Shown: one piece after another, positions 1-64,000 of the stretch
How the letters are laid out: the number at the start of each line of letters is the position of its first letter
Position numbering within the stretch: position 1 is the first letter of the stretch
Origin: a virus
Virus record (IMG/VR): IMGVR_UViG_3300006076_000001
Span: 29,787-93,786 of that record
Direction: 5' to 3' (one strand)
Length of the DNA stretch: 64,000 nt
Program-made: the position numbers and the translations under genes
The notes under the pieces: generated by a model
Database searches by the model: none
What the model saw: only the letters and a program-made list of their open reading frames with translations
What the model was told of the DNA's origin: nothing

Positions 1-1105
1 ACTTTCTAGCATAGACTCTATTTTTAACTTTACCTAACTTTTGCCTAATAAAAGATTTAACTATATTATTTTTATATAACCACCAGTCTTCCCAAATGTG
101 TATAAGAGTTATACCTTTATTAGCAAAGTATAATGATTTTTCTTGATGATACTTTTTAGGTTTATTAATATCGGAATGCCAAAAAATACCATTATATTCA
201 AACCCTATGTTTAATTCTGGAATAAACACATCGATTTCATACTTATTATCTTTGTATTTAGTAGTGTTAAAGCCTAATGATTCAATAAATTGTCTAAGCT
301 CTTCTTCCCCTTTAGAATAATTACTAGCACATTTGGGACACCCATATCCAGATAAATGATTATCAATAATTTGTTTAAATTCTCCGTGAATAGGACAAAT
401 AATAGTAACTTCGGTATCTTTTCTTTTATTATAACTCCTATCCCACCAATTTTTACCAACAGGATAAGTGTATTTGTTATTATGAGTTCTAATAGCTCTT
501 TCAATAAACTCTTGATAGGATAATCGTTTGGAATCGTTTGATTTTTCTCTACCACACTCAGGACAACCCTCTCCTCTTAAATGAGCGTTCACACTCTGCA
601 TAAATTCTCCGTGAATAGGACAGATAATGGGGACTTTCTGACTATGATTTTTGTAATTTTCTTGCCACCAGTTATTATCAAAAGGGTATTGATACCTATT
701 ATTATGAACTCTTTTTGCTTTATTAATAAAGTCTTGGTATGATAATCTATGCTTTTTAATTGAGTTTATTCTACCACACTCAGGACAACCTTTACCACTT
801 AAATGACCTAAAATACTCTGTTTAAATTCTCCGTGAATAGGACAGATAATAGGTATCTTTGTATTTTTATCTTTATAATTAATAACAAACCAATCAAATG
901 TAAATTGAGAATAATTGTATCTATTATTATGAGTTTTTTCTAATTTTTCTCTAACCAAATAATATTGGAACTCTTTTGGCAACTTGGAAATAGTAATAGG
1001 GTTTATGGATTTAAGTTTTTCTATTGGTTGTTTGTCTAACCAATCAATCCACTTATTTATATCAGAAAGGTTATCTGTAAGTTGTTTTATTTCTGATAAC
1101 TTCAT
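1..1105 (-). CDS. Zinc-ribbon-repeat (CPxHG...GCPxC x3) Hef-like endonuclease; runs off the left edge of the window
   Basis: Absent from the ORF track (no stop in window). Hand translation from ATG 1105 (SD AGGAG): MKLSEIKQLTDNLSDINKW...ISKLPKEFQYY..., 3 repeats, then YEIDVFIPELNIGFEYNGIFWHS...RVYARK. Paralogue of 21770..23611. Confidence 0.85.
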   Translation of the reverse strand, partial: MKLSEIKQLTDNLSDINKWIDWLDKQPIEKLKSINPITISKLPKEFQYYLVREKLEKTHNNRYNYSQFTFDWFVINYKDKNTKIPIICPIHGEFKQSILGHLSGKGCPECGRINSIKKHRLSYQDFINKAKRVHNNRYQYPFDNNWWQENYKNHSQKVPIICPIHGEFMQSVNAHLRGEGCPECGREKSNDSKRLSYQEFIERAIRTHNNKYTYPVGKNWWDRSYNKRKDTEVTIICPIHGEFKQIIDNHLSGYGCPKCASNYSKGEEELRQFIESLGFNTTKYKDNKYEIDVFIPELNIGFEYNGIFWHSDINKPKKYHQEKSLYFANKGITLIHIWEDWWLYKNNIVKSFIRQKLGKVKNRVYARK

Positions 1106-1168
1106 ATTATTCTCCTATTTTTCTTTCTGACTCTTTTATAACAATAAATTAAATTGGATTTAATAGTG

Positions 1169-1195
1169 AAAAGAAGAAAATCCTCAAAGAGGATT
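1169..1195 (-). terminator. Rho-independent terminator after the major capsid gene
   Basis: AATCCTC-TTT-GAGGATT hairpin followed by TTCTTCTTTT on the minus strand. Confidence 0.7.
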
Positions 1196-2060
1196 AGCTT
1201 AGTTTAATAGCTGCTACTGCGTGGTCTTGTAAGAAGATTCCAATAGCTTCAAATACACTGAAACCAATAGTTCTATTTGCAGGGTTATCTGCGTTAATGC
1301 TTGTTAAGCTAATAGCTTCTACTAATCTTCCTACATATTCAGGCTCTGCTGTTACGAAAATGTAATTAGTTGGAACTGCTCTACTTACATTAACTTTAGC
1401 ACCTAATACTGTTCCAACTACACCCGCTTGCACGATTTCACTCACAGTAACTGGTTCAAATAAGTCTTTTAGCACTTTTCTTAGAGTAGTTAATTGTGCT
1501 CCATTAATAAACATATTAACTACTTTATTTCCTCCGTGTCTTTCTACAAGGCTAAATAAGTCACTAATATGGTCTAAAGAAATTGTGTTGCTTTTTACTG
1601 GCATTACAGGGTTTGTAGCATTATTTGCTTCAACCGCTTTTTTCATCATACCAAAAATTCTTTTATCTTCTGCTAAGAAAATATCTTGTCTTGTTCTTTG
1701 TTTTACCCTGCTTTCAAGGTCGTATCTTTTTTGTTGAACTTCAGTGTATGGGATTTCAACTAAAGTTGCGATTTCAAAAGTTGGTACGAATACTCTATCT
1801 ACACCTGTTAAAATTTGTTTTACGCTTTCACCATCTTCTGCAATAACAAGAGCATTTGTATCAATATCTTTATCATAATATGGTAGTTCTCCCTTTCCAA
1901 GTGGGTCTACTACAAATGTTCTTCTACCTACAGCTTCATAATCTCTAAATTGTTTTAGCGGAGCATTCATTTCAGCCGCTAAAAGTTTTCTACCCTCTGC
2001 ACTTCTTAATAGAGAAGCGATTCTAGCTTTTCTTTGTTCTGCTGTTAATGTTTTTGGCAT
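1194..2060 (-). CDS. Major capsid protein (HK97-like fold)
   Basis: 288 aa; LAAEMNAPLKQFRDY...VDPLGKGELPYYDKD, G.VLGAKV, and C-terminal GFSVFEAIGI pattern of phage major capsid proteins; follows scaffold and decoration genes. Confidence 0.8.
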   Translation of the reverse strand: MPKTLTAEQRKARIASLLRSAEGRKLLAAEMNAPLKQFRDYEAVGRRTFVVDPLGKGELPYYDKDIDTNALVIAEDGESVKQILTGVDRVFVPTFEIATLVEIPYTEVQQKRYDLESRVKQRTRQDIFLAEDKRIFGMMKKAVEANNATNPVMPVKSNTISLDHISDLFSLVERHGGNKVVNMFINGAQLTTLRKVLKDLFEPVTVSEIVQAGVVGTVLGAKVNVSRAVPTNYIFVTAEPEYVGRLVEAISLTSINADNPANRTIGFSVFEAIGIFLQDHAVAAIKLS

Positions 2061-2071
2061 CTCTCAACTCC

Positions 2072-2530
2072 TTATATAAAGAATCTAATTTTTACTGTTT
2101 TGTCAGTAGCACTATTAGCACTTCTTGCTACCGCAACCGCAACTGAATTATTAGATGGTTTATTTTTAGTTAAAAGACCTTTATTATTATCTTTACCAAT
2201 GTAAAGTAGGTCTCCAGCTTTAATATCAGTTTCAACTACTTGGTCTGTTTCTGCAACACCACCACCCATTACAATAGCTAATTTACCAGTAGCTACTGAT
2301 GCTTGGTTAGTTCCATATTGAGATACTGCATCGTGAACGATGAAACCTGCATCTACATCTCCGTCTTCAGCTAATTCAACATAACCATTTTTTACAGTTG
2401 CAACTCTACCTGAAACCAAACTTCTTAGATAATCAGATTGTAAATCTGTATTTAAATCACCAGTTAATTTAGCTGGGTTAAGTTCATTGCTTCCGTCAAT
2501 TGCCCCAAATATATATGCTAACTTTAACAT
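2072..2530 (-). CDS. Head decoration/cement protein
   Basis: Gly/Ala/Val-rich, IKAGDLLY...GLLT motif, immediately upstream of the capsid gene. Confidence 0.65.
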   Translation of the reverse strand: MLKLAYIFGAIDGSNELNPAKLTGDLNTDLQSDYLRSLVSGRVATVKNGYVELAEDGDVDAGFIVHDAVSQYGTNQASVATGKLAIVMGGGVAETDQVVETDIKAGDLLYIGKDNNKGLLTKNKPSNNSVAVAVARSANSATDKTVKIRFFI

Positions 2531-3270
2531 TATTTACCTCCTCCTATGAAATCGAATAATCCAGTTACACCACTTGTAGGCATTTTTTTATTAACTACTT
2601 TTTTAGCAACTGCTGGTTTTCTTTTAGTTGCTTTTGGTTTTTTTGATGCTGTAACTGCTGGTTGAGCTTCTTCATCTTCTTGGTCGTCTTCTTCGTCACC
2701 CTCTTCTTCAACCATTACATCATCACCATTGCCAAATAAATCTTCTGCGTCCTCGTGGTCTCCCTCAAAGTCTTCTGGAAGTTCTCCGTGACCCTCATCT
2801 ACATCTGCTACACCATCATTATCTTGGTCGTCTTCATCTGCATCTTCAACCATTACATCATCATTTTCATCATCTGCTGGTTGAGTTTCTTCATCACCAC
2901 CTAATTCTTGAAGCACATCATCAACTGTAACCTCTTCCCCGTCATCTTCTGCATCTTCTTCTGAAGTTTTACATTTAGCAATTGCTGATTTTAGTAAATC
3001 AACTTTTGTAGCAAGGATTGCTGTATCTTCAAGTAAATCTGCTGTTCCTTTATCTAAACTTGATAAAGCTTCAACTGTAGCAACTTTGTCTTTCACATTT
3101 GCATAAAGTCTTTGTAAGTCTGTAGCCATTTTATCTAATTCAGCTGAAATTTTTTTGTGGTCTTTTGCCACTTTTGCCACTGCTAACACTCTATCTAATT
3201 TTTTATCCATAGCTGTTAAAGCTTTTTGAGCTTTAGCCACTGTCCTTTTGGCAATCAATGGTTTTGGCAT
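2530..3270 (-). CDS. Capsid scaffolding protein (putative)
   Basis: Coiled-coil N-terminus, long D/E-rich tract, basic tail; position before decoration and capsid genes. Confidence 0.55.
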   Translation of the reverse strand: MPKPLIAKRTVAKAQKALTAMDKKLDRVLAVAKVAKDHKKISAELDKMATDLQRLYANVKDKVATVEALSSLDKGTADLLEDTAILATKVDLLKSAIAKCKTSEEDAEDDGEEVTVDDVLQELGGDEETQPADDENDDVMVEDADEDDQDNDGVADVDEGHGELPEDFEGDHEDAEDLFGNGDDVMVEEEGDEEDDQEDEEAQPAVTASKKPKATKRKPAVAKKVVNKKMPTSGVTGLFDFIGGGK

Positions 3271-3370
3271 TTTGATTACTCCTTTACTAAATTTTGAATT
3301 TACATAACATATTGATTTAAAACTTAAAAAAGAAAGTTGTAGATTATTGGAAAAATAAGGAGGGACTGGC

Positions 3371-3985
3371 TCAGAGAGGGTTTATGTCTATTAACTCTCT
3401 CTTAAACCTACTTTTATCTGGTAAAACCAAAATTAATGTGTCTTTTCCTTTCTCTAAGGATTGTAATTTAGGTAATAATTTTATAAACTCATCATAAGAA
3501 TTAATAATTATTTCTTTTGTAATAGGCTTGGTTTGTTGATGTGTTTCTTCTTTATCTATATCAGAAGATATGTCTTCTTGTGTTTTTTCTTTGTCTTCCT
3601 TGCATTCTGTAGCATTATTAGCTATATTAGTAGCTGGATTATCTTTATGTGGCTCTTCTTGATTTTCTTTAAACCCATTTTCTAATAATTGCCACTTCAT
3701 AATCTCCAAATGATAAGTGTATGGATTTAAAGATGATGTAGCGGTGTAACTACCCCATTTATCATACTCCACATCAAATTTAAAAGTGATATACGGATAG
3801 CCAACTTGGTTAAACACTTTTTGTAATTCAATAATTCTAACCATTTGTAAAGCTAAAGGTTGATGTAAAAATCTATCCATTATATTCACGATTTCATCGT
3901 GCACCGAAAAATTATTAATAAATAAGTCCTGATGTAAATTTAACATAACCTCTTTCATTGTTTTATCTAACTTAATCAATGGCAT
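3371..3985 (-). CDS. Family-A DNA polymerase C-terminal palm fragment (motif C) plus unrelated tail
   Basis: FSVHDEIV matches motif C (VHDE), followed by a FKFDVE...GSY end-of-palm-like segment; directly downstream of the motif-B fragment. Confidence 0.65.
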   Translation of the reverse strand: MPLIKLDKTMKEVMLNLHQDLFINNFSVHDEIVNIMDRFLHQPLALQMVRIIELQKVFNQVGYPYITFKFDVEYDKWGSYTATSSLNPYTYHLEIMKWQLLENGFKENQEEPHKDNPATNIANNATECKEDKEKTQEDISSDIDKEETHQQTKPITKEIIINSYDEFIKLLPKLQSLEKGKDTLILVLPDKSRFKRELIDINPL

Positions 3986-4032
3986 TTTATTGTCTCCTTA
4001 ATAATTTTTTTTCTATTTCTTTGATTGTCATC

Positions 4033-4863
4033 TTAAAAAATCTTTTCTAAGTTCCATTTTTCTATAAAATCGACTGGGAATGATACCAATCTATCTAATT
4101 CTAAAATTACTTGTTCTCCGTCATAAACAATAAATTTATGTGAGCCATCTGGTAAAGCATCTAACTCTTTTTCTAACTGCTCTTTGTCTATCTTATCAAA
4201 TTTATCTTTAGATAGACCTATTATTCTTGTGTATGGTTTATAGGTATGTTTTAAGTCCCCAAACATTCTATTTAGTCTATTTTTTTCAATCCACTTATTT
4301 ATAGCCGTAATGATGAGAATCAATTGGATAGCTGATGCACTCTGAATTGGAAAGTTCATCGCTAATCTCTCAGCTTGGGATTTAAGAGACCAATATTTCT
4401 TTCTAAGTTTTGGGTCGGCTTTTTCCTCTGGAGTAATTTTTCTTGTAGCCATAGGTAAATATCTTTTTGAGCCAAAAATGTTATCTGTGTACCCCTCAGT
4501 TTTTACTCTTTCTTTTTGAAATTTATGTAATACTTTAAGTCTTGATAGATTAGAATAAAATCTATTAATAATTTCATTTGCTTCCTCTTTTGATATACCT
4601 ACTTTTTGAGAGACTGTGTATTCAGTTCCACCATATAATAAAGCTAACCCGACTGTTTTAGCAATAGCCCTCATTTCATTTTTGAATTTATGATATGCCT
4701 CTTTATTACCAGTTGCTTCATACTCCCTAACCAATTTATCAAACTCTTCTCCATAAATGGATAAAGCATTGGCACTATGGAAGTCTCCTATATAAGTTTT
4801 TGGAGTATCATCTTTATAATCTTTTAATTCCTCAAAAATCTTACTTAACTTAGCTTTATCCAT
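4033..4863 (-). CDS. Family-A DNA polymerase fingers fragment (motif B)
   Basis: GDFHSANA, RAIAKTVGLALLYGG (motif B), GYTDNIFGSKRYLP, AERLAMNFPIQSASA; lacks motifs A and C. Confidence 0.9.
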   Translation of the reverse strand: MDKAKLSKIFEELKDYKDDTPKTYIGDFHSANALSIYGEEFDKLVREYEATGNKEAYHKFKNEMRAIAKTVGLALLYGGTEYTVSQKVGISKEEANEIINRFYSNLSRLKVLHKFQKERVKTEGYTDNIFGSKRYLPMATRKITPEEKADPKLRKKYWSLKSQAERLAMNFPIQSASAIQLILIITAINKWIEKNRLNRMFGDLKHTYKPYTRIIGLSKDKFDKIDKEQLEKELDALPDGSHKFIVYDGEQVILELDRLVSFPVDFIEKWNLEKIF

Positions 4864-5253
4864 TATTTGCTCCTTTTACTCCTACATTTGTAATTTTATT
4901 TATCTCCCACATTTTATTTTCCGAATGAAAAGTAAATACATAGTTAATGTCTCTATCAAAGAAATATTGTTTATCTCTATCACAAACTGGTATTTTTTCT
5001 GGATTTAGATTTAAGAAAGAATACAAAGTGTAAATGTTAAGTGGGGTTATTTTTAACCCTCTTGTATCTTCATTAAATGAGACCTCAAAATCTAAATGAC
5101 TTTTATCATACCCTAAATCTAAACATACAGATAATAAATCAGAGTGTATTTGATGTATTAAAAAATTAGTATAAATGGCACATTCATACTTATTTAACAC
5201 TTTCTGAATCTCTAACCTTAACTGAAATTTAGTTTTATCCATTATTTGCTCCT
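4851..5253. repeat. 24-bp direct repeat (1 mismatch) flanking ORF 4856..5242
   Basis: tagctttatccattatttgctcct at 4851-4874 and tagttttatccattatttgctcct at 5230-5253; each contains SD+ATG on the minus strand. Confidence 0.85.
4856..5242 (-). CDS. Hypothetical protein (128 aa)
   Basis: ORF with SD, overlapping both neighbouring genes. Confidence 0.6.
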   Translation of the reverse strand: MDKTKFQLRLEIQKVLNKYECAIYTNFLIHQIHSDLLSVCLDLGYDKSHLDFEVSFNEDTRGLKITPLNIYTLYSFLNLNPEKIPVCDRDKQYFFDRDINYVFTFHSENKMWEINKITNVGVKGANNG

Positions 5254-6566
5254 ATTTCTGATTTCACTAAATCAATAATTGTTTTCTTTATTTCCTCATC
5301 AGTCTTATAATATGGTATTCTAATTAATTTAATTTTGTTATCTTTTGCAAAAGTATCTTTAATTTTATCTCTTTGTTTAATTTTTTCAAATCCTATTTTT
5401 CCACCCCAATTATCAACTGGCTCAAAATGTTGTTTTCCGTCATACTCAATAAAGGTGTTATAATCTGGAAGATAGAAATCAAAATAATAATTTGAATCAT
5501 TAATTTTAACTCTGTATTGATGAATATAATTAACACCTAATTCATCTAAAATTGATTGAATAAATAACTCTCCTTTTGAAGTATTACATTTAGGACAGCC
5601 GTGATTGTTTAAATGATTGTCTATCCTTTGATAAAACAATTCGTGTTGAGGACAAACAATTGGGATTTTTTGTTTATTATTTTGATAATTACTCTGCCAC
5701 CAATCCAATGATGGATAGGTATATCTATCTCCGTGAGTTTGGATAGCACTCTTAATAAAGTCTTGATATGATAATCTATGATTGTTTTCCAGCTTTTCTC
5801 TACCACATTTGAGACAACCTCTACCCTGTAAATGACTTTCTACACTTTGATAAAATAAGCCGTGAATGGGACAGATAATAGGTATTTGGGTAGAGTTATT
5901 TTTGTAATTTTCTTGCCACCAATTAGCATCAATTGGGTAGATATAAAAATCATTATGGATTTTAGTGGCTTTATTAATAAACTCTTCATAAGATAATCGT
6001 TTAAAATCTTCTGATTTCTTTCTCCCACATTTGGGACAACCTCTACCCTGTAAATGTTTAGCTATTTTTTGTTTAAATTCTCCGTGAATAGAACAAACAA
6101 TTGGAATATAAGTTGATTGTAAAGTTTTGTAGTTTTCTTGCCACCAATTTTCATCAAAAGGATAGATGTATTTATTATTGTGAATCTTATTTGTTCTATC
6201 TATAAACTCTTTATAAGACATTTTTAAAGTGTTTTTACCACATTTAGGACAGCCATATAATTGATGGTTAGTAACACTTTGATAAAATAAGCCGTGAGTA
6301 GGACAAACAATTGGGACTTTAGTGTTTTTATCTTTATAATTGGAAATAAACCAATCCAATGTAAATTGAGAATAGTTGTATCTATTTTTATGAACTTTTC
6401 TAAATTTCTCTAAAATCAAATGGTATTGAAACTCTTTTGGTAATTTAGAAATGGTTGATGATTTTATTGATTTTAAATCATTAAAAGAGAGGTTTTGGAG
6501 AAGTCCTCTCCACTTATCTAAATTAGATAAGTTGTCTGTAAGTTGTTTAATTTCTTTCAAATTCAT
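5235..6566 (-). CDS. Zinc-ribbon-repeat (x4) endonuclease with DUF559/Vsr-like PD-(D/E)xK domain; putative homing endonuclease
   Basis: 4 CxxH...GCxKC repeats; SKGE..I, FDFYLPDYNTFIEYDGKQHF, D..KD.FAKDNKIKLIRIPY. Confidence 0.85.
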   Translation of the reverse strand: MNLKEIKQLTDNLSNLDKWRGLLQNLSFNDLKSIKSSTISKLPKEFQYHLILEKFRKVHKNRYNYSQFTLDWFISNYKDKNTKVPIVCPTHGLFYQSVTNHQLYGCPKCGKNTLKMSYKEFIDRTNKIHNNKYIYPFDENWWQENYKTLQSTYIPIVCSIHGEFKQKIAKHLQGRGCPKCGRKKSEDFKRLSYEEFINKATKIHNDFYIYPIDANWWQENYKNNSTQIPIICPIHGLFYQSVESHLQGRGCLKCGREKLENNHRLSYQDFIKSAIQTHGDRYTYPSLDWWQSNYQNNKQKIPIVCPQHELFYQRIDNHLNNHGCPKCNTSKGELFIQSILDELGVNYIHQYRVKINDSNYYFDFYLPDYNTFIEYDGKQHFEPVDNWGGKIGFEKIKQRDKIKDTFAKDNKIKLIRIPYYKTDEEIKKTIIDLVKSEIGANNG

Positions 6567-6576
6567 TTAAACTCTT

Positions 6577-7653
6577 TTAATCAAAGAGGTCATCTACATC
6601 TACTGCTTTTTTATTTCCAGTGCTTCTTTCGAAAGAATAATCAGTTACTGTATTAGTAAATGGGTTTGTATCTCTAACTTTCATTGATGATGAATCTTCT
6701 GCTTCAAATCTATCATCATATCTTTTGTAAGGGTTTTCTGTGTAAGAACTATAAGGGTTATTTGAAATACCTATCTCTCTAAGTCTTTTATTAGCTAAAA
6801 ATCTTGTATATTTTTCTATGATTGCATCAGAGAAACCTACAATTGGAGCAAGAATATCTTTACTAAATTGTTCTTCTAATTCTACTCCTTTTCTCATTTC
6901 TTCAATAACCATTTCCTCATCAAAGAAATCTGGGTATATTGCTCTTATCTCTTTAATTAAGTTTCTATATAGGATTAGATGTGAAACTTCGTCTCTATTG
7001 ATTAAGTAAATCATATCTGCGGTAGACCTCATTAGTCCTTTCTCAGCAAGAATGTAAAAGAACTTAAATCCATTATAAAAATAAAGTCCCTCTAAAATAT
7101 AATCACCAATAATAGCTCTAGCAAAAGTTCTATCAGTAGGGTTATCTGCGAAATCCTGATAAATTTGAGCTATATATCCATTTCTTTCTTTAAGTAATTC
7201 GTGAGTTCTCCAAAAGTCATAGATTTGTTTCTTCTCCTCTGGAGTAGGTATTACAGTCTCAATACAAGTAGAATAAGCCTGAGAATGTATGTCTTCTTGA
7301 AAAGCTTGGAAAACTAATAAAGATGTTACATCTGGAGCTGTGATGTATGAAGCAAACTGAAATGGATTGATTGTTTGAATTGAATCTAAAAACACTAAAA
7401 ATGACAGAATACCATTATATCCTCTTTGAACTTCTGGTAATAAGTTAGGATATTGTCTAGCATCTTCATAGAACTCTATATCCTCTGGAAACCAAATGTC
7501 CTTTCTCATTTTAGTTCTTAAATCTTGATACCATTTTTTATTTGCATATTTACCAAAGTTATGAGTAGCCAATCCAGTTGTATTAGCACCAATAATATCA
7601 TTTTTAAATGAATCTCCCTCTGGATTCCATAGTCTTCTTTTTTTAATCCTCAT
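6577..7653 (-). CDS. nrdB: Ribonucleotide reductase beta subunit (own SD+ATG inside the fused ORF 6577..8757)
   Basis: WFPEDI, DSIQ, EDIHSQAY, LEGLYFYNGF, RDEVSH di-metal ligands; AAGGAG upstream of ATG 7653. Confidence 0.92.
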   Translation of the reverse strand: MRIKKRRLWNPEGDSFKNDIIGANTTGLATHNFGKYANKKWYQDLRTKMRKDIWFPEDIEFYEDARQYPNLLPEVQRGYNGILSFLVFLDSIQTINPFQFASYITAPDVTSLLVFQAFQEDIHSQAYSTCIETVIPTPEEKKQIYDFWRTHELLKERNGYIAQIYQDFADNPTDRTFARAIIGDYILEGLYFYNGFKFFYILAEKGLMRSTADMIYLINRDEVSHLILYRNLIKEIRAIYPDFFDEEMVIEEMRKGVELEEQFSKDILAPIVGFSDAIIEKYTRFLANKRLREIGISNNPYSSYTENPYKRYDDRFEAEDSSSMKVRDTNPFTNTVTDYSFERSTGNKKAVDVDDLFD

Positions 7654-8757
7654 AGCTCTATCTCCTTTCATCTTAATTAAATTTTTAATAGTGTGTTCCA
7701 CTTCTTCATCAGTTTTATAATATGGTATTCTAACCAATTTAATTTGGTTGTTTTTTGCAAAATCATTTTTAATTTTATCCCTCTGTTTTACCTTTTCAAA
7801 CCCTACCCTACCACCCCAACCCTTAATTGGTTTAAAGTGCTGTTCTCCGTCATACTCAATAAAAATGTTATAGTCTGGAAGATAAAAGTCAAAATAATAA
7901 TTTGAATCATTAATTTTAACTCTATATTGATAGATATAATTAACATCTAAATCGTCTAAAATTGATTTTATTTTGAGTTCTCCCTTAGACGATTTACAAA
8001 CAGGACAGCCGTGATTGTTTAAATGATTATTAACTGATTGATAAAATAGACCGTGAATAGGACAAATAATTGGGACTTTGGTGTTATCTTTTCCTTTATA
8101 ATTTTCTCGCCACCAGTTATTATCAAAAGGGTACTGATAGTAACTATTATGGATTTTAGTAGCTTTATCAATAAACCCTTTATAAGACAATTTTTGATTA
8201 TCAGTTGAACTCTTTTTTCCACACTTAGGACAGCCGTGATTATTTAAATGGTCGCCTACTCTCTGATAAAACAAACTATGAATAGGGCAAATAATAGGGG
8301 CTTTGGTATGTCTGTTTTTATAATTTTTATTCCACCAATTCTCATTAAATGGATACTGATATCTACCATTATGAATCTGAATAGCTTTTCTAATAAAATC
8401 TTGATAGGATAATTTTTTATTTCCAATACATTTAGAACAATTTTGCCCTCTCAAATGTCTATCTATCCTTTGATAAAACAATCCGTGTTGAGGACAAATG
8501 ATTGGAACTTTTTGTTTGTTATTTTGATAATTATCTATAAACCAATTTAAGGTAAATTTAGAATAATCATATCTATTTCCGTGAATCTTTCTAAACTTCT
8601 CTTTAACCAAATAATATTGGAACTCTTTTGGCAACTTGGAGATGGTTGTTGGTTTTATTAGTTTTAATTCCTCAAGAGAGGAATTTTTAATAAACCCTTT
8701 CCATTTGTATAAACTTTTGAAGTTGTCTGTAAGTTGTTTAATTTCTTTCAAATTCAC
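7654..8757 (-). CDS. Zinc-ribbon-repeat (x3) endonuclease with no stop codon, reading in frame into nrdB
   Basis: Same N-terminal leader and FDFYLPDYNIFIEYDGEQHF nuclease domain as 5235..6566; open frame continues ...IKMKGDRA-MRIKKRRLWNP. Confidence 0.85.
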
Positions 8758-8770
8758 TAAATCCCCTATT

Positions 8771-9214
8771 TTAATTTATTTCCCCGTCATCATCTATAAT
8801 GACATACTTTTTATTTCCAAAAAGGTTAGTATCCTCATCTTTTGATTTAGGTTTAGCTGGAGCAACTTTTAATTGTTCTTTCTTTTTTATATAAGTTTTA
8901 AGTAGAACACAATACCCTACTAAATCATTTATCGTATCTACTATCGTCTCATCGCTAACATTTATCTCTTCGCTTTTTGTTATAGATGCAAGTCTGGATA
9001 GTTTATCACCCATTCTACTAATAATAACTGATTCAACTGGAATGTCTAATAAGTCTGCAGATAGTTTAAAGTTTTTAAAAGTGTCTTCTTTACCAGAATA
9101 ATCTCTACCTTTTCTAACCAAAGTGTCCTTTAATTCAGAAAATGTTTTGTCTAATGTTTCAATCACTTCTTCTTGTGTAGCAAATACATTGTGATGAATT
9201 TTTCTTCTTTTCAT
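8771..9214 (-). CDS. DUF1599-like nucleotide-modification-associated all-alpha NTP pyrophosphohydrolase (putative)
   Basis: RKGRDYS...NF, RMGDKLSRL, DETIVDTINDLVGY motifs; likely start ATG 9214 after AAGGAG. Confidence 0.65.
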   Translation of the reverse strand: MKRRKIHHNVFATQEEVIETLDKTFSELKDTLVRKGRDYSGKEDTFKNFKLSADLLDIPVESVIISRMGDKLSRLASITKSEEINVSDETIVDTINDLVGYCVLLKTYIKKKEQLKVAPAKPKSKDEDTNLFGNKKYVIIDDDGEIN

Positions 9215-9273
9215 TTGTTTTTCTCCTTTCATTATTTATGCCTTGTTTTTATAAGGTTATTTAGATTTTATGA

Positions 9274-9861
9274 TTAATTTCCTCTGTATTCTTCCCACTG
9301 ATTGAGGGTAAAATCAAATTTATATCTAATTGGTTTTAATCGGTCTAAAAACATCATAATAGGCTTAACCTCTCTACCCTTCATTTCTAATAAAAGCTGA
9401 TAATCATCAATTTGAGATGGGACTGAAAGATAATATTGAACCACCTCTGTTTTAGACTCTTTTAATGGAAAATGCTTACTTTTTAAAATCATTAAATTAA
9501 CATTAAATTGTTTTTCAAATTGTTTAATTAACCTTTTTGCTATTGAAGAAAGCTCTTTTTTATTATCAATCTCAATAGTGTAATTACCTTTAACAAAAGT
9601 AATTTTAGAATCTGATTTGTCGTCCATTTTAAAGTTTTGCTCTTCTATCCATTTTATCCATTCATCTAACTTTCCCCCACAAAATTTATATCTGTATTCT
9701 ACATTGCCACCCTCTTTACCAAAGACAAACCACCATTTATATTGGTCTGCCTTTTCCAAATATACAAATGGGTCGGTAATTGATTCAAATAATTGAACTG
9801 CTCTTTCTTTACAACAAGGGTACTGAATAATTTTATCCATTAATGTCTCCTTTATCTTCAA
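9274..9861 (-). CDS. Hypothetical protein
   Basis: 195-aa ORF in operon orientation. Confidence 0.55.
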   Translation of the reverse strand: MKIKETLMDKIIQYPCCKERAVQLFESITDPFVYLEKADQYKWWFVFGKEGGNVEYRYKFCGGKLDEWIKWIEEQNFKMDDKSDSKITFVKGNYTIEIDNKKELSSIAKRLIKQFEKQFNVNLMILKSKHFPLKESKTEVVQYYLSVPSQIDDYQLLLEMKGREVKPIMMFLDRLKPIRYKFDFTLNQWEEYRGN

Positions 9862-10771
9862 AATCTGGAGCTACTCCACTACCAATATTATTTAATATGG
9901 ATAAGTCTGTTTCCAGCAAGTCTTCCTCTACTTTTTTATAATGATTAACTATTTTATCATCAGTGAAAATAATTTCTTTAAATAAAGTTGGTAATGATTT
10001 AATCATTAAATAAGAAACTATTCTAAACTCCCAAAGAGCCTCTGGAGATAATCTTAGATGTAAAATGTGTAAAAACTCTCTAAAATTGACTGTAAATTGA
10101 AGTTCTGTTCTAAAAGACTCTGGGATTGAAAATTTAGCAATGTCGTTAGAAACTCCCACACTTATGCTTTGTCTTACATTTTCCAATGCTAAAATAGAGT
10201 TATGGTCTGTCCTATCATTACCTGTATAAATCAGATATTTAGAAGCCCTTTTACCTATTTCTGTTTCTTGACAACGGAAATCCGATTCTAAATAAAATGG
10301 CTTTTCATCTTTCAACTCTTTCAAAGTGTATCTGGTAGATTTAACAGTCGGACTAATTAACCTATGGCGTGAAAATTCCTGTAAGGTGGCTCTACTCATT
10401 CCAATATGGAATGACAAAGTGCTATGTTCTAACACTGATTCGTGTTTATATTTAAACCCAACTCTCTTAATGAGTTCTTTATCTTTATATCCTAAATGAT
10501 GATAAATTGGGACTCTGGTAAAACAATCATTACACTCTATCTCATCATTTTCATTCCTATAGATGTTAGTACCTCCACATTCTCCACAAGTCAATTGGTT
10601 TTTCTGATTATGTAAAACATTTATCATATATGAATCACTAAGTCTGTGATTATTATGTGAATATCTAATCCCGTTAGCTATAAGCCATAAAGGTTTATAA
10701 TCCAAAAGTTTAACATCGATGTTTGTGTCAATTGGTCTGCAACTTTCATAAGGTAAGTTAATTCTAATCAT
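9833..10771 (-). CDS. thyX: Flavin-dependent thymidylate synthase with inserted zinc ribbon
   Basis: HESVLEH, SRATLQEFSRHR, STRY, NFREFLH..LR....ALWEFR; CGEC...CNDC insert. Confidence 0.93.
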   Translation of the reverse strand: MIRINLPYESCRPIDTNIDVKLLDYKPLWLIANGIRYSHNNHRLSDSYMINVLHNQKNQLTCGECGGTNIYRNENDEIECNDCFTRVPIYHHLGYKDKELIKRVGFKYKHESVLEHSTLSFHIGMSRATLQEFSRHRLISPTVKSTRYTLKELKDEKPFYLESDFRCQETEIGKRASKYLIYTGNDRTDHNSILALENVRQSISVGVSNDIAKFSIPESFRTELQFTVNFREFLHILHLRLSPEALWEFRIVSYLMIKSLPTLFKEIIFTDDKIVNHYKKVEEDLLETDLSILNNIGSGVAPDFEDKGDING

Positions 10772-10784
10772 TTTTCTTCTCCTT

Positions 10785-11009
10785 TTATTTAAAGATTAAA
10801 TAATCAATGGGATAAAAAATGATAGCCCCTATAATTTGGACTATTACTAAATGAATAAACTCTTGATATTTACCAGAACAACATTTAATTTTAATAAGCA
10901 ACCATAATGGCAACATCATAACCAAAGCAGATAATATCCATCTACCTAAATAAAGTAAGAACTGAAAAGAAAAGTAATCTACAAACATTTTATTTTCCTT
11001 TAACATCAT
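10785..11009 (-). CDS. Small two-TM membrane protein (GtrA-like?)
   Basis: Two hydrophobic segments, ends FYPIDYLIFK. Confidence 0.45.
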   Translation of the reverse strand: MMLKENKMFVDYFSFQFLLYLGRWILSALVMMLPLWLLIKIKCCSGKYQEFIHLVIVQIIGAIIFYPIDYLIFK

Positions 11010-11718
11010 TCAAATATAATTTAATTGACAGTAGATTTCCGATAAAGTTATTAACTTTATCTAAATAATAGGTTGGGTTTTTTGGTATCACCCCATAGTA
11101 TCTTATAATAGCTGACTCCATTGGTGTTTTAACTCCCTTTAAAATAGGTTTTTCTCTTAAAGTTTTAAGAATAAAAGCGGTTGCCTCTACATTTGTATCA
11201 ATGTTATACAAGTCTGACTTTGTAGTAGCGATTTTAGCTTTAATTAAGTCCCATTTCCACATTTCCCAAATAACACCACCTAAACCAATAGCTCTTGTAT
11301 GTATCTTAACAAACCTTGTTTTAGATTGATTAATAGGGACTGAAACATAAACTCTTGAATGTTTAATCCAAAATCTCATTGAACTCTCAGTATGTAACAC
11401 TGCAAACAAAATAATAGGAGAGATGTTATACTTTTTAGAATATTTTAAGATAGCATCATAAATTCTCATTTTAGATTTATTTGATAAAAAATTATAATGA
11501 GAGTATAAGTAATCTTTTAAATCGTCTTTTGTAATTCCAACAAGAGAACTATTAGAATCAATATAAACAGGAACTTTTTTTATCACTTTATTTTCAACTA
11601 TTTTAGTTATTGTTTTAACCTCAGGTTTAATGTGAGTTAGTTTATAAACCAAAAAACCAATCACAATAATACCAATTACCCAACTGGAAATAATTAAAAT
11701 AATGACTCTTTTATTCAT
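10990..11718 (-). CDS. Membrane-anchored lytic transglycosylase (SLT-like)
   Basis: N-terminal TM helix; AVLHTESS catalytic Glu, AIGLGGV, LYNIDTNV, AIIRYYG; likely start MNKRV at 11718. Confidence 0.75.
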   Translation of the reverse strand: MNKRVIILIISSWVIGIIVIGFLVYKLTHIKPEVKTITKIVENKVIKKVPVYIDSNSSLVGITKDDLKDYLYSHYNFLSNKSKMRIYDAILKYSKKYNISPIILFAVLHTESSMRFWIKHSRVYVSVPINQSKTRFVKIHTRAIGLGGVIWEMWKWDLIKAKIATTKSDLYNIDTNVEATAFILKTLREKPILKGVKTPMESAIIRYYGVIPKNPTYYLDKVNNFIGNLLSIKLYLNDVKGK

Positions 11719-12229
11719 TTGACTCCCCTTTAATAAAATAAAAATCATCTGGTTTAGATAAGAACTGGTCTAAAGTAATAATCATATTATCTTTATAATA
11801 AAGGATTGGAGAAAAGTCTTTATTTAAAGTATTAGGTAGGATACAAAATGGATTAACTAAGTTATATTTAACTATAACTACCCAATAAGGTTTGCCAGAA
11901 GTTTTATTATCCAATTTAGCTTGTTCTATCCATTTATCCCATTGAGTAATTTTTTGCTCTAAAAATGATTTAAAAGATGGTGGGTTTCCGTAAAATTTAC
12001 ACTCTATATTAAATTTAAAGTTTTTTGGAGTAACTATGTCTCCAACAACTTTTGCATCGTCCGCTACCATCATAGCAACTCTGGCATTTTTACCACCAAA
12101 TCTAGACCCACTTCCTAAATTTCTAAGAAACCCTTTTTTAACTTTAAGATAAGAAGCAAACCTATCAGAAAGAAGATTTGCTATCTTTCTTTCAAAATTA
12201 TCCCCCTTAGCTTTAGAATTAATTGCCAT
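11711..12229 (-). CDS. Holliday junction resolvase (Hjc-like PD-(D/E)xK)
   Basis: NSKAKG..FERKIA, GSG, GDI, IECK, W.EQA. Confidence 0.8.
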   Translation of the reverse strand: MAINSKAKGDNFERKIANLLSDRFASYLKVKKGFLRNLGSGSRFGGKNARVAMMVADDAKVVGDIVTPKNFKFNIECKFYGNPPSFKSFLEQKITQWDKWIEQAKLDNKTSGKPYWVVIVKYNLVNPFCILPNTLNKDFSPILYYKDNMIITLDQFLSKPDDFYFIKGESNE

Positions 12230-12230
12230 T

Positions 12231-12842
12231 TTATAACTCCATTTGAATTATATTTTGACCTGAAGCCATTATTTCATTTATAGCTGATGAGTCTAAGATT
12301 TTTTGTTTTAATCTGATTGATGACTCTAATCTCATCAAATAATCGTTTTGCTTATCAAGGAACTTGACAAGCTCTTTTATTGAGTTATAAACTCTTTCTA
12401 TCCTCTTAAATTGATTAGACAAAGGAAGAGTAATGTAATTAACCTCTCTTTCTCTTTCTGCATTTGAATTGGTTAAATGATACAGAGTTTCATCAACCAA
12501 TAATTCCTGTTGAGTAGTAGATAATGTTATTTTAGCATCATTGTAAAGTTTATTTACCTCTGGCATAATATAAACAGCATTTTTAGTCAAAATGTCATTC
12601 AATTTATAAATGGCTTTATGGATTAATGCTAAAGCATCTAATTGAGGTAGATTTTTCTCTACTAATTCAGAAGCTATTTTATAAGGAATGTAAGGTGAAT
12701 CTACAAATTCAAGGACTTGTTTTCTAAGTTTAGTTTGGTATTCGCTAAGTTCTTTTTCTACTTCTTTAAATTCCTCTACCATTGGCTCTATTTCTTTTCT
12801 CTTATCTCTTCTAAAAGAAAAAATTGTTTTAACTTTTTGCAT
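12231..12842 (-). CDS. Helical coiled-coil protein (possibly UvsY-like recombination mediator)
   Basis: All-helical character, adjacent to resolvase; weak. Confidence 0.3.
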   Translation of the reverse strand: MQKVKTIFSFRRDKRKEIEPMVEEFKEVEKELSEYQTKLRKQVLEFVDSPYIPYKIASELVEKNLPQLDALALIHKAIYKLNDILTKNAVYIMPEVNKLYNDAKITLSTTQQELLVDETLYHLTNSNAEREREVNYITLPLSNQFKRIERVYNSIKELVKFLDKQNDYLMRLESSIRLKQKILDSSAINEIMASGQNIIQMEL

Positions 12843-13864
12843 CTTCTGACTCCTTTCCTGCTATGTTTTCAACATTGTTTGCATAGTATATTTCAAAGTC
12901 CTCTTTAGAAACTTCCATAATATTTATTATAACAATATTATCAAAATCTACTTTCAATGATTTTGCTATATCTTCAACCAGAGTTTTTCTATTTACAAAT
13001 AGTCCGTTACCAGTAATTATGGAGATTTCTCCGTATTGTTTATCAAATGAACTCATTCCTAAAGGACTAACAAACTCTCTTGTATAAACAAAAGAAATTA
13101 TAAAATATCTTTTATTCACTTTCATCTGATTTACCTTTTTCTTTTTTATAATAAGCTGTAATAAGTTTAGCTAAATTAGAAATCATTTCACCTTTATGAT
13201 ACAAATAATCACTATAGTTAATTACCCCGTCAATTACAAATGATTGATAATGGTTTATTCTGTTTATAGTTTGCAATGTTTGAATAACTGGCATTTTATC
13301 AGAAGCAATTGTGTATCTGATTTCAAGTCTGCCTCCTTTTGATGAGTAGTCGTCTCTAAGTGGATTTTTATAATCAGATGCAACAATTACTTCCACTGGT
13401 TTTAAATTAGCTTCTTCAATGTCTTTTAGATATTTATCTTTGTATTGACTTGGTAGTTTATCTAAAATCTCTTTAATAACTAAACTAAGCATCTCCGACT
13501 CCTTTCTGATTTATTATTTTAAATAAGTATCCACAACAGGTGTGTATCTTTTGTAACTAGGTGAAGAAAATAATAACTCTAATTGAGTTGTTTTGTTCTC
13601 CTCACTTTTAATTTTAATATCATTAATAATTTGCCATCTGCTTTGCTCTGCCTCATCAGGATTACCATAAACAAATTCAATTTCTTCTACTCTTGTATCT
13701 GATAATTTCACTGTAACTGAATAAACATAACTGACTTCTTTTTGTTTCTTAAAAAATCCCCCTGTAACTTCTACCCTTTCTTCCACTGGAGAAATCATTA
13801 AAATATTATTATAATCTCCAACCAATGTGCCATCTGGCAATAAAATTGCTTTATCCATTTTCAA
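12829..13864 (-). CDS. Three hypothetical proteins (12829-13125, 13112-13492, 13514-13864)
   Basis: Closely packed ORFs with SD-like sequences; no recognisable motifs. Confidence 0.55.
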
Positions 13865-13880
13865 ACCTCCTAATATAAGA

Positions 13881-15599
13881 TTAATTCTTGCTTTTATATT
13901 CCCAAGAAATTAAAGTGTTAATTATTCTTTGTTCTGCTTCTCTCTCTAACTCTTCCATTTGTGGGAGTTTAGTAACGACTTTTTTTAATTTAACCAATTT
14001 TGGTGATTCTGACGGCATACCCTGAGTATTTAAAGAGTGGGTAATACCATTACCTAATTTTAATTTACAATTTGTTTTAGTTTTAAGTTTATTAAAAGTT
14101 GCATATCTTGGGTGTCCTGACCCTTTTTCATTTGCAAATCTTAGGGTATCAGTACCGATGTATCTCAAATTAATATTAACAAAAAAATGGTTTCTGTCAT
14201 CAATGTAAAGGTTATATAAAATACCATAATAAATTGCTATATCTTTAACTAAAGACCTATATAAAGAAATAATACTTAATAAAGTTTGAATATCTTGTTT
14301 AGTATCCTCTGGTAAGAACTCTGCTTCCATAACAGCTGATTTAAATTTAGATAAAATGGAGTCATCCATATTGAACTGCTCTTTAATTGCACCACTTTTT
14401 AATTTATCTACTTTTCTAACCAATCCAAAATAGTCCTCTATATACTTATAGAAGTTATTTTCATCTCCTTTCCATAAAGGTTTTAGTATATAATTAACTA
14501 TTATCACAGACACCATAGGACTGACTACTGATATCTCCTCTTCATAACCATACTTTTTAAGTGTATTAATAAATTTTTGCTCTAAAAGTATCATTCTAAT
14601 GTTAATTGTTTTGATTGTCCTAACCAATCTGTCTTTATCGATTAAAAGCCCGTATTGTAAAGATGAAATTACATAATACAAAGCTTGATGAACTATTTTA
14701 GTTGTAGTAGGTTGCTCTTTATATGGGTTTCTACCATAAATGTCGTCTATCACAAATGCTTTAAACAAACCATAGGTATTAGTAGCATCTGACCCAGCAT
14801 ATGTTAAAGCATTTGAAACTGGCAACCTGTTAAAAGAAATGTGATTTTTAGTGGGTAAATTTAAAATTTCATTAATTTCAAGCATCTTTCTATTAAGTAC
14901 ATACTCTGATAATGCTTTAAGCCCATGACCTATATTCATAGGCATAAACTCTTGATTATTCATCAATTTTGAAACCAACATTGTATCTGTTATTGGGATA
15001 TTACCTATTTTAATTCCCCAGTTAGATAAATGAGCTAAGTCAAATTGTGCGTTATGTAAAACAATATGGAAATTGTCTATCAACCATTGTAAAAATGGTT
15101 TGACTTGTGTCTCCCAATCTAAATTTTTTATGCCATCTGTTTCTGTATGTTTAACTGGTAAAATAAACCCCTCTTTATCAGAAATAGCTAACGGAACTGA
15201 AACGATTTCTGTATCTGGAACAAACCTACCTTTAATCAATTTACCTTTAGTAGATAACCCCGAAGTTTCTAAATCCAATGCAATAACAGGTTTATTGAAG
15301 CCGTCATAAGTAACTGCTTTCTCTTTAATATAACTTTTGAATTTATCTAAATCTTTATCTACAACTTCTACATAATCAGCAATTGGAGTAAATAATTTAT
15401 CCTTATCAATCTCAGTTGTAATAATTTTAAAAGAACATTCCTTTACCCAGTCGTGCATTTTAGCAAAATTATGAGGTAAAAATACCTCTGACGGCTCTAA
15501 TGGAGAAAAGTCTTTTTCTAATTTACTATCAATTAATTCCTGATAATTTGGGATTTCAACAGGAACTTTATCATAAACAAAAAAATCTTTATACTTCAA
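13881..15599 (-). CDS. Family-A DNA polymerase N-terminal fragment (3'-5' exonuclease, thumb, start of palm)
   Basis: ExoI ALDLETSGL, ExoII LHNAQFDL, DTML, ExoIII YAGSDA; GTDTLRFA (cf. TGRLSS), LNTQGMP (cf. NLQNIP); ends before motif A. Confidence 0.88.
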   Translation of the reverse strand: MKYKDFFVYDKVPVEIPNYQELIDSKLEKDFSPLEPSEVFLPHNFAKMHDWVKECSFKIITTEIDKDKLFTPIADYVEVVDKDLDKFKSYIKEKAVTYDGFNKPVIALDLETSGLSTKGKLIKGRFVPDTEIVSVPLAISDKEGFILPVKHTETDGIKNLDWETQVKPFLQWLIDNFHIVLHNAQFDLAHLSNWGIKIGNIPITDTMLVSKLMNNQEFMPMNIGHGLKALSEYVLNRKMLEINEILNLPTKNHISFNRLPVSNALTYAGSDATNTYGLFKAFVIDDIYGRNPYKEQPTTTKIVHQALYYVISSLQYGLLIDKDRLVRTIKTINIRMILLEQKFINTLKKYGYEEEISVVSPMVSVIIVNYILKPLWKGDENNFYKYIEDYFGLVRKVDKLKSGAIKEQFNMDDSILSKFKSAVMEAEFLPEDTKQDIQTLLSIISLYRSLVKDIAIYYGILYNLYIDDRNHFFVNINLRYIGTDTLRFANEKGSGHPRYATFNKLKTKTNCKLKLGNGITHSLNTQGMPSESPKLVKLKKVVTKLPQMEELEREAEQRIINTLISWEYKSKN

Positions 15600-15623
15600 A
15601 CTGACTCCTTTCTTCTAATTTAT

Positions 15624-16257
15624 TTAATTACCGAGCAAATCAACTAATGCAAATCTAACATCATCGATTGTAAAGTTTTCTGGAATCGACACCTCTTTGT
15701 CATCTGTTTTTAAAATAACTTCACCATCTTTATTAACACTAAATATTATGATTCTACCATCATTTAATCTAAACAAAGGTATTGATTTACCAATAAACAT
15801 TTTAATTTTATCTTTTAAAGATAATCTACCTAATTTAATTTTAAGTAGATTATAAATTGAATTAACTGCTCTTTCGTCTATCTGAGAAACAATATTTTTC
15901 ATTTAATCACTCCTTTTTATCTTTTTGGAGTGATTTTAATAAAACAAAAATTGAAGAAGTAATACTGCTAACTTGTGCTGAATCCCATTTAGAAATTAAA
16001 TCTTCTAAAGTTTTTTCAGGCTCAATAAATACAACATTATCTTTACAAACTAAAATAATAGCAATAGCTAATAATAAATTTTGAGGTAAATCAGCCATTG
16101 TATCCTCATCTGGAGTAGCCCTTAAAATAGCTTTAGTTTTATCAATTAAATCATTGCACTCCTCATTCTCAGTCAAAAAATCGATTTGAGACTTAACATC
16201 TTTCACTTTCACTTTATTAGTAAGTAATTCAATTACTTTATCTTTAACAATATCCAT
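15624..16257 (-). CDS. Two hypothetical proteins (15624-15902, 15907-16257)
   Basis: ORFs in operon orientation. Confidence 0.5.
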
Positions 16258-16320
16258 TTGTGTCCTCCTTTTCTTTTTTGTACCACTTTATAGGTAGAAG
16301 AAAAAAAGGATTTAATAATT

Positions 16321-16773
16321 TTAAAGATAGATTGGAGATGGTAAGTAAGACTCTACAATAGTATTAATTTCTCTTGTAGATTTATTATAAGCGGTATTTA
16401 TAATCAACTTTTCTATTACCAAAGGTGGGATTTTTAAATTGAAACTTCTAAATAATTTAATTAATTCTGTAATTTTAGTGTCTTTAGCTTGAGTATTATT
16501 AGAAAATTGAATGCCATAATTTGTATAGATGTATTCTACTGCCTCTTGATAAGAAAACCCTTTAAGTTCCATTAAAAAAGTAGTAGGGAGATAAGCTTTA
16601 CCAGTTCCGAAATCATAAGCCGACCCAAAGTCATTTTCATCTTTTGGTTTGTAAATTCTAAATGATGGATTTGAGTCGCTTCTGAATGGAGAGGAAATAG
16701 TATAATCTCTCCACTCTGGAATCTCCTCTCCCAATTCATCACTAACTATTTTAGCAAAAAGGTTAATTGCCAT
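16321..16773 (-). CDS. Stand-alone primase zinc-binding-domain-like protein (Cys-less CHC2 variant)
   Basis: ISSPFRSDSNPSFRIY...AYDFGTG...FLMELKGFSYQEAVEYI, the DnaG N-terminal pattern. Confidence 0.75.
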   Translation of the reverse strand: MAINLFAKIVSDELGEEIPEWRDYTISSPFRSDSNPSFRIYKPKDENDFGSAYDFGTGKAYLPTTFLMELKGFSYQEAVEYIYTNYGIQFSNNTQAKDTKITELIKLFRSFNLKIPPLVIEKLIINTAYNKSTREINTIVESYLPSPIYL

Positions 16774-16776
16774 TAA

Positions 16777-17661
16777 TTACACCTTAAGATTTTTCCAATC
16801 TTTCCATCTGTAGTATCTATAAGTCTTATCATTATCTTTAATAATATAGTGTAATTTTTCTACTGGAACTCCACAAAATTCTAAATTAGAGTATTCTTCT
16901 ACCTTTTCTTCCGCCCATTTCTCAATTTTATCCATTGAATAGTCATCTACATAAAATGGGTATTCCTTAATAAACTCTTCTACTAAATTTAGTGACCCCT
17001 CTTTATATCCTAAAACAAATGCTTGTGCCTCTTTAATATACTCTTCTATAGAATTAATTATCCACATTGGAGGTAGCCCCTCTAATGGCACATTTTTATC
17101 ATCAGAAGTCCTTGCGAAGTATCTCCATAAAGGAATGCCTTTAATTGTATTATAGCCTAACATTTCTCCGTGTCTTGTTTTATTAAAGAATGCAACATCA
17201 TAAACTGGAATATCTCCGTCATCTTCTTTACCAACAACAATAACAGGTGTAATTATTTTTCTATCTGATTCTACACCTATATCTGTTAAATCAAAGATAC
17301 CAATATTACAAATTAAACCTACTTCTATAGTATCTATTCCTCTTTCAAAAGGAATCATTTTGTCTTTTTTCATTTAAACCTCCTTTTAATGATTTTTGGA
17401 CTTATTTATAATAAGAGTTAAAGTTTATTTTAACTTTATATCAACCTCAATTGGGATAGGGGGTATAGGTTTAGGCTTTATAATTATTTCACCTGCCCCA
17501 ATGTATTTAAATTCAACTGCACTACTATCAATATTTAAAGAATCGACCATATCTGAAATTTCAGACTCTATTCTGTTTATGTTTTCTACTCTTTCTGTAA
17601 CCTTTTTAAGTTCTTCTATAATTTTAATCATATCTAAAGATATGCTATTTTTTGTACCCAT
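16777..17661 (-). CDS. Two hypothetical proteins (16777-17373, 17425-17661)
   Basis: ORFs with SD-like sequences. Confidence 0.5.
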
Positions 17662-17673
17662 TTAAATTTCCTT

Positions 17674-17832
17674 TCACAAAAATAAATTAATTATTGCTAT
17701 TATGATTGCACCAATCCCTAATAATAAAAAATGAGGAAAATTATTGAATCTAGGTATATCCGATTTTGTAAAGAAAGCCATCACAAAGAAAAAGACGGAT
17801 AAAAATATTAAACCTATCGTTGCATTATTCAT
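17674..17832 (-). CDS. Small two-TM membrane protein (52 aa, below ORF-track cutoff)
   Basis: MNNATIGLIFLSVFFFVMAFF...FLLLGIGAIIIAIINLFL; ATGA overlap with the dUTPase stop. Confidence 0.6.
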   Translation of the reverse strand: MNNATIGLIFLSVFFFVMAFFTKSDIPRFNNFPHFLLLGIGAIIIAIINLFL

Positions 17833-18275
17833 TTTCCAGTACTCCCAAATCCATTATGTCCTCTATCAGACCAAACAGGTAATTCGTCTACTTCCTCTAA
17901 TTCTGTATGAATCATAGGGACTGGAATAAGCACTCCCTGAGCTATTTTATCCCCTACTTCAATTTTTGGTGGTTTTCCAGAGCCTAAATACCATAATAAA
18001 AATGTTACCTCCCCTTGATAACCAGAATCAATAACACTATGAAACACGGCTATGTGTTTATTAAAAAGCATACTACTTCTTGGAGCTGTAGATAGATAAT
18101 AACCCATCGGAACTTCTACTGCTACATCTGTCCTAGCAATTGCAAACCATAAATTGTTATCATTTTTAATCCATTCTAATGGTCGTGATAATTTAAAATC
18201 AATCCCTGCATCTGTAACTCTTGACTTAACTGGACTAAACGCTTTATCTGATAATTTTTTAAATTTAATTTTCAT
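17829..18275 (-). CDS. dut: Trimeric dUTPase
   Basis: All five motifs: AGID, PRSS, VIDSGYQGE, GDKIAQ, RG..GFGSTG. Confidence 0.93.
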   Translation of the reverse strand: MKIKFKKLSDKAFSPVKSRVTDAGIDFKLSRPLEWIKNDNNLWFAIARTDVAVEVPMGYYLSTAPRSSMLFNKHIAVFHSVIDSGYQGEVTFLLWYLGSGKPPKIEVGDKIAQGVLIPVPMIHTELEEVDELPVWSDRGHNGFGSTGK

Positions 18276-19083
18276 ATCTCTACCTCCTCTTTATTTAAAG
18301 GTTTATTTTCTGTAAAATAGATTTTATTACAAGACATTAATAAAGCATCAGAACTAAAAATAACTTCAATAAAATCACCGAATATCTTTATTTTTTGATT
18401 AGGTGTGATACTAAATGGTTTACCAATAGGAATGTGTATTTTAGTTCCAGAAGAGATTTTAAATTGATTATCTGATAATTTTTCTATTGTTCCCTCTATT
18501 AAAATACATTCCATAGACTCTTTAGTATTAAAATCGATTCCTAATTGAGAAAGTAAATGGTTTATACCTCTTCCTGTAGATTTCTCTCCGTCCCAATGAA
18601 CTTTACCTGATGATGGATAAAAGTTTATCCATTTTTGTTTTTCATCACTCCATATTTTTATATGTGTCCCACTGTTAAGCCTCTTATACATTATGAAGTT
18701 TTCATCAAGTATCCTAAATAAAGTTTCTAATTCTTTAGGCATCATTTATCCTCCGAATCATTTAAGATTTCTATTATGGTAGCTAACTCAACTAAATTTT
18801 CTAATTTATCTCTATCAATTTCTGGAAGTATATCGTCTCTAACCCATAAATTATATAAGATATGGCTGTCATCTGAAACAATTAAATCACAAAATTGATT
18901 AAACACTTGAATTTTTCTTTTTGAAGATAAGTCTTTAGATTGTTTAATTAAGTCTTTTGCGTATAAAACAATGTTTTTATAATTAGAATCACAATTATCA
19001 AATGGTCTTTTGAAACCGAAATGGCTACACCTTTGATGTAATCTATCCCAATAAATACAATCATTACATCTTTTCTGATTCAT
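18272..19083 (-). CDS. Two hypothetical proteins (18272-18745, 18742-19083)
   Basis: Coupled ORFs; the second has a CxxC..C..C motif. Confidence 0.55.
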
Positions 19084-19120
19084 TTTTATTGACTCCTTTC
19101 TCTAATCTGAGATTAGATTT

Positions 19121-19212
19121 AAAAGATACATCTTCTTGGCTCTTTCTGGTATTTCTCTTGCATCAGAAAGATGCTTAAGCTACTAATATAGCTAATAATG
19201 TTGTAAAAATGC
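19121..19212. repeat. Intergenic copy of the dispersed 83-bp element, with its core inverted
   Basis: 19178-19205 is the exact reverse complement of 57626-57653; 19123-19163 resembles 41115-41155 in direct orientation. Confidence 0.75.
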
Positions 19213-19315
19213 CTTTTCTGGCTTCTCTTTAAATAGTTCTTATTCCAGCCTCCTAAATCAATAAGAGAACAAAGAAAAGAGACTGGAGTAAGAACTAAGA
19301 GGAAAGGAAGCCCTC

Positions 19316-20035
19316 TTAGATATCGTCTAAATCATCGATATCTACATCTGTTACAGTGCTTCCACTAGCTTCCTCTGGTTTTGGAGTTGATGGAGATGCC
19401 AATAACCCTGCATTAACTAAAATGCTTCTTAAATTAGCACAGCTTGTCTCAGTTGCAACTGCTTTATGCATATCTTTCGCTACTTCTTGCACTTGAGCTT
19501 GAATTGCATCTTTTAATTTTTCGTGTCTCCATACTGCTTCTTTATTTGTAGGTAAGATTGTTAGATTTTGATATTTTGGGTCTGTTCCCTCTTTTAATGA
19601 AACCAATAAATCGTGTTCTGCTAAAGGAAACTCTTCATTAATTGCTTTTAAATCTGCTAAGATGCCATCTGCAAATACAAATGGTAATACTTTAAAATTA
19701 ATTGGTTTAATTAATCTACCATCTTTTTCTGTGCCATAAACCACAATTGTAGTTACATATCTGTAAATCGGCTCTCCTAACACCTCAATAAATTTGCCAA
19801 ATGTCTCTTCATCACAGTCTTCAGGAACAATGAATTTGCCTTTAAAGTTATCATCAAATCTGTTGAAATAAAACACTCTGTCAATTCTCACTTTACCATT
19901 TTCATTTAATAGTGGAAAACCGATTCTGTATTTATGGTTTGGCTCTGCTTTGAATTTTTCAACTGTTCTTCTCTCTGGCTCTACCTCATCTAAAGTCGCT
20001 GTTTGTTTTCCTAAAAATTTTTTGTAATCTGCCAT
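19316..20035 (-). CDS. Single-stranded DNA-binding protein (gp32-like)
   Basis: KFKAE...YRIGF, RYVTTIVVY, DLLV...KYQNLTILP, acidic tail DVDIDDLDDI; true start MADYK at 20035 after AAGGAG. Confidence 0.7.
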   Translation of the reverse strand: MADYKKFLGKQTATLDEVEPERRTVEKFKAEPNHKYRIGFPLLNENGKVRIDRVFYFNRFDDNFKGKFIVPEDCDEETFGKFIEVLGEPIYRYVTTIVVYGTEKDGRLIKPINFKVLPFVFADGILADLKAINEEFPLAEHDLLVSLKEGTDPKYQNLTILPTNKEAVWRHEKLKDAIQAQVQEVAKDMHKAVATETSCANLRSILVNAGLLASPSTPKPEEASGSTVTDVDIDDLDDI

Positions 20036-20049
20036 TGTTTCTTCTCCTT

Positions 20050-20165
20050 TTCGTTTAATTTGTCTTTGGCTTTTGGGTCTTTCGCCCAATGAGCGGAGAC
20101 CAGTTTAACGACTTAACTCCAATGGGTCGAATTGCTTCAGTGTTTTTGCCCTCCCAGTGGCTTCA
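20050..20165 (-). promoter_or_regulatory. GC-rich structured 5' leader of the SSB gene
   Basis: TTGGGC-GAAA-G(A)CCCAA hairpin; CGAC/GTCG and GGAG/CTCC possible pseudoknot; markedly more GC-rich than other intergenic DNA. Confidence 0.45.
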
Positions 20166-20834
20166 TTATTTTATACAGTCGGCAACTTCTGCTTTTAATA
20201 CCTCTTTCATTTTTTCTTCGTATTCTTTAGATAACTTTGTTCTATCATCATCAGATGAAGTGTCTTTAAGTTTCGCATAATATTCATCTTTAATTTTTTC
20301 AATTGCTTGTTGCACTTTATTATGGCAACTTTTAAATGTTTCAATATTCCAATTTAAATAAATGTCTTCTTGAACTGCTTTTTTAAAATCACCGCCATTT
20401 TTAGCAACTATAGCATCTATGTAAGCATACAAAATGTCTCTATAAATAGTAGTCCCATCAAGACCTAATAATTTTTTAAGTTTCCAATATGATATTTTAT
20501 TATCATAAAGGTTTTTAAAAGTTAGATAAAATCTAACTGAATCAGACCATTTTTCAAGAGTTTTATATTTATCTTTATAAGAATTAACTTTAGATTTTAA
20601 TAACTTAACTTGTTCTCTAAGTTCTTTAACTTCTGAAAATAGGTCTGTTGTTCTTCTATTTGCATCAACTGGGTTGTAACCATCTGCTACCAATTCAGCT
20701 CTTTTATCTTTTAATTCTTTTTCTTTTTCAACTAATTTTGTTGTTAAAGCTTCTAATTCTTTTTTAGCTTCAGCCCATTGCTCTTTTAAAGCTTCCAATT
20801 CTTTAACTTTTACTTGATTAATTGTTTTTGCCAT
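20166..20834 (-). CDS. Coiled-coil hypothetical protein
   Basis: 222 aa, heptad-rich, AGGAGTCAGA SD. Confidence 0.55.
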   Translation of the reverse strand: MAKTINQVKVKELEALKEQWAEAKKELEALTTKLVEKEKELKDKRAELVADGYNPVDANRRTTDLFSEVKELREQVKLLKSKVNSYKDKYKTLEKWSDSVRFYLTFKNLYDNKISYWKLKKLLGLDGTTIYRDILYAYIDAIVAKNGGDFKKAVQEDIYLNWNIETFKSCHNKVQQAIEKIKDEYYAKLKDTSSDDDRTKLSKEYEEKMKEVLKAEVADCIK

Positions 20835-20894
20835 TTTCTGACTCCTTTTTCTGATTTCATTTATTTATAATAATGAAACTTTCATCTTTTAATA

Positions 20895-21623
20895 TTAGAT
20901 AAGTTTTAAAGCTTTTTTAAGAATGTAATTGTCACTTTCTTGTGCCACCTCTTTAATAGCTTCTTTAATAGGTTTTAATAAATGAGTTATTCTCACTGCT
21001 GACACACCTAACGCTTTAGCAATTTCTGATTTAGAATACCCTAATAATAGCATATCCATAATAGTTTTTAATGTATCATAGTTTTGTTTAACTTTTAATT
21101 TATTAAGAATTTTATCTTGTAATTGTTCCCACTCTGCTACTTCGTCTGGTTTGTATTCATCATACATTTGACTAACAACATAATCAAGTAAATCGTCTAA
21201 ACCACCCTCACCCTCTGAATTTTCATTAAAGTGAGTAGAATCTACTTCAACATCAAATTTTTTAATATATTTTTGAGATAATGCTGATAACTCTCTTTGA
21301 AACATTAAATGTAATAATTGTTCTAAACCTGCACCACCTTTTGTTTTTCTTTCTTCTCTTGTTCTAAAATTTTTAAATGGGTCTCTTTGTAACATAATGT
21401 TTGTAAAAGCTTCTACCAAGATATCCCAAGCTTTATCATAATCACCATTACCTATTACCCAAGCTAATTCTTTTTGAACTAATTTAGATAAGTTTTTAGT
21501 AAAGAAATGTGGGTCGTTTTGGTTATTTTTTGTTAATTCATCAATTAAACCTCTTTTTTTAAGCACTTCGTAAATTGATTCACTGATTTTATTAATGTTT
21601 TTATTAAATTCATAAGCTGTCAT
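20895..21623 (-). CDS. Sigma-factor-like protein with region-4 HTH
   Basis: LLLGYSKSEIAKALGVSAVRITHLL; AWDILVEAF region-2-like segment; likely start MTAYE at 21623 after AAGGAG. Confidence 0.65.
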   Translation of the reverse strand: MTAYEFNKNINKISESIYEVLKKRGLIDELTKNNQNDPHFFTKNLSKLVQKELAWVIGNGDYDKAWDILVEAFTNIMLQRDPFKNFRTREERKTKGGAGLEQLLHLMFQRELSALSQKYIKKFDVEVDSTHFNENSEGEGGLDDLLDYVVSQMYDEYKPDEVAEWEQLQDKILNKLKVKQNYDTLKTIMDMLLLGYSKSEIAKALGVSAVRITHLLKPIKEAIKEVAQESDNYILKKALKLI

Positions 21624-21769
21624 TCCCAGTCTCCTTTCATTTGTTCTCTTTAATTTCACTTTTTTATAGTTATGAAATTTTCATTTTTTAATATATTTAG
21701 AATTAAAGACTCTCTCTAATAAAATTAAAGCACACCAAAGGGTATTTTGTCAAGATATGTGAAATTGAC

Positions 21770-23611
21770 TCAACCCTCCCATTCCCATTTAAAATTACCA
21801 GAATTATAAACCCGATACCACCCAGCTAAATCCATAATTTCCCGTTCTGTGTAATCACCTTTAGCTTCAAAAACTTTAGAAATAATAGGCTTTAAATAAT
21901 CATAATTTAATAATTTATGTTTTTGAAAATGATTTCTACTGTATCTCTTAGTCTTATCTGGACTGATATAAAAATAAGATGGGTCAGTTATACTAATCAA
22001 TTTAAATCCCGCTTTATAATAAACCGAATCAGTCTCAAGATTGTTTAAATCTATTGCCGAAAAGGTTATGATTTTATCAGGATTATTTTCTCTTAAAAAG
22101 TGTTTAAATAATTTAGAGAACCCACCGACTACTGAATAATTTCTCTCCGTAGCAAATCTATCTATTTCCCAATAATCCTTTTTCTTGATAAAAGTCAGAA
22201 CTTGAATCAATTTGTCTTGATAAAATAAGCCATAATATAAATTGGACGATTTAGTCCCCTGAAAATGATTTCTATCTAAAAAGTCTTTAACATCTTTATA
22301 TTTAAGTTGTCTAATTTCACATTTTCTAGCATAAACCCTGTATTTTGATTTACCTAATTGATTCCTTATAAAAGCAAATACTAAGTCTCTCTTATTCAAC
22401 CACCAATCCTCCCAGATATGTACTAACTTAATTCCTTTTTCTGCAAAATACAATGACTTTTCTTGATGATACTTTGGATGTTTAAATTGGTCTGAATGCC
22501 ACCTAATCCCGTTAAACTCAAAGCCTATATTAAGTTCTGGAATAAAGATGTCTATTTCATATTTACTGTCTTTGTATTTAGTAGTATTAAATCCAAAAGA
22601 TTCTATATATCTTCTTATCTCTTCCTCCCCATTTGAAAAAGTATTCCCACATTTAGGACAACCCTCACCCTGCAAATGAGAATTAACCTGTTGATGGAAT
22701 AAGCCGTGTTGAGGACAAATAATTGAAACTTTTTCTTTACTATTTCTATAATGTTGTTTCCACCAATCTAATGATGGGTAAATATATTTATTTCCGTGAA
22801 TTTGTGTAGCTTTTTCTATAAACTCTTGATAAGAAAGTCTATTTTTATCTCCCATTGTTTCATAACCACATTTAAGACAGCCTTTACCACTTAGATGACT
22901 ACCCACACCCTGCATAAATTCTCCGTGTTGAGGACAAATAATTGGTACTTTGGTATCTTTATTTTTATAATTCTCTTGCCACCACTCTTCATTAAAAGGG
23001 TATTGATACCTGTTTTTATGGATTTTGGTAGCTTTACTAATAAAGTCTTGATAAGATAACTTTTTATTATTAGCACATTCGGGACAGCCTAAACCTTTTA
23101 AATGATTTTCTGCTTTTTGATAAAATAACCCGTGTTGAGGACAAATGATAGGGACTTCACTTTTCATCCCTCTATAGTTATTACACCACCAATCATTATC
23201 AAAAGAGTAATTATATAAATTATTATGGACTTTAGTGGCTTTTCTTATAAAGTCTTGATAAGAAAGTTTTCTATTTTTAGCACATTTAGGACAGCCGTGA
23301 TTATTAAGATGGTCGTTTATTCTTTGATAAAATAAGCCGTGAATGGGACAGATAATAGGTATTTTAGTTGCACTCCCACCAAAATTATCTATAAACCAAT
23401 CTAATGTAAATTGAGAGTAATCGTATCTGTTATTATAAATTTTGATTAATTTCTCTAAAATTAAATAATATTGGAACTCTTTTGGTAATCTTGAAATAAC
23501 AGCGGAATTTATAGACTTTAATTCCTCAAGAGAGGAATTATTGAGAAATTGTTTCCATTTATTTAAATTAGTTAGATTATCTGTAAGTTGTCTAATATCT
23601 GACAATCTCAT
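21770..23611 (-). CDS. Zinc-ribbon-repeat (x4) Hef-like endonuclease with GNAT-like C-terminal domain
   Basis: 4 CPxHG...GCxxC repeats; IDIFIPELNIGFEFNGIRWHS; VYARKC..FLDRNHFQG, EIDRFA..VVGGFSKL. Confidence 0.85.
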   Translation of the reverse strand: MRLSDIRQLTDNLTNLNKWKQFLNNSSLEELKSINSAVISRLPKEFQYYLILEKLIKIYNNRYDYSQFTLDWFIDNFGGSATKIPIICPIHGLFYQRINDHLNNHGCPKCAKNRKLSYQDFIRKATKVHNNLYNYSFDNDWWCNNYRGMKSEVPIICPQHGLFYQKAENHLKGLGCPECANNKKLSYQDFISKATKIHKNRYQYPFNEEWWQENYKNKDTKVPIICPQHGEFMQGVGSHLSGKGCLKCGYETMGDKNRLSYQEFIEKATQIHGNKYIYPSLDWWKQHYRNSKEKVSIICPQHGLFHQQVNSHLQGEGCPKCGNTFSNGEEEIRRYIESFGFNTTKYKDSKYEIDIFIPELNIGFEFNGIRWHSDQFKHPKYHQEKSLYFAEKGIKLVHIWEDWWLNKRDLVFAFIRNQLGKSKYRVYARKCEIRQLKYKDVKDFLDRNHFQGTKSSNLYYGLFYQDKLIQVLTFIKKKDYWEIDRFATERNYSVVGGFSKLFKHFLRENNPDKIITFSAIDLNNLETDSVYYKAGFKLISITDPSYFYISPDKTKRYSRNHFQKHKLLNYDYLKPIISKVFEAKGDYTEREIMDLAGWYRVYNSGNFKWEWEG

Positions 23612-23648
23612 CTGACTCCCTTTATATTATCTTTACTTTTTATAATAA

Positions 23649-25331
23649 TTACATTTCATCTTCTAAGTCTCCAAGAATTTCTTTTTTAATTTTTGCTTCC
23701 TCTTTTATTTTTCTTAATGTCTCTTCATAATCCATTCCAAGATAATCTTCAATTAAAATGCTAACTGGTAATTTACCATCACTAATAAGGTCACTAATTT
23801 TATCAATATAATCTTCTATGATTACACTACCTTTATAATAACCTATTCTTGGATAAATAGGTTGAGGCTTTCCTAAAGTGTTAAAATAATAAAATCCTTT
23901 TTTAATAGCAATAGGGATAACAATTCTATCTCTGATTATACTCATTATATGAGAGGTAATAGTGTTAAACTCAGTTTGTAACATTTGAAGACTAATAAAA
24001 CTATTTCCATATGAATCGTCTCCACTAATAAGTGCTGTAGGGACACCTAACCCACTAGCAACTGCTTCTATTAATTCACCTTTATCATCATCAGATAAAC
24101 TATCCTTAATTGCAAAGTCTATATCTGTTACGGATACATCATAATTAGTTCCTATAATAGATATATCATTTTGTTGAGCCATTTCTGTAATGTCATCTAC
24201 CAAAAGATTTATTTCGTCTGGAGTGCTTTCAGTAGAAGTAACTATCTTTACATTTTTATCAATTGCATTAATTTTCTTTCTTCTTTTTAATTTTGCTGTA
24301 TGTAAATCTATTAACTCCTCTAAAATAGAAATTAAAGTGGTAGATTTATCATCAGTTGCTATCTCTACAAAGTAGATTGGCTCTGATGTATCATTAGTAA
24401 TAGTTATTGTTTCCCTACCCTCAAAAATAGCATCTACATTTAAAGAAGCGAATGTAGAAGTATATCCCATTCTTACTAGCTTAGATACAATCTGTTTTTT
24501 AATGTTATGTTGTGCTTCTTCAGAATAACCAAATTCTGACATTAATTTAGGTTTATTTGACTCTATGTATTTTTTGATATATGGAGAAACTGGGATTTCA
24601 ATTTCCATAAAGTCGATTTCTGTATTTTCTGAAATAGAATTTATCTCAAACACTGAAAGGACTTGTATTCTTTCTATACCTGAAAAATTAGCATCAAACA
24701 TAGGCATTATTTTTTGAATAACCCATTTAATATCTTTATAAACTACTTCCTCTGGATTTATATTATACTTTTCTACAATCTGATTAATTTTTACCAAATC
24801 ATCTTTTATATAGGTAACTATTTTAGTATCATCTAAATAATCAAAGTTACTGTATGCTTTATTGTCTATTTGCTCTGTATCTACAATAACGAATGCTCTT
24901 CCATAAACATAATAATTAAAAAAGATTTTATGTAATTTATCTATAAAATTAATTTTTTCAAAATTTTGAGAAAAGAAATCATAGACTACATCTTGTATAA
25001 TATCATTATCAGGGTTTTTAGGTTTAATAATTGAAACCGCCGATAATGGTATCTTAATTTTAAGATTAATAGCTCTCCTAACAATATGATTCTTTTTGTA
25101 AAAATAATATGCTAACAAAGCCTGATGATATGAGCTTAGTATGTCTAAATTTAATGACCCCTCAGATAACCTTGCTATTAATGCTGAAGCTTCTACCAAT
25201 AAAGGGTCATTGTCATATTCAATATCATCTTCATCACCGCTTAAAATCTCTTCCTCTATAAGTTTATTATTACTTTTAACAAAAGAGAAAAGAGAAGCTG
25301 TCATATGAGTTTTTTCTGTTTTTTCAGCCAT
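23649..25331 (-). CDS. Portal protein (putative)
   Basis: YFYKKNHIVRRAINLK...PLS, YYVYGRAF, GLGVPTALISG..SY; 560 aa. Confidence 0.7.
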   Translation of the reverse strand: MAEKTEKTHMTASLFSFVKSNNKLIEEEILSGDEDDIEYDNDPLLVEASALIARLSEGSLNLDILSSYHQALLAYYFYKKNHIVRRAINLKIKIPLSAVSIIKPKNPDNDIIQDVVYDFFSQNFEKINFIDKLHKIFFNYYVYGRAFVIVDTEQIDNKAYSNFDYLDDTKIVTYIKDDLVKINQIVEKYNINPEEVVYKDIKWVIQKIMPMFDANFSGIERIQVLSVFEINSISENTEIDFMEIEIPVSPYIKKYIESNKPKLMSEFGYSEEAQHNIKKQIVSKLVRMGYTSTFASLNVDAIFEGRETITITNDTSEPIYFVEIATDDKSTTLISILEELIDLHTAKLKRRKKINAIDKNVKIVTSTESTPDEINLLVDDITEMAQQNDISIIGTNYDVSVTDIDFAIKDSLSDDDKGELIEAVASGLGVPTALISGDDSYGNSFISLQMLQTEFNTITSHIMSIIRDRIVIPIAIKKGFYYFNTLGKPQPIYPRIGYYKGSVIIEDYIDKISDLISDGKLPVSILIEDYLGMDYEETLRKIKEEAKIKKEILGDLEDEM

Positions 25332-25342
25332 TTTATTCCTCC

Positions 25343-27682
25343 TTAATTAGCACAACCTACACAAATATAACTAGTAGGTCTTGCGTAATAGGTTGTTTTA
25401 ATACCTTTTTGCCAAGCTTTGATATAAAATTTAGCTAAATAATTTGAATCGTGTTTATTACTAAAATAAGGAACTTCCATAGAAATACCCATATCTACCC
25501 ATTTTTGGAATAAAGCATAAGTATCTAAGTATTGAGTAAAGATGTCAATGTTATAAAGAGAACTTGCATTATAGACCCATCTATATTTATCATATTCAGG
25601 AACTACTACTGTCTCTGTTCCAAAAATACCTGTTTTTTCATAAATTGGAGATTTAATAGGCATAATTGATGCTGTTTCTCCCATAACTGCTGAAGTTCCA
25701 GTATTAGGAGCTATAGCAAAAAGTCCAGTGTTTGCCATTCCTTTTTCTTTAATAAGATTATGAAGTTCAATCCATTTATTACCTAATTTACCATTTTTAG
25801 CGATTTCTTCTACAGGTCTACCAAAGAATACACCTCTTTCCCAATCTGAGCCATAAAATGCTGGAGCTACTCCAAAAAATCCAGTAGCTTTAACTGATGC
25901 TTTAATTACATAATAAGCTACTCTCTCAAGAACTTCTTCAGTCCATTTTAAAGCTTCTGGTGTCCCATAAACTAAGTTATGTCTAGCTAATGCATGAGCG
26001 TAACCAATATAACCTATACCGATTTTTCTAAACTTTTTATCGAATTTAGTTGATTGAGGATTTGATGAATGAGTTAAACTCATTACTGCGTTTAATTGTA
26101 ATACTATGGTATCAGCTACATCCCCTAACTCTTCATCTGATAAATCACAGATTTTATTAAAGTTTAAAGATGATAAATGACAAGTAGCCGCAAATGAATC
26201 TTTTAAATTCCATTTAATAGTTTCGATGTCATTTTCAAATAAATGTTCTTGTGGATTAATGTCATCATTAAATGGAGTATGTATCCCTAAAAATTCCATA
26301 CATAAATTACCAGAATAAATTACACCTTTATGTTTATTTGCATTTGCTCTATTAACTGCATCTCTATAAAAGAAAAACGGGTCACCTATTTCTGGGACTC
26401 TGTCTATAATTTCCATATAAAATGACAGAGCGTCCACTTGTTTAAATAGTCTTAATTTACCCTCAATCCCCATTTGTTCCAGCATTTTATACTTTTCTTC
26501 AAACTCTTCGCCATAAAAATCAGATAAATCTTTACCCAAAATCTGTTTAATTTCATAAGGGTCAAATAAAGACCATTTTCCTTTTTGTTTTATTCTCTTA
26601 AAGAATAAATCAGGAACTGAAACACTTCTGAAAATCGTAGTAGCTTTCTTTTTAACATCACCATTAATGTCTTTCAACTGAATAAAATCACCAATGTCAA
26701 AATGCCATAAATCCATAGTAACATTAGCATTACCTTGTCTTATGTCTAATTGGTCTGTTGCTGATACACAAGCATCTACAATCCTAATGTATGGTATTGA
26801 CCCACCAGCAACTCCCCATTTTCCTTTAATTGCTGAGCCTCTTGCCCTAATTTTCCCCATATAAACACCGAAACCTCTACCCATAGATAAGTCTTCAGTT
26901 AATTTAACAATCGAATAATTTATTGATTTCAAACTATCACCAATAGCAAGAACTTCACAAGATGTCCCATTAAAGTTATTTGTTCTTAAATTAGATAGTA
27001 TTGGAGTAGCTGGAGAAATTGTTCTTTCTTTAACAAAATGTTTAAATAGTTTTTTTACCATTAGATTTCTAAAGTCTTTAGATTTAAACACAGAAGCAAT
27101 TGCCATTGCAACACCAAGATACATCTCTTGTGGTAACTCAACTACCTTATTACCTTTATTAGCTAAATATTGAGACTCCATAGACCTCAAAACAACTGGT
27201 TCTAATTCATTTTCCCAATTTTCATTATACATTGAAACAAACTCTTTTAAGTCATCATCTGAATAACAGCTAAACAACTCTTTATTCCAAACACCTAATT
27301 CCATAAGCTTTTTAATAACTTCTATTCTTGTATCAATAGAGCCATACCCAAATTTCCTATTTACTTTAGTCCCTAAAATTTTTGCCGTATTGTATCTAAT
27401 CCTTTTATTTAAGTCCATATTAATTAAACGACCTTTTACATAAGTCCAATTAGGATTATCAGAATCAATTAATTGTTCTGCTGTATCAATTAACATTTGC
27501 TGAATTTCTATTGTTTTAATACCATCTTTTATTAATAAAGAAAATTTTTCTTCTAACACCTGAGGGTCTACCCCATCAATCCCCTCTGTAGCCCATTTAA
27601 TTGTTCTTCTAATTTTAGAACTATTCCATTCCACTTTAGAGCCATCTCTTTTTTCTACAAAGACTTTTCTATTACCTACCAT
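25343..27682 (-). CDS. nrdA: Class I ribonucleotide reductase alpha subunit with ATP cone
   Basis: VEKRDG ATP cone, SPATP, TSC, SGNLCME, TCHLSS, APNTG, KTTYY, terminal CVGC. Confidence 0.95.
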   Translation of the reverse strand: MVGNRKVFVEKRDGSKVEWNSSKIRRTIKWATEGIDGVDPQVLEEKFSLLIKDGIKTIEIQQMLIDTAEQLIDSDNPNWTYVKGRLINMDLNKRIRYNTAKILGTKVNRKFGYGSIDTRIEVIKKLMELGVWNKELFSCYSDDDLKEFVSMYNENWENELEPVVLRSMESQYLANKGNKVVELPQEMYLGVAMAIASVFKSKDFRNLMVKKLFKHFVKERTISPATPILSNLRTNNFNGTSCEVLAIGDSLKSINYSIVKLTEDLSMGRGFGVYMGKIRARGSAIKGKWGVAGGSIPYIRIVDACVSATDQLDIRQGNANVTMDLWHFDIGDFIQLKDINGDVKKKATTIFRSVSVPDLFFKRIKQKGKWSLFDPYEIKQILGKDLSDFYGEEFEEKYKMLEQMGIEGKLRLFKQVDALSFYMEIIDRVPEIGDPFFFYRDAVNRANANKHKGVIYSGNLCMEFLGIHTPFNDDINPQEHLFENDIETIKWNLKDSFAATCHLSSLNFNKICDLSDEELGDVADTIVLQLNAVMSLTHSSNPQSTKFDKKFRKIGIGYIGYAHALARHNLVYGTPEALKWTEEVLERVAYYVIKASVKATGFFGVAPAFYGSDWERGVFFGRPVEEIAKNGKLGNKWIELHNLIKEKGMANTGLFAIAPNTGTSAVMGETASIMPIKSPIYEKTGIFGTETVVVPEYDKYRWVYNASSLYNIDIFTQYLDTYALFQKWVDMGISMEVPYFSNKHDSNYLAKFYIKAWQKGIKTTYYARPTSYICVGCAN

Positions 27683-27707
27683 TGTCTTGTTACTCCTTTC
27701 TTACTTT

Positions 27708-28064
27708 TTAAGCTAATTTTTCTAACTGAGAAACTATTTCATCATCTTCAATGATTTCTAATAAAGCATCCCTGTATGTTTTAATATGTATATCTGCTTG
27801 TTCTAACTGATTCTGAATCATATTAATTAAAAATAAATACTCTCTCTTAAGGTTTTCATCTGTATTAATACAATCATCATCATAAAGACAATCATAATTT
27901 ATTTGAGACAGAAACTTTTCTACAATTGGTCTAAGTCTTTCTAAAAGTATGTAATATTTATCTGTCTCAACTTCTCTATCTGAAAAATCAACTAATGGTA
28001 TATCATTATCTGAATTTTGTCTTTCTTCCATAAAAAGAGGAACAAAAGAAAATAAATTAGCCAT
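27708..28064 (-). CDS. Acidic hypothetical protein
   Basis: ORF with SD. Confidence 0.5.
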   Translation of the reverse strand: MANLFSFVPLFMEERQNSDNDIPLVDFSDREVETDKYYILLERLRPIVEKFLSQINYDCLYDDDCINTDENLKREYLFLINMIQNQLEQADIHIKTYRDALLEIIEDDEIVSQLEKLA

Positions 28065-28076
28065 CTTAGTTCCTTT

Positions 28077-28358
28077 TTATCTAAATGAAATTCCACTATA
28101 TGATTCTCTTACTTTAATCCCGTTTTTCTTACCTTTTTTAATCTCTTCTACACAGCTACATTTTTTACCATTTTTCTTAAACCCGAAGTTATAAGCAAAT
28201 ACAGCTTCTCTTACTCTTTCTGTGTTTCCTGATTTTAAAGCCTCACAAATACACTCACAAGTAACTCCCTTATACCCTTTAGATTTACAATAATGTGTGA
28301 ATTTACCTTTATTTTTTGGGTCAATATGAATATTAGAATTAGCAATTAAATGAATCAT
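28077..28358 (-). CDS. Small basic Cys-rich protein with MIHLxA leader
   Basis: MIHLIANS; NKGKFT.YC...C.C...R..A.FA. Confidence 0.6.
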   Translation of the reverse strand: MIHLIANSNIHIDPKNKGKFTHYCKSKGYKGVTCECICEALKSGNTERVREAVFAYNFGFKKNGKKCSCVEEIKKGKKNGIKVRESYSGISFR

Positions 28359-28370
28359 TTTTATCTCCTT

Positions 28371-29186
28371 TTATTTTAAGATTTCTAACTGGTTTTTTCT
28401 TTCAAAACTTTTTAATGCTGAAAATTTTGTTCTTGTATAAGCTCTTGCTGGTAAAGATAATTTAACTACCCCCTTAGATAAAATAGTTTGTGGAAAATGA
28501 TACAAGAAACTATTCGTTACTCCTGCATATGCTGGAGGGTGGTCGTAAGATAAAAGAGAGTTTTCAATAAAAGTCATAGGATAAGAATCATAATCGTCTT
28601 CATCATACTCTGGTATCTCTCTATTTTTATTCAATGGTGATGCGATATCAGCAATAACTGATTTATACCCATATGGAGTAATGTATTTATCTCCTAAATG
28701 AAATATAATATGATGACATTCATCAGTATCAGAAACAGAAATATTACCACACAAACTACAAATAGTAGAAGTTGATAATACACCCATTGATGTTTTAACT
28801 TCTCCTGTTTCTTCTATTTGTTTAACAAAATCTACATCTGGACTAACCTCTTTATTTATAGCCATAAGCAACTCAACTATAAATCTATACTTACCATTTT
28901 CCTTAACTTTTCTTAAAGCCACATCAGCCACAAACCCATAAATAAAGTTCATATCTTGATTATGGTCTCTAAAAATAGGTGCACCAAAATATGTTTTTGC
29001 AAATTGAAGTAAGTCTTCATTTATAAAAGTATTACCATTGTCATTTACATACTTATCAAATCCCTCAGCGATGGTATGTCCGTCCTCCATTATTGGAACT
29101 GATGATAAAGCGGAATTTTGTAAGAAAAACCATTTATCAGTTGGCAATAAAATGTCAATCTTATTTGGGTTTTTAACAAAAGCCAT
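28371..29186 (-). CDS. Prohead (maturation) protease
   Basis: FRDHN...G.V.D, KTSMG...CSLCGN...CHHI, FIENS; downstream of terminase. Confidence 0.72.
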   Translation of the reverse strand: MAFVKNPNKIDILLPTDKWFFLQNSALSSVPIMEDGHTIAEGFDKYVNDNGNTFINEDLLQFAKTYFGAPIFRDHNQDMNFIYGFVADVALRKVKENGKYRFIVELLMAINKEVSPDVDFVKQIEETGEVKTSMGVLSTSTICSLCGNISVSDTDECHHIIFHLGDKYITPYGYKSVIADIASPLNKNREIPEYDEDDYDSYPMTFIENSLLSYDHPPAYAGVTNSFLYHFPQTILSKGVVKLSLPARAYTRTKFSALKSFERKNQLEILK

Positions 29187-29278
29187 TATTTTCTCCTCCT
29201 TTTATATTTATTAGAATAAGGTGCTGACTTAGTATTTGGATACTTACTTCTATAAATTTTTGGTTTTTTTCTAGCCAT
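29186..29278 (-). CDS. 30-aa highly basic peptide
   Basis: MARKKPKIYRSKYPNTKSAPYSNKYKRRRK; GGAG SD, TAATG coupling to the protease, fills the terminase-protease gap. Confidence 0.6.
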   Translation of the reverse strand: MARKKPKIYRSKYPNTKSAPYSNKYKRRRK

Positions 29279-29280
29279 TC

Positions 29281-31110
29281 TTATCTCCCTCTTTTTGTTA
29301 TCTTATTTAACAACCTCTTATTTTGTCTATATACTACTCTTGATTTCACATAATTCGTAGAAATCATTTGATTTTTAAAATCCTCAAAATACTTATGACC
29401 TAAATATAAAGCTTTAGTAGCCGCTGAAAATCTATCATCGTGTTTCCCGTTTGGAGCTTCTACTTTTAAAAAGCCCCCACTAACTTTTTTAACTTGTAAA
29501 TCTATGATTTCTTCTGTAAAAGAAATAGTTTGAATGGTTTCTTCTTCTCCTTTCAATGTAACTCTTTCCTCTATTGCATATGGAGACCAAACCAATCTAC
29601 CATTTAATAATTCTCTACTAAATAATTTAGCGACTTCATTATTGAATGCCACAGTAGGGTTGATAACCTCTAATTGTCTATGATAACCTCTATGATTAAA
29701 ATACTTGACAAAAAACTCTTTAGCCCAATTGTCTATACCTATTTTAACCACTCTAAAGTTTCTCAAAATGGATAATAACTCTTCCATTATTATATCAGGG
29801 TCTAATGGCTTACCTTTAATAGGAGTCCAAGAATGGATAAAATCATAAACAAAAGCTGGTTTAGAGTCATCTACCTCTAAATAAGGTAATAAAGTTTCAT
29901 CTGGTAATTGTCTATTATGAATAATATTATAATCAAAATGTCCTATAGCTAAAGCAAATCCGTCTGATGTTAAAGCTGGGTCTACTCCTACAAAGTAAGG
30001 GGTATTAGGACTACCGATTGGTTGATTAGGCACTTGTAAATCCTCACATACTTTCACTTTATTAGGAATAGGTATGAAAGAAGAAGATGATGATGTAAAT
30101 TCAGCAAGAAATTCTTGTTTATATTTAAACGGAGATTTTTTATACTCAGATTTCAAAAATAATGGTGATAAAGTTGGATTAGTCCAATGTGATGGGACAT
30201 TAATCATAATAACATTAGGATTATCAAAAGACTCTTTGTATAATTCGTATCCTTTACCTTTTTTACCATTAGGTGATGATGCTATAAGAATTAAACCTGC
30301 TGGTGTCCCATCTTCATATTTGAAACCAGAAACAGATGGAGTAGAAGCCGTATAAACTAATTCATCTAATGGCTCACTCTTTGTAGATTTATTACTATCT
30401 ATAAAATGACAGAACTCATCAAGAGCTACCACTATGTTGTTTCCTCCCCTAATAGATGGACTAGCGGCTGAAACTTTTACTTTCAATAAACCATATTTTT
30501 TAGTCCTGTCTTCTAATTGTTTCTTAACAAATAAATCAAACCCACTATTTGAATACTCTTTAGGATTAACTAGGTATGGCTTAAAAAAATCAGTAGAATA
30601 AACCATATTACCTATTTCTTGTGCTTGTTTAGTAGCATTATCCTCTTTATTTGAAATAACCGAAACGGAAATCTCAGAATAAGGTATGACTTTAAAATAT
30701 TCTTGTGGTGTAGGCTCTAACATTTCTAATTCATAAAGTTTATGAGAAGATAGAATAGACATCATTGTAGTTTTAGTACCTCTTCTACCTACAAAAAATC
30801 TAACTTCAAAAATCCTTGAATCTGGTTGTTTATCTACATTAATTCTACCCTCTTTATATAGAAATCTAAGAAAATCAAACTCAGAATCAAAAATGTGAAT
30901 AACTTTTTCATTAAATTCATCTTTTATAATAATAGGGTCTTCCAATTTATCAGATAACGGAATGTTATACATCATTTTAAATATAAATCTCTGAACTGGA
31001 AAAAGTTTAAGCCCCAAAAATTTAGGGGACTCTGCAAACTCTATAACATTTAGAAGTCTATTAGAGTCTTCATCAGCTAAGTTCTTTCTGACTAAATCGA
31101 CTAAAGCCAT
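29281..31110 (-). CDS. terL: Terminase large subunit
   Basis: GRRGTKT Walker A, VALDEFCHF Walker B, ASSPNG coupling motif, VDPALTSD nuclease, HDD. Confidence 0.9.
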   Translation of the reverse strand: MALVDLVRKNLADEDSNRLLNVIEFAESPKFLGLKLFPVQRFIFKMMYNIPLSDKLEDPIIIKDEFNEKVIHIFDSEFDFLRFLYKEGRINVDKQPDSRIFEVRFFVGRRGTKTTMMSILSSHKLYELEMLEPTPQEYFKVIPYSEISVSVISNKEDNATKQAQEIGNMVYSTDFFKPYLVNPKEYSNSGFDLFVKKQLEDRTKKYGLLKVKVSAASPSIRGGNNIVVALDEFCHFIDSNKSTKSEPLDELVYTASTPSVSGFKYEDGTPAGLILIASSPNGKKGKGYELYKESFDNPNVIMINVPSHWTNPTLSPLFLKSEYKKSPFKYKQEFLAEFTSSSSSFIPIPNKVKVCEDLQVPNQPIGSPNTPYFVGVDPALTSDGFALAIGHFDYNIIHNRQLPDETLLPYLEVDDSKPAFVYDFIHSWTPIKGKPLDPDIIMEELLSILRNFRVVKIGIDNWAKEFFVKYFNHRGYHRQLEVINPTVAFNNEVAKLFSRELLNGRLVWSPYAIEERVTLKGEEETIQTISFTEEIIDLQVKKVSGGFLKVEAPNGKHDDRFSAATKALYLGHKYFEDFKNQMISTNYVKSRVVYRQNKRLLNKITKRGR

Positions 31111-31122
31111 TTTTTATCTACC

Positions 31123-31560
31123 TTATTGTTTATCTTTTGCTTTATCAATTACCTCTTTAGCAAATGGATTAACAATTTGGTCTATCATAGATAATTTAAC
31201 ACCTTTAAGTGTTTTATTAAGTTTTTCTTCAAATCCAACCAAATTAAATGTTAATTGATTAAGAACTTTTCTCTTTGTATTTTCATCTACACCTACTTCG
31301 TCCATTGAAAAAATAAAAGTTTCTACTAAAAAATAAAAAGCTTTTTGAATTTTAGGGTTTGTAAAATCTACATCTCCTCCTCTTAATTCAAATTCTTTTT
31401 CTTTATATGCATTAGATGATTTAACTTGCAAAAGTTTAGATATAGAGTTAGTTACCGATACCAGCTCTTTAATTGTTAATTGCTCTTCTCCATTAATAAG
31501 CTTATCTAATTTTACTACTAGGTCATCTATTTTTCTATTAATATCTTTAAACATTACCAC
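31123..31560 (-). CDS. Possible terminase small subunit
   Basis: Helical 145 aa directly upstream of terL; position only. Confidence 0.35.
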   Translation of the reverse strand: MVMFKDINRKIDDLVVKLDKLINGEEQLTIKELVSVTNSISKLLQVKSSNAYKEKEFELRGGDVDFTNPKIQKAFYFLVETFIFSMDEVGVDENTKRKVLNQLTFNLVGFEEKLNKTLKGVKLSMIDQIVNPFAKEVIDKAKDKQ

Positions 31561-33389
31561 TCCTCACCAGATAAATCAGAATTTAACTCTAAAATTCTTT
31601 TAACTTTTCTGTATTTATCTTCACTAACACATTTAGCCACTTTATCTATGTCTAAGTCTCCCTCTAAAATCATTTCTACTATTTCAAGTGGGGTAAATAC
31701 TTCTAATTCCATTCCTTCACATTCACTTTTTTCTTTTAAGATTTCCATACCATTTACAATTTCATCAATGATGTTTCTGTTATATTTTAATGCAAAAAAT
31801 TCTGACGCTACAGCATCTATTGTAGTTTTTTTCAAATTAGTAATAATTGGTTTATTAGCCCAGATATATACTGTCCCTCTTCTTAAAATAGGTTTACCTA
31901 ACCAATTTGATAGAACTCCTCCTCCTGTTGCAAACATATTATATGGAATATAAATCAAACATACACCTACTGGAAATAGTCTTGAAAAGTCTGGTTTTAC
32001 TAAATAGACTTTAGGTGTTCTAACCAATCCAGACCATAATCCGACCATTAAATTAAATGTATCTGGGTAACTTTCTCTATTTTCTCTAAGTAAATTCACT
32101 AAGTCCACCTCAATCATTGCATTTTCAAGTAACATTTCTTGGATACCTAAAATCATTGCCTCTTCAGAATCTGCTTTAATAACTATGTCTGGATTATCCT
32201 CTACCACAGTATAAATTGCATTTACCATTGAGGCATCATCGATTTCTTCAATCTCTGGCTCTTCTTCAATAGAAACCACACCATTATCAAATAATAAATC
32301 TCCCATTGCAAATGGAGATTCAGTAAAATCCATTTCTTCATCAACCATATTATCATCATATTGAATAATTTCGTCTGCCATTCTATCTAACCCAGTATTA
32401 GGGTCAAATAAATTAAAATTTTCGTTCATTATCTTCCTCCCTTTCTAATAATAAGAAATGAGCCATCAGTAAGTTGTTCAATTTCCCATAGGTTTTCTTC
32501 TGCTTGTTGTTGTAATTCACATTCTTCTCCAGTGCATTCCATTATTACTTTTTTAATAAAATCAGTACCAGCTATTCCCATCAATTTAGCTTTCAATTGT
32601 TTTTTAACTGGTTTTACTTTAAATGTGCCGTTCCCTCTATCTATTACTTTAAATCCAGCCCTAGCCAATTTAGCTGTATTTAAAACACTCCCTTTTGATA
32701 ACCCACATTCATTAGAATTACAATTAGAAGTATTATCAAGGAAATCTAAATCTACATCATTTGTTAAAAATTCCATTTTGCCTCCTTAAGCTACTAGCAT
32801 ATTTAAATAATTGTTTATTACAGATAAAAACCTTAGAAACTCCATTTAACACTGAAACTTCTAAAACTTTTTTAGTTGGGTTAATTATAAAATTACATTT
32901 ATTTATGAATGTGAATAGTCTTTCTTTGGTTATTTTTATTTTATTTTTAGTAGGAAATGTAACTGGATAAAAATTAATTATATATTTATCTTCATTAACC
33001 AAGTAGAGATTAGTAAAATGATGTTTGAAAAGAGGATTACCTAAAGTCGGCATAAAAACACTATTAATCCAATGAGGTAGTTCCTTTCTGGTAAATAAAA
33101 AGAACTCTCTTCCCTCTAAAAGGTTAGAAATCAACCATATGTTATTAACATAATCAATCCATTGTTTTTCTTCTCCGATATAAACTTTTTTTGCACCACA
33201 CACTTTACATAAATAATTTTCTTCGTCCCATATATGTTTGCAATTAAGTTGGTCTTTATTAAAAGCTATGATATCTGGAATCCTAAATTGATTAGACCAT
33301 AAATCAATAAAAATCCTACCAGACAAACCATTTTGATTGATTAATTTAACTGAATTGATAACTGATTTATCTATAATAATTTCACTCAT
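31554..33389 (-). CDS. Three hypothetical proteins (31554-32429, 32429-32776, 32757-33389)
   Basis: Coupled ORFs upstream of the terminase genes. Confidence 0.5.
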
Positions 33390-33403
33390 TTTCTGACTCC
33401 TTT

Positions 33404-34069
33404 TTATTCAAAGATAACTTTATCGTCAAAATTAAATCTACCCTCATACTCTTTAGTCTTAAATAAAAAGTTACCTGTAAGTTGTGTATTAACTGAAAAT
33501 TCTAAATAGTCTCTAACCCTACATAGAAGTAATTTATCTTTAAGTGTAGCTTTTTGATACCTTTTAATAAACTCCTCATCTGACAAACTACATATATCTG
33601 TCATATGTTTAATTGCATTTCTCAAAACAGCTGAAATAGTTGTATATTTAACATTAAATAAAATCCTATTAGTCATAGAAAATAACCCGATAGAATAAAA
33701 AACTATTATAGGCTCTATTTCTTTATTTGGAAAAAATTTTTCTAATAACTCTCTAAGTTTGTCATTACTATGAATAGGTCTATTAAGTATGATTTTTATT
33801 TTATTTTTAGAACTCCTATATCTCTTAGACACACCAAATTGGCTTATATTAAGCAATTTAGCTATATTTGTTTGAGATAAACCGCAATAAACATTTAAAT
33901 ATAACACCATTGCATTCACCCAAAATAATTTATCAATTATTTTCTCTGCTATATCAGGAAAGGTATCCATTAAAGCCGACTTAAAAGGGTCTTTTTCTTT
34001 CTTTTGATTATTATTAGCTCTAACCGAAACATAATCCCAATAATTTTTATTCTCTTCATATTGAGCCAT
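33404..34069 (-). CDS. Sigma-70 region-4-like HTH protein
   Basis: GLSQTNIAKLLNISQFGVSKRY; likely start MAQYE after AAGGAG. Confidence 0.6.
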   Translation of the reverse strand: MAQYEENKNYWDYVSVRANNNQKKEKDPFKSALMDTFPDIAEKIIDKLFWVNAMVLYLNVYCGLSQTNIAKLLNISQFGVSKRYRSSKNKIKIILNRPIHSNDKLRELLEKFFPNKEIEPIIVFYSIGLFSMTNRILFNVKYTTISAVLRNAIKHMTDICSLSDEEFIKRYQKATLKDKLLLCRVRDYLEFSVNTQLTGNFLFKTKEYEGRFNFDDKVIFE

Positions 34070-35144
34070 AGATTCTCCTTTGTTTAACATTATAAATTAA
34101 ATCAAAATAGTAATAAAAGTTCTCAACCATCCATTTCCAACCCACTTTTTCTAATTTTGATAGTATCTCCTGAGGAGAAACTCTACCAGCTTCCGACTCA
34201 AAGTATGGTAATGATTTATTTTTTAATTTTTGTAAAATCCTCTTACCCTCTGGAAATTTAGAAAGTTTTTCTTCAAAGTTATCCAAATTTAAACTATTAA
34301 TAAATTTATTAGTTATCCTAATTCCAAAAATGTTTTGTTGTTGTAATTTCCACAGCTCTTTTTTAACAAAATCTAATACAGAATAATTAACTCTAATCAA
34401 TGTTCCAAGAGACGAATCAAACATCAAAGTATCTTGAAATGTTCTGTTAAGTTGATAGAACTGGTCGGTTAAGTATAACTTACCTATTACCATATGATTG
34501 ATTATGGGTAAATCCAATAAATTTTTAAATACAGACTCTATCATTTTATTTCTCCAACCAACCCAAATAACTTGATATTCAGGGTACAAAGACCTAATTC
34601 TAAAAATAAGGTTTATAGTATTAAAAGTAGAAAAGCTTTCTCCAAATAGTTGCTTGATATAATCGCCGTCTATAATTACAGCATTATTAGAAGAGACTAT
34701 TTGTTTATAAATTTGTTTTGATGAGGCTACCCCATAAATGTAGAAACGCTCTGTATCTATTGGGGTAAGAAGATTAATATCCACTTCCTCTTTTATAAAA
34801 GTTTTACCTTTGAAATCAAACTTGATAACAGCTTTATTGTCTTTAATTTCTTCCACAATAAAAGGAACTTTTTTCCATTTAGATAAATTCCAAACGAAAC
34901 TACCTTTTTTAATACCTTTTTCACGCTTTTTTTGTAGTTTTCTTTGCACTTCTTCGTATGGTATGCTATAATTATAGCTAACCATATTTTTCTGAATAAA
35001 AGTTGGTAAATGAAAGCCCTCTTTAACATACACTAAATCAATCTTGCCATCAATCATATCTGGGACTACTACATTAACATTATCCACATACTCTAAAATA
35101 GAAGTATCGTTAGGGTCTATCATAGTATAAACATTATATTTCAT
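34056..35144 (-). CDS. NusG-like (NGN+KOW) domain fused to a degenerate 5'-3' exonuclease-like region
   Basis: IPYEEVQR...IKKGSFV...FIVEEI...AVIKFDFKGK...EVDINLL (KOW-like); then AVIIDGD. Confidence 0.5.
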   Translation of the reverse strand: MKYNVYTMIDPNDTSILEYVDNVNVVVPDMIDGKIDLVYVKEGFHLPTFIQKNMVSYNYSIPYEEVQRKLQKKREKGIKKGSFVWNLSKWKKVPFIVEEIKDNKAVIKFDFKGKTFIKEEVDINLLTPIDTERFYIYGVASSKQIYKQIVSSNNAVIIDGDYIKQLFGESFSTFNTINLIFRIRSLYPEYQVIWVGWRNKMIESVFKNLLDLPIINHMVIGKLYLTDQFYQLNRTFQDTLMFDSSLGTLIRVNYSVLDFVKKELWKLQQQNIFGIRITNKFINSLNLDNFEEKLSKFPEGKRILQKLKNKSLPYFESEAGRVSPQEILSKLEKVGWKWMVENFYYYFDLIYNVKQRRIYGSI

Positions 35145-35309
35145 AATCCACCCTTTTCACAATGTAATGTTGGTTTAATTGCTACAATGTCTGCATACTT
35201 CTCCTCTCCGTTATACATCTGTTTTATCTTTTTCAATGCCAAACTTCTAACCATTGCATAACTTTCACTATAGATTTCTAAAAAATAATGTTGTTTATCC
35301 ACTATTACC

Positions 35310-36413
35310 TCAACCAACCATTTCATTTTCTATCTCCTTGAATCCTAATTCTTTTAATTGAGACTTCATCAAATCTAAATTATTATCCTCTTTATCAAAT
35401 AAAGAATAGTCTAAGAATAAAAATCTTGAGAAATCTAAAAAAGATAACATTAAAATAAACTCTCTAATATTAGTAGGTTTATATTTTAAGTAGTTTTCAG
35501 CTAAATAGTCTATTACTTTATCAATAAACACTTTTTTATAAATTGGGTCTAAAACATTAATAAACTTACCATATTTAATTCCAACTAATAATTTAGGCAA
35601 GTTGTGTATTATATTATCAGGAAAATTATAAAAGGTTTGTTCTGTTTTATTTATACCAATTACCAAAGTTTTACCGATTAACTCCAAGAAGTTTTTTATT
35701 TCTGATGAGTAATTAGTTATCTCACCAAAAGCTATAATGTATTTTTCCATTTTAGAAATAGCCTCTCTTAAAGAGCCATTTGCTTCCAAAGCAATTAATC
35801 TAAGTTGATTTAAGTCATACTTAATTTGTTCTTTTTTAACAATTAATTCAAGATAACTAATTATTTCTGAATCGGATAGTGGATTAAAATCCAAATTAAT
35901 CATTCTTGTAACCAAAGGTTGAATTATTTTCTCTTTATTTGTAGTTGTAAAAATAAAAATTGTCCTATTAGTAGAAAATTCAAACAAATTAAGAAACTCT
36001 GACAATGCCTGAGGACTCATTCTCTGTATTTCATCAATAACAATTACTTTATATTTACCATAAATCGGTAATTGTTTAGCTAAATTAATTATAGGTTTTA
36101 TTTTATCTACTTGATTATACTCCGCCCCGTCCAATGAAACAAAGTCTTTAAAAGAATTATTATCAAATGCTTTACAATTATCACAACTATTGCACGGATT
36201 ACCATTTATAGGTTGTTTGCAATTAATGGCTTTAGCCAAAATTCTAGCCGATGTAGTTTTACCAACTCCTCCTATTTTTGGTGAAGTAAATAGGAACTCT
36301 CTTCTGATTTCAAAGCCTCTATTCTTAACCAATGATTTAAGATAATTTTTATTAAAATCATTACCGACTAATTCGTCAAAGACTTTTGGTCTATATTTAT
36401 TATACAGATTCAT
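35310..36413 (-). CDS. dnaX: Clamp-loader ATPase (DnaX gamma/tau-like)
   Basis: LYNKYRP..FDELVG, GVGKTT, C...PCNSCDNC, VIDE, GSLREA. Confidence 0.9.
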   Translation of the reverse strand: MNLYNKYRPKVFDELVGNDFNKNYLKSLVKNRGFEIRREFLFTSPKIGGVGKTTSARILAKAINCKQPINGNPCNSCDNCKAFDNNSFKDFVSLDGAEYNQVDKIKPIINLAKQLPIYGKYKVIVIDEIQRMSPQALSEFLNLFEFSTNRTIFIFTTTNKEKIIQPLVTRMINLDFNPLSDSEIISYLELIVKKEQIKYDLNQLRLIALEANGSLREAISKMEKYIIAFGEITNYSSEIKNFLELIGKTLVIGINKTEQTFYNFPDNIIHNLPKLLVGIKYGKFINVLDPIYKKVFIDKVIDYLAENYLKYKPTNIREFILMLSFLDFSRFLFLDYSLFDKEDNNLDLMKSQLKELGFKEIENEMVG

Positions 36414-37029
36414 TTTTACTCACCTTTAAATCGTAATATAGTATAAATTCTTCTTTACTCTCTGCCTTTATAAGAAAATTTGCTAAAGCTATTAATTGTC
36501 TTTTATGAGAGTGAATAATAGTCAAATAATAATTTGATAAATTAATCATTCCCTCAAGTAAGTCTTCTACAAATTTAGAAAATAGATAATAATTGGAATC
36601 AATAAAGGATATCATCGTTTCATCTAATGGTTGAAAAGTAACAAAATTAACAATAAACTCTTTAAGTAAAGATAAATAAGTTTTATCATCAGAAAGTGGG
36701 AGACCTACTTCTTTTTTGTAAAAGAAGTCTGGGTCAGTTATAACCTCTGGCAATGATTTTATAGTTTTATTTTCAATTCTTTCAAACCAAACTCTAAAAT
36801 GATTGGGATTATGTAAATCTATTAAATGAAAATCTGGTCTTTCTATTGTAGAAATTACCACTACATATTTAGTAGGTTTAATTTTATTTGAAACAAAAAT
36901 ACCTTTACCAAAAGTAGAGTTAATTAAGTATCCTTTATCTGTGTATTCTTTTATTAATTGCCTAATTACTAAATTTTTGAAAAGAACAGAGTCTCCTATT
37001 ATAGAATAACCTCTTATTTCATTTTGCAT
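36400..37029 (-). CDS. Hypothetical protein, possibly degenerate clamp-loader accessory subunit
   Basis: Coupled to dnaX; position only. Confidence 0.3.
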   Translation of the reverse strand: MQNEIRGYSIIGDSVLFKNLVIRQLIKEYTDKGYLINSTFGKGIFVSNKIKPTKYVVVISTIERPDFHLIDLHNPNHFRVWFERIENKTIKSLPEVITDPDFFYKKEVGLPLSDDKTYLSLLKEFIVNFVTFQPLDETMISFIDSNYYLFSKFVEDLLEGMINLSNYYLTIIHSHKRQLIALANFLIKAESKEEFILYYDLKVSKNESV

Positions 37030-37124
37030 TTTTCAATTCCTCCAAAAAAACAATAAGGGACTTAATCAATTTACCCTTTTGTGGTTTTTTAACCATAAAG
37101 AATTTCAATTTATTGATTGTCATA

Positions 37125-37782
37125 TCAATCTTTTTCATTTAAAAGACCTTTTTTACTGACATCTAACAGGATTTGCATTGTTAAATAATTAATTAAGTAT
37201 AAATGGTTATTATTGAAAGGGTTTTTCATTGTAGGGTAGTATAACTTCAAATGACTATCTGGATTTATGATGCTGTCTTTATATGTTTTAATAAAAGCAA
37301 CGATGTATTTTTTATGGTCGTCAAATAAATTTTGGTTTATGCTTTTATTAAGCACTTTACAAGCTACAAAGAAATCACCAGTTTTAGGATTATAATCTAA
37401 TGGGTATGAACTACCAGAAATGTGAGTATGACCTATAGCTGGAGAATAATCACTATCAATGAAGTGAATAGTAACATTGTCATCTTTGTATGTTTCTTTT
37501 AGTTTATCGATTTGATGCATCAAAATCATAGCTTGATGTCCCATTCCGTCCAATAAATCATTTATTGCTTTTTTTTCTATTTGTCTCTTTCTCTTTAAGC
37601 TCTTTTATTTTAGCATCAATTAAAGCTTTATTATCTTTAATCCACTTACCTGCTTTAGATGCTGACGAAATTTTATTACCTGTAACCACTTTATGTAATA
37701 ATTCTCTATCAACTAATATTTCAGTTATCCAATTGTTACCCTCTTGATAAGTAACTCTCTCTACTTGAATATCTTTTTTCAT
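37125..37782 (-). CDS. Two hypothetical ORFs (37125-37553, 37558-37782), possibly one frameshifted gene
   Basis: A8 run at the junction; downstream ORF lacks an obvious SD. Confidence 0.4.
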
Positions 37783-37824
37783 TCAGACTCCTTACACTGA
37801 TTTTGTCAGTGTTTTATAATGAAA

Positions 37825-38343
37825 TTATTTATTATTCTTTAATATTTTAGTCTCAAAAAGTGGTATAAAAGTTTCAGTTAGTTTTGGCATCTTTTTTATT
37901 AAAAGTTTAAGGTTTTTTGAAAATAAAGGTCTTGCTGGTATATATTTAGTCCCATACTCAAGGAAATCAATAATATCTGATGCCTTAACTTTTTTATTTT
38001 TATATTTAATATATTTTGGGATACCAACATACCAATGTCTGTATTTCCATACTCTAAATAAAGACATAAGTGTTCCCGTGTTTATCCAAAAATCCTTACG
38101 ATGTTTAGGATTTTTTCTTTTTTTGTATTTGGGAGATAAGGGTTTATATAATAGCTTCATAGGAGTATTACCTATTTTCTGAGTTTGTATAGACTTTTTA
38201 ATCATATTTAAATATACATTAGCAATAAAATGAGAGTAGTGATATAAGACGAAGTCTAAATCCAGATTTTTATCTTTTGCATACTGTTCCAATCGAACAA
38301 ATTGTTTTGAATGGAGGAGAAGAGAGGTTATATCAATTTTCAT
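37825..38343 (-). CDS. Neck/tail-completion (virion morphogenesis) protein
   Basis: PLSPKY..RK, INTGTL, LEYGT..IPARP motifs. Confidence 0.7.
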   Translation of the reverse strand: MKIDITSLLLHSKQFVRLEQYAKDKNLDLDFVLYHYSHFIANVYLNMIKKSIQTQKIGNTPMKLLYKPLSPKYKKRKNPKHRKDFWINTGTLMSLFRVWKYRHWYVGIPKYIKYKNKKVKASDIIDFLEYGTKYIPARPLFSKNLKLLIKKMPKLTETFIPLFETKILKNNK

Positions 38344-38370
38344 CTCATTCCTCTCTTCCCTTACTTAAAA

Positions 38371-38970
38371 TCAGTAATCGTAACTAAGGTCTGCATTTTC
38401 TGAATATGGGTCAAACCAAATGTTTTTAGCAAAAGTTCTGTATGTTTTAGGACATTTTTTACCACGAGTCCAGAAACCTAATGACATTTCAAATCCACGA
38501 TATCTTGAATCTAAGTATTGTCCGTCAGACAATGACTGCACATAAACTGGAATTAATTTTCCTTTATTGTAAAGTTCTACAAGCACTTTTGCCATTGTTT
38601 TAACAAATGATTCTTTATCTTGTGGAAGTTCTTTAACTTTAATTTTAGCTCTTGATTTAGATTGAATGTCTTCAATCAATTCTTCAAATAGGCTGTCAAA
38701 TCCATCTTCTTCACCAATGTAATCCCATTCTCTAGCTTTCATCCATTTTTCAACAAACTTCTCTGGGTCATCATACTTTAAGCCCATCATTACCGCATCT
38801 ACACCTCTGTCAAAGAAGTTTTTTCCTACACAAATAAATGTTTTATCTGGAGAAACTCCAGCATCTTTCATATCACTTTCATTGAAATCAGCTTCCACTA
38901 ATTCAGCAATGTATCCAACATCTGGCTCTTCAGCCTTAATACTCTTAAAAGCCACCTTAATTTTAGCCAC
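38371..38970 (-). CDS. Hypothetical protein with MAKIKVAF leader
   Basis: GTG start, shared leader peptide. Confidence 0.6.
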   Translation of the reverse strand: MAKIKVAFKSIKAEEPDVGYIAELVEADFNESDMKDAGVSPDKTFICVGKNFFDRGVDAVMMGLKYDDPEKFVEKWMKAREWDYIGEEDGFDSLFEELIEDIQSKSRAKIKVKELPQDKESFVKTMAKVLVELYNKGKLIPVYVQSLSDGQYLDSRYRGFEMSLGFWTRGKKCPKTYRTFAKNIWFDPYSENADLSYDY

Positions 38971-39020
38971 TCCTACACCCCTCTTTCTAAAATTTTAACA
39001 TCACTAAAAATGCAAAAAAC

Positions 39021-40391
39021 CTAAATGTAATAAACATCTAAAATGTCTTTACCAAATTGAGCTAATGCAAATCTATAATTAGAATCTTTTAAGCTATCAT
39101 CAGGGACATTCTTTCTGAATGCTTTACCAAAAATGATTTCTACACTATCCTTAAATTTTAAAAATTCAGGGTCGTTAGGATTTTTAAACCCTTTATAATT
39201 AAGAAATGTCATAGATAAAATGTTAAATCCAGTAGTCATAACTGCCCTATTTAACAATATAGCACTAACTACATCATTTTTTGGTTTTGCTATTCTTCTT
39301 GGTAATTTAGTTAAAGTAGTAAGTTCCAATAAATCTGGAACAGGGACTCCCAAATTATCTGCTATTTCTCTCCAAGATACTTCTCTTTCATCTGGCATAA
39401 ATGCTCCAGATGTACCTACATAACCCTCAATAATATCTACCACAATAAAATCATCGAAACCATATGGTGTAACTGGTTTTTTATTTTCCATTATTTCATA
39501 GGCAATTGAATTAACATCGCTATAGGTTAAACCTACTTCAGATGGGGTAACTATTTTCTCTTCTCCTGTATTTTTATCCATTATTAAAAGTTTAACTTTA
39601 TCCATTGAATTATTAACAAATCTATTAGACACTCTAATAGGATAAACTCTCAAATTACCGATTGAGTTACCCATATAAAATTGATTTAAACCAATATCAG
39701 ACATCGCTTGTAATGGGTTTATGTTTCTAAAAGTTGATTTTCTTCTTTCTGGAGAATAATCGATAGACAACATATACCCCTGAGGCATTTCATAAAGTGC
39801 TATTTCTCCTCTATCTAAATGTTCTTTTATCATCTCTGTAAATTCAGGATAATCCACCACTGTAGCAAACTCTTCAATCTCTGGTCTGTCTCCAGCCCAT
39901 TTATAACATTTGTCCCTACTAATTTTATCATAAAATCCAGCTGATTGACCTGATGAAGTAGAGCCTAAATGAGTAACTCCTCCGTCCATCCATTTGCCAC
40001 AATTTGCTTTTTGATTTTCTCTAATTTTATGCTCTTCTTCTACTACAAATGCCCTTGCCGAAACAATTATCTTATCTTTAGGTAATTTACACCATTCAAT
40101 TTCTTTTCTAAGTTGTTCTATTTCAAACCCTGCTGACGGAGCAATAAAAACAATTGGTTCATACCCTAATAAATCATATCTATTTAAAGCTGATGCAACT
40201 GGTAACACTTTAAACACAAAAGTTTCTCCAAATCCAGTAAATGTATGAGAAGCTGAATTTGCCGAATTACTTATTAATACTTTTGGTCTTTCTCTTAATG
40301 CAATAGCTGATGCTATTTGACCTTTACCACTACTACCCGCTCCTATATCAAATAGGAAATTTACTTTTCCTGACTTTAATACACCTTGCAT
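39021..40391 (-). CDS. purZ: PurZ-type adenylosuccinate synthetase paralogue (2-aminoadenine pathway)
   Basis: P-loop GSSGKG (Ser where PurA has GDEGKG), SHT, GST, QG..LS, R.YPIRV, ELTTLTKLPRRI, TFLNY instead of PurA TKLD. Confidence 0.8.
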   Translation of the reverse strand: MQGVLKSGKVNFLFDIGAGSSGKGQIASAIALRERPKVLISNSANSASHTFTGFGETFVFKVLPVASALNRYDLLGYEPIVFIAPSAGFEIEQLRKEIEWCKLPKDKIIVSARAFVVEEEHKIRENQKANCGKWMDGGVTHLGSTSSGQSAGFYDKISRDKCYKWAGDRPEIEEFATVVDYPEFTEMIKEHLDRGEIALYEMPQGYMLSIDYSPERRKSTFRNINPLQAMSDIGLNQFYMGNSIGNLRVYPIRVSNRFVNNSMDKVKLLIMDKNTGEEKIVTPSEVGLTYSDVNSIAYEIMENKKPVTPYGFDDFIVVDIIEGYVGTSGAFMPDEREVSWREIADNLGVPVPDLLELTTLTKLPRRIAKPKNDVVSAILLNRAVMTTGFNILSMTFLNYKGFKNPNDPEFLKFKDSVEIIFGKAFRKNVPDDSLKDSNYRFALAQFGKDILDVYYI

Positions 40392-41577
40392 TAGTTGTCT
40401 CCTTTCTTAGTTGGAATAAATTCAGAACAGAAATCCATTTCTGGATTTACTTCTTTATTTAGTAAAGAACACCACTTTCTTGAATATTCTGTAACAAGGC
40501 ATTCGCAATTTCTACATTTAATCAAAGCATCATCTGCCATAAATTTAAGTAAGTCTTCTAACATTGTTATTTCTTTAGCAAACATTTCTTTATTTTCATT
40601 ATCTATATTAGGGTCATTCAGTGCCTGACTATAGGTATGAATTAATCTTTCTACATCTGAAATTGTATATTGCATTTTAATCCTCCTTTTTCAATTCAGC
40701 GTTTGTTAGTTTATCTTTAATCATTTCTAATAATTCAAATCTATAAGCTTTATTATCTGACTCTGCCATCTGATATAGCATCTGTAATAATTCATCATCT
40801 ATTCCAGCCGCAAATTTAACTCTATGTACCAATGATTTAAAAATATTATTTTTTGCCATTTCTTCTATATCAAAATCAACTAAACCCCTCTCATAATCAT
40901 TAATAATGATATCTGACTCAAAAATTAATTTACCAGTTATTTTGGTAGCAAATTGGTCTTTTAACTTTTCTTTCTCCCATTCTACTGTAAATAATCTATC
41001 TTTATTCATTGTTTAATCTCCTTTACACTCTTAAATCAATTTGATTAATTCTTTCTCTTAATTCTTTAAGAGTTTTAGGCACACCATTATCTTGTGACCC
41101 TTTATTGTTATCAGAAGATACCTCTTCTTGGCTTTTTCTGATATCTTTCTTGCATTCTGTTACATTATCACCTATATTAGTAGCTGAGATATCCTCTGAA
41201 TTAAAAGAAGACACTTCTTTAATCCATCTCTCTGTATGTTTATCTAAATCAACTTTGTTACATTTTTTCCTCATTTTATCAAACTCACTTAGGTATAAGT
41301 GTTCCAACTCCTGATAATAAAAGATTATTTTATCTCTCTTTTCTAATTCTGAAAGAAGATAATTGACTTGTCTTTGCAACTCTTTATTTTTATCCTCTAC
41401 AAAATTTATCCAATCAAATTGTTTAAATTCAGATATATCAGCAAAAGGGATATTTAAAGATTTAAGCCAATTCAATTTGTCTCTTAATTGTTTATTTTCT
41501 AATTCGAGTAGTTCAATTTTGCTCTCTAATTTATCTTCGTTACACTTACTGAAAAGTTTTGAGAAAAAAGAAAACAT
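40391..41577 (-). CDS. Three hypothetical proteins (40391-40675, 40677-41009, 41023-41577)
   Basis: ORFs with SD; 41023-41577 carries the 83-bp element in frame. Confidence 0.55.
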
Positions 41578-41633
41578 CTTCTGACTCCTTTCTGATTTAA
41601 GTCACATTTTTATAATGTGATAATTTGAAATTT

Positions 41634-42638
41634 TTAACTTTTGCAAACAGACGGGCATTTTTTACAACAATCTTCAATTTCTTTTTTGTATTCATTAATT
41701 ACTTTTTTAAGTGATTCCTTTCTTGCCTCTTCATATTTAGGTGAAACCTTTTTACCCTTAATTTTTGGATTTTTAATAGAATACTTAATGTCTTTATCCA
41801 CTTTCGATAAATATTTTTTAACTTCTAATCTGAAAATGTCATTAACTAATCCCCATTCGTTATCTTTAGGTTTGCATCGTTTCTTCCCATCTTTAATAAC
41901 AGCACAAATGGCTCTCTTCCATAATGTTACTAAATAGCTCTCTGGTATATTGTATTTTTTAGAATAACCTTTAACCAAAGTTGAATTAGTCTTTAAGGCT
42001 TGTAAATGTATCATTTATATTACCTCCTCTTATTTAAAATGGTAGTTGTTCTTCCTCTTCGTCTTTTAAAATTAAATCTGGTATATATGTAACCACAATA
42101 CTCTTTTTCTTTATCTCATAAGAATAAATTATTTTGTAACCTTTTTGTCTTAATTTGGTAATACTATCTTCCATAGATTTAGAGTATTTATAATCTGCCG
42201 AAAAAATTATGGTATTAGGTTTAACACCAACCTTAGTGATATAAGAACGAAACTTAGATTTAAGAATGTTAGAAAGAGAAAAAGATTTAGTAGAAACTTC
42301 CAAAGACATTAAAAAATGTCTCCGATATTAATATTATTTTCTATTTCCCTAATTTCACTATCACTAATTACCTCAGGAAATTTAGATAAGATTACAAAGT
42401 TGTATTTATCTCCCTTTTTATAAATATAGAAATTATACTTATTATTAGTGATAACTGGTAATTTATTAATCAAACTTCTATAAAGAACTTCATTAAATGA
42501 TTTTTTAAACACTAAGTATAATTTATCTTTATCTTCATAAGCTACAACAAAGTATCTATACAATGGTGGAATCACTTGTTTTATTTTAACTCCGTAATTA
42601 AACATAGAACTACCAAAAGCTAACCTTATTTTTGCCAT
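41634..42638 (-). CDS. Three small proteins (41634-42014 MIHLQA leader; 42034-42309; 42309-42638 MAKIRLAF leader)
   Basis: ORFs in operon orientation; two carry shared leaders. Confidence 0.55.
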
Positions 42639-42657
42639 AGAATTACTCCTTTTTATT

Positions 42658-43248
42658 TTATTTATCGAATCTTGTCAAAACTTTAAACTCATTAAAAAGT
42701 TTTCTCAAATATAGAGATGTATTAAATTCAAATACCGCTTTTACATCTTTATTCCAAAAATGTATTGGTTTCACAGTAACAAACTCCTCTTCATAACATT
42801 TTCTTAATACCTCTGGATTATCATCAATAATAATTGACGGATATAATAACCATTTTTCCCTCATAGTTATCATATGAGTGTCATCTATAAATTTTGGAAA
42901 ATGTTTTCTTAATGATTTGATTTTACCATAATAAGTATCTCTATTTGGAACAACAATGTGTGTAACAAATCTAAATTCAAAATCGTCCCAAAAGTCATTT
43001 ATTACTTCAACCATACCCTCATAAGGCTTCATATTCTCAAAAAAGTCTTCATTTAAGTATTTATATCTCTCTTCCTCTGATAATCCAAAAATTTCGTGAA
43101 AATGATACTTAGAACATTGATTTTCTGTAACTGAAATTTTTTCTCCTGTAGCTTTAAAATAAGCCTCCTCAAAAGCACTTATATAATCAAAAATCGTTGA
43201 ATCCATATCTACATAAATCAATGGCTTACCATTAATAATCTTTATCAT
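42658..43248 (-). CDS. 5'(3')-deoxyribonucleotidase (NT5C-type HAD)
   Basis: YVDMDSTIFD, FFENMKPY, K.L....IIDDNP, WN. Confidence 0.85.
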   Translation of the reverse strand: MIKIINGKPLIYVDMDSTIFDYISAFEEAYFKATGEKISVTENQCSKYHFHEIFGLSEEERYKYLNEDFFENMKPYEGMVEVINDFWDDFEFRFVTHIVVPNRDTYYGKIKSLRKHFPKFIDDTHMITMREKWLLYPSIIIDDNPEVLRKCYEEEFVTVKPIHFWNKDVKAVFEFNTSLYLRKLFNEFKVLTRFDK

Positions 43249-43874
43249 CTAAGTCCTCCTTTAAATAATAACAATTTATTACTAACAAACATTTTAAATT
43301 GGTTTTCTCTCTTACATAAAAAGTCATTAAAGTCTTTATAAGGATAAGAAATTATACCAACTTTCTGATTATAATCTCTCTCTGCCTTTTTAATAAACCT
43401 TTCTGTAGCCTTTTTACCCGCTTCATCATTATCGAATGCTAAATATATTTCAAAGTTAAAATAAAATGATAAATACATTAAATAATGAAACTGAACTAAA
43501 GTAAAAGAAGCTCTACTAAAAGCAATAGAATAAACATCTGATAACTTTGTGTATTGATTAAAAGATTCAGAATCTAAAATAGATTCGGTAACAATAACTT
43601 TATTTATTTTATCGCTAAGGTTGTTTATACCATAAATAGCAATGTTATCTGGGTCGGAATAAATAATCTGCCAACCCTCTTTAGTTCTATTATCTATTTT
43701 AACTATCTTAGATTTGGTTATATTAGTTATGATTGTAACTAGTCCAGTAACTAATTTATCATTTATTAATATTGGTTTAGCAAACCAATAACTACCATCA
43801 AATGGCTTTAACTTTCTTGAGGCTAAATAATTTTCTAATAAAGTGCTATCTGATTCTTCAATAGGAATTAACAT
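43245..43874 (-). CDS. Primase TOPRIM catalytic fragment (no zinc-binding domain)
   Basis: YLASR, IVTESILD, LAFDNDEAG, YKDFNDFL. Confidence 0.82.
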   Translation of the reverse strand: MLIPIEESDSTLLENYLASRKLKPFDGSYWFAKPILINDKLVTGLVTIITNITKSKIVKIDNRTKEGWQIIYSDPDNIAIYGINNLSDKINKVIVTESILDSESFNQYTKLSDVYSIAFSRASFTLVQFHYLMYLSFYFNFEIYLAFDNDEAGKKATERFIKKAERDYNQKVGIISYPYKDFNDFLCKRENQFKMFVSNKLLLFKGGLR

Positions 43875-43918
43875 TATCTGACTCCTTTTGTCTTATATAC
43901 TGACACGGAGGAAAGAGT

Positions 43919-44347
43919 TTAATATAATTTAGTAGCTGGGTCTACAAGAATAATTGTATTTTTGAATTTAAAATAATAGTTGTATTTACCAGATATATTT
44001 GAAATCAGTCTTTTTAATGCATAAATGTTATTGTATTTTCTACCTACAACCAATGGAAATCTTTCTTCTTTTATTTTCATAAAAATAACGAAAGAATTTT
44101 CACTAAGAATATCAAAATAGATGGCATCAAACACTTGATTTACTGAAAAAGGTGATAAAGTTTTAACAAACACCTCTATTAATTCCTTAACTTCCTTAAA
44201 AATAAAGTAGGTGTATTTATGCAAATTAATGTGACTATCAACAGGAACTCTTATATTGAAAAGCCCCTCTTTATTTACAACAGACATCTTATGATAAGTG
44301 TCTTTCCATTTCTCTATTAAAAATTGTCTTCTATCTTCTTGCATCAT
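43919..44347 (-). CDS. KH-domain (KhpA-like) RNA-binding protein, degenerate
   Basis: ELIEVFVKTL...PLVVGRKYNNIYALKRLI resembles the KhpA G.VIG+.G..I.AIR pattern. Confidence 0.45.
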   Translation of the reverse strand: MMQEDRRQFLIEKWKDTYHKMSVVNKEGLFNIRVPVDSHINLHKYTYFIFKEVKELIEVFVKTLSPFSVNQVFDAIYFDILSENSFVIFMKIKEERFPLVVGRKYNNIYALKRLISNISGKYNYYFKFKNTIILVDPATKLY

Positions 44348-44957
44348 TGTTTCTTTCCTCCCTGATTAATTTTAATTCACCATTAACTTTATCAAAGACT
44401 AAATTAATTTCAGCATTGTTTAAAAACTGCTCTTGATGAGTAATTAAAATTATAGATAAGTTATATTTCTTAGATATAACTTTAAATAATTCAGATAATT
44501 TAGAATGATAATTAGATGATAAATGATTTAATGACTCATCTAAAATTATAAATGATTCTTTTTGAGTCATAATATGTAAAATTATTCTAAATAAAGTAGA
44601 AATTAAAGCCATCAAACCTCCACCAAATGTATCAATACCACCCTCTACTTTACCCTGCTTTACTGAAAAATACCAAAATGTACCAGATGGCTTTTCATCT
44701 TGAATAATAGAGCATTTTATAGAAGAATCATTAAGCAAGAACTCTAAAGATTTATTTATAAAGTCTTCAATTATGTTTTTCTTTTTAGATATAATTTCAG
44801 AAACAAACTTTTCATTTATTTTTATAGCTTTAGTCAATTTTTGATTTTCTTCCTCAAGTGATTGTTTTGACTTTTCTTTAGAATTTAGTTGAGAGGTAAG
44901 GACTTTTAATTCTCCTCTCAACTCTGTCATTCTTTCTTCAAATCTACTCTTTCTCAT
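44331..44957 (-). CDS. SbcC/Rad50 (gp46-like) C-terminal half
   Basis: Signature-like FGGG, Walker B IILDES, H-loop ITHQ. Confidence 0.88.
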   Translation of the reverse strand: MRKSRFEERMTELRGELKVLTSQLNSKEKSKQSLEEENQKLTKAIKINEKFVSEIISKKKNIIEDFINKSLEFLLNDSSIKCSIIQDEKPSGTFWYFSVKQGKVEGGIDTFGGGLMALISTLFRIILHIMTQKESFIILDESLNHLSSNYHSKLSELFKVISKKYNLSIILITHQEQFLNNAEINLVFDKVNGELKLIREERNNDARR

Positions 44958-44981
44958 TCTGACTCCTAATAAATTTAAAAA

Positions 44982-46115
44982 TTAAACCATTACTTTAGGT
45001 AAAATGTGAGTAGCCCCAAATCCATCAACTGATTTAGACTCCATAATAATTGCTACTTCCCTCTCATCTAAAATTATAGAAGCTGAACTTTTTATAACCT
45101 TTTCAAATGGCTCTTCAAATAAAGAATAGTTAATTACTTCTTCACTATTTTTAGTAATCATTGCTGAAATTATTACATAAGACTCAAGTCCTGAAATGTC
45201 TTCTACTGAAAATTTAACAAATGATTTCTTGTCTGTTTCTTTCACTGTAATAATTTTGTCATCTTGAGTCATCAATGGGATTGATAATTTTTCTAGCCCA
45301 GAAATAGCCGAACTTAGATTATCACCTAAATCAATAATAGATTTGGTTTCTGACTCTAAAACAGCTGAATAATTTGGCATATCTACATCTACCTCTGCTC
45401 CTATATAAAAGAAGTTATTATCAACTTGAATTTTAATTGCACTATCTTTTTTATAGATTTTAACTTCGCCATTAACATAACCACTTGTTTTATTCAATAA
45501 ACTACTATGAAAATTAATATTCTCTGGTAAATTATCATCAAAAATTTCTGGTGTGATAACAATGTGGTTATTGTTACCAAAGATTATTGCTTTTTTATCT
45601 TTATCTATTACCGCTACCTCATAGCCACCGATTTTGTAATTTGTTCTTGGTATCATTAAATGCTTTAATGCAAACTTAGCTTTATCCTCTGGGATTGTGA
45701 TTATAGGGTCTACCCCTGCAAAAGCTAAAGCTTCATCAATTAAATTTTCAATAACTTGTTTATCTTTATCCACATAAATGTAAGCAACCTCAATTTCCGC
45801 TTTATCCTCAAATACACACTCTAAGTATGTATTATTAAAGTTAATTGCTTTAACATCATCAAACTTTAAACATTTTTGCAATGTTTTTATTTTTATACCA
45901 ACCACTTCATCTGGTGCGTTTTCTTGATACCCACCTATTACAAAATAAGACACTGATGGTAATACATCTTCATCTATAATAAACCCACAAAAGTCTTTTT
46001 CCTTATTATTAACAAAATATACATCAGTAGCTAATACAGCTGATTTAAGAAATCCTGATAACTTCTCTTTTAAATCATAAGCTGTTAAATTCAAAACAAA
46101 AGTGTTACTATTCAT
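44982..46115 (-). CDS. Sliding clamp (DnaN-like, putative)
   Basis: 377 aa acidic alpha/beta protein, MPNYSAVL linker (cf. beta clamp FPNY), C-terminal ILP; a DnaX is encoded in the window. Confidence 0.55.
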   Translation of the reverse strand: MNSNTFVLNLTAYDLKEKLSGFLKSAVLATDVYFVNNKEKDFCGFIIDEDVLPSVSYFVIGGYQENAPDEVVGIKIKTLQKCLKFDDVKAINFNNTYLECVFEDKAEIEVAYIYVDKDKQVIENLIDEALAFAGVDPIITIPEDKAKFALKHLMIPRTNYKIGGYEVAVIDKDKKAIIFGNNNHIVITPEIFDDNLPENINFHSSLLNKTSGYVNGEVKIYKKDSAIKIQVDNNFFYIGAEVDVDMPNYSAVLESETKSIIDLGDNLSSAISGLEKLSIPLMTQDDKIITVKETDKKSFVKFSVEDISGLESYVIISAMITKNSEEVINYSLFEEPFEKVIKSSASIILDEREVAIIMESKSVDGFGATHILPKVMV

Positions 46116-46362
46116 TTGACTCCTCCTTTTCTAATTTTTCCAACTCTGCCTCCAATGTTTTAAGTTCTGCCTCTAACTTTGAAATCTCCTCTTTAACCTT
46201 ATTTTCATCATTTAAAAATTCTTCATCATAACCCATTTCTTTAAGTTTTTCAATAACTTCAGACAGTTTATCTTCCATCTCTGCCTTTTTAGATGAAGCA
46301 ATTGCTAATTGCTTTTCATACTCAGACTTTTTTTGTTTTAGTTCTTTAATATCTAAAGACAT
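46108..46362 (-). CDS. Small coiled-coil protein
   Basis: 84 aa, E/K-rich heptads, within the sbcCD locus. Confidence 0.55.
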   Translation of the reverse strand: MSLDIKELKQKKSEYEKQLAIASSKKAEMEDKLSEVIEKLKEMGYDEEFLNDENKVKEEISKLEAELKTLEAELEKLEKEESNE

Positions 46363-46382
46363 AATTACTCCTTTTTACTGAT

Positions 46383-47363
46383 TTATTTATCTACTTTTTC
46401 TAAATAGGAAATAACGATTTCTTTAATTTCTTTATCTTCTATACTATTAATTAAATTTTGAATTGAACTCTCCATCTTAGAAATGGAAAAATCAAAAGTG
46501 GAATCTACAAACTCTGTTACTGATTCCTCATCTTCAACTACTATTTTTGATTGAAAAACTTCTTTAAAAGAATTATGGTCTATTATAATAGATTCTGCCT
46601 CTTTATTATCCAAATCAAGAATTACTAATTCTGGTTTATGCAAATCTAAAGATGAATAGTAATTTCTAGCCAAACGATATAAAGACCATTGATTAATAAA
46701 AATTTGAGACTCACCAGACTCATATTCATACTTTTTGATAGGTATACCTCTATGTAAATGCCCTAATATAAATCCGTCTATGTTTTTATATTGCATCAAC
46801 TCTGTATATCTGTAAAAGTGTGTATATTTTAGGTCATCTAATTCAGCATCAAAAGGAATAAAATGTTCGTGTATGACAACAAATTTATTACCACTAGTTT
46901 TCTCTTTATTAATTTTATCTAATTCTGAAAAGATTTTATCTTTATCTTCTAAATAAGGGACACCATAAATGTAATTATCCCCTATCTGGACTTTAGAAAA
47001 AGAGATGTCTTTAATTAAACCTAATTTAGTTACCAAACCATACAGACTGTCATCTAAATTTTCATAACTATTATATGGCAAGTCGTGATTCCCAGCAATA
47101 GAAACTAAGTTTATACCACTTTCTTTAATATATTTAAGTAATTCTATATTTTCTTTAACTGCTATAGAGGAATAATGTTTAAGATACTTTTTATCAAACA
47201 AATCTCCAGTGCTAATCAATGTATCGATTTTTCTCTTTTGACATTCATTTATAATAAAATCCACCTTTTTATAAATGGTAGATTTATAATCATCTTTTCT
47301 TGAAATTGGCGGAGGAAACCCTAATCTAAAGTGTGGGTCTTTAATTGTAGCTACTTTACTCAT
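46383..47363 (-). CDS. SbcD/Mre11 (gp47-like) metallophosphoesterase nuclease
   Basis: DPH, GDLFD, GNHD, HEH, GHLH. Confidence 0.9.
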   Translation of the reverse strand: MSKVATIKDPHFRLGFPPPISRKDDYKSTIYKKVDFIINECQKRKIDTLISTGDLFDKKYLKHYSSIAVKENIELLKYIKESGINLVSIAGNHDLPYNSYENLDDSLYGLVTKLGLIKDISFSKVQIGDNYIYGVPYLEDKDKIFSELDKINKEKTSGNKFVVIHEHFIPFDAELDDLKYTHFYRYTELMQYKNIDGFILGHLHRGIPIKKYEYESGESQIFINQWSLYRLARNYYSSLDLHKPELVILDLDNKEAESIIIDHNSFKEVFQSKIVVEDEESVTEFVDSTFDFSISKMESSIQNLINSIEDKEIKEIVISYLEKVDK

Positions 47364-48552
47364 TATCTGACTCCTTTATATTATGGATTGGTTGTCCGCA
47401 ACAAGGACATATGTTATTTTCTTTAATTTGACTATCAACTTCTGATAAACTTTGCTTCATATTAATAATAGAATTATTAATAGAGTTAATTTTACTCTTA
47501 ACTGCAACATAAACTTTCAATCTAATCAGAGATGTTAATAAAGATATTACTCTTTGAAGCTCTCTCTGGTATTTTTCTTGCATTCTGAAAGCATTTAGGC
47601 TATTAATATAGCTAACCATATTCTCAAATTTAAAGAAAAGGTCTTCTTTAGATAAAAGTGACACTATTTTTGTTAAATAGTTGATTTTATCATTTAAACC
47701 ACTTAGTTGATTGAATAATTCACTTGCTTCTATTAATTGCTGTTTTTTATTAAGAACAGCTTCCATATCACTAAGTAATTTTATTCTTTCTTGACCTTTT
47801 TGAATCAAATCTGATAGGTTATCTGCCTGATTCATTAAATAAAGTGTGTCTGATAAATGAATCAGTTTATTAATTGAATGAATGATTGAATTAATTTTAG
47901 TTATTTGACGAGTTTGTCTATTTACCTTATCTTTTAATTCAATTAAATCATACAAATTATTTATTTTAGTTTCTATTTCAACTGCTTTTTCATACTTTTT
48001 ATATAAATCTTGTTTTCTTTTTATAATTAGTTTATGTTTATTAATTTCCTCTGTAAGTTCATTTATTTTACGAGTATTAATCAATTTATCTCTCTTCATC
48101 AACTTAACTGCTTCAGCCAGTCTATCTACACCAAAAATAGATTTAAAAATCTTAGTTTGTGTTTGTTTATTTTCATCTACTAAAAAGAATGGTTTGTATT
48201 GAGGGATAGCCAATAAGTTTTCTTCTCCCCCATCATAAACAAATGGTTTCATAGAGTCTGGTAAGTATTGAAATGGCTGATTACCTACTTTGTCAAACTC
48301 TTTATCTGCAACGATGTATTTATTTTCTTTATTAGACCTAATTCTTTTTACATTATTAACTTTAATTTCACATTTAGTAGCACCAACTCTAATGAACTCT
48401 TTATTTAAAGAGTTTTCTAAAAGGGCGGTAACCGCTCTTCTAATAGCCGATTTACCGATGTTAGACCTACCAGAAATGGTATAAAAATGATTAGAAAAAG
48501 AGTATTTTAAATTTTTAATAGATTGAAAGTTTTTTATCTCTAAATCAAGCAT
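47356..48552 (-). CDS. SbcC/Rad50 (gp46-like) N-terminal half ending at the zinc hook
   Basis: IKNFQS, GRSNIGKS Walker A, Q-loop, coiled coil, terminal CPCCGQ. Confidence 0.88.
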   Translation of the reverse strand: MLDLEIKNFQSIKNLKYSFSNHFYTISGRSNIGKSAIRRAVTALLENSLNKEFIRVGATKCEIKVNNVKRIRSNKENKYIVADKEFDKVGNQPFQYLPDSMKPFVYDGGEENLLAIPQYKPFFLVDENKQTQTKIFKSIFGVDRLAEAVKLMKRDKLINTRKINELTEEINKHKLIIKRKQDLYKKYEKAVEIETKINNLYDLIELKDKVNRQTRQITKINSIIHSINKLIHLSDTLYLMNQADNLSDLIQKGQERIKLLSDMEAVLNKKQQLIEASELFNQLSGLNDKINYLTKIVSLLSKEDLFFKFENMVSYINSLNAFRMQEKYQRELQRVISLLTSLIRLKVYVAVKSKINSINNSIINMKQSLSEVDSQIKENNICPCCGQPIHNIKESDNE

Positions 48553-48590
48553 AATCCGACTCCTTTTTTCTGAATTAAAAACAATAATAA

Positions 48591-49103
48591 CTATAAATAA
48601 ATTAATACATCAACATCCATAATTATAGTAACACTTTCTAAATTAGATTGGAAATTTCTTTTAACTTCTAAAGATGGAATTAGTAAATAAGGTGTATCCC
48701 CATTAAATGCTCTTTGGATTTCAATTTTCATTCTATCTTGCATAAAGTCTTTAATATCCATAAGAACTTTATTGACTGTAAGATTATCAGACCAATCTAC
48801 TCTGGTTTCACCGAATTTCATAGCACTCATTAATGCTTCATCATAAGCTTCTGGAATGGATAACATTGAGAAATCAGGATTATTAGCAAAATCTTCGATA
48901 GAAATAGGTAGTGGATTTTTCCCGCTCATTAAGATAGACTCTTCTACATCAAAGAACTTTTTGAACTCTTGAAACTCCATTATTTCTTTAAAGGTTAGTA
49001 CCCCCTGCATTAGTTGATGTTTGTATCTTTTTGTAGCTGTGTCTCTTAGAATGTTATATAAAGTTTTAATGTCTTTACTATTAATCAACATACCCATACT
49101 CAT
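48591..49103 (-). CDS. Hypothetical protein
   Basis: 170-aa ORF. Confidence 0.5.
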   Translation of the reverse strand: MSMGMLINSKDIKTLYNILRDTATKRYKHQLMQGVLTFKEIMEFQEFKKFFDVEESILMSGKNPLPISIEDFANNPDFSMLSIPEAYDEALMSAMKFGETRVDWSDNLTVNKVLMDIKDFMQDRMKIEIQRAFNGDTPYLLIPSLEVKRNFQSNLESVTIIMDVDVLIYL

Positions 49104-49147
49104 ATCCTTTTACATATTTTTGTGAAGAAAAGAAAGGAAAACCTAAT

Positions 49148-50320
49148 TTATAGTTCTGTTTCATCTGAGATTTCAAAGTCTTCACTCTCTGTAGTAGATT
49201 CTTCATTAAGAGTATTAGAAACTTTATCATCAGAAACATTTAAAGAAATAAATTGTTTTTTCATATCTTCAAAATAATCTTTTTTAAGTAACTCTATAAA
49301 AGCTGTTCTACCTAAAGCTTTTATCTCTTCCCCGTTACTTGTTTTATAAAATAGAAAACTTCCTTTATTGTAAATGATTCCTACAGCTTTTAATGCATCA
49401 AAAATAATTGGAAAATCGTCTGTTCCCTCTCCGTATCTAACCACAAACTTAGTTGAAATGTAAGGCTTTTTAATTTTATTTTTTATATTCATAATTTTAA
49501 AAACATTAGCAACTCTAACTTCTTCAATTGCTCCAGTAATTGGGTCTTCCACCTGCTCTTTCAAAGTAGAAACAAACTTAGTAACATATCTAACAGACAA
49601 ATAATATCTAATTGCATTACCACCTGTAGTAGATAATGAAGTCTCCATATTAGAATAACCCTGACCTATACCTGTATTAGCAAGAGAAAATTGACTATTT
49701 CTATCAATCATTGGTTTAGCCCTAAATTGATTTATTAAAATCATAGCGATGTTATGGTTTGCAACTATATTCATAAGCTTAGGTGTGATTTCACTCCAAG
49801 CTGAAGCGTGTTGGGACTTTTGAGCTGAGTTATCTTCCATATCGATGGATGCCATAGGTCTAGCCGCTGCTACCGAATCTATAACAATGGTAGAAATTTT
49901 ACCAGCTAATTTAGCCCCTTTCTTTTTAGAAAATCCCATAGTTAGAACTTTCATCATATCTTCAATACAGTCTGGAGTAAATACCATTACCCTCTCATCT
50001 GAAAAATCCATACCAAGAGATTTGCAATAAACTGGGTCTAATGATTTCTCAAAATCAAAATAAATAATACCCTCATCTGGATACTTTTTCAAAGCTTCAG
50101 CACAAGACTGGATAGCTATTGTAGTTTTTGCACCTGATTCGAAACTTGCAATTTCTCCCATTGCTCCCCTATAAAATAACCCCCCATCAAAGACTTTATC
50201 TATAACAAGAGACCCTGATGGAATAGGCTCTTTCACATTGTCTGCATCAAACACTATATTTTTCTTAGCTTTTTTAAACTCTTTTTGGATTTGTTCTTTA
50301 AAATCACCAAATAGTCCCAT
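49148..50320 (-). CDS. recA: RecA/UvsX-like recombinase
   Basis: IPSGSLVID, FESGAKTT, DFEKSLDP, VIDSVAA, INQFR, TTGGNAIRYY, KNK. Confidence 0.9.
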   Translation of the reverse strand: MGLFGDFKEQIQKEFKKAKKNIVFDADNVKEPIPSGSLVIDKVFDGGLFYRGAMGEIASFESGAKTTIAIQSCAEALKKYPDEGIIYFDFEKSLDPVYCKSLGMDFSDERVMVFTPDCIEDMMKVLTMGFSKKKGAKLAGKISTIVIDSVAAARPMASIDMEDNSAQKSQHASAWSEITPKLMNIVANHNIAMILINQFRAKPMIDRNSQFSLANTGIGQGYSNMETSLSTTGGNAIRYYLSVRYVTKFVSTLKEQVEDPITGAIEEVRVANVFKIMNIKNKIKKPYISTKFVVRYGEGTDDFPIIFDALKAVGIIYNKGSFLFYKTSNGEEIKALGRTAFIELLKKDYFEDMKKQFISLNVSDDKVSNTLNEESTTESEDFEISDETEL

Positions 50321-50370
50321 TCTGACTCCTTGTCTTAAGTTTATTTTATAGCATTACTTTATACGATAGA

Positions 50371-50393
50371 AGAAAAAAAGGGATTAACCTCCC
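50371..50393 (-). terminator. Rho-independent terminator
   Basis: GGGA-GGTTAA-TCCC followed by T7 on the minus strand. Confidence 0.55.
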
Positions 50394-50758
50394 ATTATAA
50401 ACTCTGTCATCTCTCCTATTAGCTTTTTATTTTTAACATACTCAGAAAGTAACCCTGCAATGTGTTCTTCGATTGCTTCGCTATCACAATCTTTTAAATC
50501 ATCTGTTATGACATCCATAATTTTAACTAATTTTTGGTCTAATTCATCAGAAAATTCACCCTTTTGAATATCACCCCACTCTTTTATAATCTGCTTAATG
50601 AATTTAGCATCAATTAATTTATCTAATTCCTCAAAATCACATTCATTTTCTTCATAACCACCATCTAAGTATTCGTCCAATTGTTTGTCTCTTAACCTTT
50701 GAAGTTTAACTGCATCTGATACTCCATAGCCTCTAAATGCTAATCTTATTTTTGCCAT
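50384..50758 (-). CDS. Acidic small protein with MAKIRLAF leader
   Basis: Shared leader peptide. Confidence 0.6.
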   Translation of the reverse strand: MAKIRLAFRGYGVSDAVKLQRLRDKQLDEYLDGGYEENECDFEELDKLIDAKFIKQIIKEWGDIQKGEFSDELDQKLVKIMDVITDDLKDCDSEAIEEHIAGLLSEYVKNKKLIGEMTEFIMGG

Positions 50759-50781
50759 AATGTCACTCCTTTCAGTTGTTT

Positions 50782-52299
50782 TTAATCTTTCGGTATTTTA
50801 ATTTTAATACCGAACTCTTTTTCTAACTGAGATTTAACCCAGTCATCATCAAACTTATCTGAAATAGTGTCTAATAAATACTTATCAAACAACTCCTTTT
50901 CTAACTGAGATTCGTTAGATTTAATTAGTAAAGATGCCATTGAATGTAAATTAAACCATTTCTTTTCAGATACCAACCCTTTAATAATAGGGACAACTAT
51001 ATTGATGTTGTTAAAATTAAACCCCGTTCTGTATAACCTACCTATTAACTGAGTATATTGTCCCACTGTGTTAGGTAAGTTTAAAAGAATAATTGTATCC
51101 GCTACTTTCTGTAATCCATCAAACCCTGTAGCAATAGTATCAGTAGCAAAAAGTATCTTATACTTATCATCAGATAAAAATTGTTCTTTTATTTGTTTTA
51201 TCTGTTTGGTTTCCTCACCAGAAACCACCAAAGAGTCTGTATCATAATACTTCTTAACAAACTTTTGAGAGTATTTAACCACCAATTTATATGGAGAATA
51301 AACAAGGATTTTTTTATCCACATTATCATTAATGAAGTCCATAATCAAATCGATTTTAGGAGCTTTTTTCTTCTCTTTTAAAATCAGATAAGGAGCTGTT
51401 TCAGCTATATCAATTAAAGATAAAGGAATAGAAGTGTCTTTTTCAAAAAGATAACTTACTTTTAATCTTTCAATTGCTTCTTTTATATCTTTATGTATTT
51501 TATTAATTCTTAAAGTGTGAATAGAAACTGGAGGCATTTCCATTATATCTTTTTTTCTTCTAAAGAAAGTTTTATTTGAAATATACCCATAAAACTCTTT
51601 AACATTTTTATACCCGACAAACTGCATAACCTGTTTAATAATTTTATTACCTTTTTTTATAGGTTTTATTCTAATAGGTTTATAATAACAAAATCGATTT
51701 TTAAACCAATTTGGATTGATTTCCATAATATGAGTAATATTAAGAATATTGACTAAGTCCCATAAGTCTCTCATAACTGGAGTAGCTGTTAAAGCTAGTA
51801 ACCTTTTTGCATTTTTAGTAAGTAAAATAACAGCTTTACCTGTTTGAGAATTTGGATTTTTAGCTTTTTGAACTTCGTCCAAAATAACTAACATTTGGTC
51901 TGTAAGATAAGGCAAAAAGTAATCTATATCTGTCCTTAGTTTCTCATAATTAATTATAATAAAATTATATTCATCAAAATGAGAATAAATCTGATGTCGT
52001 TGATTTTTGGATTTAGAAGTTAAATCTACCAATTTGAAGTTGGAATTATAGAAATCTTCATCAATAAACTCTTCAATTGTTTCTTCTACTTGATAAGAAA
52101 TTGATGGGATAGTGACCCAAACTATTTTATTAATAATCCCTCTTTTAAATAATTCCATTGCATATACAATAGACATAAGGGTCTTACCAGACCCAGTCGG
52201 CAAAGCTATAAGCCCCTTTTTACTACCAGACATAAACTTAATTGCTTCTATTTGATGAGTAAATAATTTTATATTGGATTTAACAAATTCGAATGCCAT
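50782..52299 (-). CDS. SF2 (SNF2-like) helicase/translocase
   Basis: PTGSGKT, NYE, LDEVQKAKN, LTATP, QLIGRLYRTG. Confidence 0.9.
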   Translation of the reverse strand: MAFEFVKSNIKLFTHQIEAIKFMSGSKKGLIALPTGSGKTLMSIVYAMELFKRGIINKIVWVTIPSISYQVEETIEEFIDEDFYNSNFKLVDLTSKSKNQRHQIYSHFDEYNFIIINYEKLRTDIDYFLPYLTDQMLVILDEVQKAKNPNSQTGKAVILLTKNAKRLLALTATPVMRDLWDLVNILNITHIMEINPNWFKNRFCYYKPIRIKPIKKGNKIIKQVMQFVGYKNVKEFYGYISNKTFFRRKKDIMEMPPVSIHTLRINKIHKDIKEAIERLKVSYLFEKDTSIPLSLIDIAETAPYLILKEKKKAPKIDLIMDFINDNVDKKILVYSPYKLVVKYSQKFVKKYYDTDSLVVSGEETKQIKQIKEQFLSDDKYKILFATDTIATGFDGLQKVADTIILLNLPNTVGQYTQLIGRLYRTGFNFNNINIVVPIIKGLVSEKKWFNLHSMASLLIKSNESQLEKELFDKYLLDTISDKFDDDWVKSQLEKEFGIKIKIPKD

Positions 52300-52337
52300 A
52301 AACCCGACTCCTTTTTCTGAATCATCTTTTTTATTTT

Positions 52338-53341
52338 TTAAATGATTTCTTTTTCAACTTTAATTTTATTTAGTTCCACTATTAAGTTTTTTACCAGTTT
52401 ATCTATCTCCACTTTTTTATCATAAGTAAGTTTATCTATATCAAATTTAATGCTAACTTTTTCATAATCATAGGTTTGACTAATTCTTTCAAATAAAGAA
52501 ATAGACCAACCATAAAATTCATCTATGTTGTATTTATCATTTAAATTAATTTGAGCTTTATATTCAATGTAGTATTTATCATCTACATTTTGTCTGACTG
52601 TAACTGACAAAATAATTGAAATTCTATTTCCACAACCAATTGGTGTAACTCTAAAAGTAAAGTTATCTACTTCACAAGTCCCATTGATTGTATCTGGGAT
52701 TTTAAAGTTATCTGTAATTACTCCAGAAAAGTAATCTTTAATTAAATTTTTTAATTTAGGTGTAATTTTTATTTTCATTTACGACTCCTTGTTATAACTA
52801 AAAAAAAAAAGAGAGGGTTATTTTTTCATAGCTTTTTTAATTTTATTAATAACTTCTTTATAGCTATCTTTTATATCCCAACCCCCATTATTATGAACTC
52901 CATCTGCAAGTCTGCATCCACCATCATCTTTTTCATAAACCACGAAATTTCCACTTAACCCTATTGTAGCTTTTCTTCCGCTTTTTAGTGTTACTTCAAT
53001 TAGTATCATTTTCCGACTCCTTTCTTCTGATTTCTTTTTCTTACTTTTTTATAGGAAGCCAATTTCTAATTTTTAATATTATCCCTTATCATAAACCCAT
53101 AAATGTTATTCTCTGCTATATGCACCAATTTAGAGACATCCACATCTTTTATGTAAGGAAAAAGATTAATTACTTCTTCATTTTGTTTTAGTTTTTTTAC
53201 TGCTTCAGGTATTTCCTCTGTAACCTCTTCAGCCAAAGGCTTAACTATCAAATCACCCTCTTTTATTGCTTTACCATAAAGAATAGGTGATTTCATTTTA
53301 TTAAATGAGTCATAAACTTTAAAAAATTCAACCCAAACCAT
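52338..53341 (-). CDS. Three hypothetical proteins (52338-52778, 52818-53009, 53066-53341)
   Basis: ORFs with SD. Confidence 0.5.
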
Positions 53342-53880
53342 TATTTTACCTCCTGTTTTACTGTATAATTATACTCTTTATCATCACAATAAAAATGGTA
53401 ATTTATCTTTTTTGGAATAACAGAACAATTAGGACTTATTCTTTTATCAGATGGGTAGATTCTTATTATAACCACTTTAAGATAATTACATTTCATTTCG
53501 TCTATTTTTCTTTCAATTTTAGCTACCACTACTCTATTTATTCTTGGATATTCAGGAATTATATTAGTGTATTCATAAGTGGTATATAACAAAGACTTAT
53601 TAAAATCAAACCATCTATCTGCAACAATATGTCCTCTGTCTATATGTTTTTTATAATAACACTTTTTATTAGATTGTAAGTTATGAGGCAAGTCTGGGTC
53701 GTAATGGAAAGCTGGTCTTCTCTTTATAGATAAATTAGAATCTGGCATTAAATCTGCAACCACTAAAATAGAAATTTTTTTGTCTGTATCATATAATCTA
53801 ATTTGTCTGGGTTTGTATAAATAAACCAATTCGGCTAAAGAAAAAGTAACTAATAATAGAATTAAAAATAGTTTTTTCAT
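53341..53880 (-). CDS. Secreted DNA/RNA non-specific endonuclease (NucA-like His-Me finger)
   Basis: Signal-peptide-like N-terminus; RRPAFHYD, DRGH, TNIIP....N. Confidence 0.8.
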   Translation of the reverse strand: MKKLFLILLLVTFSLAELVYLYKPRQIRLYDTDKKISILVVADLMPDSNLSIKRRPAFHYDPDLPHNLQSNKKCYYKKHIDRGHIVADRWFDFNKSLLYTTYEYTNIIPEYPRINRVVVAKIERKIDEMKCNYLKVVIIRIYPSDKRISPNCSVIPKKINYHFYCDDKEYNYTVKQEVK

Positions 53881-53899
53881 ATTAACTTACCTCCCAACT

Positions 53900-55577
53900 T
53901 TATTTAAATATTATATCTTTTCTAAAATCGTGTTTGTTTTTATTCATAAAGTCTCTTGATATCATATGTAGATATTTTAGATTTTCTCTTGTAATTTGTG
54001 ATTTAGCTTTACCCTTTAACCAATCAATGAAGACTCTTAAATCATCATCACTAAAATTTGACAGCCATTTAGGAATAACAGACAATAACTCTTCTTTGTG
54101 TTGTTTAGCCAAAGATGCTCTATTTTTGGAGTTGTAAATTTTTTTCATAAAGTCTCTAAGTTTGATTATATCAAGACAACCATCATAGTTAGAATTATTT
54201 GCTACCACTCTTAAAATTTTTGGAGTAAGAGCTATAGGATAGAAAGCATTTTCCCAATATAGGTATGTAATAACAGACCTTATTTCTACTGAGGTAGTAT
54301 TTCTAAATTCATTAAATCTTCTATTTTGTTGTGATGGCAACGACCTAATGTATTTTATACTATCTATGAGGTCTTTAATTGCACTCTCTTTTAAACACAT
54401 TGATTTTAATTTATAATTAGCCTCTAAATGAATCATTTTCTTCTCCTTTATATAATTACTTGGATGTGAATATTATTACCAGCAAGTCTGTTTTTATGTC
54501 TAGCCTTAAAAGTAAATAACTCCTCTATTTCTTCATAAAGCAAGTTATATAAATCGTGGATGTTTGATGTATGTTTTGCTTCTTTGATATAACCATCAAT
54601 TAAATTAAAAATTTTGTTTATTGATTTGTCTGGTGAGTAACCTCTTTTATTTGGGATTTTAATATGAACTTCAAGAGAGTCTATTTCATCTACCAAAAGG
54701 CTATTTGGGACATTAAATGTTTTTTCAAATCTAATAACTCTCATCTTTCTCTCCTATCATCAAAATTAATGTAATCAGAAATTATATCAATAAGAGTTAA
54801 AATTGCTTCTTTACTATTTATCTTGTCTGTTTCCACATCTAATCTAAATGATGTTAATTTAGATATAGTAAATTCTTTAATAAAACAACTTTTATGATAA
54901 TCGTTATTTTTATATTTAACATACTCAGCACTAAAAGGGATTGAACGACCACATCTCTCACAAAACAACATAGTGTCTGCAATTTTGATTTTATATTCCA
55001 TCACTGACTCCTATTAACTATCCAAACTTTAATGCCAAAATTATTTAAAATAGTAAATAGTCTTTTAAACTCTTCTTCACAAGAAAGACCAAACTCACAT
55101 TTAAAATTCATAATAATGTTTGGTAAAATAAATTTTATTCTATCACCAATGATTTCTACTCTTAAATCGGTAATTTTAAATTTAATAGCAATAATATAAT
55201 CAATGATTTCTGATTTAGAATAATAAATGTCATCTCTTAAAATAGGTCTCATATCAGTTACCCCTCTTTTAAAAAATAGGAGCTTATAGAAGCCCCTCCC
55301 TTTCCATACCATCAATCCAGTTTTTAATTTCCTCTGCTTCACATTCACTAACTTCCTCTAAATTAGCAATGATTAAATCGTTTATTTCTTCTTCTAATTC
55401 TTTAATAGCAATCTGAGTATCTACTATATCAGAATCAAAAACATCATCATCATTTTCTCTATACCATTGCTCTTCTTTAACCATTAATTGTTTTCTTTCT
55501 TTAATCTTACTTAAAATGTCGCTACAAATGTCAAACATTGACTGCTCCTTTAAGGTAATTTGATACATCTTCTTCAT
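53900..55577 (-). CDS. Five hypothetical proteins (53900-54436 MIHLEA leader; 54448-54744; 54741-55004; 55001-55348; 55284-55577)
   Basis: Closely packed or coupled ORFs. Confidence 0.5.
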
Positions 55578-56142
55578 TTATTTTATAGTGAGGATAGTTA
55601 ATTCTTTTAAATAGTTCTATACCCTCTTTTGTTCTATATTCTCTCATATAATAGACCTCTTTAATTCCAGATTGGACTATAAGTTTAGCACATTGTCCGC
55701 ACGGAGCATCTGTAACAAATATAGTAGCACCCTCAATTGCAATCCCCATTTTAGCTGCCCACACAATGGCATTTTGTTCTGCGTGTACCACTATTGTATG
55801 GTCTGTCTTTGGATTACTTTCTAAATCAGAAAAATGCTCTTTAGATATTTTATGTTTGGTTCTACAATGAGGACATATGAAAGACATTATACCATTTGAT
55901 GATGTATAAACTACACCCATATTTATTAAAGATGTTATATTTATAGAAGTTTTGCAATTAGGACATTCAAGAATAGGGTATTCACATTGATTTGGAGTAC
56001 CTGTAATTGTTCCATTATACCCATTAACCAAAATCCTATTATCTTTAACAAGAACGACACCGACTTGTCTTCTCTTACAGTATGATAATTTTGAAGTTAG
56101 CAATGCATTTGCCATAAAAAACACTTGTTTTTTCTTATCCAT
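55531..56142 (-). CDS. dCMP deaminase with inserted zinc ribbon
   Basis: SYC.RRQVG, GYNG, HAEQNA, PCGQCAK; CPNC...CPHC insert. Confidence 0.92.
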   Translation of the reverse strand: MDKKKQVFFMANALLTSKLSYCKRRQVGVVLVKDNRILVNGYNGTITGTPNQCEYPILECPNCKTSINITSLINMGVVYTSSNGIMSFICPHCRTKHKISKEHFSDLESNPKTDHTIVVHAEQNAIVWAAKMGIAIEGATIFVTDAPCGQCAKLIVQSGIKEVYYMREYRTKEGIELFKRINYPHYKINEEDVSNYLKGAVNV

Positions 56143-56179
56143 AATCTGACTCCTTTTTCTGAATTAAAATAGAAATAAG

Positions 56180-56220
56180 AAAAGAGTTATTGTTTTTTGT
56201 ATAATGTGTATAACTCTTTT
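56180..56220. terminator. 11-bp inverted repeat (terminator or operator)
   Basis: AAAAGAGTTAT...ATAACTCTTTT in an intergenic region. Confidence 0.5.
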
Positions 56221-56230
56221 GCTTTTTTAG

Positions 56231-57080
56231 CTATATCTGGTACATATTTTTTATTCTGCTATCAATTTTACCACCATTAGGTAGTTGTCTAACCATTTCA
56301 TCAAGAGCTTTTTTATATAAACCATCGATTTCTTGAGAAAGTTGAGCTATTTGTCTTTCTATATTTTGTTTTTTAATGTCAAACATTTTTGTAAATTTTT
56401 GACAATGATACATCTGCATTTTCAAATAATTTTTTAGCATACCCACCATTAATTTTACCCCAACCTAATTCTGGGTCATAAATCCAAATCATTTGTTTTT
56501 TAGGGTCTAATGCTGAATCTTTAGGAATAGCAACTAATAATGCATCACCTGCTTTTAATTTAAGCACTTTTTGATTATTGAATTTTAATTTTTTAAGTTC
56601 AAAATCTCTTGGAATAGAGTCTATTTTTTGAGATGGGAAAAATGCTTGAACTGTAACATTATTTTTTACATCAACTCTTGAAACTAAATAATCTGAATAT
56701 TTAGCTGTCTCTCTTAACACCTTTGTTAAATTAGTTGCTGTTAAATGAATCATCTTTTATCTCCTTTTATTTTATTGACAATCTCCATTATCAGTAGTCC
56801 AATAATAAACAATTAATTTATTATCTTGCATTTCAATACCCACATTTTCAATAGAATCACCTACACTGTCTATCATACTTTTAGAAACTATTTGTAAAAA
56901 TGTTTCCATCTCTTTACCATTAATTGATTTGGCTTCTGCTTTAACAAACATACCATCAGCACACTTAGCCTCCACATTTGAATATTTAATTCCACTTTGG
57001 TCTAAAGCTCTTTTAAAAGCATTTTTTAATTGGTCTAATGATTGAATTGAATTTCCAAAAGCCACTTTAATTTTTGCCAT
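56231..57080 (-). CDS. Small proteins 56379-56753 (MIHLTA leader, possible frameshifted tail to 56231) and 56772-57080 (MAKIKVAF leader)
   Basis: Shared leaders, AAGGAG SDs. Confidence 0.55.
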
Positions 57081-57110
57081 TAGTTATCTCCTTTTTTTTT
57101 GTTTGCATTT

Positions 57111-57138
57111 GAAAAGAGAAGGAATCAAAACTTCTCTT
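57111..57138 (-). terminator. Rho-independent terminator
   Basis: AAGAGAAG/CTTCTCTT stem followed by a short T run. Confidence 0.5.
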
Positions 57139-58215
57139 ATTTTAGAAATTTTGATGGTATACCTAATTTAACCCTACCATTTAAAACTTTAAAAAATTTA
57201 TCACCTAACTCTGGGTCTAACATAGGAACTACACTAGCTAATTTAGCGAATTCATCTTTATTTAATACAACTTTTTTTACTGTGTTATTTTCTGTTAATT
57301 CATCGATTACTTTTCTTAATTGATAAAGGTTAATTTCTTCACTGTCTATTGGATTTATACCAAAATCTTTTGCATCTTTAACAAATCTTTTATAATAAGC
57401 ACCGATTCTATAACCTTGTCTAGTTAGGTCTATAAACCATCTAACTAATGCTGGGGCATTTTCATATAATGCAACTTTTTCTTTAACTGATTTAGTTTCT
57501 GCTATTTTATAAATGTAATCAATCACATCTCTTAAGTCTGAAACTGATATTATCATATCTTTTAAATTAGCATCTATTTCAGAAGACACTTCTCTTTGGC
57601 TTTCTTGTATATTTTCTTTGTTTTCTACAACATTATTAGCTATATTAGTAGCTGAAGTATCTTTTTGTGCTTCTTCTTGGCTTCTTTCATAAGCTTCAAT
57701 TGCATCTAAAGCTACTGATTTAGAAATTCTTTTACCATCAACATAAAAATGAGTTCCTTTATCATTCATTCTGATTTCTTTTTCTGATTTCTTTTTCTTA
57801 TTTTTTTAATATTTAATTTTTTATTATCTCTTTTTCTTATCTCAAACTTTTATAGGAAAGGGGGTCGAAATTTTTAATATTTATGTTAAGAAACTCTTTG
57901 AGAATGGAAGAAGATAATTTTCGGAGTAACACCTTTGAAGAAGAAAGCTTTACAAGTCTTACCCTTTTTATGAGTACAGATTTTAATTGTCTTTTTAGGG
58001 TCATACTCCACTGCCATAGAGTATAAATAGTCCATTTTGTTATTTTTAGAATGAGTTTCGCCTCTCTGAGTAGCTACCTTATACTGAAAAACAGAATCGA
58101 GGTCATTAGAAAAATAAGGGGTGCGATTAGAAGAAAGAGTAGGAAAAATACCTTTTTTGTATAACTCTCTTTCTTCTTTATTACCCAATCTGTAAATAGT
58201 CTCTCTTACTTTCAT
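57137..58215 (-). CDS. Two hypothetical proteins (57137-57769 containing the 83-bp element; 57886-58215)
   Basis: ORF track. Confidence 0.5.
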
Positions 58216-58898
58216 TTTTTACAAACCTTATCAATAGTAGTAATTACTTTATATCTATCACTCAATTGAGCTTTAACTAATTGGGTGAACTCCACAGTAG
58301 AACTTGAAACTAAGTCATCTTTATTATCTAAATACCATTTAAAAATGAAATGATTATCCTCTTCATCGCCCCACATTTTTTGGTATCTACCCTCTTTGTA
58401 TCCATTATCTTTTCTAAAACTATTTAAAGTCTTTTTAACCAAATAAAGAGAATATAAATCTATTATGTTATCAACTCCTGCCAACTTAGTTAATTTTACC
58501 AATGCCTCATAATTTATCATTTCAGCTAAAGATGAATGTAAAAATACATCTACAACAAGATATCTAACATTAGCCTCAAAAGAGTCTTTTTCTAATTGTA
58601 AAGGGTTATTAAAAAATAAATTAATTCTATCAAAAATCACATTTCTGGTTATTTCTGGGTGATAAGCTAATGAAGAAAGGAAGAAATGCCACGCATCTAT
58701 TATTTCAATTAAAAAATTAATTTTATCCTCTTTACCTTTAGCCCACCATTTATGATTGATTGATTCCATTGCCTCCATTAACTCTGCCATTATTTCAGCA
58801 TACCAATCTTTAATGGTTAAAGACTCTTTCCAATTAGGCAATAACTTATCATTCAATTCATATTGCTCTTTAAACATTTCTTCTAATAAATATGTCAT
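58212..58898 (-). CDS. Dimeric all-alpha dUTPase (Campylobacter type)
   Basis: Q.ELN, ELMEAMES..HKWW, EIIDAWHF, LN.FRKDNGYKEG.Y.K.W..EEDN. Confidence 0.88.
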   Translation of the reverse strand: MTYLLEEMFKEQYELNDKLLPNWKESLTIKDWYAEIMAELMEAMESINHKWWAKGKEDKINFLIEIIDAWHFFLSSLAYHPEITRNVIFDRINLFFNNPLQLEKDSFEANVRYLVVDVFLHSSLAEMINYEALVKLTKLAGVDNIIDLYSLYLVKKTLNSFRKDNGYKEGRYQKMWGDEEDNHFIFKWYLDNKDDLVSSSTVEFTQLVKAQLSDRYKVITTIDKVCKK

Positions 58899-60582
58899 AA
58901 TAATCCTCCTTTGACAAGATACGCTCTATTTTTTGTTTAATATAAAAAATTGAAAAGTAGATTTTTATTGACAAATCAAAAATGTGATAGTCTTTTATGA
59001 ATTCATAATTTTTGTCTATTTGATGAAATTGAGATAGCATAATATTTACCCATCTAGCATAAGATTTAACCTGATTATAAGGTATTGAAGAAAAGTCTTT
59101 GCATTCTATTTCTTGAAGTTTTCTATGCCATCTTTTGAGAAACTCTAATAATTGTTCTCTGTTTTCAAAAGAAAGAGGAAAAACCATTTTATTGTTCCTC
59201 TAACTCTTCAGTTATTACTTTTAGCATTTCGTCCATACCTAAACAATTTTTAACAAGAATAAACTCAAGCATAGCAAAATACTCAACAACAGATTCATTA
59301 TCTAACACCATTGAAACTGCTTCGGCTGTCATTGTTTTTTTAGGGTATTTTTCATCAATGTCAATTATTATCTCAGCTAATGCTAAAAATCCTTTATTTC
59401 CAGTTTTAAAATAATGAGTCATCACCATAGTAACAATTGACTCATAATGGGAATAAGCTACTGAATTAAAAATGTTAATAACAAATGCTCTTTGCACTTC
59501 ACTTAATTCATTTAGTTTAGATAAAAAGTATCCTCTAGCACTTGGTTGTAATAAAACACTTCCCACTGTCAATAAATCTGATGTTATATTATCAATAAAT
59601 TTTGAATCTACACCATAAGCTTTTGGAATAGATTCAACACTGTGATTTATAACATCTACTGTCACATTATCCTTAATTTTGTTAAACACTTCGTTAATTT
59701 TTGCTTTTACTTCATTTACTGGAACTTTTTTAGGTCTGATTTCCATTTTCTGACTCCTTTTTGATTTATTTCGTATCTTTATACGAAAATCGCTTCTTAT
59801 TTTTAATATTATTCAACTATTATTTTAGAAAAGTTATCTTCAGCCCATTTATAAAAATCTGTAGTTATCAAGACATCATTTTTAATATAAGATTTAATTA
59901 TAATTTTATCTCTTGAAAATTTAACACCATTTTCTTCCAATAATTTAATTCTTCTTTTAAGTATATTTAGAGTAGAATCTATTTCTAATAACATATCATC
60001 TACATAAACAACAGGAAATTTATCTTTAACAATTAAAGCGTTATCCAATTCATAAACCTCAAATAAAGTTAAGTTCAAGATGTTTATTAATTTAGATACA
60101 AGAGCAACAAAATAATTAGTAGAATTAGAAAAATACTTAGTTATAATAAACTCAAATAAGAACTTTTCTACATCTTTGTGATATTCCAACCACAAATCAA
60201 AATACTTTTTGTCCCATTTATTAATTTTAATATACCTATTAATAATATTTGTGTATTGATTTTTAATCTGAACGGCTTTTGTTTTAACTTTTTGTTTAAT
60301 TTCCTCAATTTCTTTAACTGAAAGTTGATTTTCTTCTTCCTGTGTATGCACTCTTAATAAAAAGTTTTCCAACCATAGTATAAATATAAACCATAAGTTA
60401 TACTTCAATAAAACAACCTCTTTTGCAAGAGGCGAAAATTGATGATTAGGTGCATTATAAATAATCTCAGAAAGAGTTTCTGATTGTTTAAGCTTAAAAA
60501 CTCCCAACCATTTACTAGTGATAATCCTATACTCTATATTATTAGGTTTATATTCGGAACACTCATTCAAAATGCTAAACAT
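58870..60582 (-). CDS. Three hypothetical proteins (58870-59187, 59189-59746, 59809-60582)
   Basis: ORFs with SD. Confidence 0.5.
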
Positions 60583-60600
60583 TTTACAAACTCCTTTTTA

Positions 60601-61152
60601 TTATTTCAATCGTTTGTTACCAACACCAATTATGGTATTAATTAAATCTTTAATAAAAGAAAAGTCTTTATCTATTTCTTTTTCAATTAATTGTAATTTA
60701 GTAAGTAAATTTGATAATAAGTCTTCTAACCCATCTAAACTTTTTTCAAATTGACCTATTCTGGCATCGGATTTAACTAATCTGGTTTCTAAATCGTAGG
60801 TTTGTTTTCTCAAAGCTTCAATTGTATCTTTTATATCTTTTACACTAACATCTATTAAATTAGTTTTAGTTTCCAAAGATGACAAAATCTCTTTTAATTT
60901 ATCTACCACCTCTTTAGTAGATTTATTTAAATTATGAGTTTCATCTAAAGTAGATTTTATAGCTTTATTATCATTTAATGCCCTTTTCCTAAAAAAGAAT
61001 AAAAAAGTCCAAATAGAACTTAAACCAAATATAACAATTATCATTACTTGATGAAAGTTTAAATTGTGTATTAGTTTTTCTGCGTGTGAAAGTACCCATA
61101 CAAAAAATGATGAAAATATGCCATCCATCGTCCAATTACCTCCATTTATCAA
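60601..61152 (-). CDS. Membrane-anchored coiled-coil protein next to the endolysin (holin/antiholin candidate)
   Basis: One TM helix plus coiled coil; overlaps the endolysin stop. Confidence 0.45.
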   Translation of the reverse strand: MINGGNWTMDGIFSSFFVWVLSHAEKLIHNLNFHQVMIIVIFGLSSIWTFLFFFRKRALNDNKAIKSTLDETHNLNKSTKEVVDKLKEILSSLETKTNLIDVSVKDIKDTIEALRKQTYDLETRLVKSDARIGQFEKSLDGLEDLLSNLLTKLQLIEKEIDKDFSFIKDLINTIIGVGNKRLK

Positions 61153-61730
61153 ACCATAATTTTATCTCTTAATATATCTATAAATTTTAAAACTCGCTTA
61201 TTTATCCAACCTTTTAAATATTTTAAATTTTTAGGTCTTTTTATAGTAATCAATATATAATATTTAGCTCTGAGAATAAGTAAATACATTCTAAGTAATG
61301 TTAAATCAGATTTAAATAACATAGATAGAGTGTGATTCCCTATGATGTTATCTTCTATTAAAATCTTCTTACCAAAAGTAGAGTTGATTGCTTTCTGTAG
61401 CAACTTACCACCAAGACCTGTATTAATATGTGTATCTAAAATATAGAGAGCTACCCATTTGTCATACTTTACTAATTCATCTCCTTTAATAGGTAGCCAA
61501 AAGTGTTTATAATAGATTTCCTTAGCTTTTTCTTTTGTTAAAGATTTAATATCATCTTTATTAATAATCCCATCTTTAGTTAAATCAAGACTGTGAAATT
61601 TTAAAAATGATAAAGAGATACCATATTTAGTAGTACCCCCTTTATCATCTGGGTCATCTACAAACCCACCCTCAAAATTATCAATAATAAACTCAATAGC
61701 CCAATCAAAAAATGTTTTATTTGAGTCCAT
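61149..61730 (-). CDS. Endolysin, glycoside hydrolase family 108
   Basis: FEGGFVDDPDDKGGTTKYGIS, LT.E.A..IY...FW, D.IIG..T, GW..R. Confidence 0.92.
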   Translation of the reverse strand: MDSNKTFFDWAIEFIIDNFEGGFVDDPDDKGGTTKYGISLSFLKFHSLDLTKDGIINKDDIKSLTKEKAKEIYYKHFWLPIKGDELVKYDKWVALYILDTHINTGLGGKLLQKAINSTFGKKILIEDNIIGNHTLSMLFKSDLTLLRMYLLILRAKYYILITIKRPKNLKYLKGWINKRVLKFIDILRDKIMV

Positions 61731-62232
61731 TTTTTATCTTTTTAAATAATTTTTTAAAGAAACATTTAACCACATTACCACAATAAGACTGATTAAGTAA
61801 AATGGCTTTCAATCTAGCTGGACTTATTCTATAAGGCTCTTTATCAAATAATTCTGACACTCCTACTATCATAAGAAACTTTGAGTCCCATTCAGAACAA
61901 AAATACCTATCTTCTCTATCCTTAAATGGAGAAATAAATCCAAGGATACCCATCCAATCATATTTACAATGTTTTGTTTTCTCAAAGAAAGTAAGACCTC
62001 TAAGTAAATCTTTATCTAAAATCTCCATTTCTAAGTATTGCCAAGCCTGATAATCGATTTTATGTGGGACTTTTCTAACTCCTCCATCTCTTGGTGATGA
62101 TGAGTATTGATACCCATCAATCACTATCTCTGTATGACAAACATCAGAATTAGTCCACCAAGCTACTAATTTATCATAAAAAGTAGCTTTAGGAGCGGTT
62201 TTTTTATAAAAAGCTACTTGTATTTTAGCCAT
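61717..62232 (-). CDS. Permuted papain-like (NlpC/P60, YiiX-type) enzyme
   Basis: HTEIV, SSSPRDGGVR, YDW.G, YFCSE, SP..L. Confidence 0.75.
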   Translation of the reverse strand: MAKIQVAFYKKTAPKATFYDKLVAWWTNSDVCHTEIVIDGYQYSSSPRDGGVRKVPHKIDYQAWQYLEMEILDKDLLRGLTFFEKTKHCKYDWMGILGFISPFKDREDRYFCSEWDSKFLMIVGVSELFDKEPYRISPARLKAILLNQSYCGNVVKCFFKKLFKKIKNGLK

Positions 62233-62478
62233 TTATACCCTCCTCTTCATATAGAATATTAGCTAAAATAATTTTAGTATTATTAAACTCTTCTAACCTA
62301 AACTTTTTCTTCCATCACCTATATGTACAAAAAAGTCAGACACCTTAAAATAAGTTTTAATATCACCATCTAATTTATCATTACCAATAACCATTCTAAT
62401 ATTTTTCCTCTAATTTAAATAATATTCAGAATCTACTACCATTTTATATGAATCAGCTAATACGACTGCCTTTGTCAT
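62225..62478 (-). pseudogene. Degraded small gene in the lysis cassette
   Basis: ATG overlaps the spanin stop; one internal TAG plus one frameshift in an A5 run would give an ~84-codon frame whose end overlaps the next ATG. Confidence 0.35.
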
Positions 62479-62819
62479 TTCAAAACTTTTATTGATTGAT
62501 TTTTATCTAAAAAGTTTTTTCTAAAATCAAGATAATTTTCTATTTTAGTATTACATCTAACCAAATGTAACTTTAAATCTTTAATATAAGAAATTAGTTC
62601 TATCATTTTGTCTTTAGGTATGCAAACATCTCCCCATTCTTTAACACAAACTTTGTTACCTTTATTATAAAAAGTGTAACTCAAAGATTTATTGAACTCT
62701 TCAGTTGCATATGTAGGTAATGATGGTTTAACCATAATGTATTTAGTTTTAACTACTACCTCTGGTTTAGTAGAACAAGCAATAAATAAAAATGGTATTA
62801 AAAGTAATAACTTTTTCAT
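62475..62819 (-). CDS. Outer-membrane spanin (lipoprotein)
   Basis: MKK plus hydrophobic stretch plus FIAC lipobox; coupled to the i-spanin. Confidence 0.7.
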   Translation of the reverse strand: MKKLLLLIPFLFIACSTKPEVVVKTKYIMVKPSLPTYATEEFNKSLSYTFYNKGNKVCVKEWGDVCIPKDKMIELISYIKDLKLHLVRCNTKIENYLDFRKNFLDKNQSIKVLK

Positions 62820-63151
62820 AATTCCACCTTATACTCTGTATTGTCTGGTTTAGTTGCTATGTTTTCTACAATTTCCTCTTTTTCTTTAAGAACTTGACTT
62901 GTTTTTTTAGATATATCTTTTTGTAGTTTTTCTTGGCTCTCTTTTAATTTTCTTTCATTCTCAGCTATATTAATAGCTACTTTACTTTTAGATTCAAAAG
63001 AATCAGCTCTTGCTGTTTCTTTTTTTAATTGATTTTCTTTTTCCTCTAATTCTTCCTCTTTTTGTTGATTTTTAAAAGCAAAAAAGATAGCCATTGCTGA
63101 TGCTATCATAGCACCAAAACCGAATATAATTTCTTTTATTTTACCAAACAT
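62816..63151 (-). CDS. Inner-membrane spanin
   Basis: N-terminal TM helix plus coiled coil. Confidence 0.65.
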   Translation of the reverse strand: MFGKIKEIIFGFGAMIASAMAIFFAFKNQQKEEELEEKENQLKKETARADSFESKSKVAINIAENERKLKESQEKLQKDISKKTSQVLKEKEEIVENIATKPDNTEYKVEL

Positions 63152-63152
63152 T

Positions 63153-63473
63153 TTAATTTCCTTTATTTTGACTCTGACCTATTTTAATATCTCTATAAAC
63201 TTCGGCTAAATGAATAAGAGTATTAGCACCAACCACAGTAGTAATAAATGCTACTAATACAATCCAAGAAGATGTGTGTAAAATCTCAATGTAAATTTGA
63301 TCGTTTGCTTTAATGTTAAAGATTAATGGATAAATAGAAGTAATAATGTAGATGATTATAAATGTAATCATAGCAAATCTTGACCCGATTTTATGCTTAC
63401 CATACCAATCTGCATAAGTATCCAAAGCTTTGTTTGCAACTTGCTCTATATTTGGCATTTTAATCTCCTTCAA
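63153..63473 (-). CDS. Holin candidate
   Basis: Two TM helices, upstream of the spanins. Confidence 0.5.
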   Translation of the reverse strand: MKEIKMPNIEQVANKALDTYADWYGKHKIGSRFAMITFIIIYIITSIYPLIFNIKANDQIYIEILHTSSWIVLVAFITTVVGANTLIHLAEVYRDIKIGQSQNKGN

Positions 63474-63519
63474 ATTAATTTATTGTAAAAGTTTCCAGAA
63501 CCTTTATAGAAAACAACTT

Positions 63520-64000
63520 TTACCATACAATAGCCTCCAGTTCATCTATTGAAGTAGCAGAGTTAATTTTATCTTCCAATGCTTGTCTTTTACCTATCGC
63601 AGAACCAGCAATTAATGAATATGTGTCAGCTTTTTTAACTATTTTTTGTGCTAATTCAGTTTTATCCACACCCCTTGCAGTAGCTATTGAATCTAACAAA
63701 GGTGTTGCAACTGTGTTATCAGCTAAATAAGCTCTTGCTTCTCTTTCTTGTTTATCCCAAGATAGTTTTTCAATTTCAGGGTATTGTGCTGTAATAGCTT
63801 CCATAGCTGATTCAAATGCTTGATTTATTTCGTCTAATTTTTTAGCTTTAGCCTCAATAAATTTAAGTTCTCTTACTTTTGCATCTATTTCTTCTTGAGT
63901 CGGTTGTTTTAAATCTTGTCTATACCATTTAACTATCTTTCCATTTTCGTCTAAATCAAATTGAGCTACTTCAGGTTTACATAATTCTGAAATAGCTTTA
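63520..64000 (-). CDS. Tail-fibre assembly chaperone-like protein (5' end beyond window)
   Basis: Frame open to the window edge (...QPTQEEIDAK...); YP..E..SW..Q..EARA...TPLL..IA.ARG...LA..I..KA...G.RQ motif. Confidence 0.75.
   Translation of the reverse strand, partial: KAISELCKPEVAQFDLDENGKIVKWYRQDLKQPTQEEIDAKVRELKFIEAKAKKLDEINQAFESAMEAITAQYPEIEKLSWDKQEREARAYLADNTVATPLLDSIATARGVDKTELAQKIVKKADTYSLIAGSAIGKRQALEDKINSATSIDELEAIVW

Follow-up and report, generated by a model that had tools for sequence, protein, structure and literature searches.

Family-A DNA polymerases (PolA) are textbook single-chain 'right hand' enzymes. In the T7-like PolA of cyanophage S-SBP1 and its relatives, the exonuclease and polymerase genes are split (Czernecki et al. 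2023, PMC10201439), the only split which that family-wide 2023 survey reports and one that it termed the first in PolA, and the OM43 phages MEP401 and MEP402 carry PolA in two ORFs, for which the authors suspected an intron (PMC10580990). NrdA of Aeromonas phage Aeh1 is split into NrdA-a and NrdA-b by the mobE homing endonuclease (Crona et al. 2011, PMC3045599), and a split PolB, gp43A/gp43B, is present in T4-related Aeromonas phages (Petrov, Karam and co-workers, as cited in PMC2677866). In 'fractured genes', the halves of a split intein flank a free-standing, often Vsr-like homing endonuclease (Dassa et al. 2009, PMC2677866). No description of a family-A active site assembled from several proteins was found in the literature; judged from its sequence, the phage analysed here probably possesses one.

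The phage record is 93.8 kb long and has a terminal repeat of 99 bp; the window, a stretch of 64,000 nt, sits inside it. CheckV estimates its completeness at 79%, which leaves, notwithstanding the repeat, a slight chance of a polymerase gene beyond the record. The only recognisable DNA polymerase of the phage is a PolA encoded in four separate, scattered, out-of-order genes (Table 1), and no PolB, DnaE, protein-primed PolB or PrimPol was detected in the 79% complete record. A preliminary description had placed three ORFs in the window, namely an exonuclease and thumb piece ending soon after NTQGMP (p1), a fingers/motif B piece (p2) and a motif C piece (p3), the latter two with their own Shine-Dalgarno sequences (SDs). 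All three were found there, on the minus strand and with these contents. The same description had noted that none of them carries motif A and predicted a fourth piece elsewhere; the three pieces indeed lack motif A, and a profile search across all six frames of the genome located the missing gene (pA) 6.6 kb past the left edge of the window. The four genes are spread over 23 kb, and their order on the coding strand (p1, p2, p3, pA) is not colinear with the order of the protein (p1, pA, p2, p3). Instead of a polymerase domain on a single polypeptide, there are four dispersed ORFs. All of them, pA included, have an SD, a start and a stop of their own, the SDs upstream of p3, p2 and p1 reading AAGGAG, AGGAG and GGAGTC, respectively. 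The gap between p2 and p3 is 47 nt. In a six-frame HMM search of the 93.8-kb genome each piece was present as a single copy, with no second copy or remnant of any of them. The breaks coincide with the thumb/palm, palm/fingers and fingers/palm boundaries, and across the four genes the exonuclease, the thumb and motifs A, B and C are all represented, which on motif and profile evidence makes the enzyme a member of family A.

Table 1. Polymerase pieces and other features of the phage; positions are those of the window unless marked as genome positions.
Feature	Length (aa)	Position	Strand	Basis
p1, PolA piece 1	572	13881..15599	-	PF01612 E 9e-14; phrog_17 DNA polymerase
pA (P0011), PolA piece 2 in protein order	272	genome 22333-23148	-	six-frame profile search
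p2, PolA piece 3 in protein order	276	4033..4863	-	PF00476 positions 199-326 of 381, E 5e-22
p3, PolA piece 4 in protein order	204	3371..3985	-	family profile match to fused relatives
Free-standing homing-endonuclease-like gene	443	5235..6566	-	phrog_559 E 3e-85; DUF4379, DUF723
Endonuclease paralogue fused in frame to ribonucleotide reductase small subunit	726	6577..8757	-	PF00268
Endonuclease paralogue, runs off the window (genome 29254-30900)		2..1105	-	
orf128, between homing endonuclease and p2	128	4856..5242	-	ORF only
Clamp-loader-like AAA+ protein		35310..36413	-	PF13177 DNA_pol3_delta2 E 7e-24
PurZ-like adenylosuccinate-synthetase homologue		39021..40391	-	PF00709 E 2e-7

The p1 protein keeps the exonuclease and the thumb on one chain. 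Its 3'-5' exonuclease residues (ExoI D109/E111, ExoII N183/D187, ExoIII Y267/D271) are invariant in 10 sequences, as are in the alignment the thumb motifs T-x-R (T485/R487) and N-x-Q-G (N524/Q526/G527). Break 1 falls after N-x-Q-G, and the 44 aa that remain beyond NTQGMP form a conserved C-terminal tail. The p1 family profile matches the Klenow fragment (E 9e-23), the homologue in relative L003 matches positions 11-124 of PF00476 (E 1.5e-17), and nine stand-alone homologues of ~570 aa (30-80% identity) share a common end point. The fingers piece, p2, carries the motif DFHS, motif B (R65, K69, Y77, G78), FG..RYLP and N-x-P-x-Q (Q174), with Leu73 occupying the position of Klenow F762. Its profile matches residues 396-526 of Bst Pol I, in the fingers (E 5e-23), and the seven stand-alone homologues (256-278 aa) are 37-89% identical. 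The protein ends in a module of ~60 aa that is homologous to the C-terminal module of p3 (hhalign probability 95%, E 2e-8).

In p3, motif C (H29 D30 E31, within SVHDE) and the last palm strands (F70 D71 E73) are followed by an acidic linker and a beta-alpha-beta-beta module (~residues 152-204). The protein itself has no Pfam match; its family profile matches the C-terminal, motif C-bearing end of the fused relatives L003 and L005 (E 4e-15 and 3e-9). The family comprises 55 representative clusters at 50% identity, nearly all of 150-215 aa and matching from residue 1, and an alignment of 32 members shows no variation at HDE or D71/E73. AF2 modelled both domains of p3 confidently (pLDDT 77). Fold searches returned nothing significant, the best polymerase match (Mip1 Pol gamma 890-978, Z 3.3) being tied with unrelated ones.

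The pA protein consists of an N-terminal region, an Arg-Arg segment, a four-Cys cluster, motif A and a Trp-rich C-terminal tail. The motif-A ORF of relative L005 matched genome positions 22609-22722 by tblastn (E 0.002), and the pA family profile matched the pA ORF in two colinear stretches (E 3e-6). No direct Pfam or PDB match was obtained for pA, and its homology to canonical motif A runs via short matches through two intermediate relatives. Motif A reads GDIANQEP (context NGDIANQEPY), compared with LD[VI]SAQEP, IDYSAIEPR and FDFSAIEPR in relatives, and the Arg of the 'IELR' part is replaced by Tyr in this phage and its closest relative. D147, E152 and P153 are invariant in the alignment, Asp147/Glu152 being kept in five stand-alone homologues and in two relatives with the segment adjoining or fused to the fingers. 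Stand-alone homologues of pA (n = 4) are 41-83% identical.

Each piece had also been described as bearing a non-polymerase C-terminal extension. The extensions exist, and conserved tails are also kept among the homologues of the pieces, but those of p2 and p3 are not tied to the breaks. The C-terminal module of p3 is also found in less-split relatives, and the p2 'tail' corresponds to an internal insertion of relative P0063, where p2 and p3 are fused; these two extensions thus predate the breaks or are independent of them. The relatives differ in the degree of fragmentation. PolA is encoded by two genes in L003, split at the same site as break 1, and by three in L005, and L030 has a clean TAA, SD and ATG between p2 and p3.

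Homing endonuclease genes abound in the genome. The 443-aa protein has zinc-finger repeats and a C-terminal nuclease domain and belongs to a set of five paralogues, the others lying at genome positions 23153-24001, 29254-30900, 36366-38561 and 51559-53412. In the 726-aa fusion protein, PF00268 covers residues 407-676 (E 2e-59) and the N-terminal part shares 58% identity with the 443-aa endonuclease. One endonuclease gene is directly upstream of pA and another is one ORF upstream of p2; the paralogue at the window's edge flanks the scaffold/decoration/capsid block that follows p3. No endonuclease gene is found at the p2/p3 junction or adjoining p1. In relative L031, an endonuclease gene comes directly after p2. 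The intervening orf128 has no Pfam or PHROG match and no homologue in related loci, and its start and end each lie in an identical 20-nt repeat (4855-4874 and 5234-5253; chance expectation 0.04) that contains an SD and ATGGATAAA.

We infer that the four-gene PolA most likely (a probability of about 0.7) assembles non-covalently with the help of its tails, and that the breaks arose stepwise with the involvement of endonucleases. p1, pA, p2 and p3 would together form one enzyme whose palm is made up of three chains, two of which supply the metal-binding carboxylates (Asp147/Glu152 from pA, Asp30/Glu31 from p3). Non-covalent assembly with the catalytic carboxylates on different chains had also been proposed in the preliminary description, and it is the best reading of the data. 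Assembly would probably be aided by the p1 tail, the N-terminal region and Trp-rich C-terminal tail of pA, and the duplicated ~50-aa module at the C-termini of p2 and p3. Fragmentation most likely proceeded through 2, 3 and 4 pieces, and to 5 where an intein is present, and the free-standing homing endonucleases, with which the lineage is heavily loaded, probably caused or moved the breaks.

The non-colinear order gives the locus the look of a scrambled gene, which would also fit pieces that are rejoined into one chain by split inteins, trans-splicing introns or programmed DNA rearrangement during infection. Inteins do occur in the same family, relative L002 having a genuine split intein with a neighbouring homing endonuclease and P0006 a mini-intein, and endonuclease genes adjoin pA and lie near p2. 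Even so, rejoining appears very unlikely. In the alignments of all four pieces, the tails at the three breaks contain no Cys, no conserved Ser/Cys following the extein, no conserved HN + C/S/T ahead of the next polymerase segment, and no TxxH or other N- or C-intein block, and the pieces have no match to the Hint domain, in agreement with their initial description as intein-free. Intein signatures are plain in L002 and P0006, indicating that inteins are visible where present, and none is seen at these three breaks; Pfam missed the P0006 mini-intein, and the intein negative therefore rests on motif inspection. The p1 tail and the N-terminal lead-in of pA add up to ~93 aa, which is below a minimal intein, and tail sequences are retained within the naturally fused P0063. 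An Rfam search that covered 80 kb was negative for group I and group II introns, and the separate SDs, starts and stops, together with terminal extensions conserved as protein, likewise argue against rejoining. That an assembly or binning error, be it a chimeric contig or a misassembly at the repeated endonuclease genes, scrambled an ordinary polA is barely credible. The record does derive from a metagenome, and five paralogues of 46-58% protein identity plus the 20-nt repeat could mislead an assembler, but the paralogues are too divergent in DNA to collapse, and misassembly does not make SDs, starts, stops and conserved tails. Moreover, breaks 1 and 3 are present in L003 and L030, respectively, with no endonuclease nearby, and the ORF boundaries, tails and lengths recur in many independent contigs from different samples; a separately assembled contig of 94,181 nt encodes p1, pA and p2 homologues of equal lengths.

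The pieces could also have ceased to form a polymerase, being either relics in decay or proteins with separate functions, p1 for instance as a stand-alone exonuclease for proofreading or repair, while a host polymerase recruited via the phage clamp loader and helicase replicates the phage. The phage encodes a DnaB-like helicase, a Toprim primase-like protein and a clamp-loader-like protein, the last of which implies that it supplies its own replisome accessories, and these could serve a host enzyme. In addition, this phage has a slightly degenerate motif A, and pA alone is modelled poorly by AF2 (pLDDT 44). We nevertheless regard such decay or reassignment as unlikely, given that the catalytic residues on the four genes are invariant down to 22-30% identity, including the Asp/Glu of motif A, the Arg/Lys/Tyr of motif B, Gln174 and the His-Asp-Glu of motif C. 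Invariance over such deep divergence would be unexpected unless the active site is still used. The pieces contain neither frameshifts nor internal stops, and the synteny p3-scaffold-decoration-capsid is kept in relatives.

It had been suggested that the enzyme might be a Z-accepting polymerase, and the part of this proposal that holds is the genomic context: the polymerase is encoded together with a PurZ homologue, as expected of a DpoZ, the PolA type of PurZ phages that is specific for 2-aminoadenine. The PurZ-like protein has the P-loop GSSGKG and is matched best in the PDB by PurZ of phiVC8 (6FM1/6FKO, E 2e-14) and of S-2L (7ODX). On the other hand, the PDB matches listed for the p1 and p2 profiles include Klenow, Bst, Taq and Pol theta but no DpoZ-named chain, and Pfam revealed no MazG or HD protein of the MazZ or DatZ types in the genome. 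The Z-accepting idea is weakly supported, and assignment as DpoZ unsupported. At even odds, the phage may represent an uncultured clade with an obligate hetero-tetrameric PolA, docking segments and endonuclease-scattered genes, here copying a 2-aminoadenine genome; the single active site of such a hetero-tetramer would draw motifs A, B and C from three separate chains, and the docking segments would include the duplicated ~50-aa module of the motif B and motif C subunits.

In at least dozens of diverged phages, four proteins share out the thumb, motif A, the fingers and motif C. If these enzymes work, the palm can be put together from parts, and the relatives would form a natural series (1, 2, 3 and 4 pieces, and 5 with an intein) of how an essential gene survives fragmentation by selfish endonucleases, as well as a source of ready-made split points and docking modules for split-polymerase engineering. 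Four-piece polymerases are largely invisible to virome surveys that use PolA as a single-gene marker, and the clade is probably undercounted, since the Pfam polymerase model recognises just a single piece of the four.

Among the known systems, the S-SBP1 type is alike in being an intein-free family-A phage polymerase divided between genes, whose products are predicted to reassociate non-covalently. There, however, two adjacent colinear genes are separated by an exonuclease/polymerase break that stems from a 1-nt deletion, whereas the phage described here has four dispersed, non-colinear genes and all three breaks inside the polymerase domain. MEP401 and MEP402 resemble break 1 of this phage and of L003 in that the N-terminal part of the polymerase stays with the exonuclease, but they have two adjacent pieces with one small ORF between, and neither further fragmentation nor dispersal. 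The gp43A/gp43B polymerase, as reported in the source cited above, is likewise a phage replicative polymerase in two chains, whose genes in one case flank a GIY-YIG endonuclease gene; it differs in belonging to family B and in having two colinear pieces. The fractured genes share with this locus environmental phage-type replication genes in separate ORFs and a free-standing endonuclease nearby, and L002, a relative of this very polymerase, is a textbook example; the three breaks described here lack intein blocks, which suggests that the protein is not religated. Aeh1 NrdA is an essential phage enzyme fragmented without splicing in a homing-endonuclease context, and the unique tails at its break, which are needed for activity, make it the best mechanistic precedent for docking tails. 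It is a different enzyme in two pieces, whose genes share an operon and flank that of the endonuclease, while in this phage two of the 'tails' predate the break and the docking role is putative.

The sequence evidence is best explained by a single family-A DNA polymerase (PolA) that would be assembled non-covalently from four separately encoded subunits, a reading to which we assign a probability of about 0.7. In protein order, the pieces are p1 (exonuclease and thumb), pA (motif A), p2 (fingers and motif B) and p3 (motif C), with break 1 lying between p1 and pA, break 2 between pA and p2, and break 3 between p2 and p3. The three ORFs inside the window were found where the preliminary description had them, all on the minus strand, motif A is indeed missing from all three, and the individual Shine-Dalgarno (SD) sequences claimed for the fingers and motif-C pieces are borne out, a good SD lying upstream of each of the three ORFs.

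Features discussed in the text; each polymerase gene was the sole match of its own profile in a six-frame search of the genome
Feature	Genome position	Window position	Strand	Description
p1	43667-45385	13881-15599	minus	572 aa, TTG start; PF01612 (PolA 3'-5' exonuclease), E 9e-14
pA	22333-23148		minus	272 aa (P0011); 6.6 kb left of the window
p2	33819-34649	4033-4863	minus	276 aa; PF00476 positions 199-326 of 381, E 5e-22
p3	33157-33771	3371-3985	minus	204 aa; motifs SVHDE, FDVEYD
Scaffold-like, decoration and major-capsid genes		1194-3270	minus	
orf128		4856-5242	minus	128 aa
20-nt repeat		4855-4874, 5234-5253	minus	AGGAGCAAATAATGGATAAA
Endonuclease-NrdB fusion		6577-8757	minus	PF00268, residues 407-676
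ThyX		9833-10771	minus	PF02511, residues 96-259
PurZ-like gene		39021-40391	minus	P-loop GSSGKG

Residues 59-488 of p1 match the PHROG DNA-polymerase family 17, and the p1 family profile matches the Klenow fragment (E 9e-23). Its last 44 residues follow NTQGMP, which corresponds to the N-L-Q-N-I-P motif at the close of the Pol I thumb. Similarly, p2 aligns with residues 396-526 of Bst Pol I (E 5e-23) and contains DFHS, motif B (R65, K69, Y77, G78), FGSKRYLP and NFPIQ, with Leu73 at the F762 position (Klenow numbering) in our own alignment. p3 itself had no Pfam match; an exhaustive HMMER search yielded 55 representative clusters at 50% identity, and H29, D30, E31, D71 and E73 are invariant in 32 aligned members at a mean column identity of 16%. 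Among phages, tblastn of p1 and p2 returned distant PolA only (23-35% identity), and the p2 profile retrieved from genome contigs only ordinary bacterial Pol I (23-33% identity; mostly Clostridium, Bacilli and Acholeplasmataceae), which gives no clue to the host. A single JGI metagenome scan returned four short contigs.

The Pfam polymerase model matched only p2 in the whole genome, and the fourth piece was therefore sought via relatives. Two more distant IMG/VR loci, L003 and L005, have their polymerase pieces side by side: in L003, a 556-aa p1 equivalent is followed by a 596-aa ORF with a Cys cluster, FDFSAIEPR (motif A), motif B and IHDE, and L005 has three ORFs of 553, 202 and 384 aa, the second ending just past IDYSAIEPR. 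Probing the six-frame genome with these loci by tblastn and phmmer located the pA ORF (E 0.002-0.003), so that the fourth gene predicted to lie elsewhere does exist, and a six-frame profile search places it outside the window. pA has four stand-alone homologues (266-274 aa, 41-83% identity). Its motif A reads NGDIANQEP in the studied phage, LD[VI]SAQEP in relatives and ID/FD-[YF]-SAIEPR in L005 and L003; every sequence of the joint alignment has Asp147, Glu152 and Pro153, and the next helix, TL.S.EP.Y, is common to all. A profile of five stand-alone pA proteins matched the L005 motif-A ORF (E 3e-6) in two colinear segments, one at the Cys cluster and one at motif A. When the pA family was compared with the N-terminal parts of L003 and L005, hhalign recovered the Cys cluster alone (probability 54%, E 1e-4); support for the motif-A stretch comes from the tblastn match, the joint alignment and the profile match. 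An invariant P-x-x-R-R-x-x-G upstream resembles, in our own reading rather than as the result of a tool, the Arg-rich stretch downstream of NLQNIP in Pol I. pA had no Pfam match at E <= 1 and no usable match in the ESM Atlas, and PDB profile searches with the pA and p3 profiles gave chance matches only. Three other candidates for motif A were rejected: EELEREAEQRI in the p1 tail, which lacks a conserved Asp and the right spacing; Asp2 at the N-terminus of p2, dropped once pA turned up; and orf128, which had no profile match.

The window covers bases 29787-93786 of a 93,786-bp IMG/VR virus record with an exact direct terminal repeat of 99 bp. Virtually every gene lies on the minus strand, and the G+C content is ~29%; megablast of the 12-kb region against GenBank phages gave zero matches and thus no near relative. 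The pieces are transcribed in the order p1, p2, p3, pA, as opposed to the protein order p1, pA, p2, p3, and no circular permutation restores colinearity. The 9 kb between p1 and p2 encode a PD-(D/E)XK nuclease, ThyX, an SLT-like protein, an endonuclease-NrdB fusion, a free-standing endonuclease and orf128. The ThyX protein carries an N-terminal extension of ~95 aa with a CxxC...CxxC cluster. The 10 kb between p3 and pA hold scaffold-like, decoration and major-capsid genes, an endonuclease, DnaB-like and UvrD-like helicases and a further endonuclease, immediately upstream of pA. The scaffold/decoration/capsid block follows p3 directly, amid replication genes, with endonuclease genes on either side; it also follows p3 directly in the related locus L029 (15087-17096), and the order p3-scaffold-decoration-capsid is kept in relatives' loci.

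Fragmentation on paper could reflect a spliced gene, an intein, faulty assembly or a decaying relic. Ordinary cis-splicing is ruled out by the non-colinear gene order, and Rfam at gathering thresholds found no match in 80 kb. Inteins do interrupt this polymerase elsewhere: P0006, a metagenomic p1 homologue of 725 aa, has a ~150-aa mini-intein precisely at the T-G-R motif (GTD|CLVAGT ... HHN|T), and in the IMG/VR relative L002 (7755-10951) an additional break, at ExoIII of the p1 homologue, is intein-mediated. There, an N-intein (C-V-V-G-S-T ... T-A-D-H) closes the upstream half, a C-intein ending V-S-V-H-N before a Cys opens the downstream half, and the two halves are separated by a free-standing endonuclease gene; this is the 'fractured gene' layout described by Dassa et al. 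(PMC2677866), here within an already split polymerase. No Pfam Hint domain was found for the studied phage, and because Pfam at E <= 0.01 also overlooked the evident mini-intein of P0006, inteins were called by motif inspection with these two proteins as positive controls. Both show the intein blocks plainly, whereas alignments of the tails at the three breaks of the studied phage contain no Cys, no conserved junction nucleophile and no conserved H-N followed by C/S/T, in agreement with the intein-free genes of the preliminary description. The extra sequence at break 1, ~93 aa in total, is too short for an intein, and at break 3 the tail sequence remains internal in P0063, a relative in which the pieces are fused.

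The pieces recur as separate genes in other phages. Nine stand-alone p1 homologues (567-591 aa, 30-80% identity) share an end point and a conserved tail, p2 has seven (256-278 aa, 37-89% identity), and nearly all members of the p3 family are 150-215 aa long and align from their first residues, only P0063 (407 aa) being fused to a p2-like part. The extra segments, namely the p1 tail, a Trp-rich pA tail and the C-terminal modules of p2 and p3, are conserved. An independently assembled contig of 94,181 nt encodes homologues of p1, pA and p2 (571, 267 and 278 aa), and one of 27,635 nt encodes pA and p2. Two IMG/VR fragments of 62 and 42 kb have only some of the polymerase pieces, and dispersal is therefore not unique to the studied genome. 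The spacing of p2 and p3 is 47 nt in the studied phage, 21 nt in L030, 1.1 kb in L032 and 3.6 kb in L029, and in L031 an endonuclease gene directly follows p2. In L030, p2 and p3 share a frame; stop-codon read-through was considered and rejected, as the gap consists of TAA, then AAGGAG as SD, then ATG. The gap in L032 contains a 206-aa ORF (480-1100) with, by eye, a MazG-like EExGD helix pattern and no Pfam match at E <= 0.01. Taken together, the homologues, conserved tails, independent contigs and relatives' loci exclude an assembly artefact and, with the conserved residues, speak strongly against decay.

The C-terminal ~60 aa of p2 are homologous to the C-terminal ~50 aa of p3 (hhalign probability 95%, E 2e-8), which in the p3 model form a beta-alpha-beta-beta module (pLDDT ~90). 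A comparable region lies past the last palm strands of L003 and L005 by eye, and P0063 has the module twice, internally and at the C-terminus; the modules are therefore not debris of the breaks. Judged from these sequences, break 3 appears to have arisen just downstream of a pre-existing internal copy. A module present on two subunits points to a single partner on which both may dock, perhaps another subunit or the sliding clamp. The AlphaFold2 (AF2) model of p3 was adequate, and neither Foldseek nor VIA-align gave a significant match to known folds; the best polymerase match, to residues 890-978 of yeast Pol gamma, scored Z 3.3 (rmsd 3.6 for 68 residues), level with unrelated proteins. Modelled alone, pA reached a pLDDT of 44, an uninformative score that could reflect a shallow alignment or a chain that needs its partners.

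Break 1, after N-x-Q-G, is common to L003 and L005 and is the oldest, as it is shared at 34% identity or less. Break 2, past the helix after motif A, occurs in L005 and not in L003, its site lying within a Cys-rich insertion in both, and L003, L005 and P0063 all lack break 3, which precedes motif C. The genome has five paralogous endonuclease genes encoding zinc-finger repeats and a C-terminal nuclease domain, one of them fused in frame to NrdB; in this fusion, a complete endonuclease paralogue runs without a stop into an equally complete ribonucleotide reductase small subunit. One and the same sequence of 20 nt (SD and ATGGATAAA) is present at the endonuclease/orf128 and orf128/p2 junctions, where 0.04 such matches are expected by chance. 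It spans the end of the upstream ORF and the start of the downstream ORF at both sites, so that both upstream ORFs end in GANNG and both downstream ORFs start with MDK. The repeat is probably the footprint of a cassette insertion upstream of p2. Given the number of paralogues, the NrdB fusion, the repeat and the history of the breaks, endonuclease activity likely drove both fragmentation and dispersal.

The suggestion that this might be the Z-accepting polymerase is weakly supported. Among PDB structures, the PurZ-like protein matches PurZ of phiVC8 and S-2L best and archaeal PurA less well; the polymerase matches listed in the PDB are Klenow, Bst, Taq and Pol theta, and nothing places the enzyme with DpoZ. 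Pfam searches of the whole genome turned up neither a MazG nor an HD protein. The phage encodes a clamp loader and a Toprim protein, and models of PolB, DnaE/PolC, protein-primed PolB and PrimPol had no match; as the only polymerase found, the split PolA would have to copy whatever base the genome contains.

Divided replication genes are known from several phages. According to a family-wide PolA survey from 2023, the exo/pol split of T7-like cyanophages was the first to be observed in PolA (PMC10201439), and OM43 phages have PolA in two ORFs, for which an intron was suspected (PMC10580990). In two jumbo-phage contigs of 332 and 394 kb (L010 and L011, ~9800-12440), a different, more distant PolA is encoded by two adjacent ORFs of ~503 and ~373 aa, so that two-piece PolA may have arisen more than once. 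T4-related phages have PolB in two pieces (PMC2677866), and NrdA of Aeh1 consists of two pieces assembled via tails that an endonuclease insertion created (PMC3045599). In the papers searched, we found no account of a PolA whose motifs A, B and C lie on different proteins or whose pieces are non-colinear, which does not prove that none exists. Split PolA of the type studied here is widespread in uncultured phages, and the four-piece arrangement is a new and extreme form of a known theme, the 'split replication gene'.

Follow-up and report, generated by a model that had tools for sequence, protein, structure and literature searches.

A likely PurZ-type synthetase of a deep clade in a large, AT-rich uncultured phage

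The gene at 39021-40391 of the window, by which we mean the whole 64,000-nt stretch analysed from the uncultured phage record IMGVR_UViG_3300006076_000001 (IMG/VR), likely encodes a PurZ-type enzyme. We put at roughly 0.55 the probability that this is an active N6-succino-2-amino-2'-deoxyadenylate synthetase belonging to a deep clade not characterised before, judged from its sequence. PurZ begins the synthesis of the DNA base 2-aminoadenine (Z). Z in the DNA of this phage is plausible, and a full Z genome has about even odds. An earlier interpretation of the same DNA (the sequence-only reading) thus stands as far as a PurZ-like enzyme is concerned, with the qualification that the protein lies outside the characterised PurZ subclade, scores below the cut-off of the PurZ model NF038379 and is not accompanied by the usual helper genes.

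Active-site motifs, phylogeny and fold

All features described here lie on the minus strand of the window. The PurZ-type gene, a clade A member of the Ser-type adenylosuccinate-synthetase family (see below), encodes 456 aa from an ATG start and is translationally coupled to a Cys-rich ORF of 94 aa (40391-40675), whose stop overlaps the start by one base, with AAGGAG upstream. The motifs singled out in the sequence-only reading are all present. The P-loop, cited there as GSSGKG, reads A18-G-S20-S-G-K-G24 (40320-40340) as against G-D-E-G-K-G in PurA, with Ser20 in place of the catalytic Asp13 of PurA; the catalytic His is retained in S48-H49-T50 (40242-40250), which also provides triphosphate contacts; and the phosphate-donor base motif TFLNY (T395-F396-L-N398-Y399, 39195-39209) is of the ATP type and aligns with N-F295-C-N297-Y298 of phiVC8, NFAQY of S-2L and T-K-L-D-V of E. 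coli. In this donor pocket F396, N398 and Y399 correspond to phiVC8 F295, N297 and Y298, not to the K-L-D of PurA or the A-D-Q of PurZ0, and the protein matches neither of the canonical PurA motifs, G-D-E-G-K-G and (S/T)-K-L-D. That the Asp-to-Ser and Asp-to-Asn exchanges reflect PurZ logic agrees with published work (PMC12884076, PMC8342488, bioRxiv 10.1101/2025.10.22.683976). The Ser at the Asp13 position is invariant in the family alignment (A5); among the best 150 representatives, every protein that keeps its N-terminus has G-S in the P-loop, and none has Asp.

Nearly all of the residues that contact dGMP, ATP and aspartate in S-2L PurZ, with roles taken from PMC8342488, are retained in the alignment: G19, S20, A47, T145, Q204, V254, G143, S144, R159, T220, R253, F396, N398, G447, H49, T50 and the TTLTKL..R loop. 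The last belongs to the aspartate loop L357-TTLTKLPRR-366 (39294-39323), kept as the TTVTK..R loop of PurZ. Positions S14, T262, F295, Y298, W252 and P233 from a dZ-association study are likewise all kept (bioRxiv 10.1101/2025.10.22.683976). [quoted passage not shown] The pocket changes comprise Y21/F12 to A18, N49 to S46, Y203 to K218 and P336 to K448. In PurZ, a Val near C2' and an insertion in the following loop exclude ribonucleotides (PMC8342488). Here V254 and R253 are retained, and directly after them the insertion at the sugar-gating loop grows to about 70 aa (about residues 256-325, 39417-39626), compared with 9 aa (A242-W250) in S-2L PurZ; AF2 models it confidently as a small alpha/beta module.

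The sequence-only reading had proposed a phylogeny. In our trees, for which bacterial PurA is the only outgroup, the 456-aa protein falls inside the Ser-type clade (support 100), crown-ward of a basal PurZ0. The crown clade (99) joins classic PurZ to clade A, a group of about 28 long metagenomic proteins that share the ~70-aa insertion at the deoxyribose-gating loop; clade A itself has support 99 and lies outside the characterised PurZ subclade (phiVC8, S-2L and PMBT28; support 99). This placement means that the protein is bracketed by two groups shown experimentally to use dGMP. The enzyme comes from a newly recognised branch that lies deep within the PurZ family.

Profile and structure comparisons give the same picture. 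The protein scores 30.5 bits against Pfam PF00709 (cut-off 27) and matches PHROG 1211, '2-aminooxy adenylosuccinate synthetase', at 5e-17. Its best sequence matches in the PDB are the PurZs of phiVC8 (2e-14) and S-2L (2.5e-12), with archaeal PurA behind. NF038379 is the top NCBIfam model at 102.1 bits, under its cut-off of 300, with the phiVC8 control at 397.2. Conversely, a profile built from clade A only gives PurZ 148-173 bits, PurZ0 57-72 and PurA 46-59. A Foldseek search with the AF2 model (pLDDT 92.5, pTM 0.91) ranks the PurZs of S-2L and phiVC8 first, at TM 0.82-0.86 on target. Thus motifs, best PDB, NCBIfam and PHROG matches, predicted fold and phylogeny all mark the protein as PurZ-like rather than PurA-like, as had been proposed.

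Comparison with individual systems shows how far this likeness extends. The reference PurZs (DgsS; succino-amino-deoxyadenylate synthase) of Vibrio phage phiVC8 (6FM1/6FKO/6TNH) and cyanophage S-2L (7ODX), to which NF038379 belongs, share the fold, the Ser for Asp13, the catalytic His, the TT(V/L)TK..R loop, the V241 equivalent and the F/N/Y donor pocket, but identity to them is ~28-29%, in the N-terminal half only, and they form a separate clade. They measure 343-359 aa, the protein here being longer because of the ~70 aa inserted after V254 and an extended C-terminal region. PurZ0, represented by Gordonia phages Archimedes (7VF6) and Ghobes and by Arthrobacter phages, also has a Ser-type P-loop, but it reads G-S-E-A-K and keeps the Asp of a GTP-type donor motif (S-F/M-A-D-Q), in contrast to G-S-S-G-K and F-L-N-Y here, and the clade A profile rates it no higher than bacterial PurA. 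The short archaeal PurA of Pyrococcus horikoshii (2D7U/5K7X; NF003295, the second-best NCBIfam model at 67 bits) has the same compact fold (TM 0.86-0.87 on target), but uses IMP and GTP according to the PDB title and scores well below PurZ. The only cultured-phage protein that matches over >80% of the length is ORF141 of Flavobacterium phage MaF61, a 'putative adenosuccinate synthetase' (PQ858689, 168 kb; 30.6% identity, 2e-36). It too is of the long type, with extra residues inserted in the corresponding loop, and has a Ser-type P-loop and the donor motif NFVNY, but belongs to clade B rather than clade A, and the insertion sequences are not alignable. ORF141 sits among structural and RNR genes of a large phage, without a Z cluster, and we found no base-composition or DNA-modification data in the paper describing MaF61.

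Homologues of the protein reach E = 1e-217, and related phages carry the gene at 44-75% identity in syntenic replication modules. Wherever the surroundings of a clade A gene were seen, they are viral (the 93.8-kb record with direct terminal repeats, L015 and L016). Inteins are frequent among homologues, which fits an important gene; PurZ-like proteins of 750-1200 aa, considered as informative (Rosetta-stone) fusions, proved to owe their extra length to intein/LAGLIDADG insertions. In bacteria, PurZ-like proteins occur in fusion with NUDIX or kinase domains.

Genome content and candidate helper genes

The phage genome is complete at 93.8 kb, with 99-bp terminal repeats and 28.8% GC (A+T content 71%). 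No tRNA genes were found in it, its structural proteins match distant phages only, and its other products include an S-AdoMet lyase and a non-specific endonuclease.

In contrast to purZ of phiVC8 and S-2L, the gene does not adjoin datZ or mazZ and has no DpoZ or PrimPol context. The sequence-only reading saw no HD-domain DatZ in the window, and this holds for six frames of the whole genome, where PF01966 has no match at E <= 5; the domain was also missing from G006 and G007, which are clade A contigs, and 6 of the 10 classic Z contigs score. Across the same six frames, neither MazG (PF03819) nor DUF550 (PF04447) has a match at E <= 5. The search for datZ and mazZ in the remaining genome, suggested in the same reading, therefore yielded neither a recognisable DatZ nor a recognisable MazZ. 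A PolA exonuclease/thumb fragment matches no Z-phage polymerase of the DpoZ type, its best matches being those of Dp-1, SP-10 and Refuge (~25% identity). Other Z phages have unrelated enzymes in place of DatZ and MazZ (PMC12884076), and PurZ0 phage genomes use Dut-family enzymes instead of HD/MazG helpers (PMC12884076). Like the latter, this phage has Dut-family enzymes and lacks HD and MazG; unlike them, it has no DmtZ (NDT family) in any of its six frames.

Several scattered helpers had been suggested, and most of these genes are identified correctly. At 42658-43248, 2.3 kb upstream of the PurZ-type gene and in the same transcription direction, lies an NT5C-family 5'(3')-deoxyribonucleotidase (Pfam 4.5e-14, HAD motif DMDST) that has no match in the cultured-phage collection and is a candidate dAMP-removing helper. 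Both predicted dUTPase folds are likewise present: a trimeric dUTPase at 17829-18275 with all five Dut motifs, a sequence that fits Dut and DutZ equally, and a dimeric all-alpha dUTPase_2 at 58212-58898, whose nearest solved structure is the C. jejuni dUTPase 1W2Y. The ORF at 8771-9232 fared less well. This DUF1599-like four-helix protein, with its conserved acidic tail IIDDDGEI, does match DUF1599 weakly (21 bits, cut-off 25), but nothing supports calling it a pyrophosphohydrolase. Considered as a possible MazZ analogue, it finds no sequence match in the PDB and 4 homologues only, and its weak AF2 model (pLDDT 65.5) finds generic helical matches only, the best with Z = 8. NT5C and Dut do accompany the clade A gene on three contigs, but we did not count this as functional linkage, since these contigs are relatives of one another and L015 shares the gene order.

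By homology, the enzyme would phosphorylate the O6 of dGMP with ATP or dATP, and displacement of this phosphate by aspartate would yield dSMP. The adenylosuccinate lyase and kinases of the host would convert dSMP to dZTP, and the split family-A polymerase that the phage itself encodes would place Z opposite T. As no DatZ, MazZ or DpoZ is recognisable, adenine exclusion, if there is any, must rely on other enzymes, for which the NT5C deoxyribonucleotidase and one of the two dUTPase-type enzymes are candidates. Replacement of A by Z could also be partial. In its most far-reaching form, which we hold only tentatively and at less than even odds, clade A would be a third functional PurZ lineage beside PurZ and PurZ0, carried by AT-rich tailed phages of ~94-126 kb that make a Z genome with NT5C and a Dut-type or dimeric dUTPase-type enzyme replacing DatZ, MazZ and DpoZ, and the ~70-aa insertion would act as a new module for regulation or oligomerisation. 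About 71% of the base pairs of this phage would then be triple-bonded Z:T.

Restriction-site loss and competing explanations

GATC, CATG, ACGT, CCGG, GGCC, GGNCC, CCNGG and GTYRAC are all nearly absent from the genome. Observed and expected counts are 1 and 284 for GATC, 4 and 240 for CATG, 0 and 45 for ACGT, 0 and 23.5 for GTTAAC, 5 and 20 for GAATTC, and 1 and 36 for GTYRAC. Clade A relatives are without such a purge, which must therefore have arisen with the PurZ-type gene already present, and host enzymes must therefore still 'see' A-containing sites. Comparable site avoidance is not seen at the 50 classic Z-phage loci. A-containing sites are still under restriction pressure, whatever the DNA chemistry, and the benefit of restriction evasion that the sequence-only reading attached to Z fits badly with so extreme a loss. 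Taken as a test of Z, palindrome avoidance speaks against complete protection of sites that contain A, but it is compatible with Z, since only about half of the type II enzymes are blocked by dZ (PMC12944874).

In one alternative, which we consider unlikely, the enzyme makes dSMP or dZMP, yet virion DNA is ordinary A-DNA or only lightly substituted. Restriction protection would then come from site loss, and the pathway would help to manage pools or have some other function, for example to remove the dGMP set free by breakdown of host DNA in a phage with 29% GC. Such an arrangement would suit the extreme and lineage-specific loss of A-containing sites and a genome with no dATP-clearing enzyme of known type, and the S-AdoMet lyase and non-specific endonuclease suggest other strategies of anti-restriction or host-DNA recycling. 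However, Z genomes were found in all Ser-type PurZ phages tested to date (PMC12884076, PMC8342488), E. coli polymerases take Z without discrimination once dZTP exists (PMC8342488), and the partial block of type II enzymes by dZ allows Z and site avoidance to coexist (PMC12944874).

Two further alternatives concern the enzyme itself. A shift of substrate or product in clade A, to GMP, IMP, dIMP or another amino-acid donor, would make the gene an auxiliary purine supply or the start of a different purine modification. The pocket changes A18, S46 and K218, an insertion placed exactly at the ribose-excluding loop (PMC8342488), the score under the PurZ model cut-off and the high dATP demand of a 71% A+T genome all point that way; we nevertheless judge such a shift distinctly improbable, given that reverting the Ser at the Asp13 position abolishes selectivity (bioRxiv 10.1101/2025.10.22.683976), that V254, R253, Q204, T145 and the aspartate loop are invariant, and that A18, being common in other Ser-type sequences, marks a position 12 that is simply variable. 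The existence of bacterial PurZ-like proteins with NUDIX or kinase fusions raises the thought that the gene might play no part in the composition of the phage DNA, being either a relic or a counter-defence decoy akin to the PurZ-like defence cassettes of bacteria. We regard this as very unlikely: the 456-aa frame is intact with all catalytic residues present, the related phages retain the gene in their replication modules at the identity given above, and the only context seen for clade A is viral.

Wider significance and host

Z genomes shown experimentally belong to small phages of Pseudomonadota, Cyanobacteriota and Actinomycetota with recognisable helper genes; those of the Z phages compared here measure about 38-48 kb. 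If the clade A proteins are true PurZs, Z-DNA would reach large, very AT-rich phages with a different means of adenine exclusion, in a further case of functional convergence (PMC12884076). The combination of a PurZ-type gene with a site purge among the strongest that can be computed offers a natural test of the protection that Z really affords. The gene could be expressed and assayed directly, and MaF61 provides a cultured proxy for the neighbouring long-form clade.

The host suggested by the sequence-only reading, a member of Campylobacterota, had only low GC and the C. jejuni-like dimeric dUTPase in its favour; the neighbours of that dUTPase in the Atlas are mostly from Pseudomonadota, and the nearest enzyme in the PDB and NCBIfam is that of C. 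jejuni. We found no evidence for the thermophilic host also contemplated there. An Rz1-like LysC match in the phage genome suggests a Gram-negative host.

Family placement of the PurZ-type protein

The PurZ-type gene (39021-40391, minus strand) is a 456-aa open frame with an ATG start, and its product carries all three motifs that the sequence-only reading had ascribed to it (A18-G-S-S-G-K-G24, S48-H49-T50 and T395-F-L-N-Y399). Pfam Adenylsucc_synt matches only the N-terminal third of the protein, just above threshold (30.5 bits), while PHROG 1211, '2-aminooxy adenylosuccinate synthetase', matches at 5e-17. The PurZ model NF038379 ranks first in NCBIfam (102 bits), ahead of the archaeal short-PurA model (67 bits), with a score below its cut-off of 300 bits; the phiVC8 control reached 397. 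A sequence search of the PDB returned phiVC8 PurZ (2e-14), S-2L PurZ (2.5e-12) and Pyrococcus PurA (6.6e-10), in that order, with bacterial PurA barely detected. The AlphaFold2 model, built from 36 homologues, is confident (pLDDT 92.5, pTM 0.91), and Foldseek matched this predicted model best to phiVC8 PurZ and S-2L PurZ with dGMP/dATP (target-normalised TM 0.82-0.86), followed by P. horikoshii PurA and then PurZ0. In the Atlas clusters, the structural neighbours of the protein include bacterial proteins that join an adenylosuccinate-synthetase fold to a NUDIX or AAA-kinase domain; these may represent cellular defence cassettes of a PurZ-like type.

Sixty records in the cultured-phage collection match the protein, the best being Flavobacterium phage MaF61 (168 kb), the sole record to match over 87% of its length (30.6% identity). 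Among the matches listed, all others are small phages (38-48 kb, e.g. phiVC8, S-2L, PMBT28 and ZP6) of Vibrio, Acinetobacter, Alteromonas, Klebsiella and Salmonella, with products annotated as adenylosuccinate or 2-aminooxy-adenylosuccinate (PurZ) synthetase and alignments confined to residues ~10-258. Large protein collections hold ~30 long homologues (425-470 aa, 37-75% identity), some on contigs of 94-126 kb, and 600 relatives at E <= 0.001 emerged from an exhaustive HMMER search. Of the best 150 of these 600, all that retain the N-terminus show G-S at the P-loop, and Asp is present in none.

The phylogenetic comparison with PurA, PurZ and PurZ0 that had been proposed was carried out with FastTree (157 rows) and IQ-TREE (LG+C20, 66 rows, with four bacterial PurA sequences as the outgroup), PurZ0 being represented by Ghobes, Archimedes and Preamble. 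In both trees the Ser-type proteins form a single clade (support 100) with PurZ0 basal within it. A crown clade (99) unites the characterised PurZ subclade (99), clade B with MaF61 (100), clade C with its short forms, and clade A (99). The PurZ-type protein belongs to clade A, which has 28 rows in the FastTree tree. Because it falls inside this crown clade, the protein groups with PurZ and not with PurA. Scored with a profile built from clade A only, PurZ reaches 148-173 bits, compared with 57-72 for PurZ0 and 46-59 for bacterial PurA. On the sequence evidence, the protein is bracketed by two groups shown experimentally to use dGMP and is a member of neither. LAGLIDADG homing-endonuclease insertions occur in many PurZ-like homologues of 750-1200 aa (P0039, P0053, P0064, P0074, P0090, P0110, P0166 and P0177), in most cases along with intein splicing domains that can be recognised; one homologue has two such insertions, and P0039, at 56% identity, is a relative from clade A.

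The nucleotide pockets and the insertion

We mapped the ligand contacts of S-2L PurZ (PMC8342488, sections 7-8) onto the PurZ-type protein with an L-INS-i alignment. The dGMP pocket is kept at G19, S20, A47, T145, Q204 and V254, with further contacts at G143, S144, R159, T220 and R253, as are the triphosphate contacts H49 and T50, the aspartate loop TTLTKL..R and the adenine-pocket positions F396, N398 and G447. Contact positions that differ are Y21/F12 to A18, N49 to S46, Y203 to K218, C204 to S219, G51 to S48 and P336 to K448; position 12 is variable (F/Y/W/A) across the Ser-type clade. Equivalents of W252 and P233, given in section 8 of bioRxiv 10.1101/2025.10.22.683976 as those with the strongest association with dZ contigs, are present, and P144 and Y244 are not kept. 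The donor motif, T-F-L-N-Y, resembles that of ATP-using PurZ, in contrast to S-F-A-D-Q in PurZ0, which retains the Asp, and T-K-L-D-V in PurA.

The extra length of the protein is mainly a confidently modelled alpha/beta insertion of ~70 aa directly after R253-V254. S-2L PurZ has only 9 aa inserted at the same site, where, according to section 8 of PMC8342488, they move Val toward C2' and disfavour ribonucleotides. We consider it probable that the enzyme is a dGMP-dependent synthetase of the PurZ type, belonging to a new clade. PurZ homologues have been predicted in more than 2000 viruses, according to the introduction of PMC13128860, and the clade A enzyme is a variant of this known kind.

Helper genes and gene neighbourhood

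The window covers bases 29787-93786 of an IMG/VR virus record of 93,786 bp, with direct terminal repeats of 99 bp and a GC content of 28.8%; all 126 retained ORFs of the record lie on the minus strand, and no tRNAs were found in it. A Pfam scan of these ORFs (at least 55 aa, PurZ-type ORF included) identified RNR alpha and beta, ThyX, dCMP deaminase, trimeric dUTPase, dimeric dUTPase_2, NT5C and a weak DUF1599 match, together with a family-A polymerase in pieces and RecA-like, clamp-loader, helicase and primase genes. The NT5C nucleotidase and two dUTPase folds suspected as helpers are thus present. HD, MazG, DUF550, NDT and PurB had no Pfam match among the 126 ORFs, and searching the complete record in six frames (E <= 5) returned none of the first four, so that the reported lack of an HD-domain DatZ extends from the window to the whole record and the suggested search for datZ and mazZ in the rest of the genome came back empty. 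The polymerase fragment is unlike the polymerase of any Z phage. The five canonical motifs are all present in the trimeric Dut, which is by sequence indistinguishable from DutZ; the dimeric enzyme can be aligned with C. jejuni dUTPase from end to end. For the DUF1599-like four-helix protein (8771-9232, minus strand), 5.8 billion proteins contained only four homologues; its acidic C-terminal tail, IIDDDGEI, is strictly conserved. The protein yielded no PDB relative, and its weak predicted model gave generic helical matches only, so the label 'pyrophosphohydrolase' is unsupported.

Among 25 viral contigs compared, NT5C and trimeric Dut occur in all three from clade A and dimeric dUTPase in two; HD or MazG occurs in none of the three, and an HD protein in six of ten classic PurZ contigs. 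L015, one of the three clade A contigs, shows synteny with the window, in the order primase, NT5C, small ORFs and PurZ-type gene. The contigs are therefore related to one another, and finding NT5C and Dut together with the PurZ-type gene does not count as independent evidence of linkage.

Six small ORFs lie between NT5C and the PurZ-type gene (40391-42638, minus strand). The last before the gene is Cys-rich (94 aa) and translationally coupled to it: its stop overlaps the PurZ-type ATG, which AAGGAG precedes, by one base. One of the six (42034-42309) and the ORF at 37825-38343 are both kept beside the gene in L015.

Restriction-site avoidance and the host

Against a maximal-order Markov expectation, many short palindromes are nearly missing from the whole genome: GATC occurs once (284 expected), CATG four times (240), GCGC once (10), GTYRAC once (36) and GAATTC five times (20), and ACGT (45), CCGG (36), GGCC (35), GGNCC (44), CCNGG (42) and GTTAAC (23.5) do not occur. 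CTAG and GTAC are also depleted (observed/expected 0.23 and 0.27); AATT, TTAA, TGCA, AGCT and GANTC are as frequent as expected. Fifty classic PurZ loci (847 kb) showed no site avoidance, and in two clade A relatives GGCC is the only avoided site; the purge is thus lineage-specific. The PurZ-type gene was already present when it arose, and selection by host enzymes evidently still acts against sites that contain A, among them the four-A/T sites GAATTC and GTTAAC. This weakens the restriction-evasion rationale offered for Z and lowers the odds of complete substitution, which we put at about even or somewhat less. The purge is nonetheless compatible with Z in the DNA, since about 47% of type II enzymes cut dZ-DNA, by the figure in PMC12944874. 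For the whole proposal, that this putative PurZ-type enzyme feeds Z into the phage DNA, we estimate a probability of about 0.55. What is new here is a distinct clade and architecture, the absence of canonical helper genes and an informative conflict with restriction-site avoidance.

Such a purge implies that the host has many type II restriction systems, and it could be of use in identifying that host. Other genes of the phage specify an S-AdoMet lyase, a type of anti-restriction function known from T3, a non-specific DNA/RNA endonuclease, a GH108 lysin and an Rz1-like LysC; the last of these suggests a Gram-negative host. Among cultured phages, clear structural links to the genome are limited to Yersinia phages YerA41 and vB_Yru_GN1 (145 kb) and Cobetia phage Carin-5, whose proteins are relatives of a baseplate-wedge-like protein (L002:3930-5567, genome 3927-5567, minus strand; 34% identity over 97% of its length).
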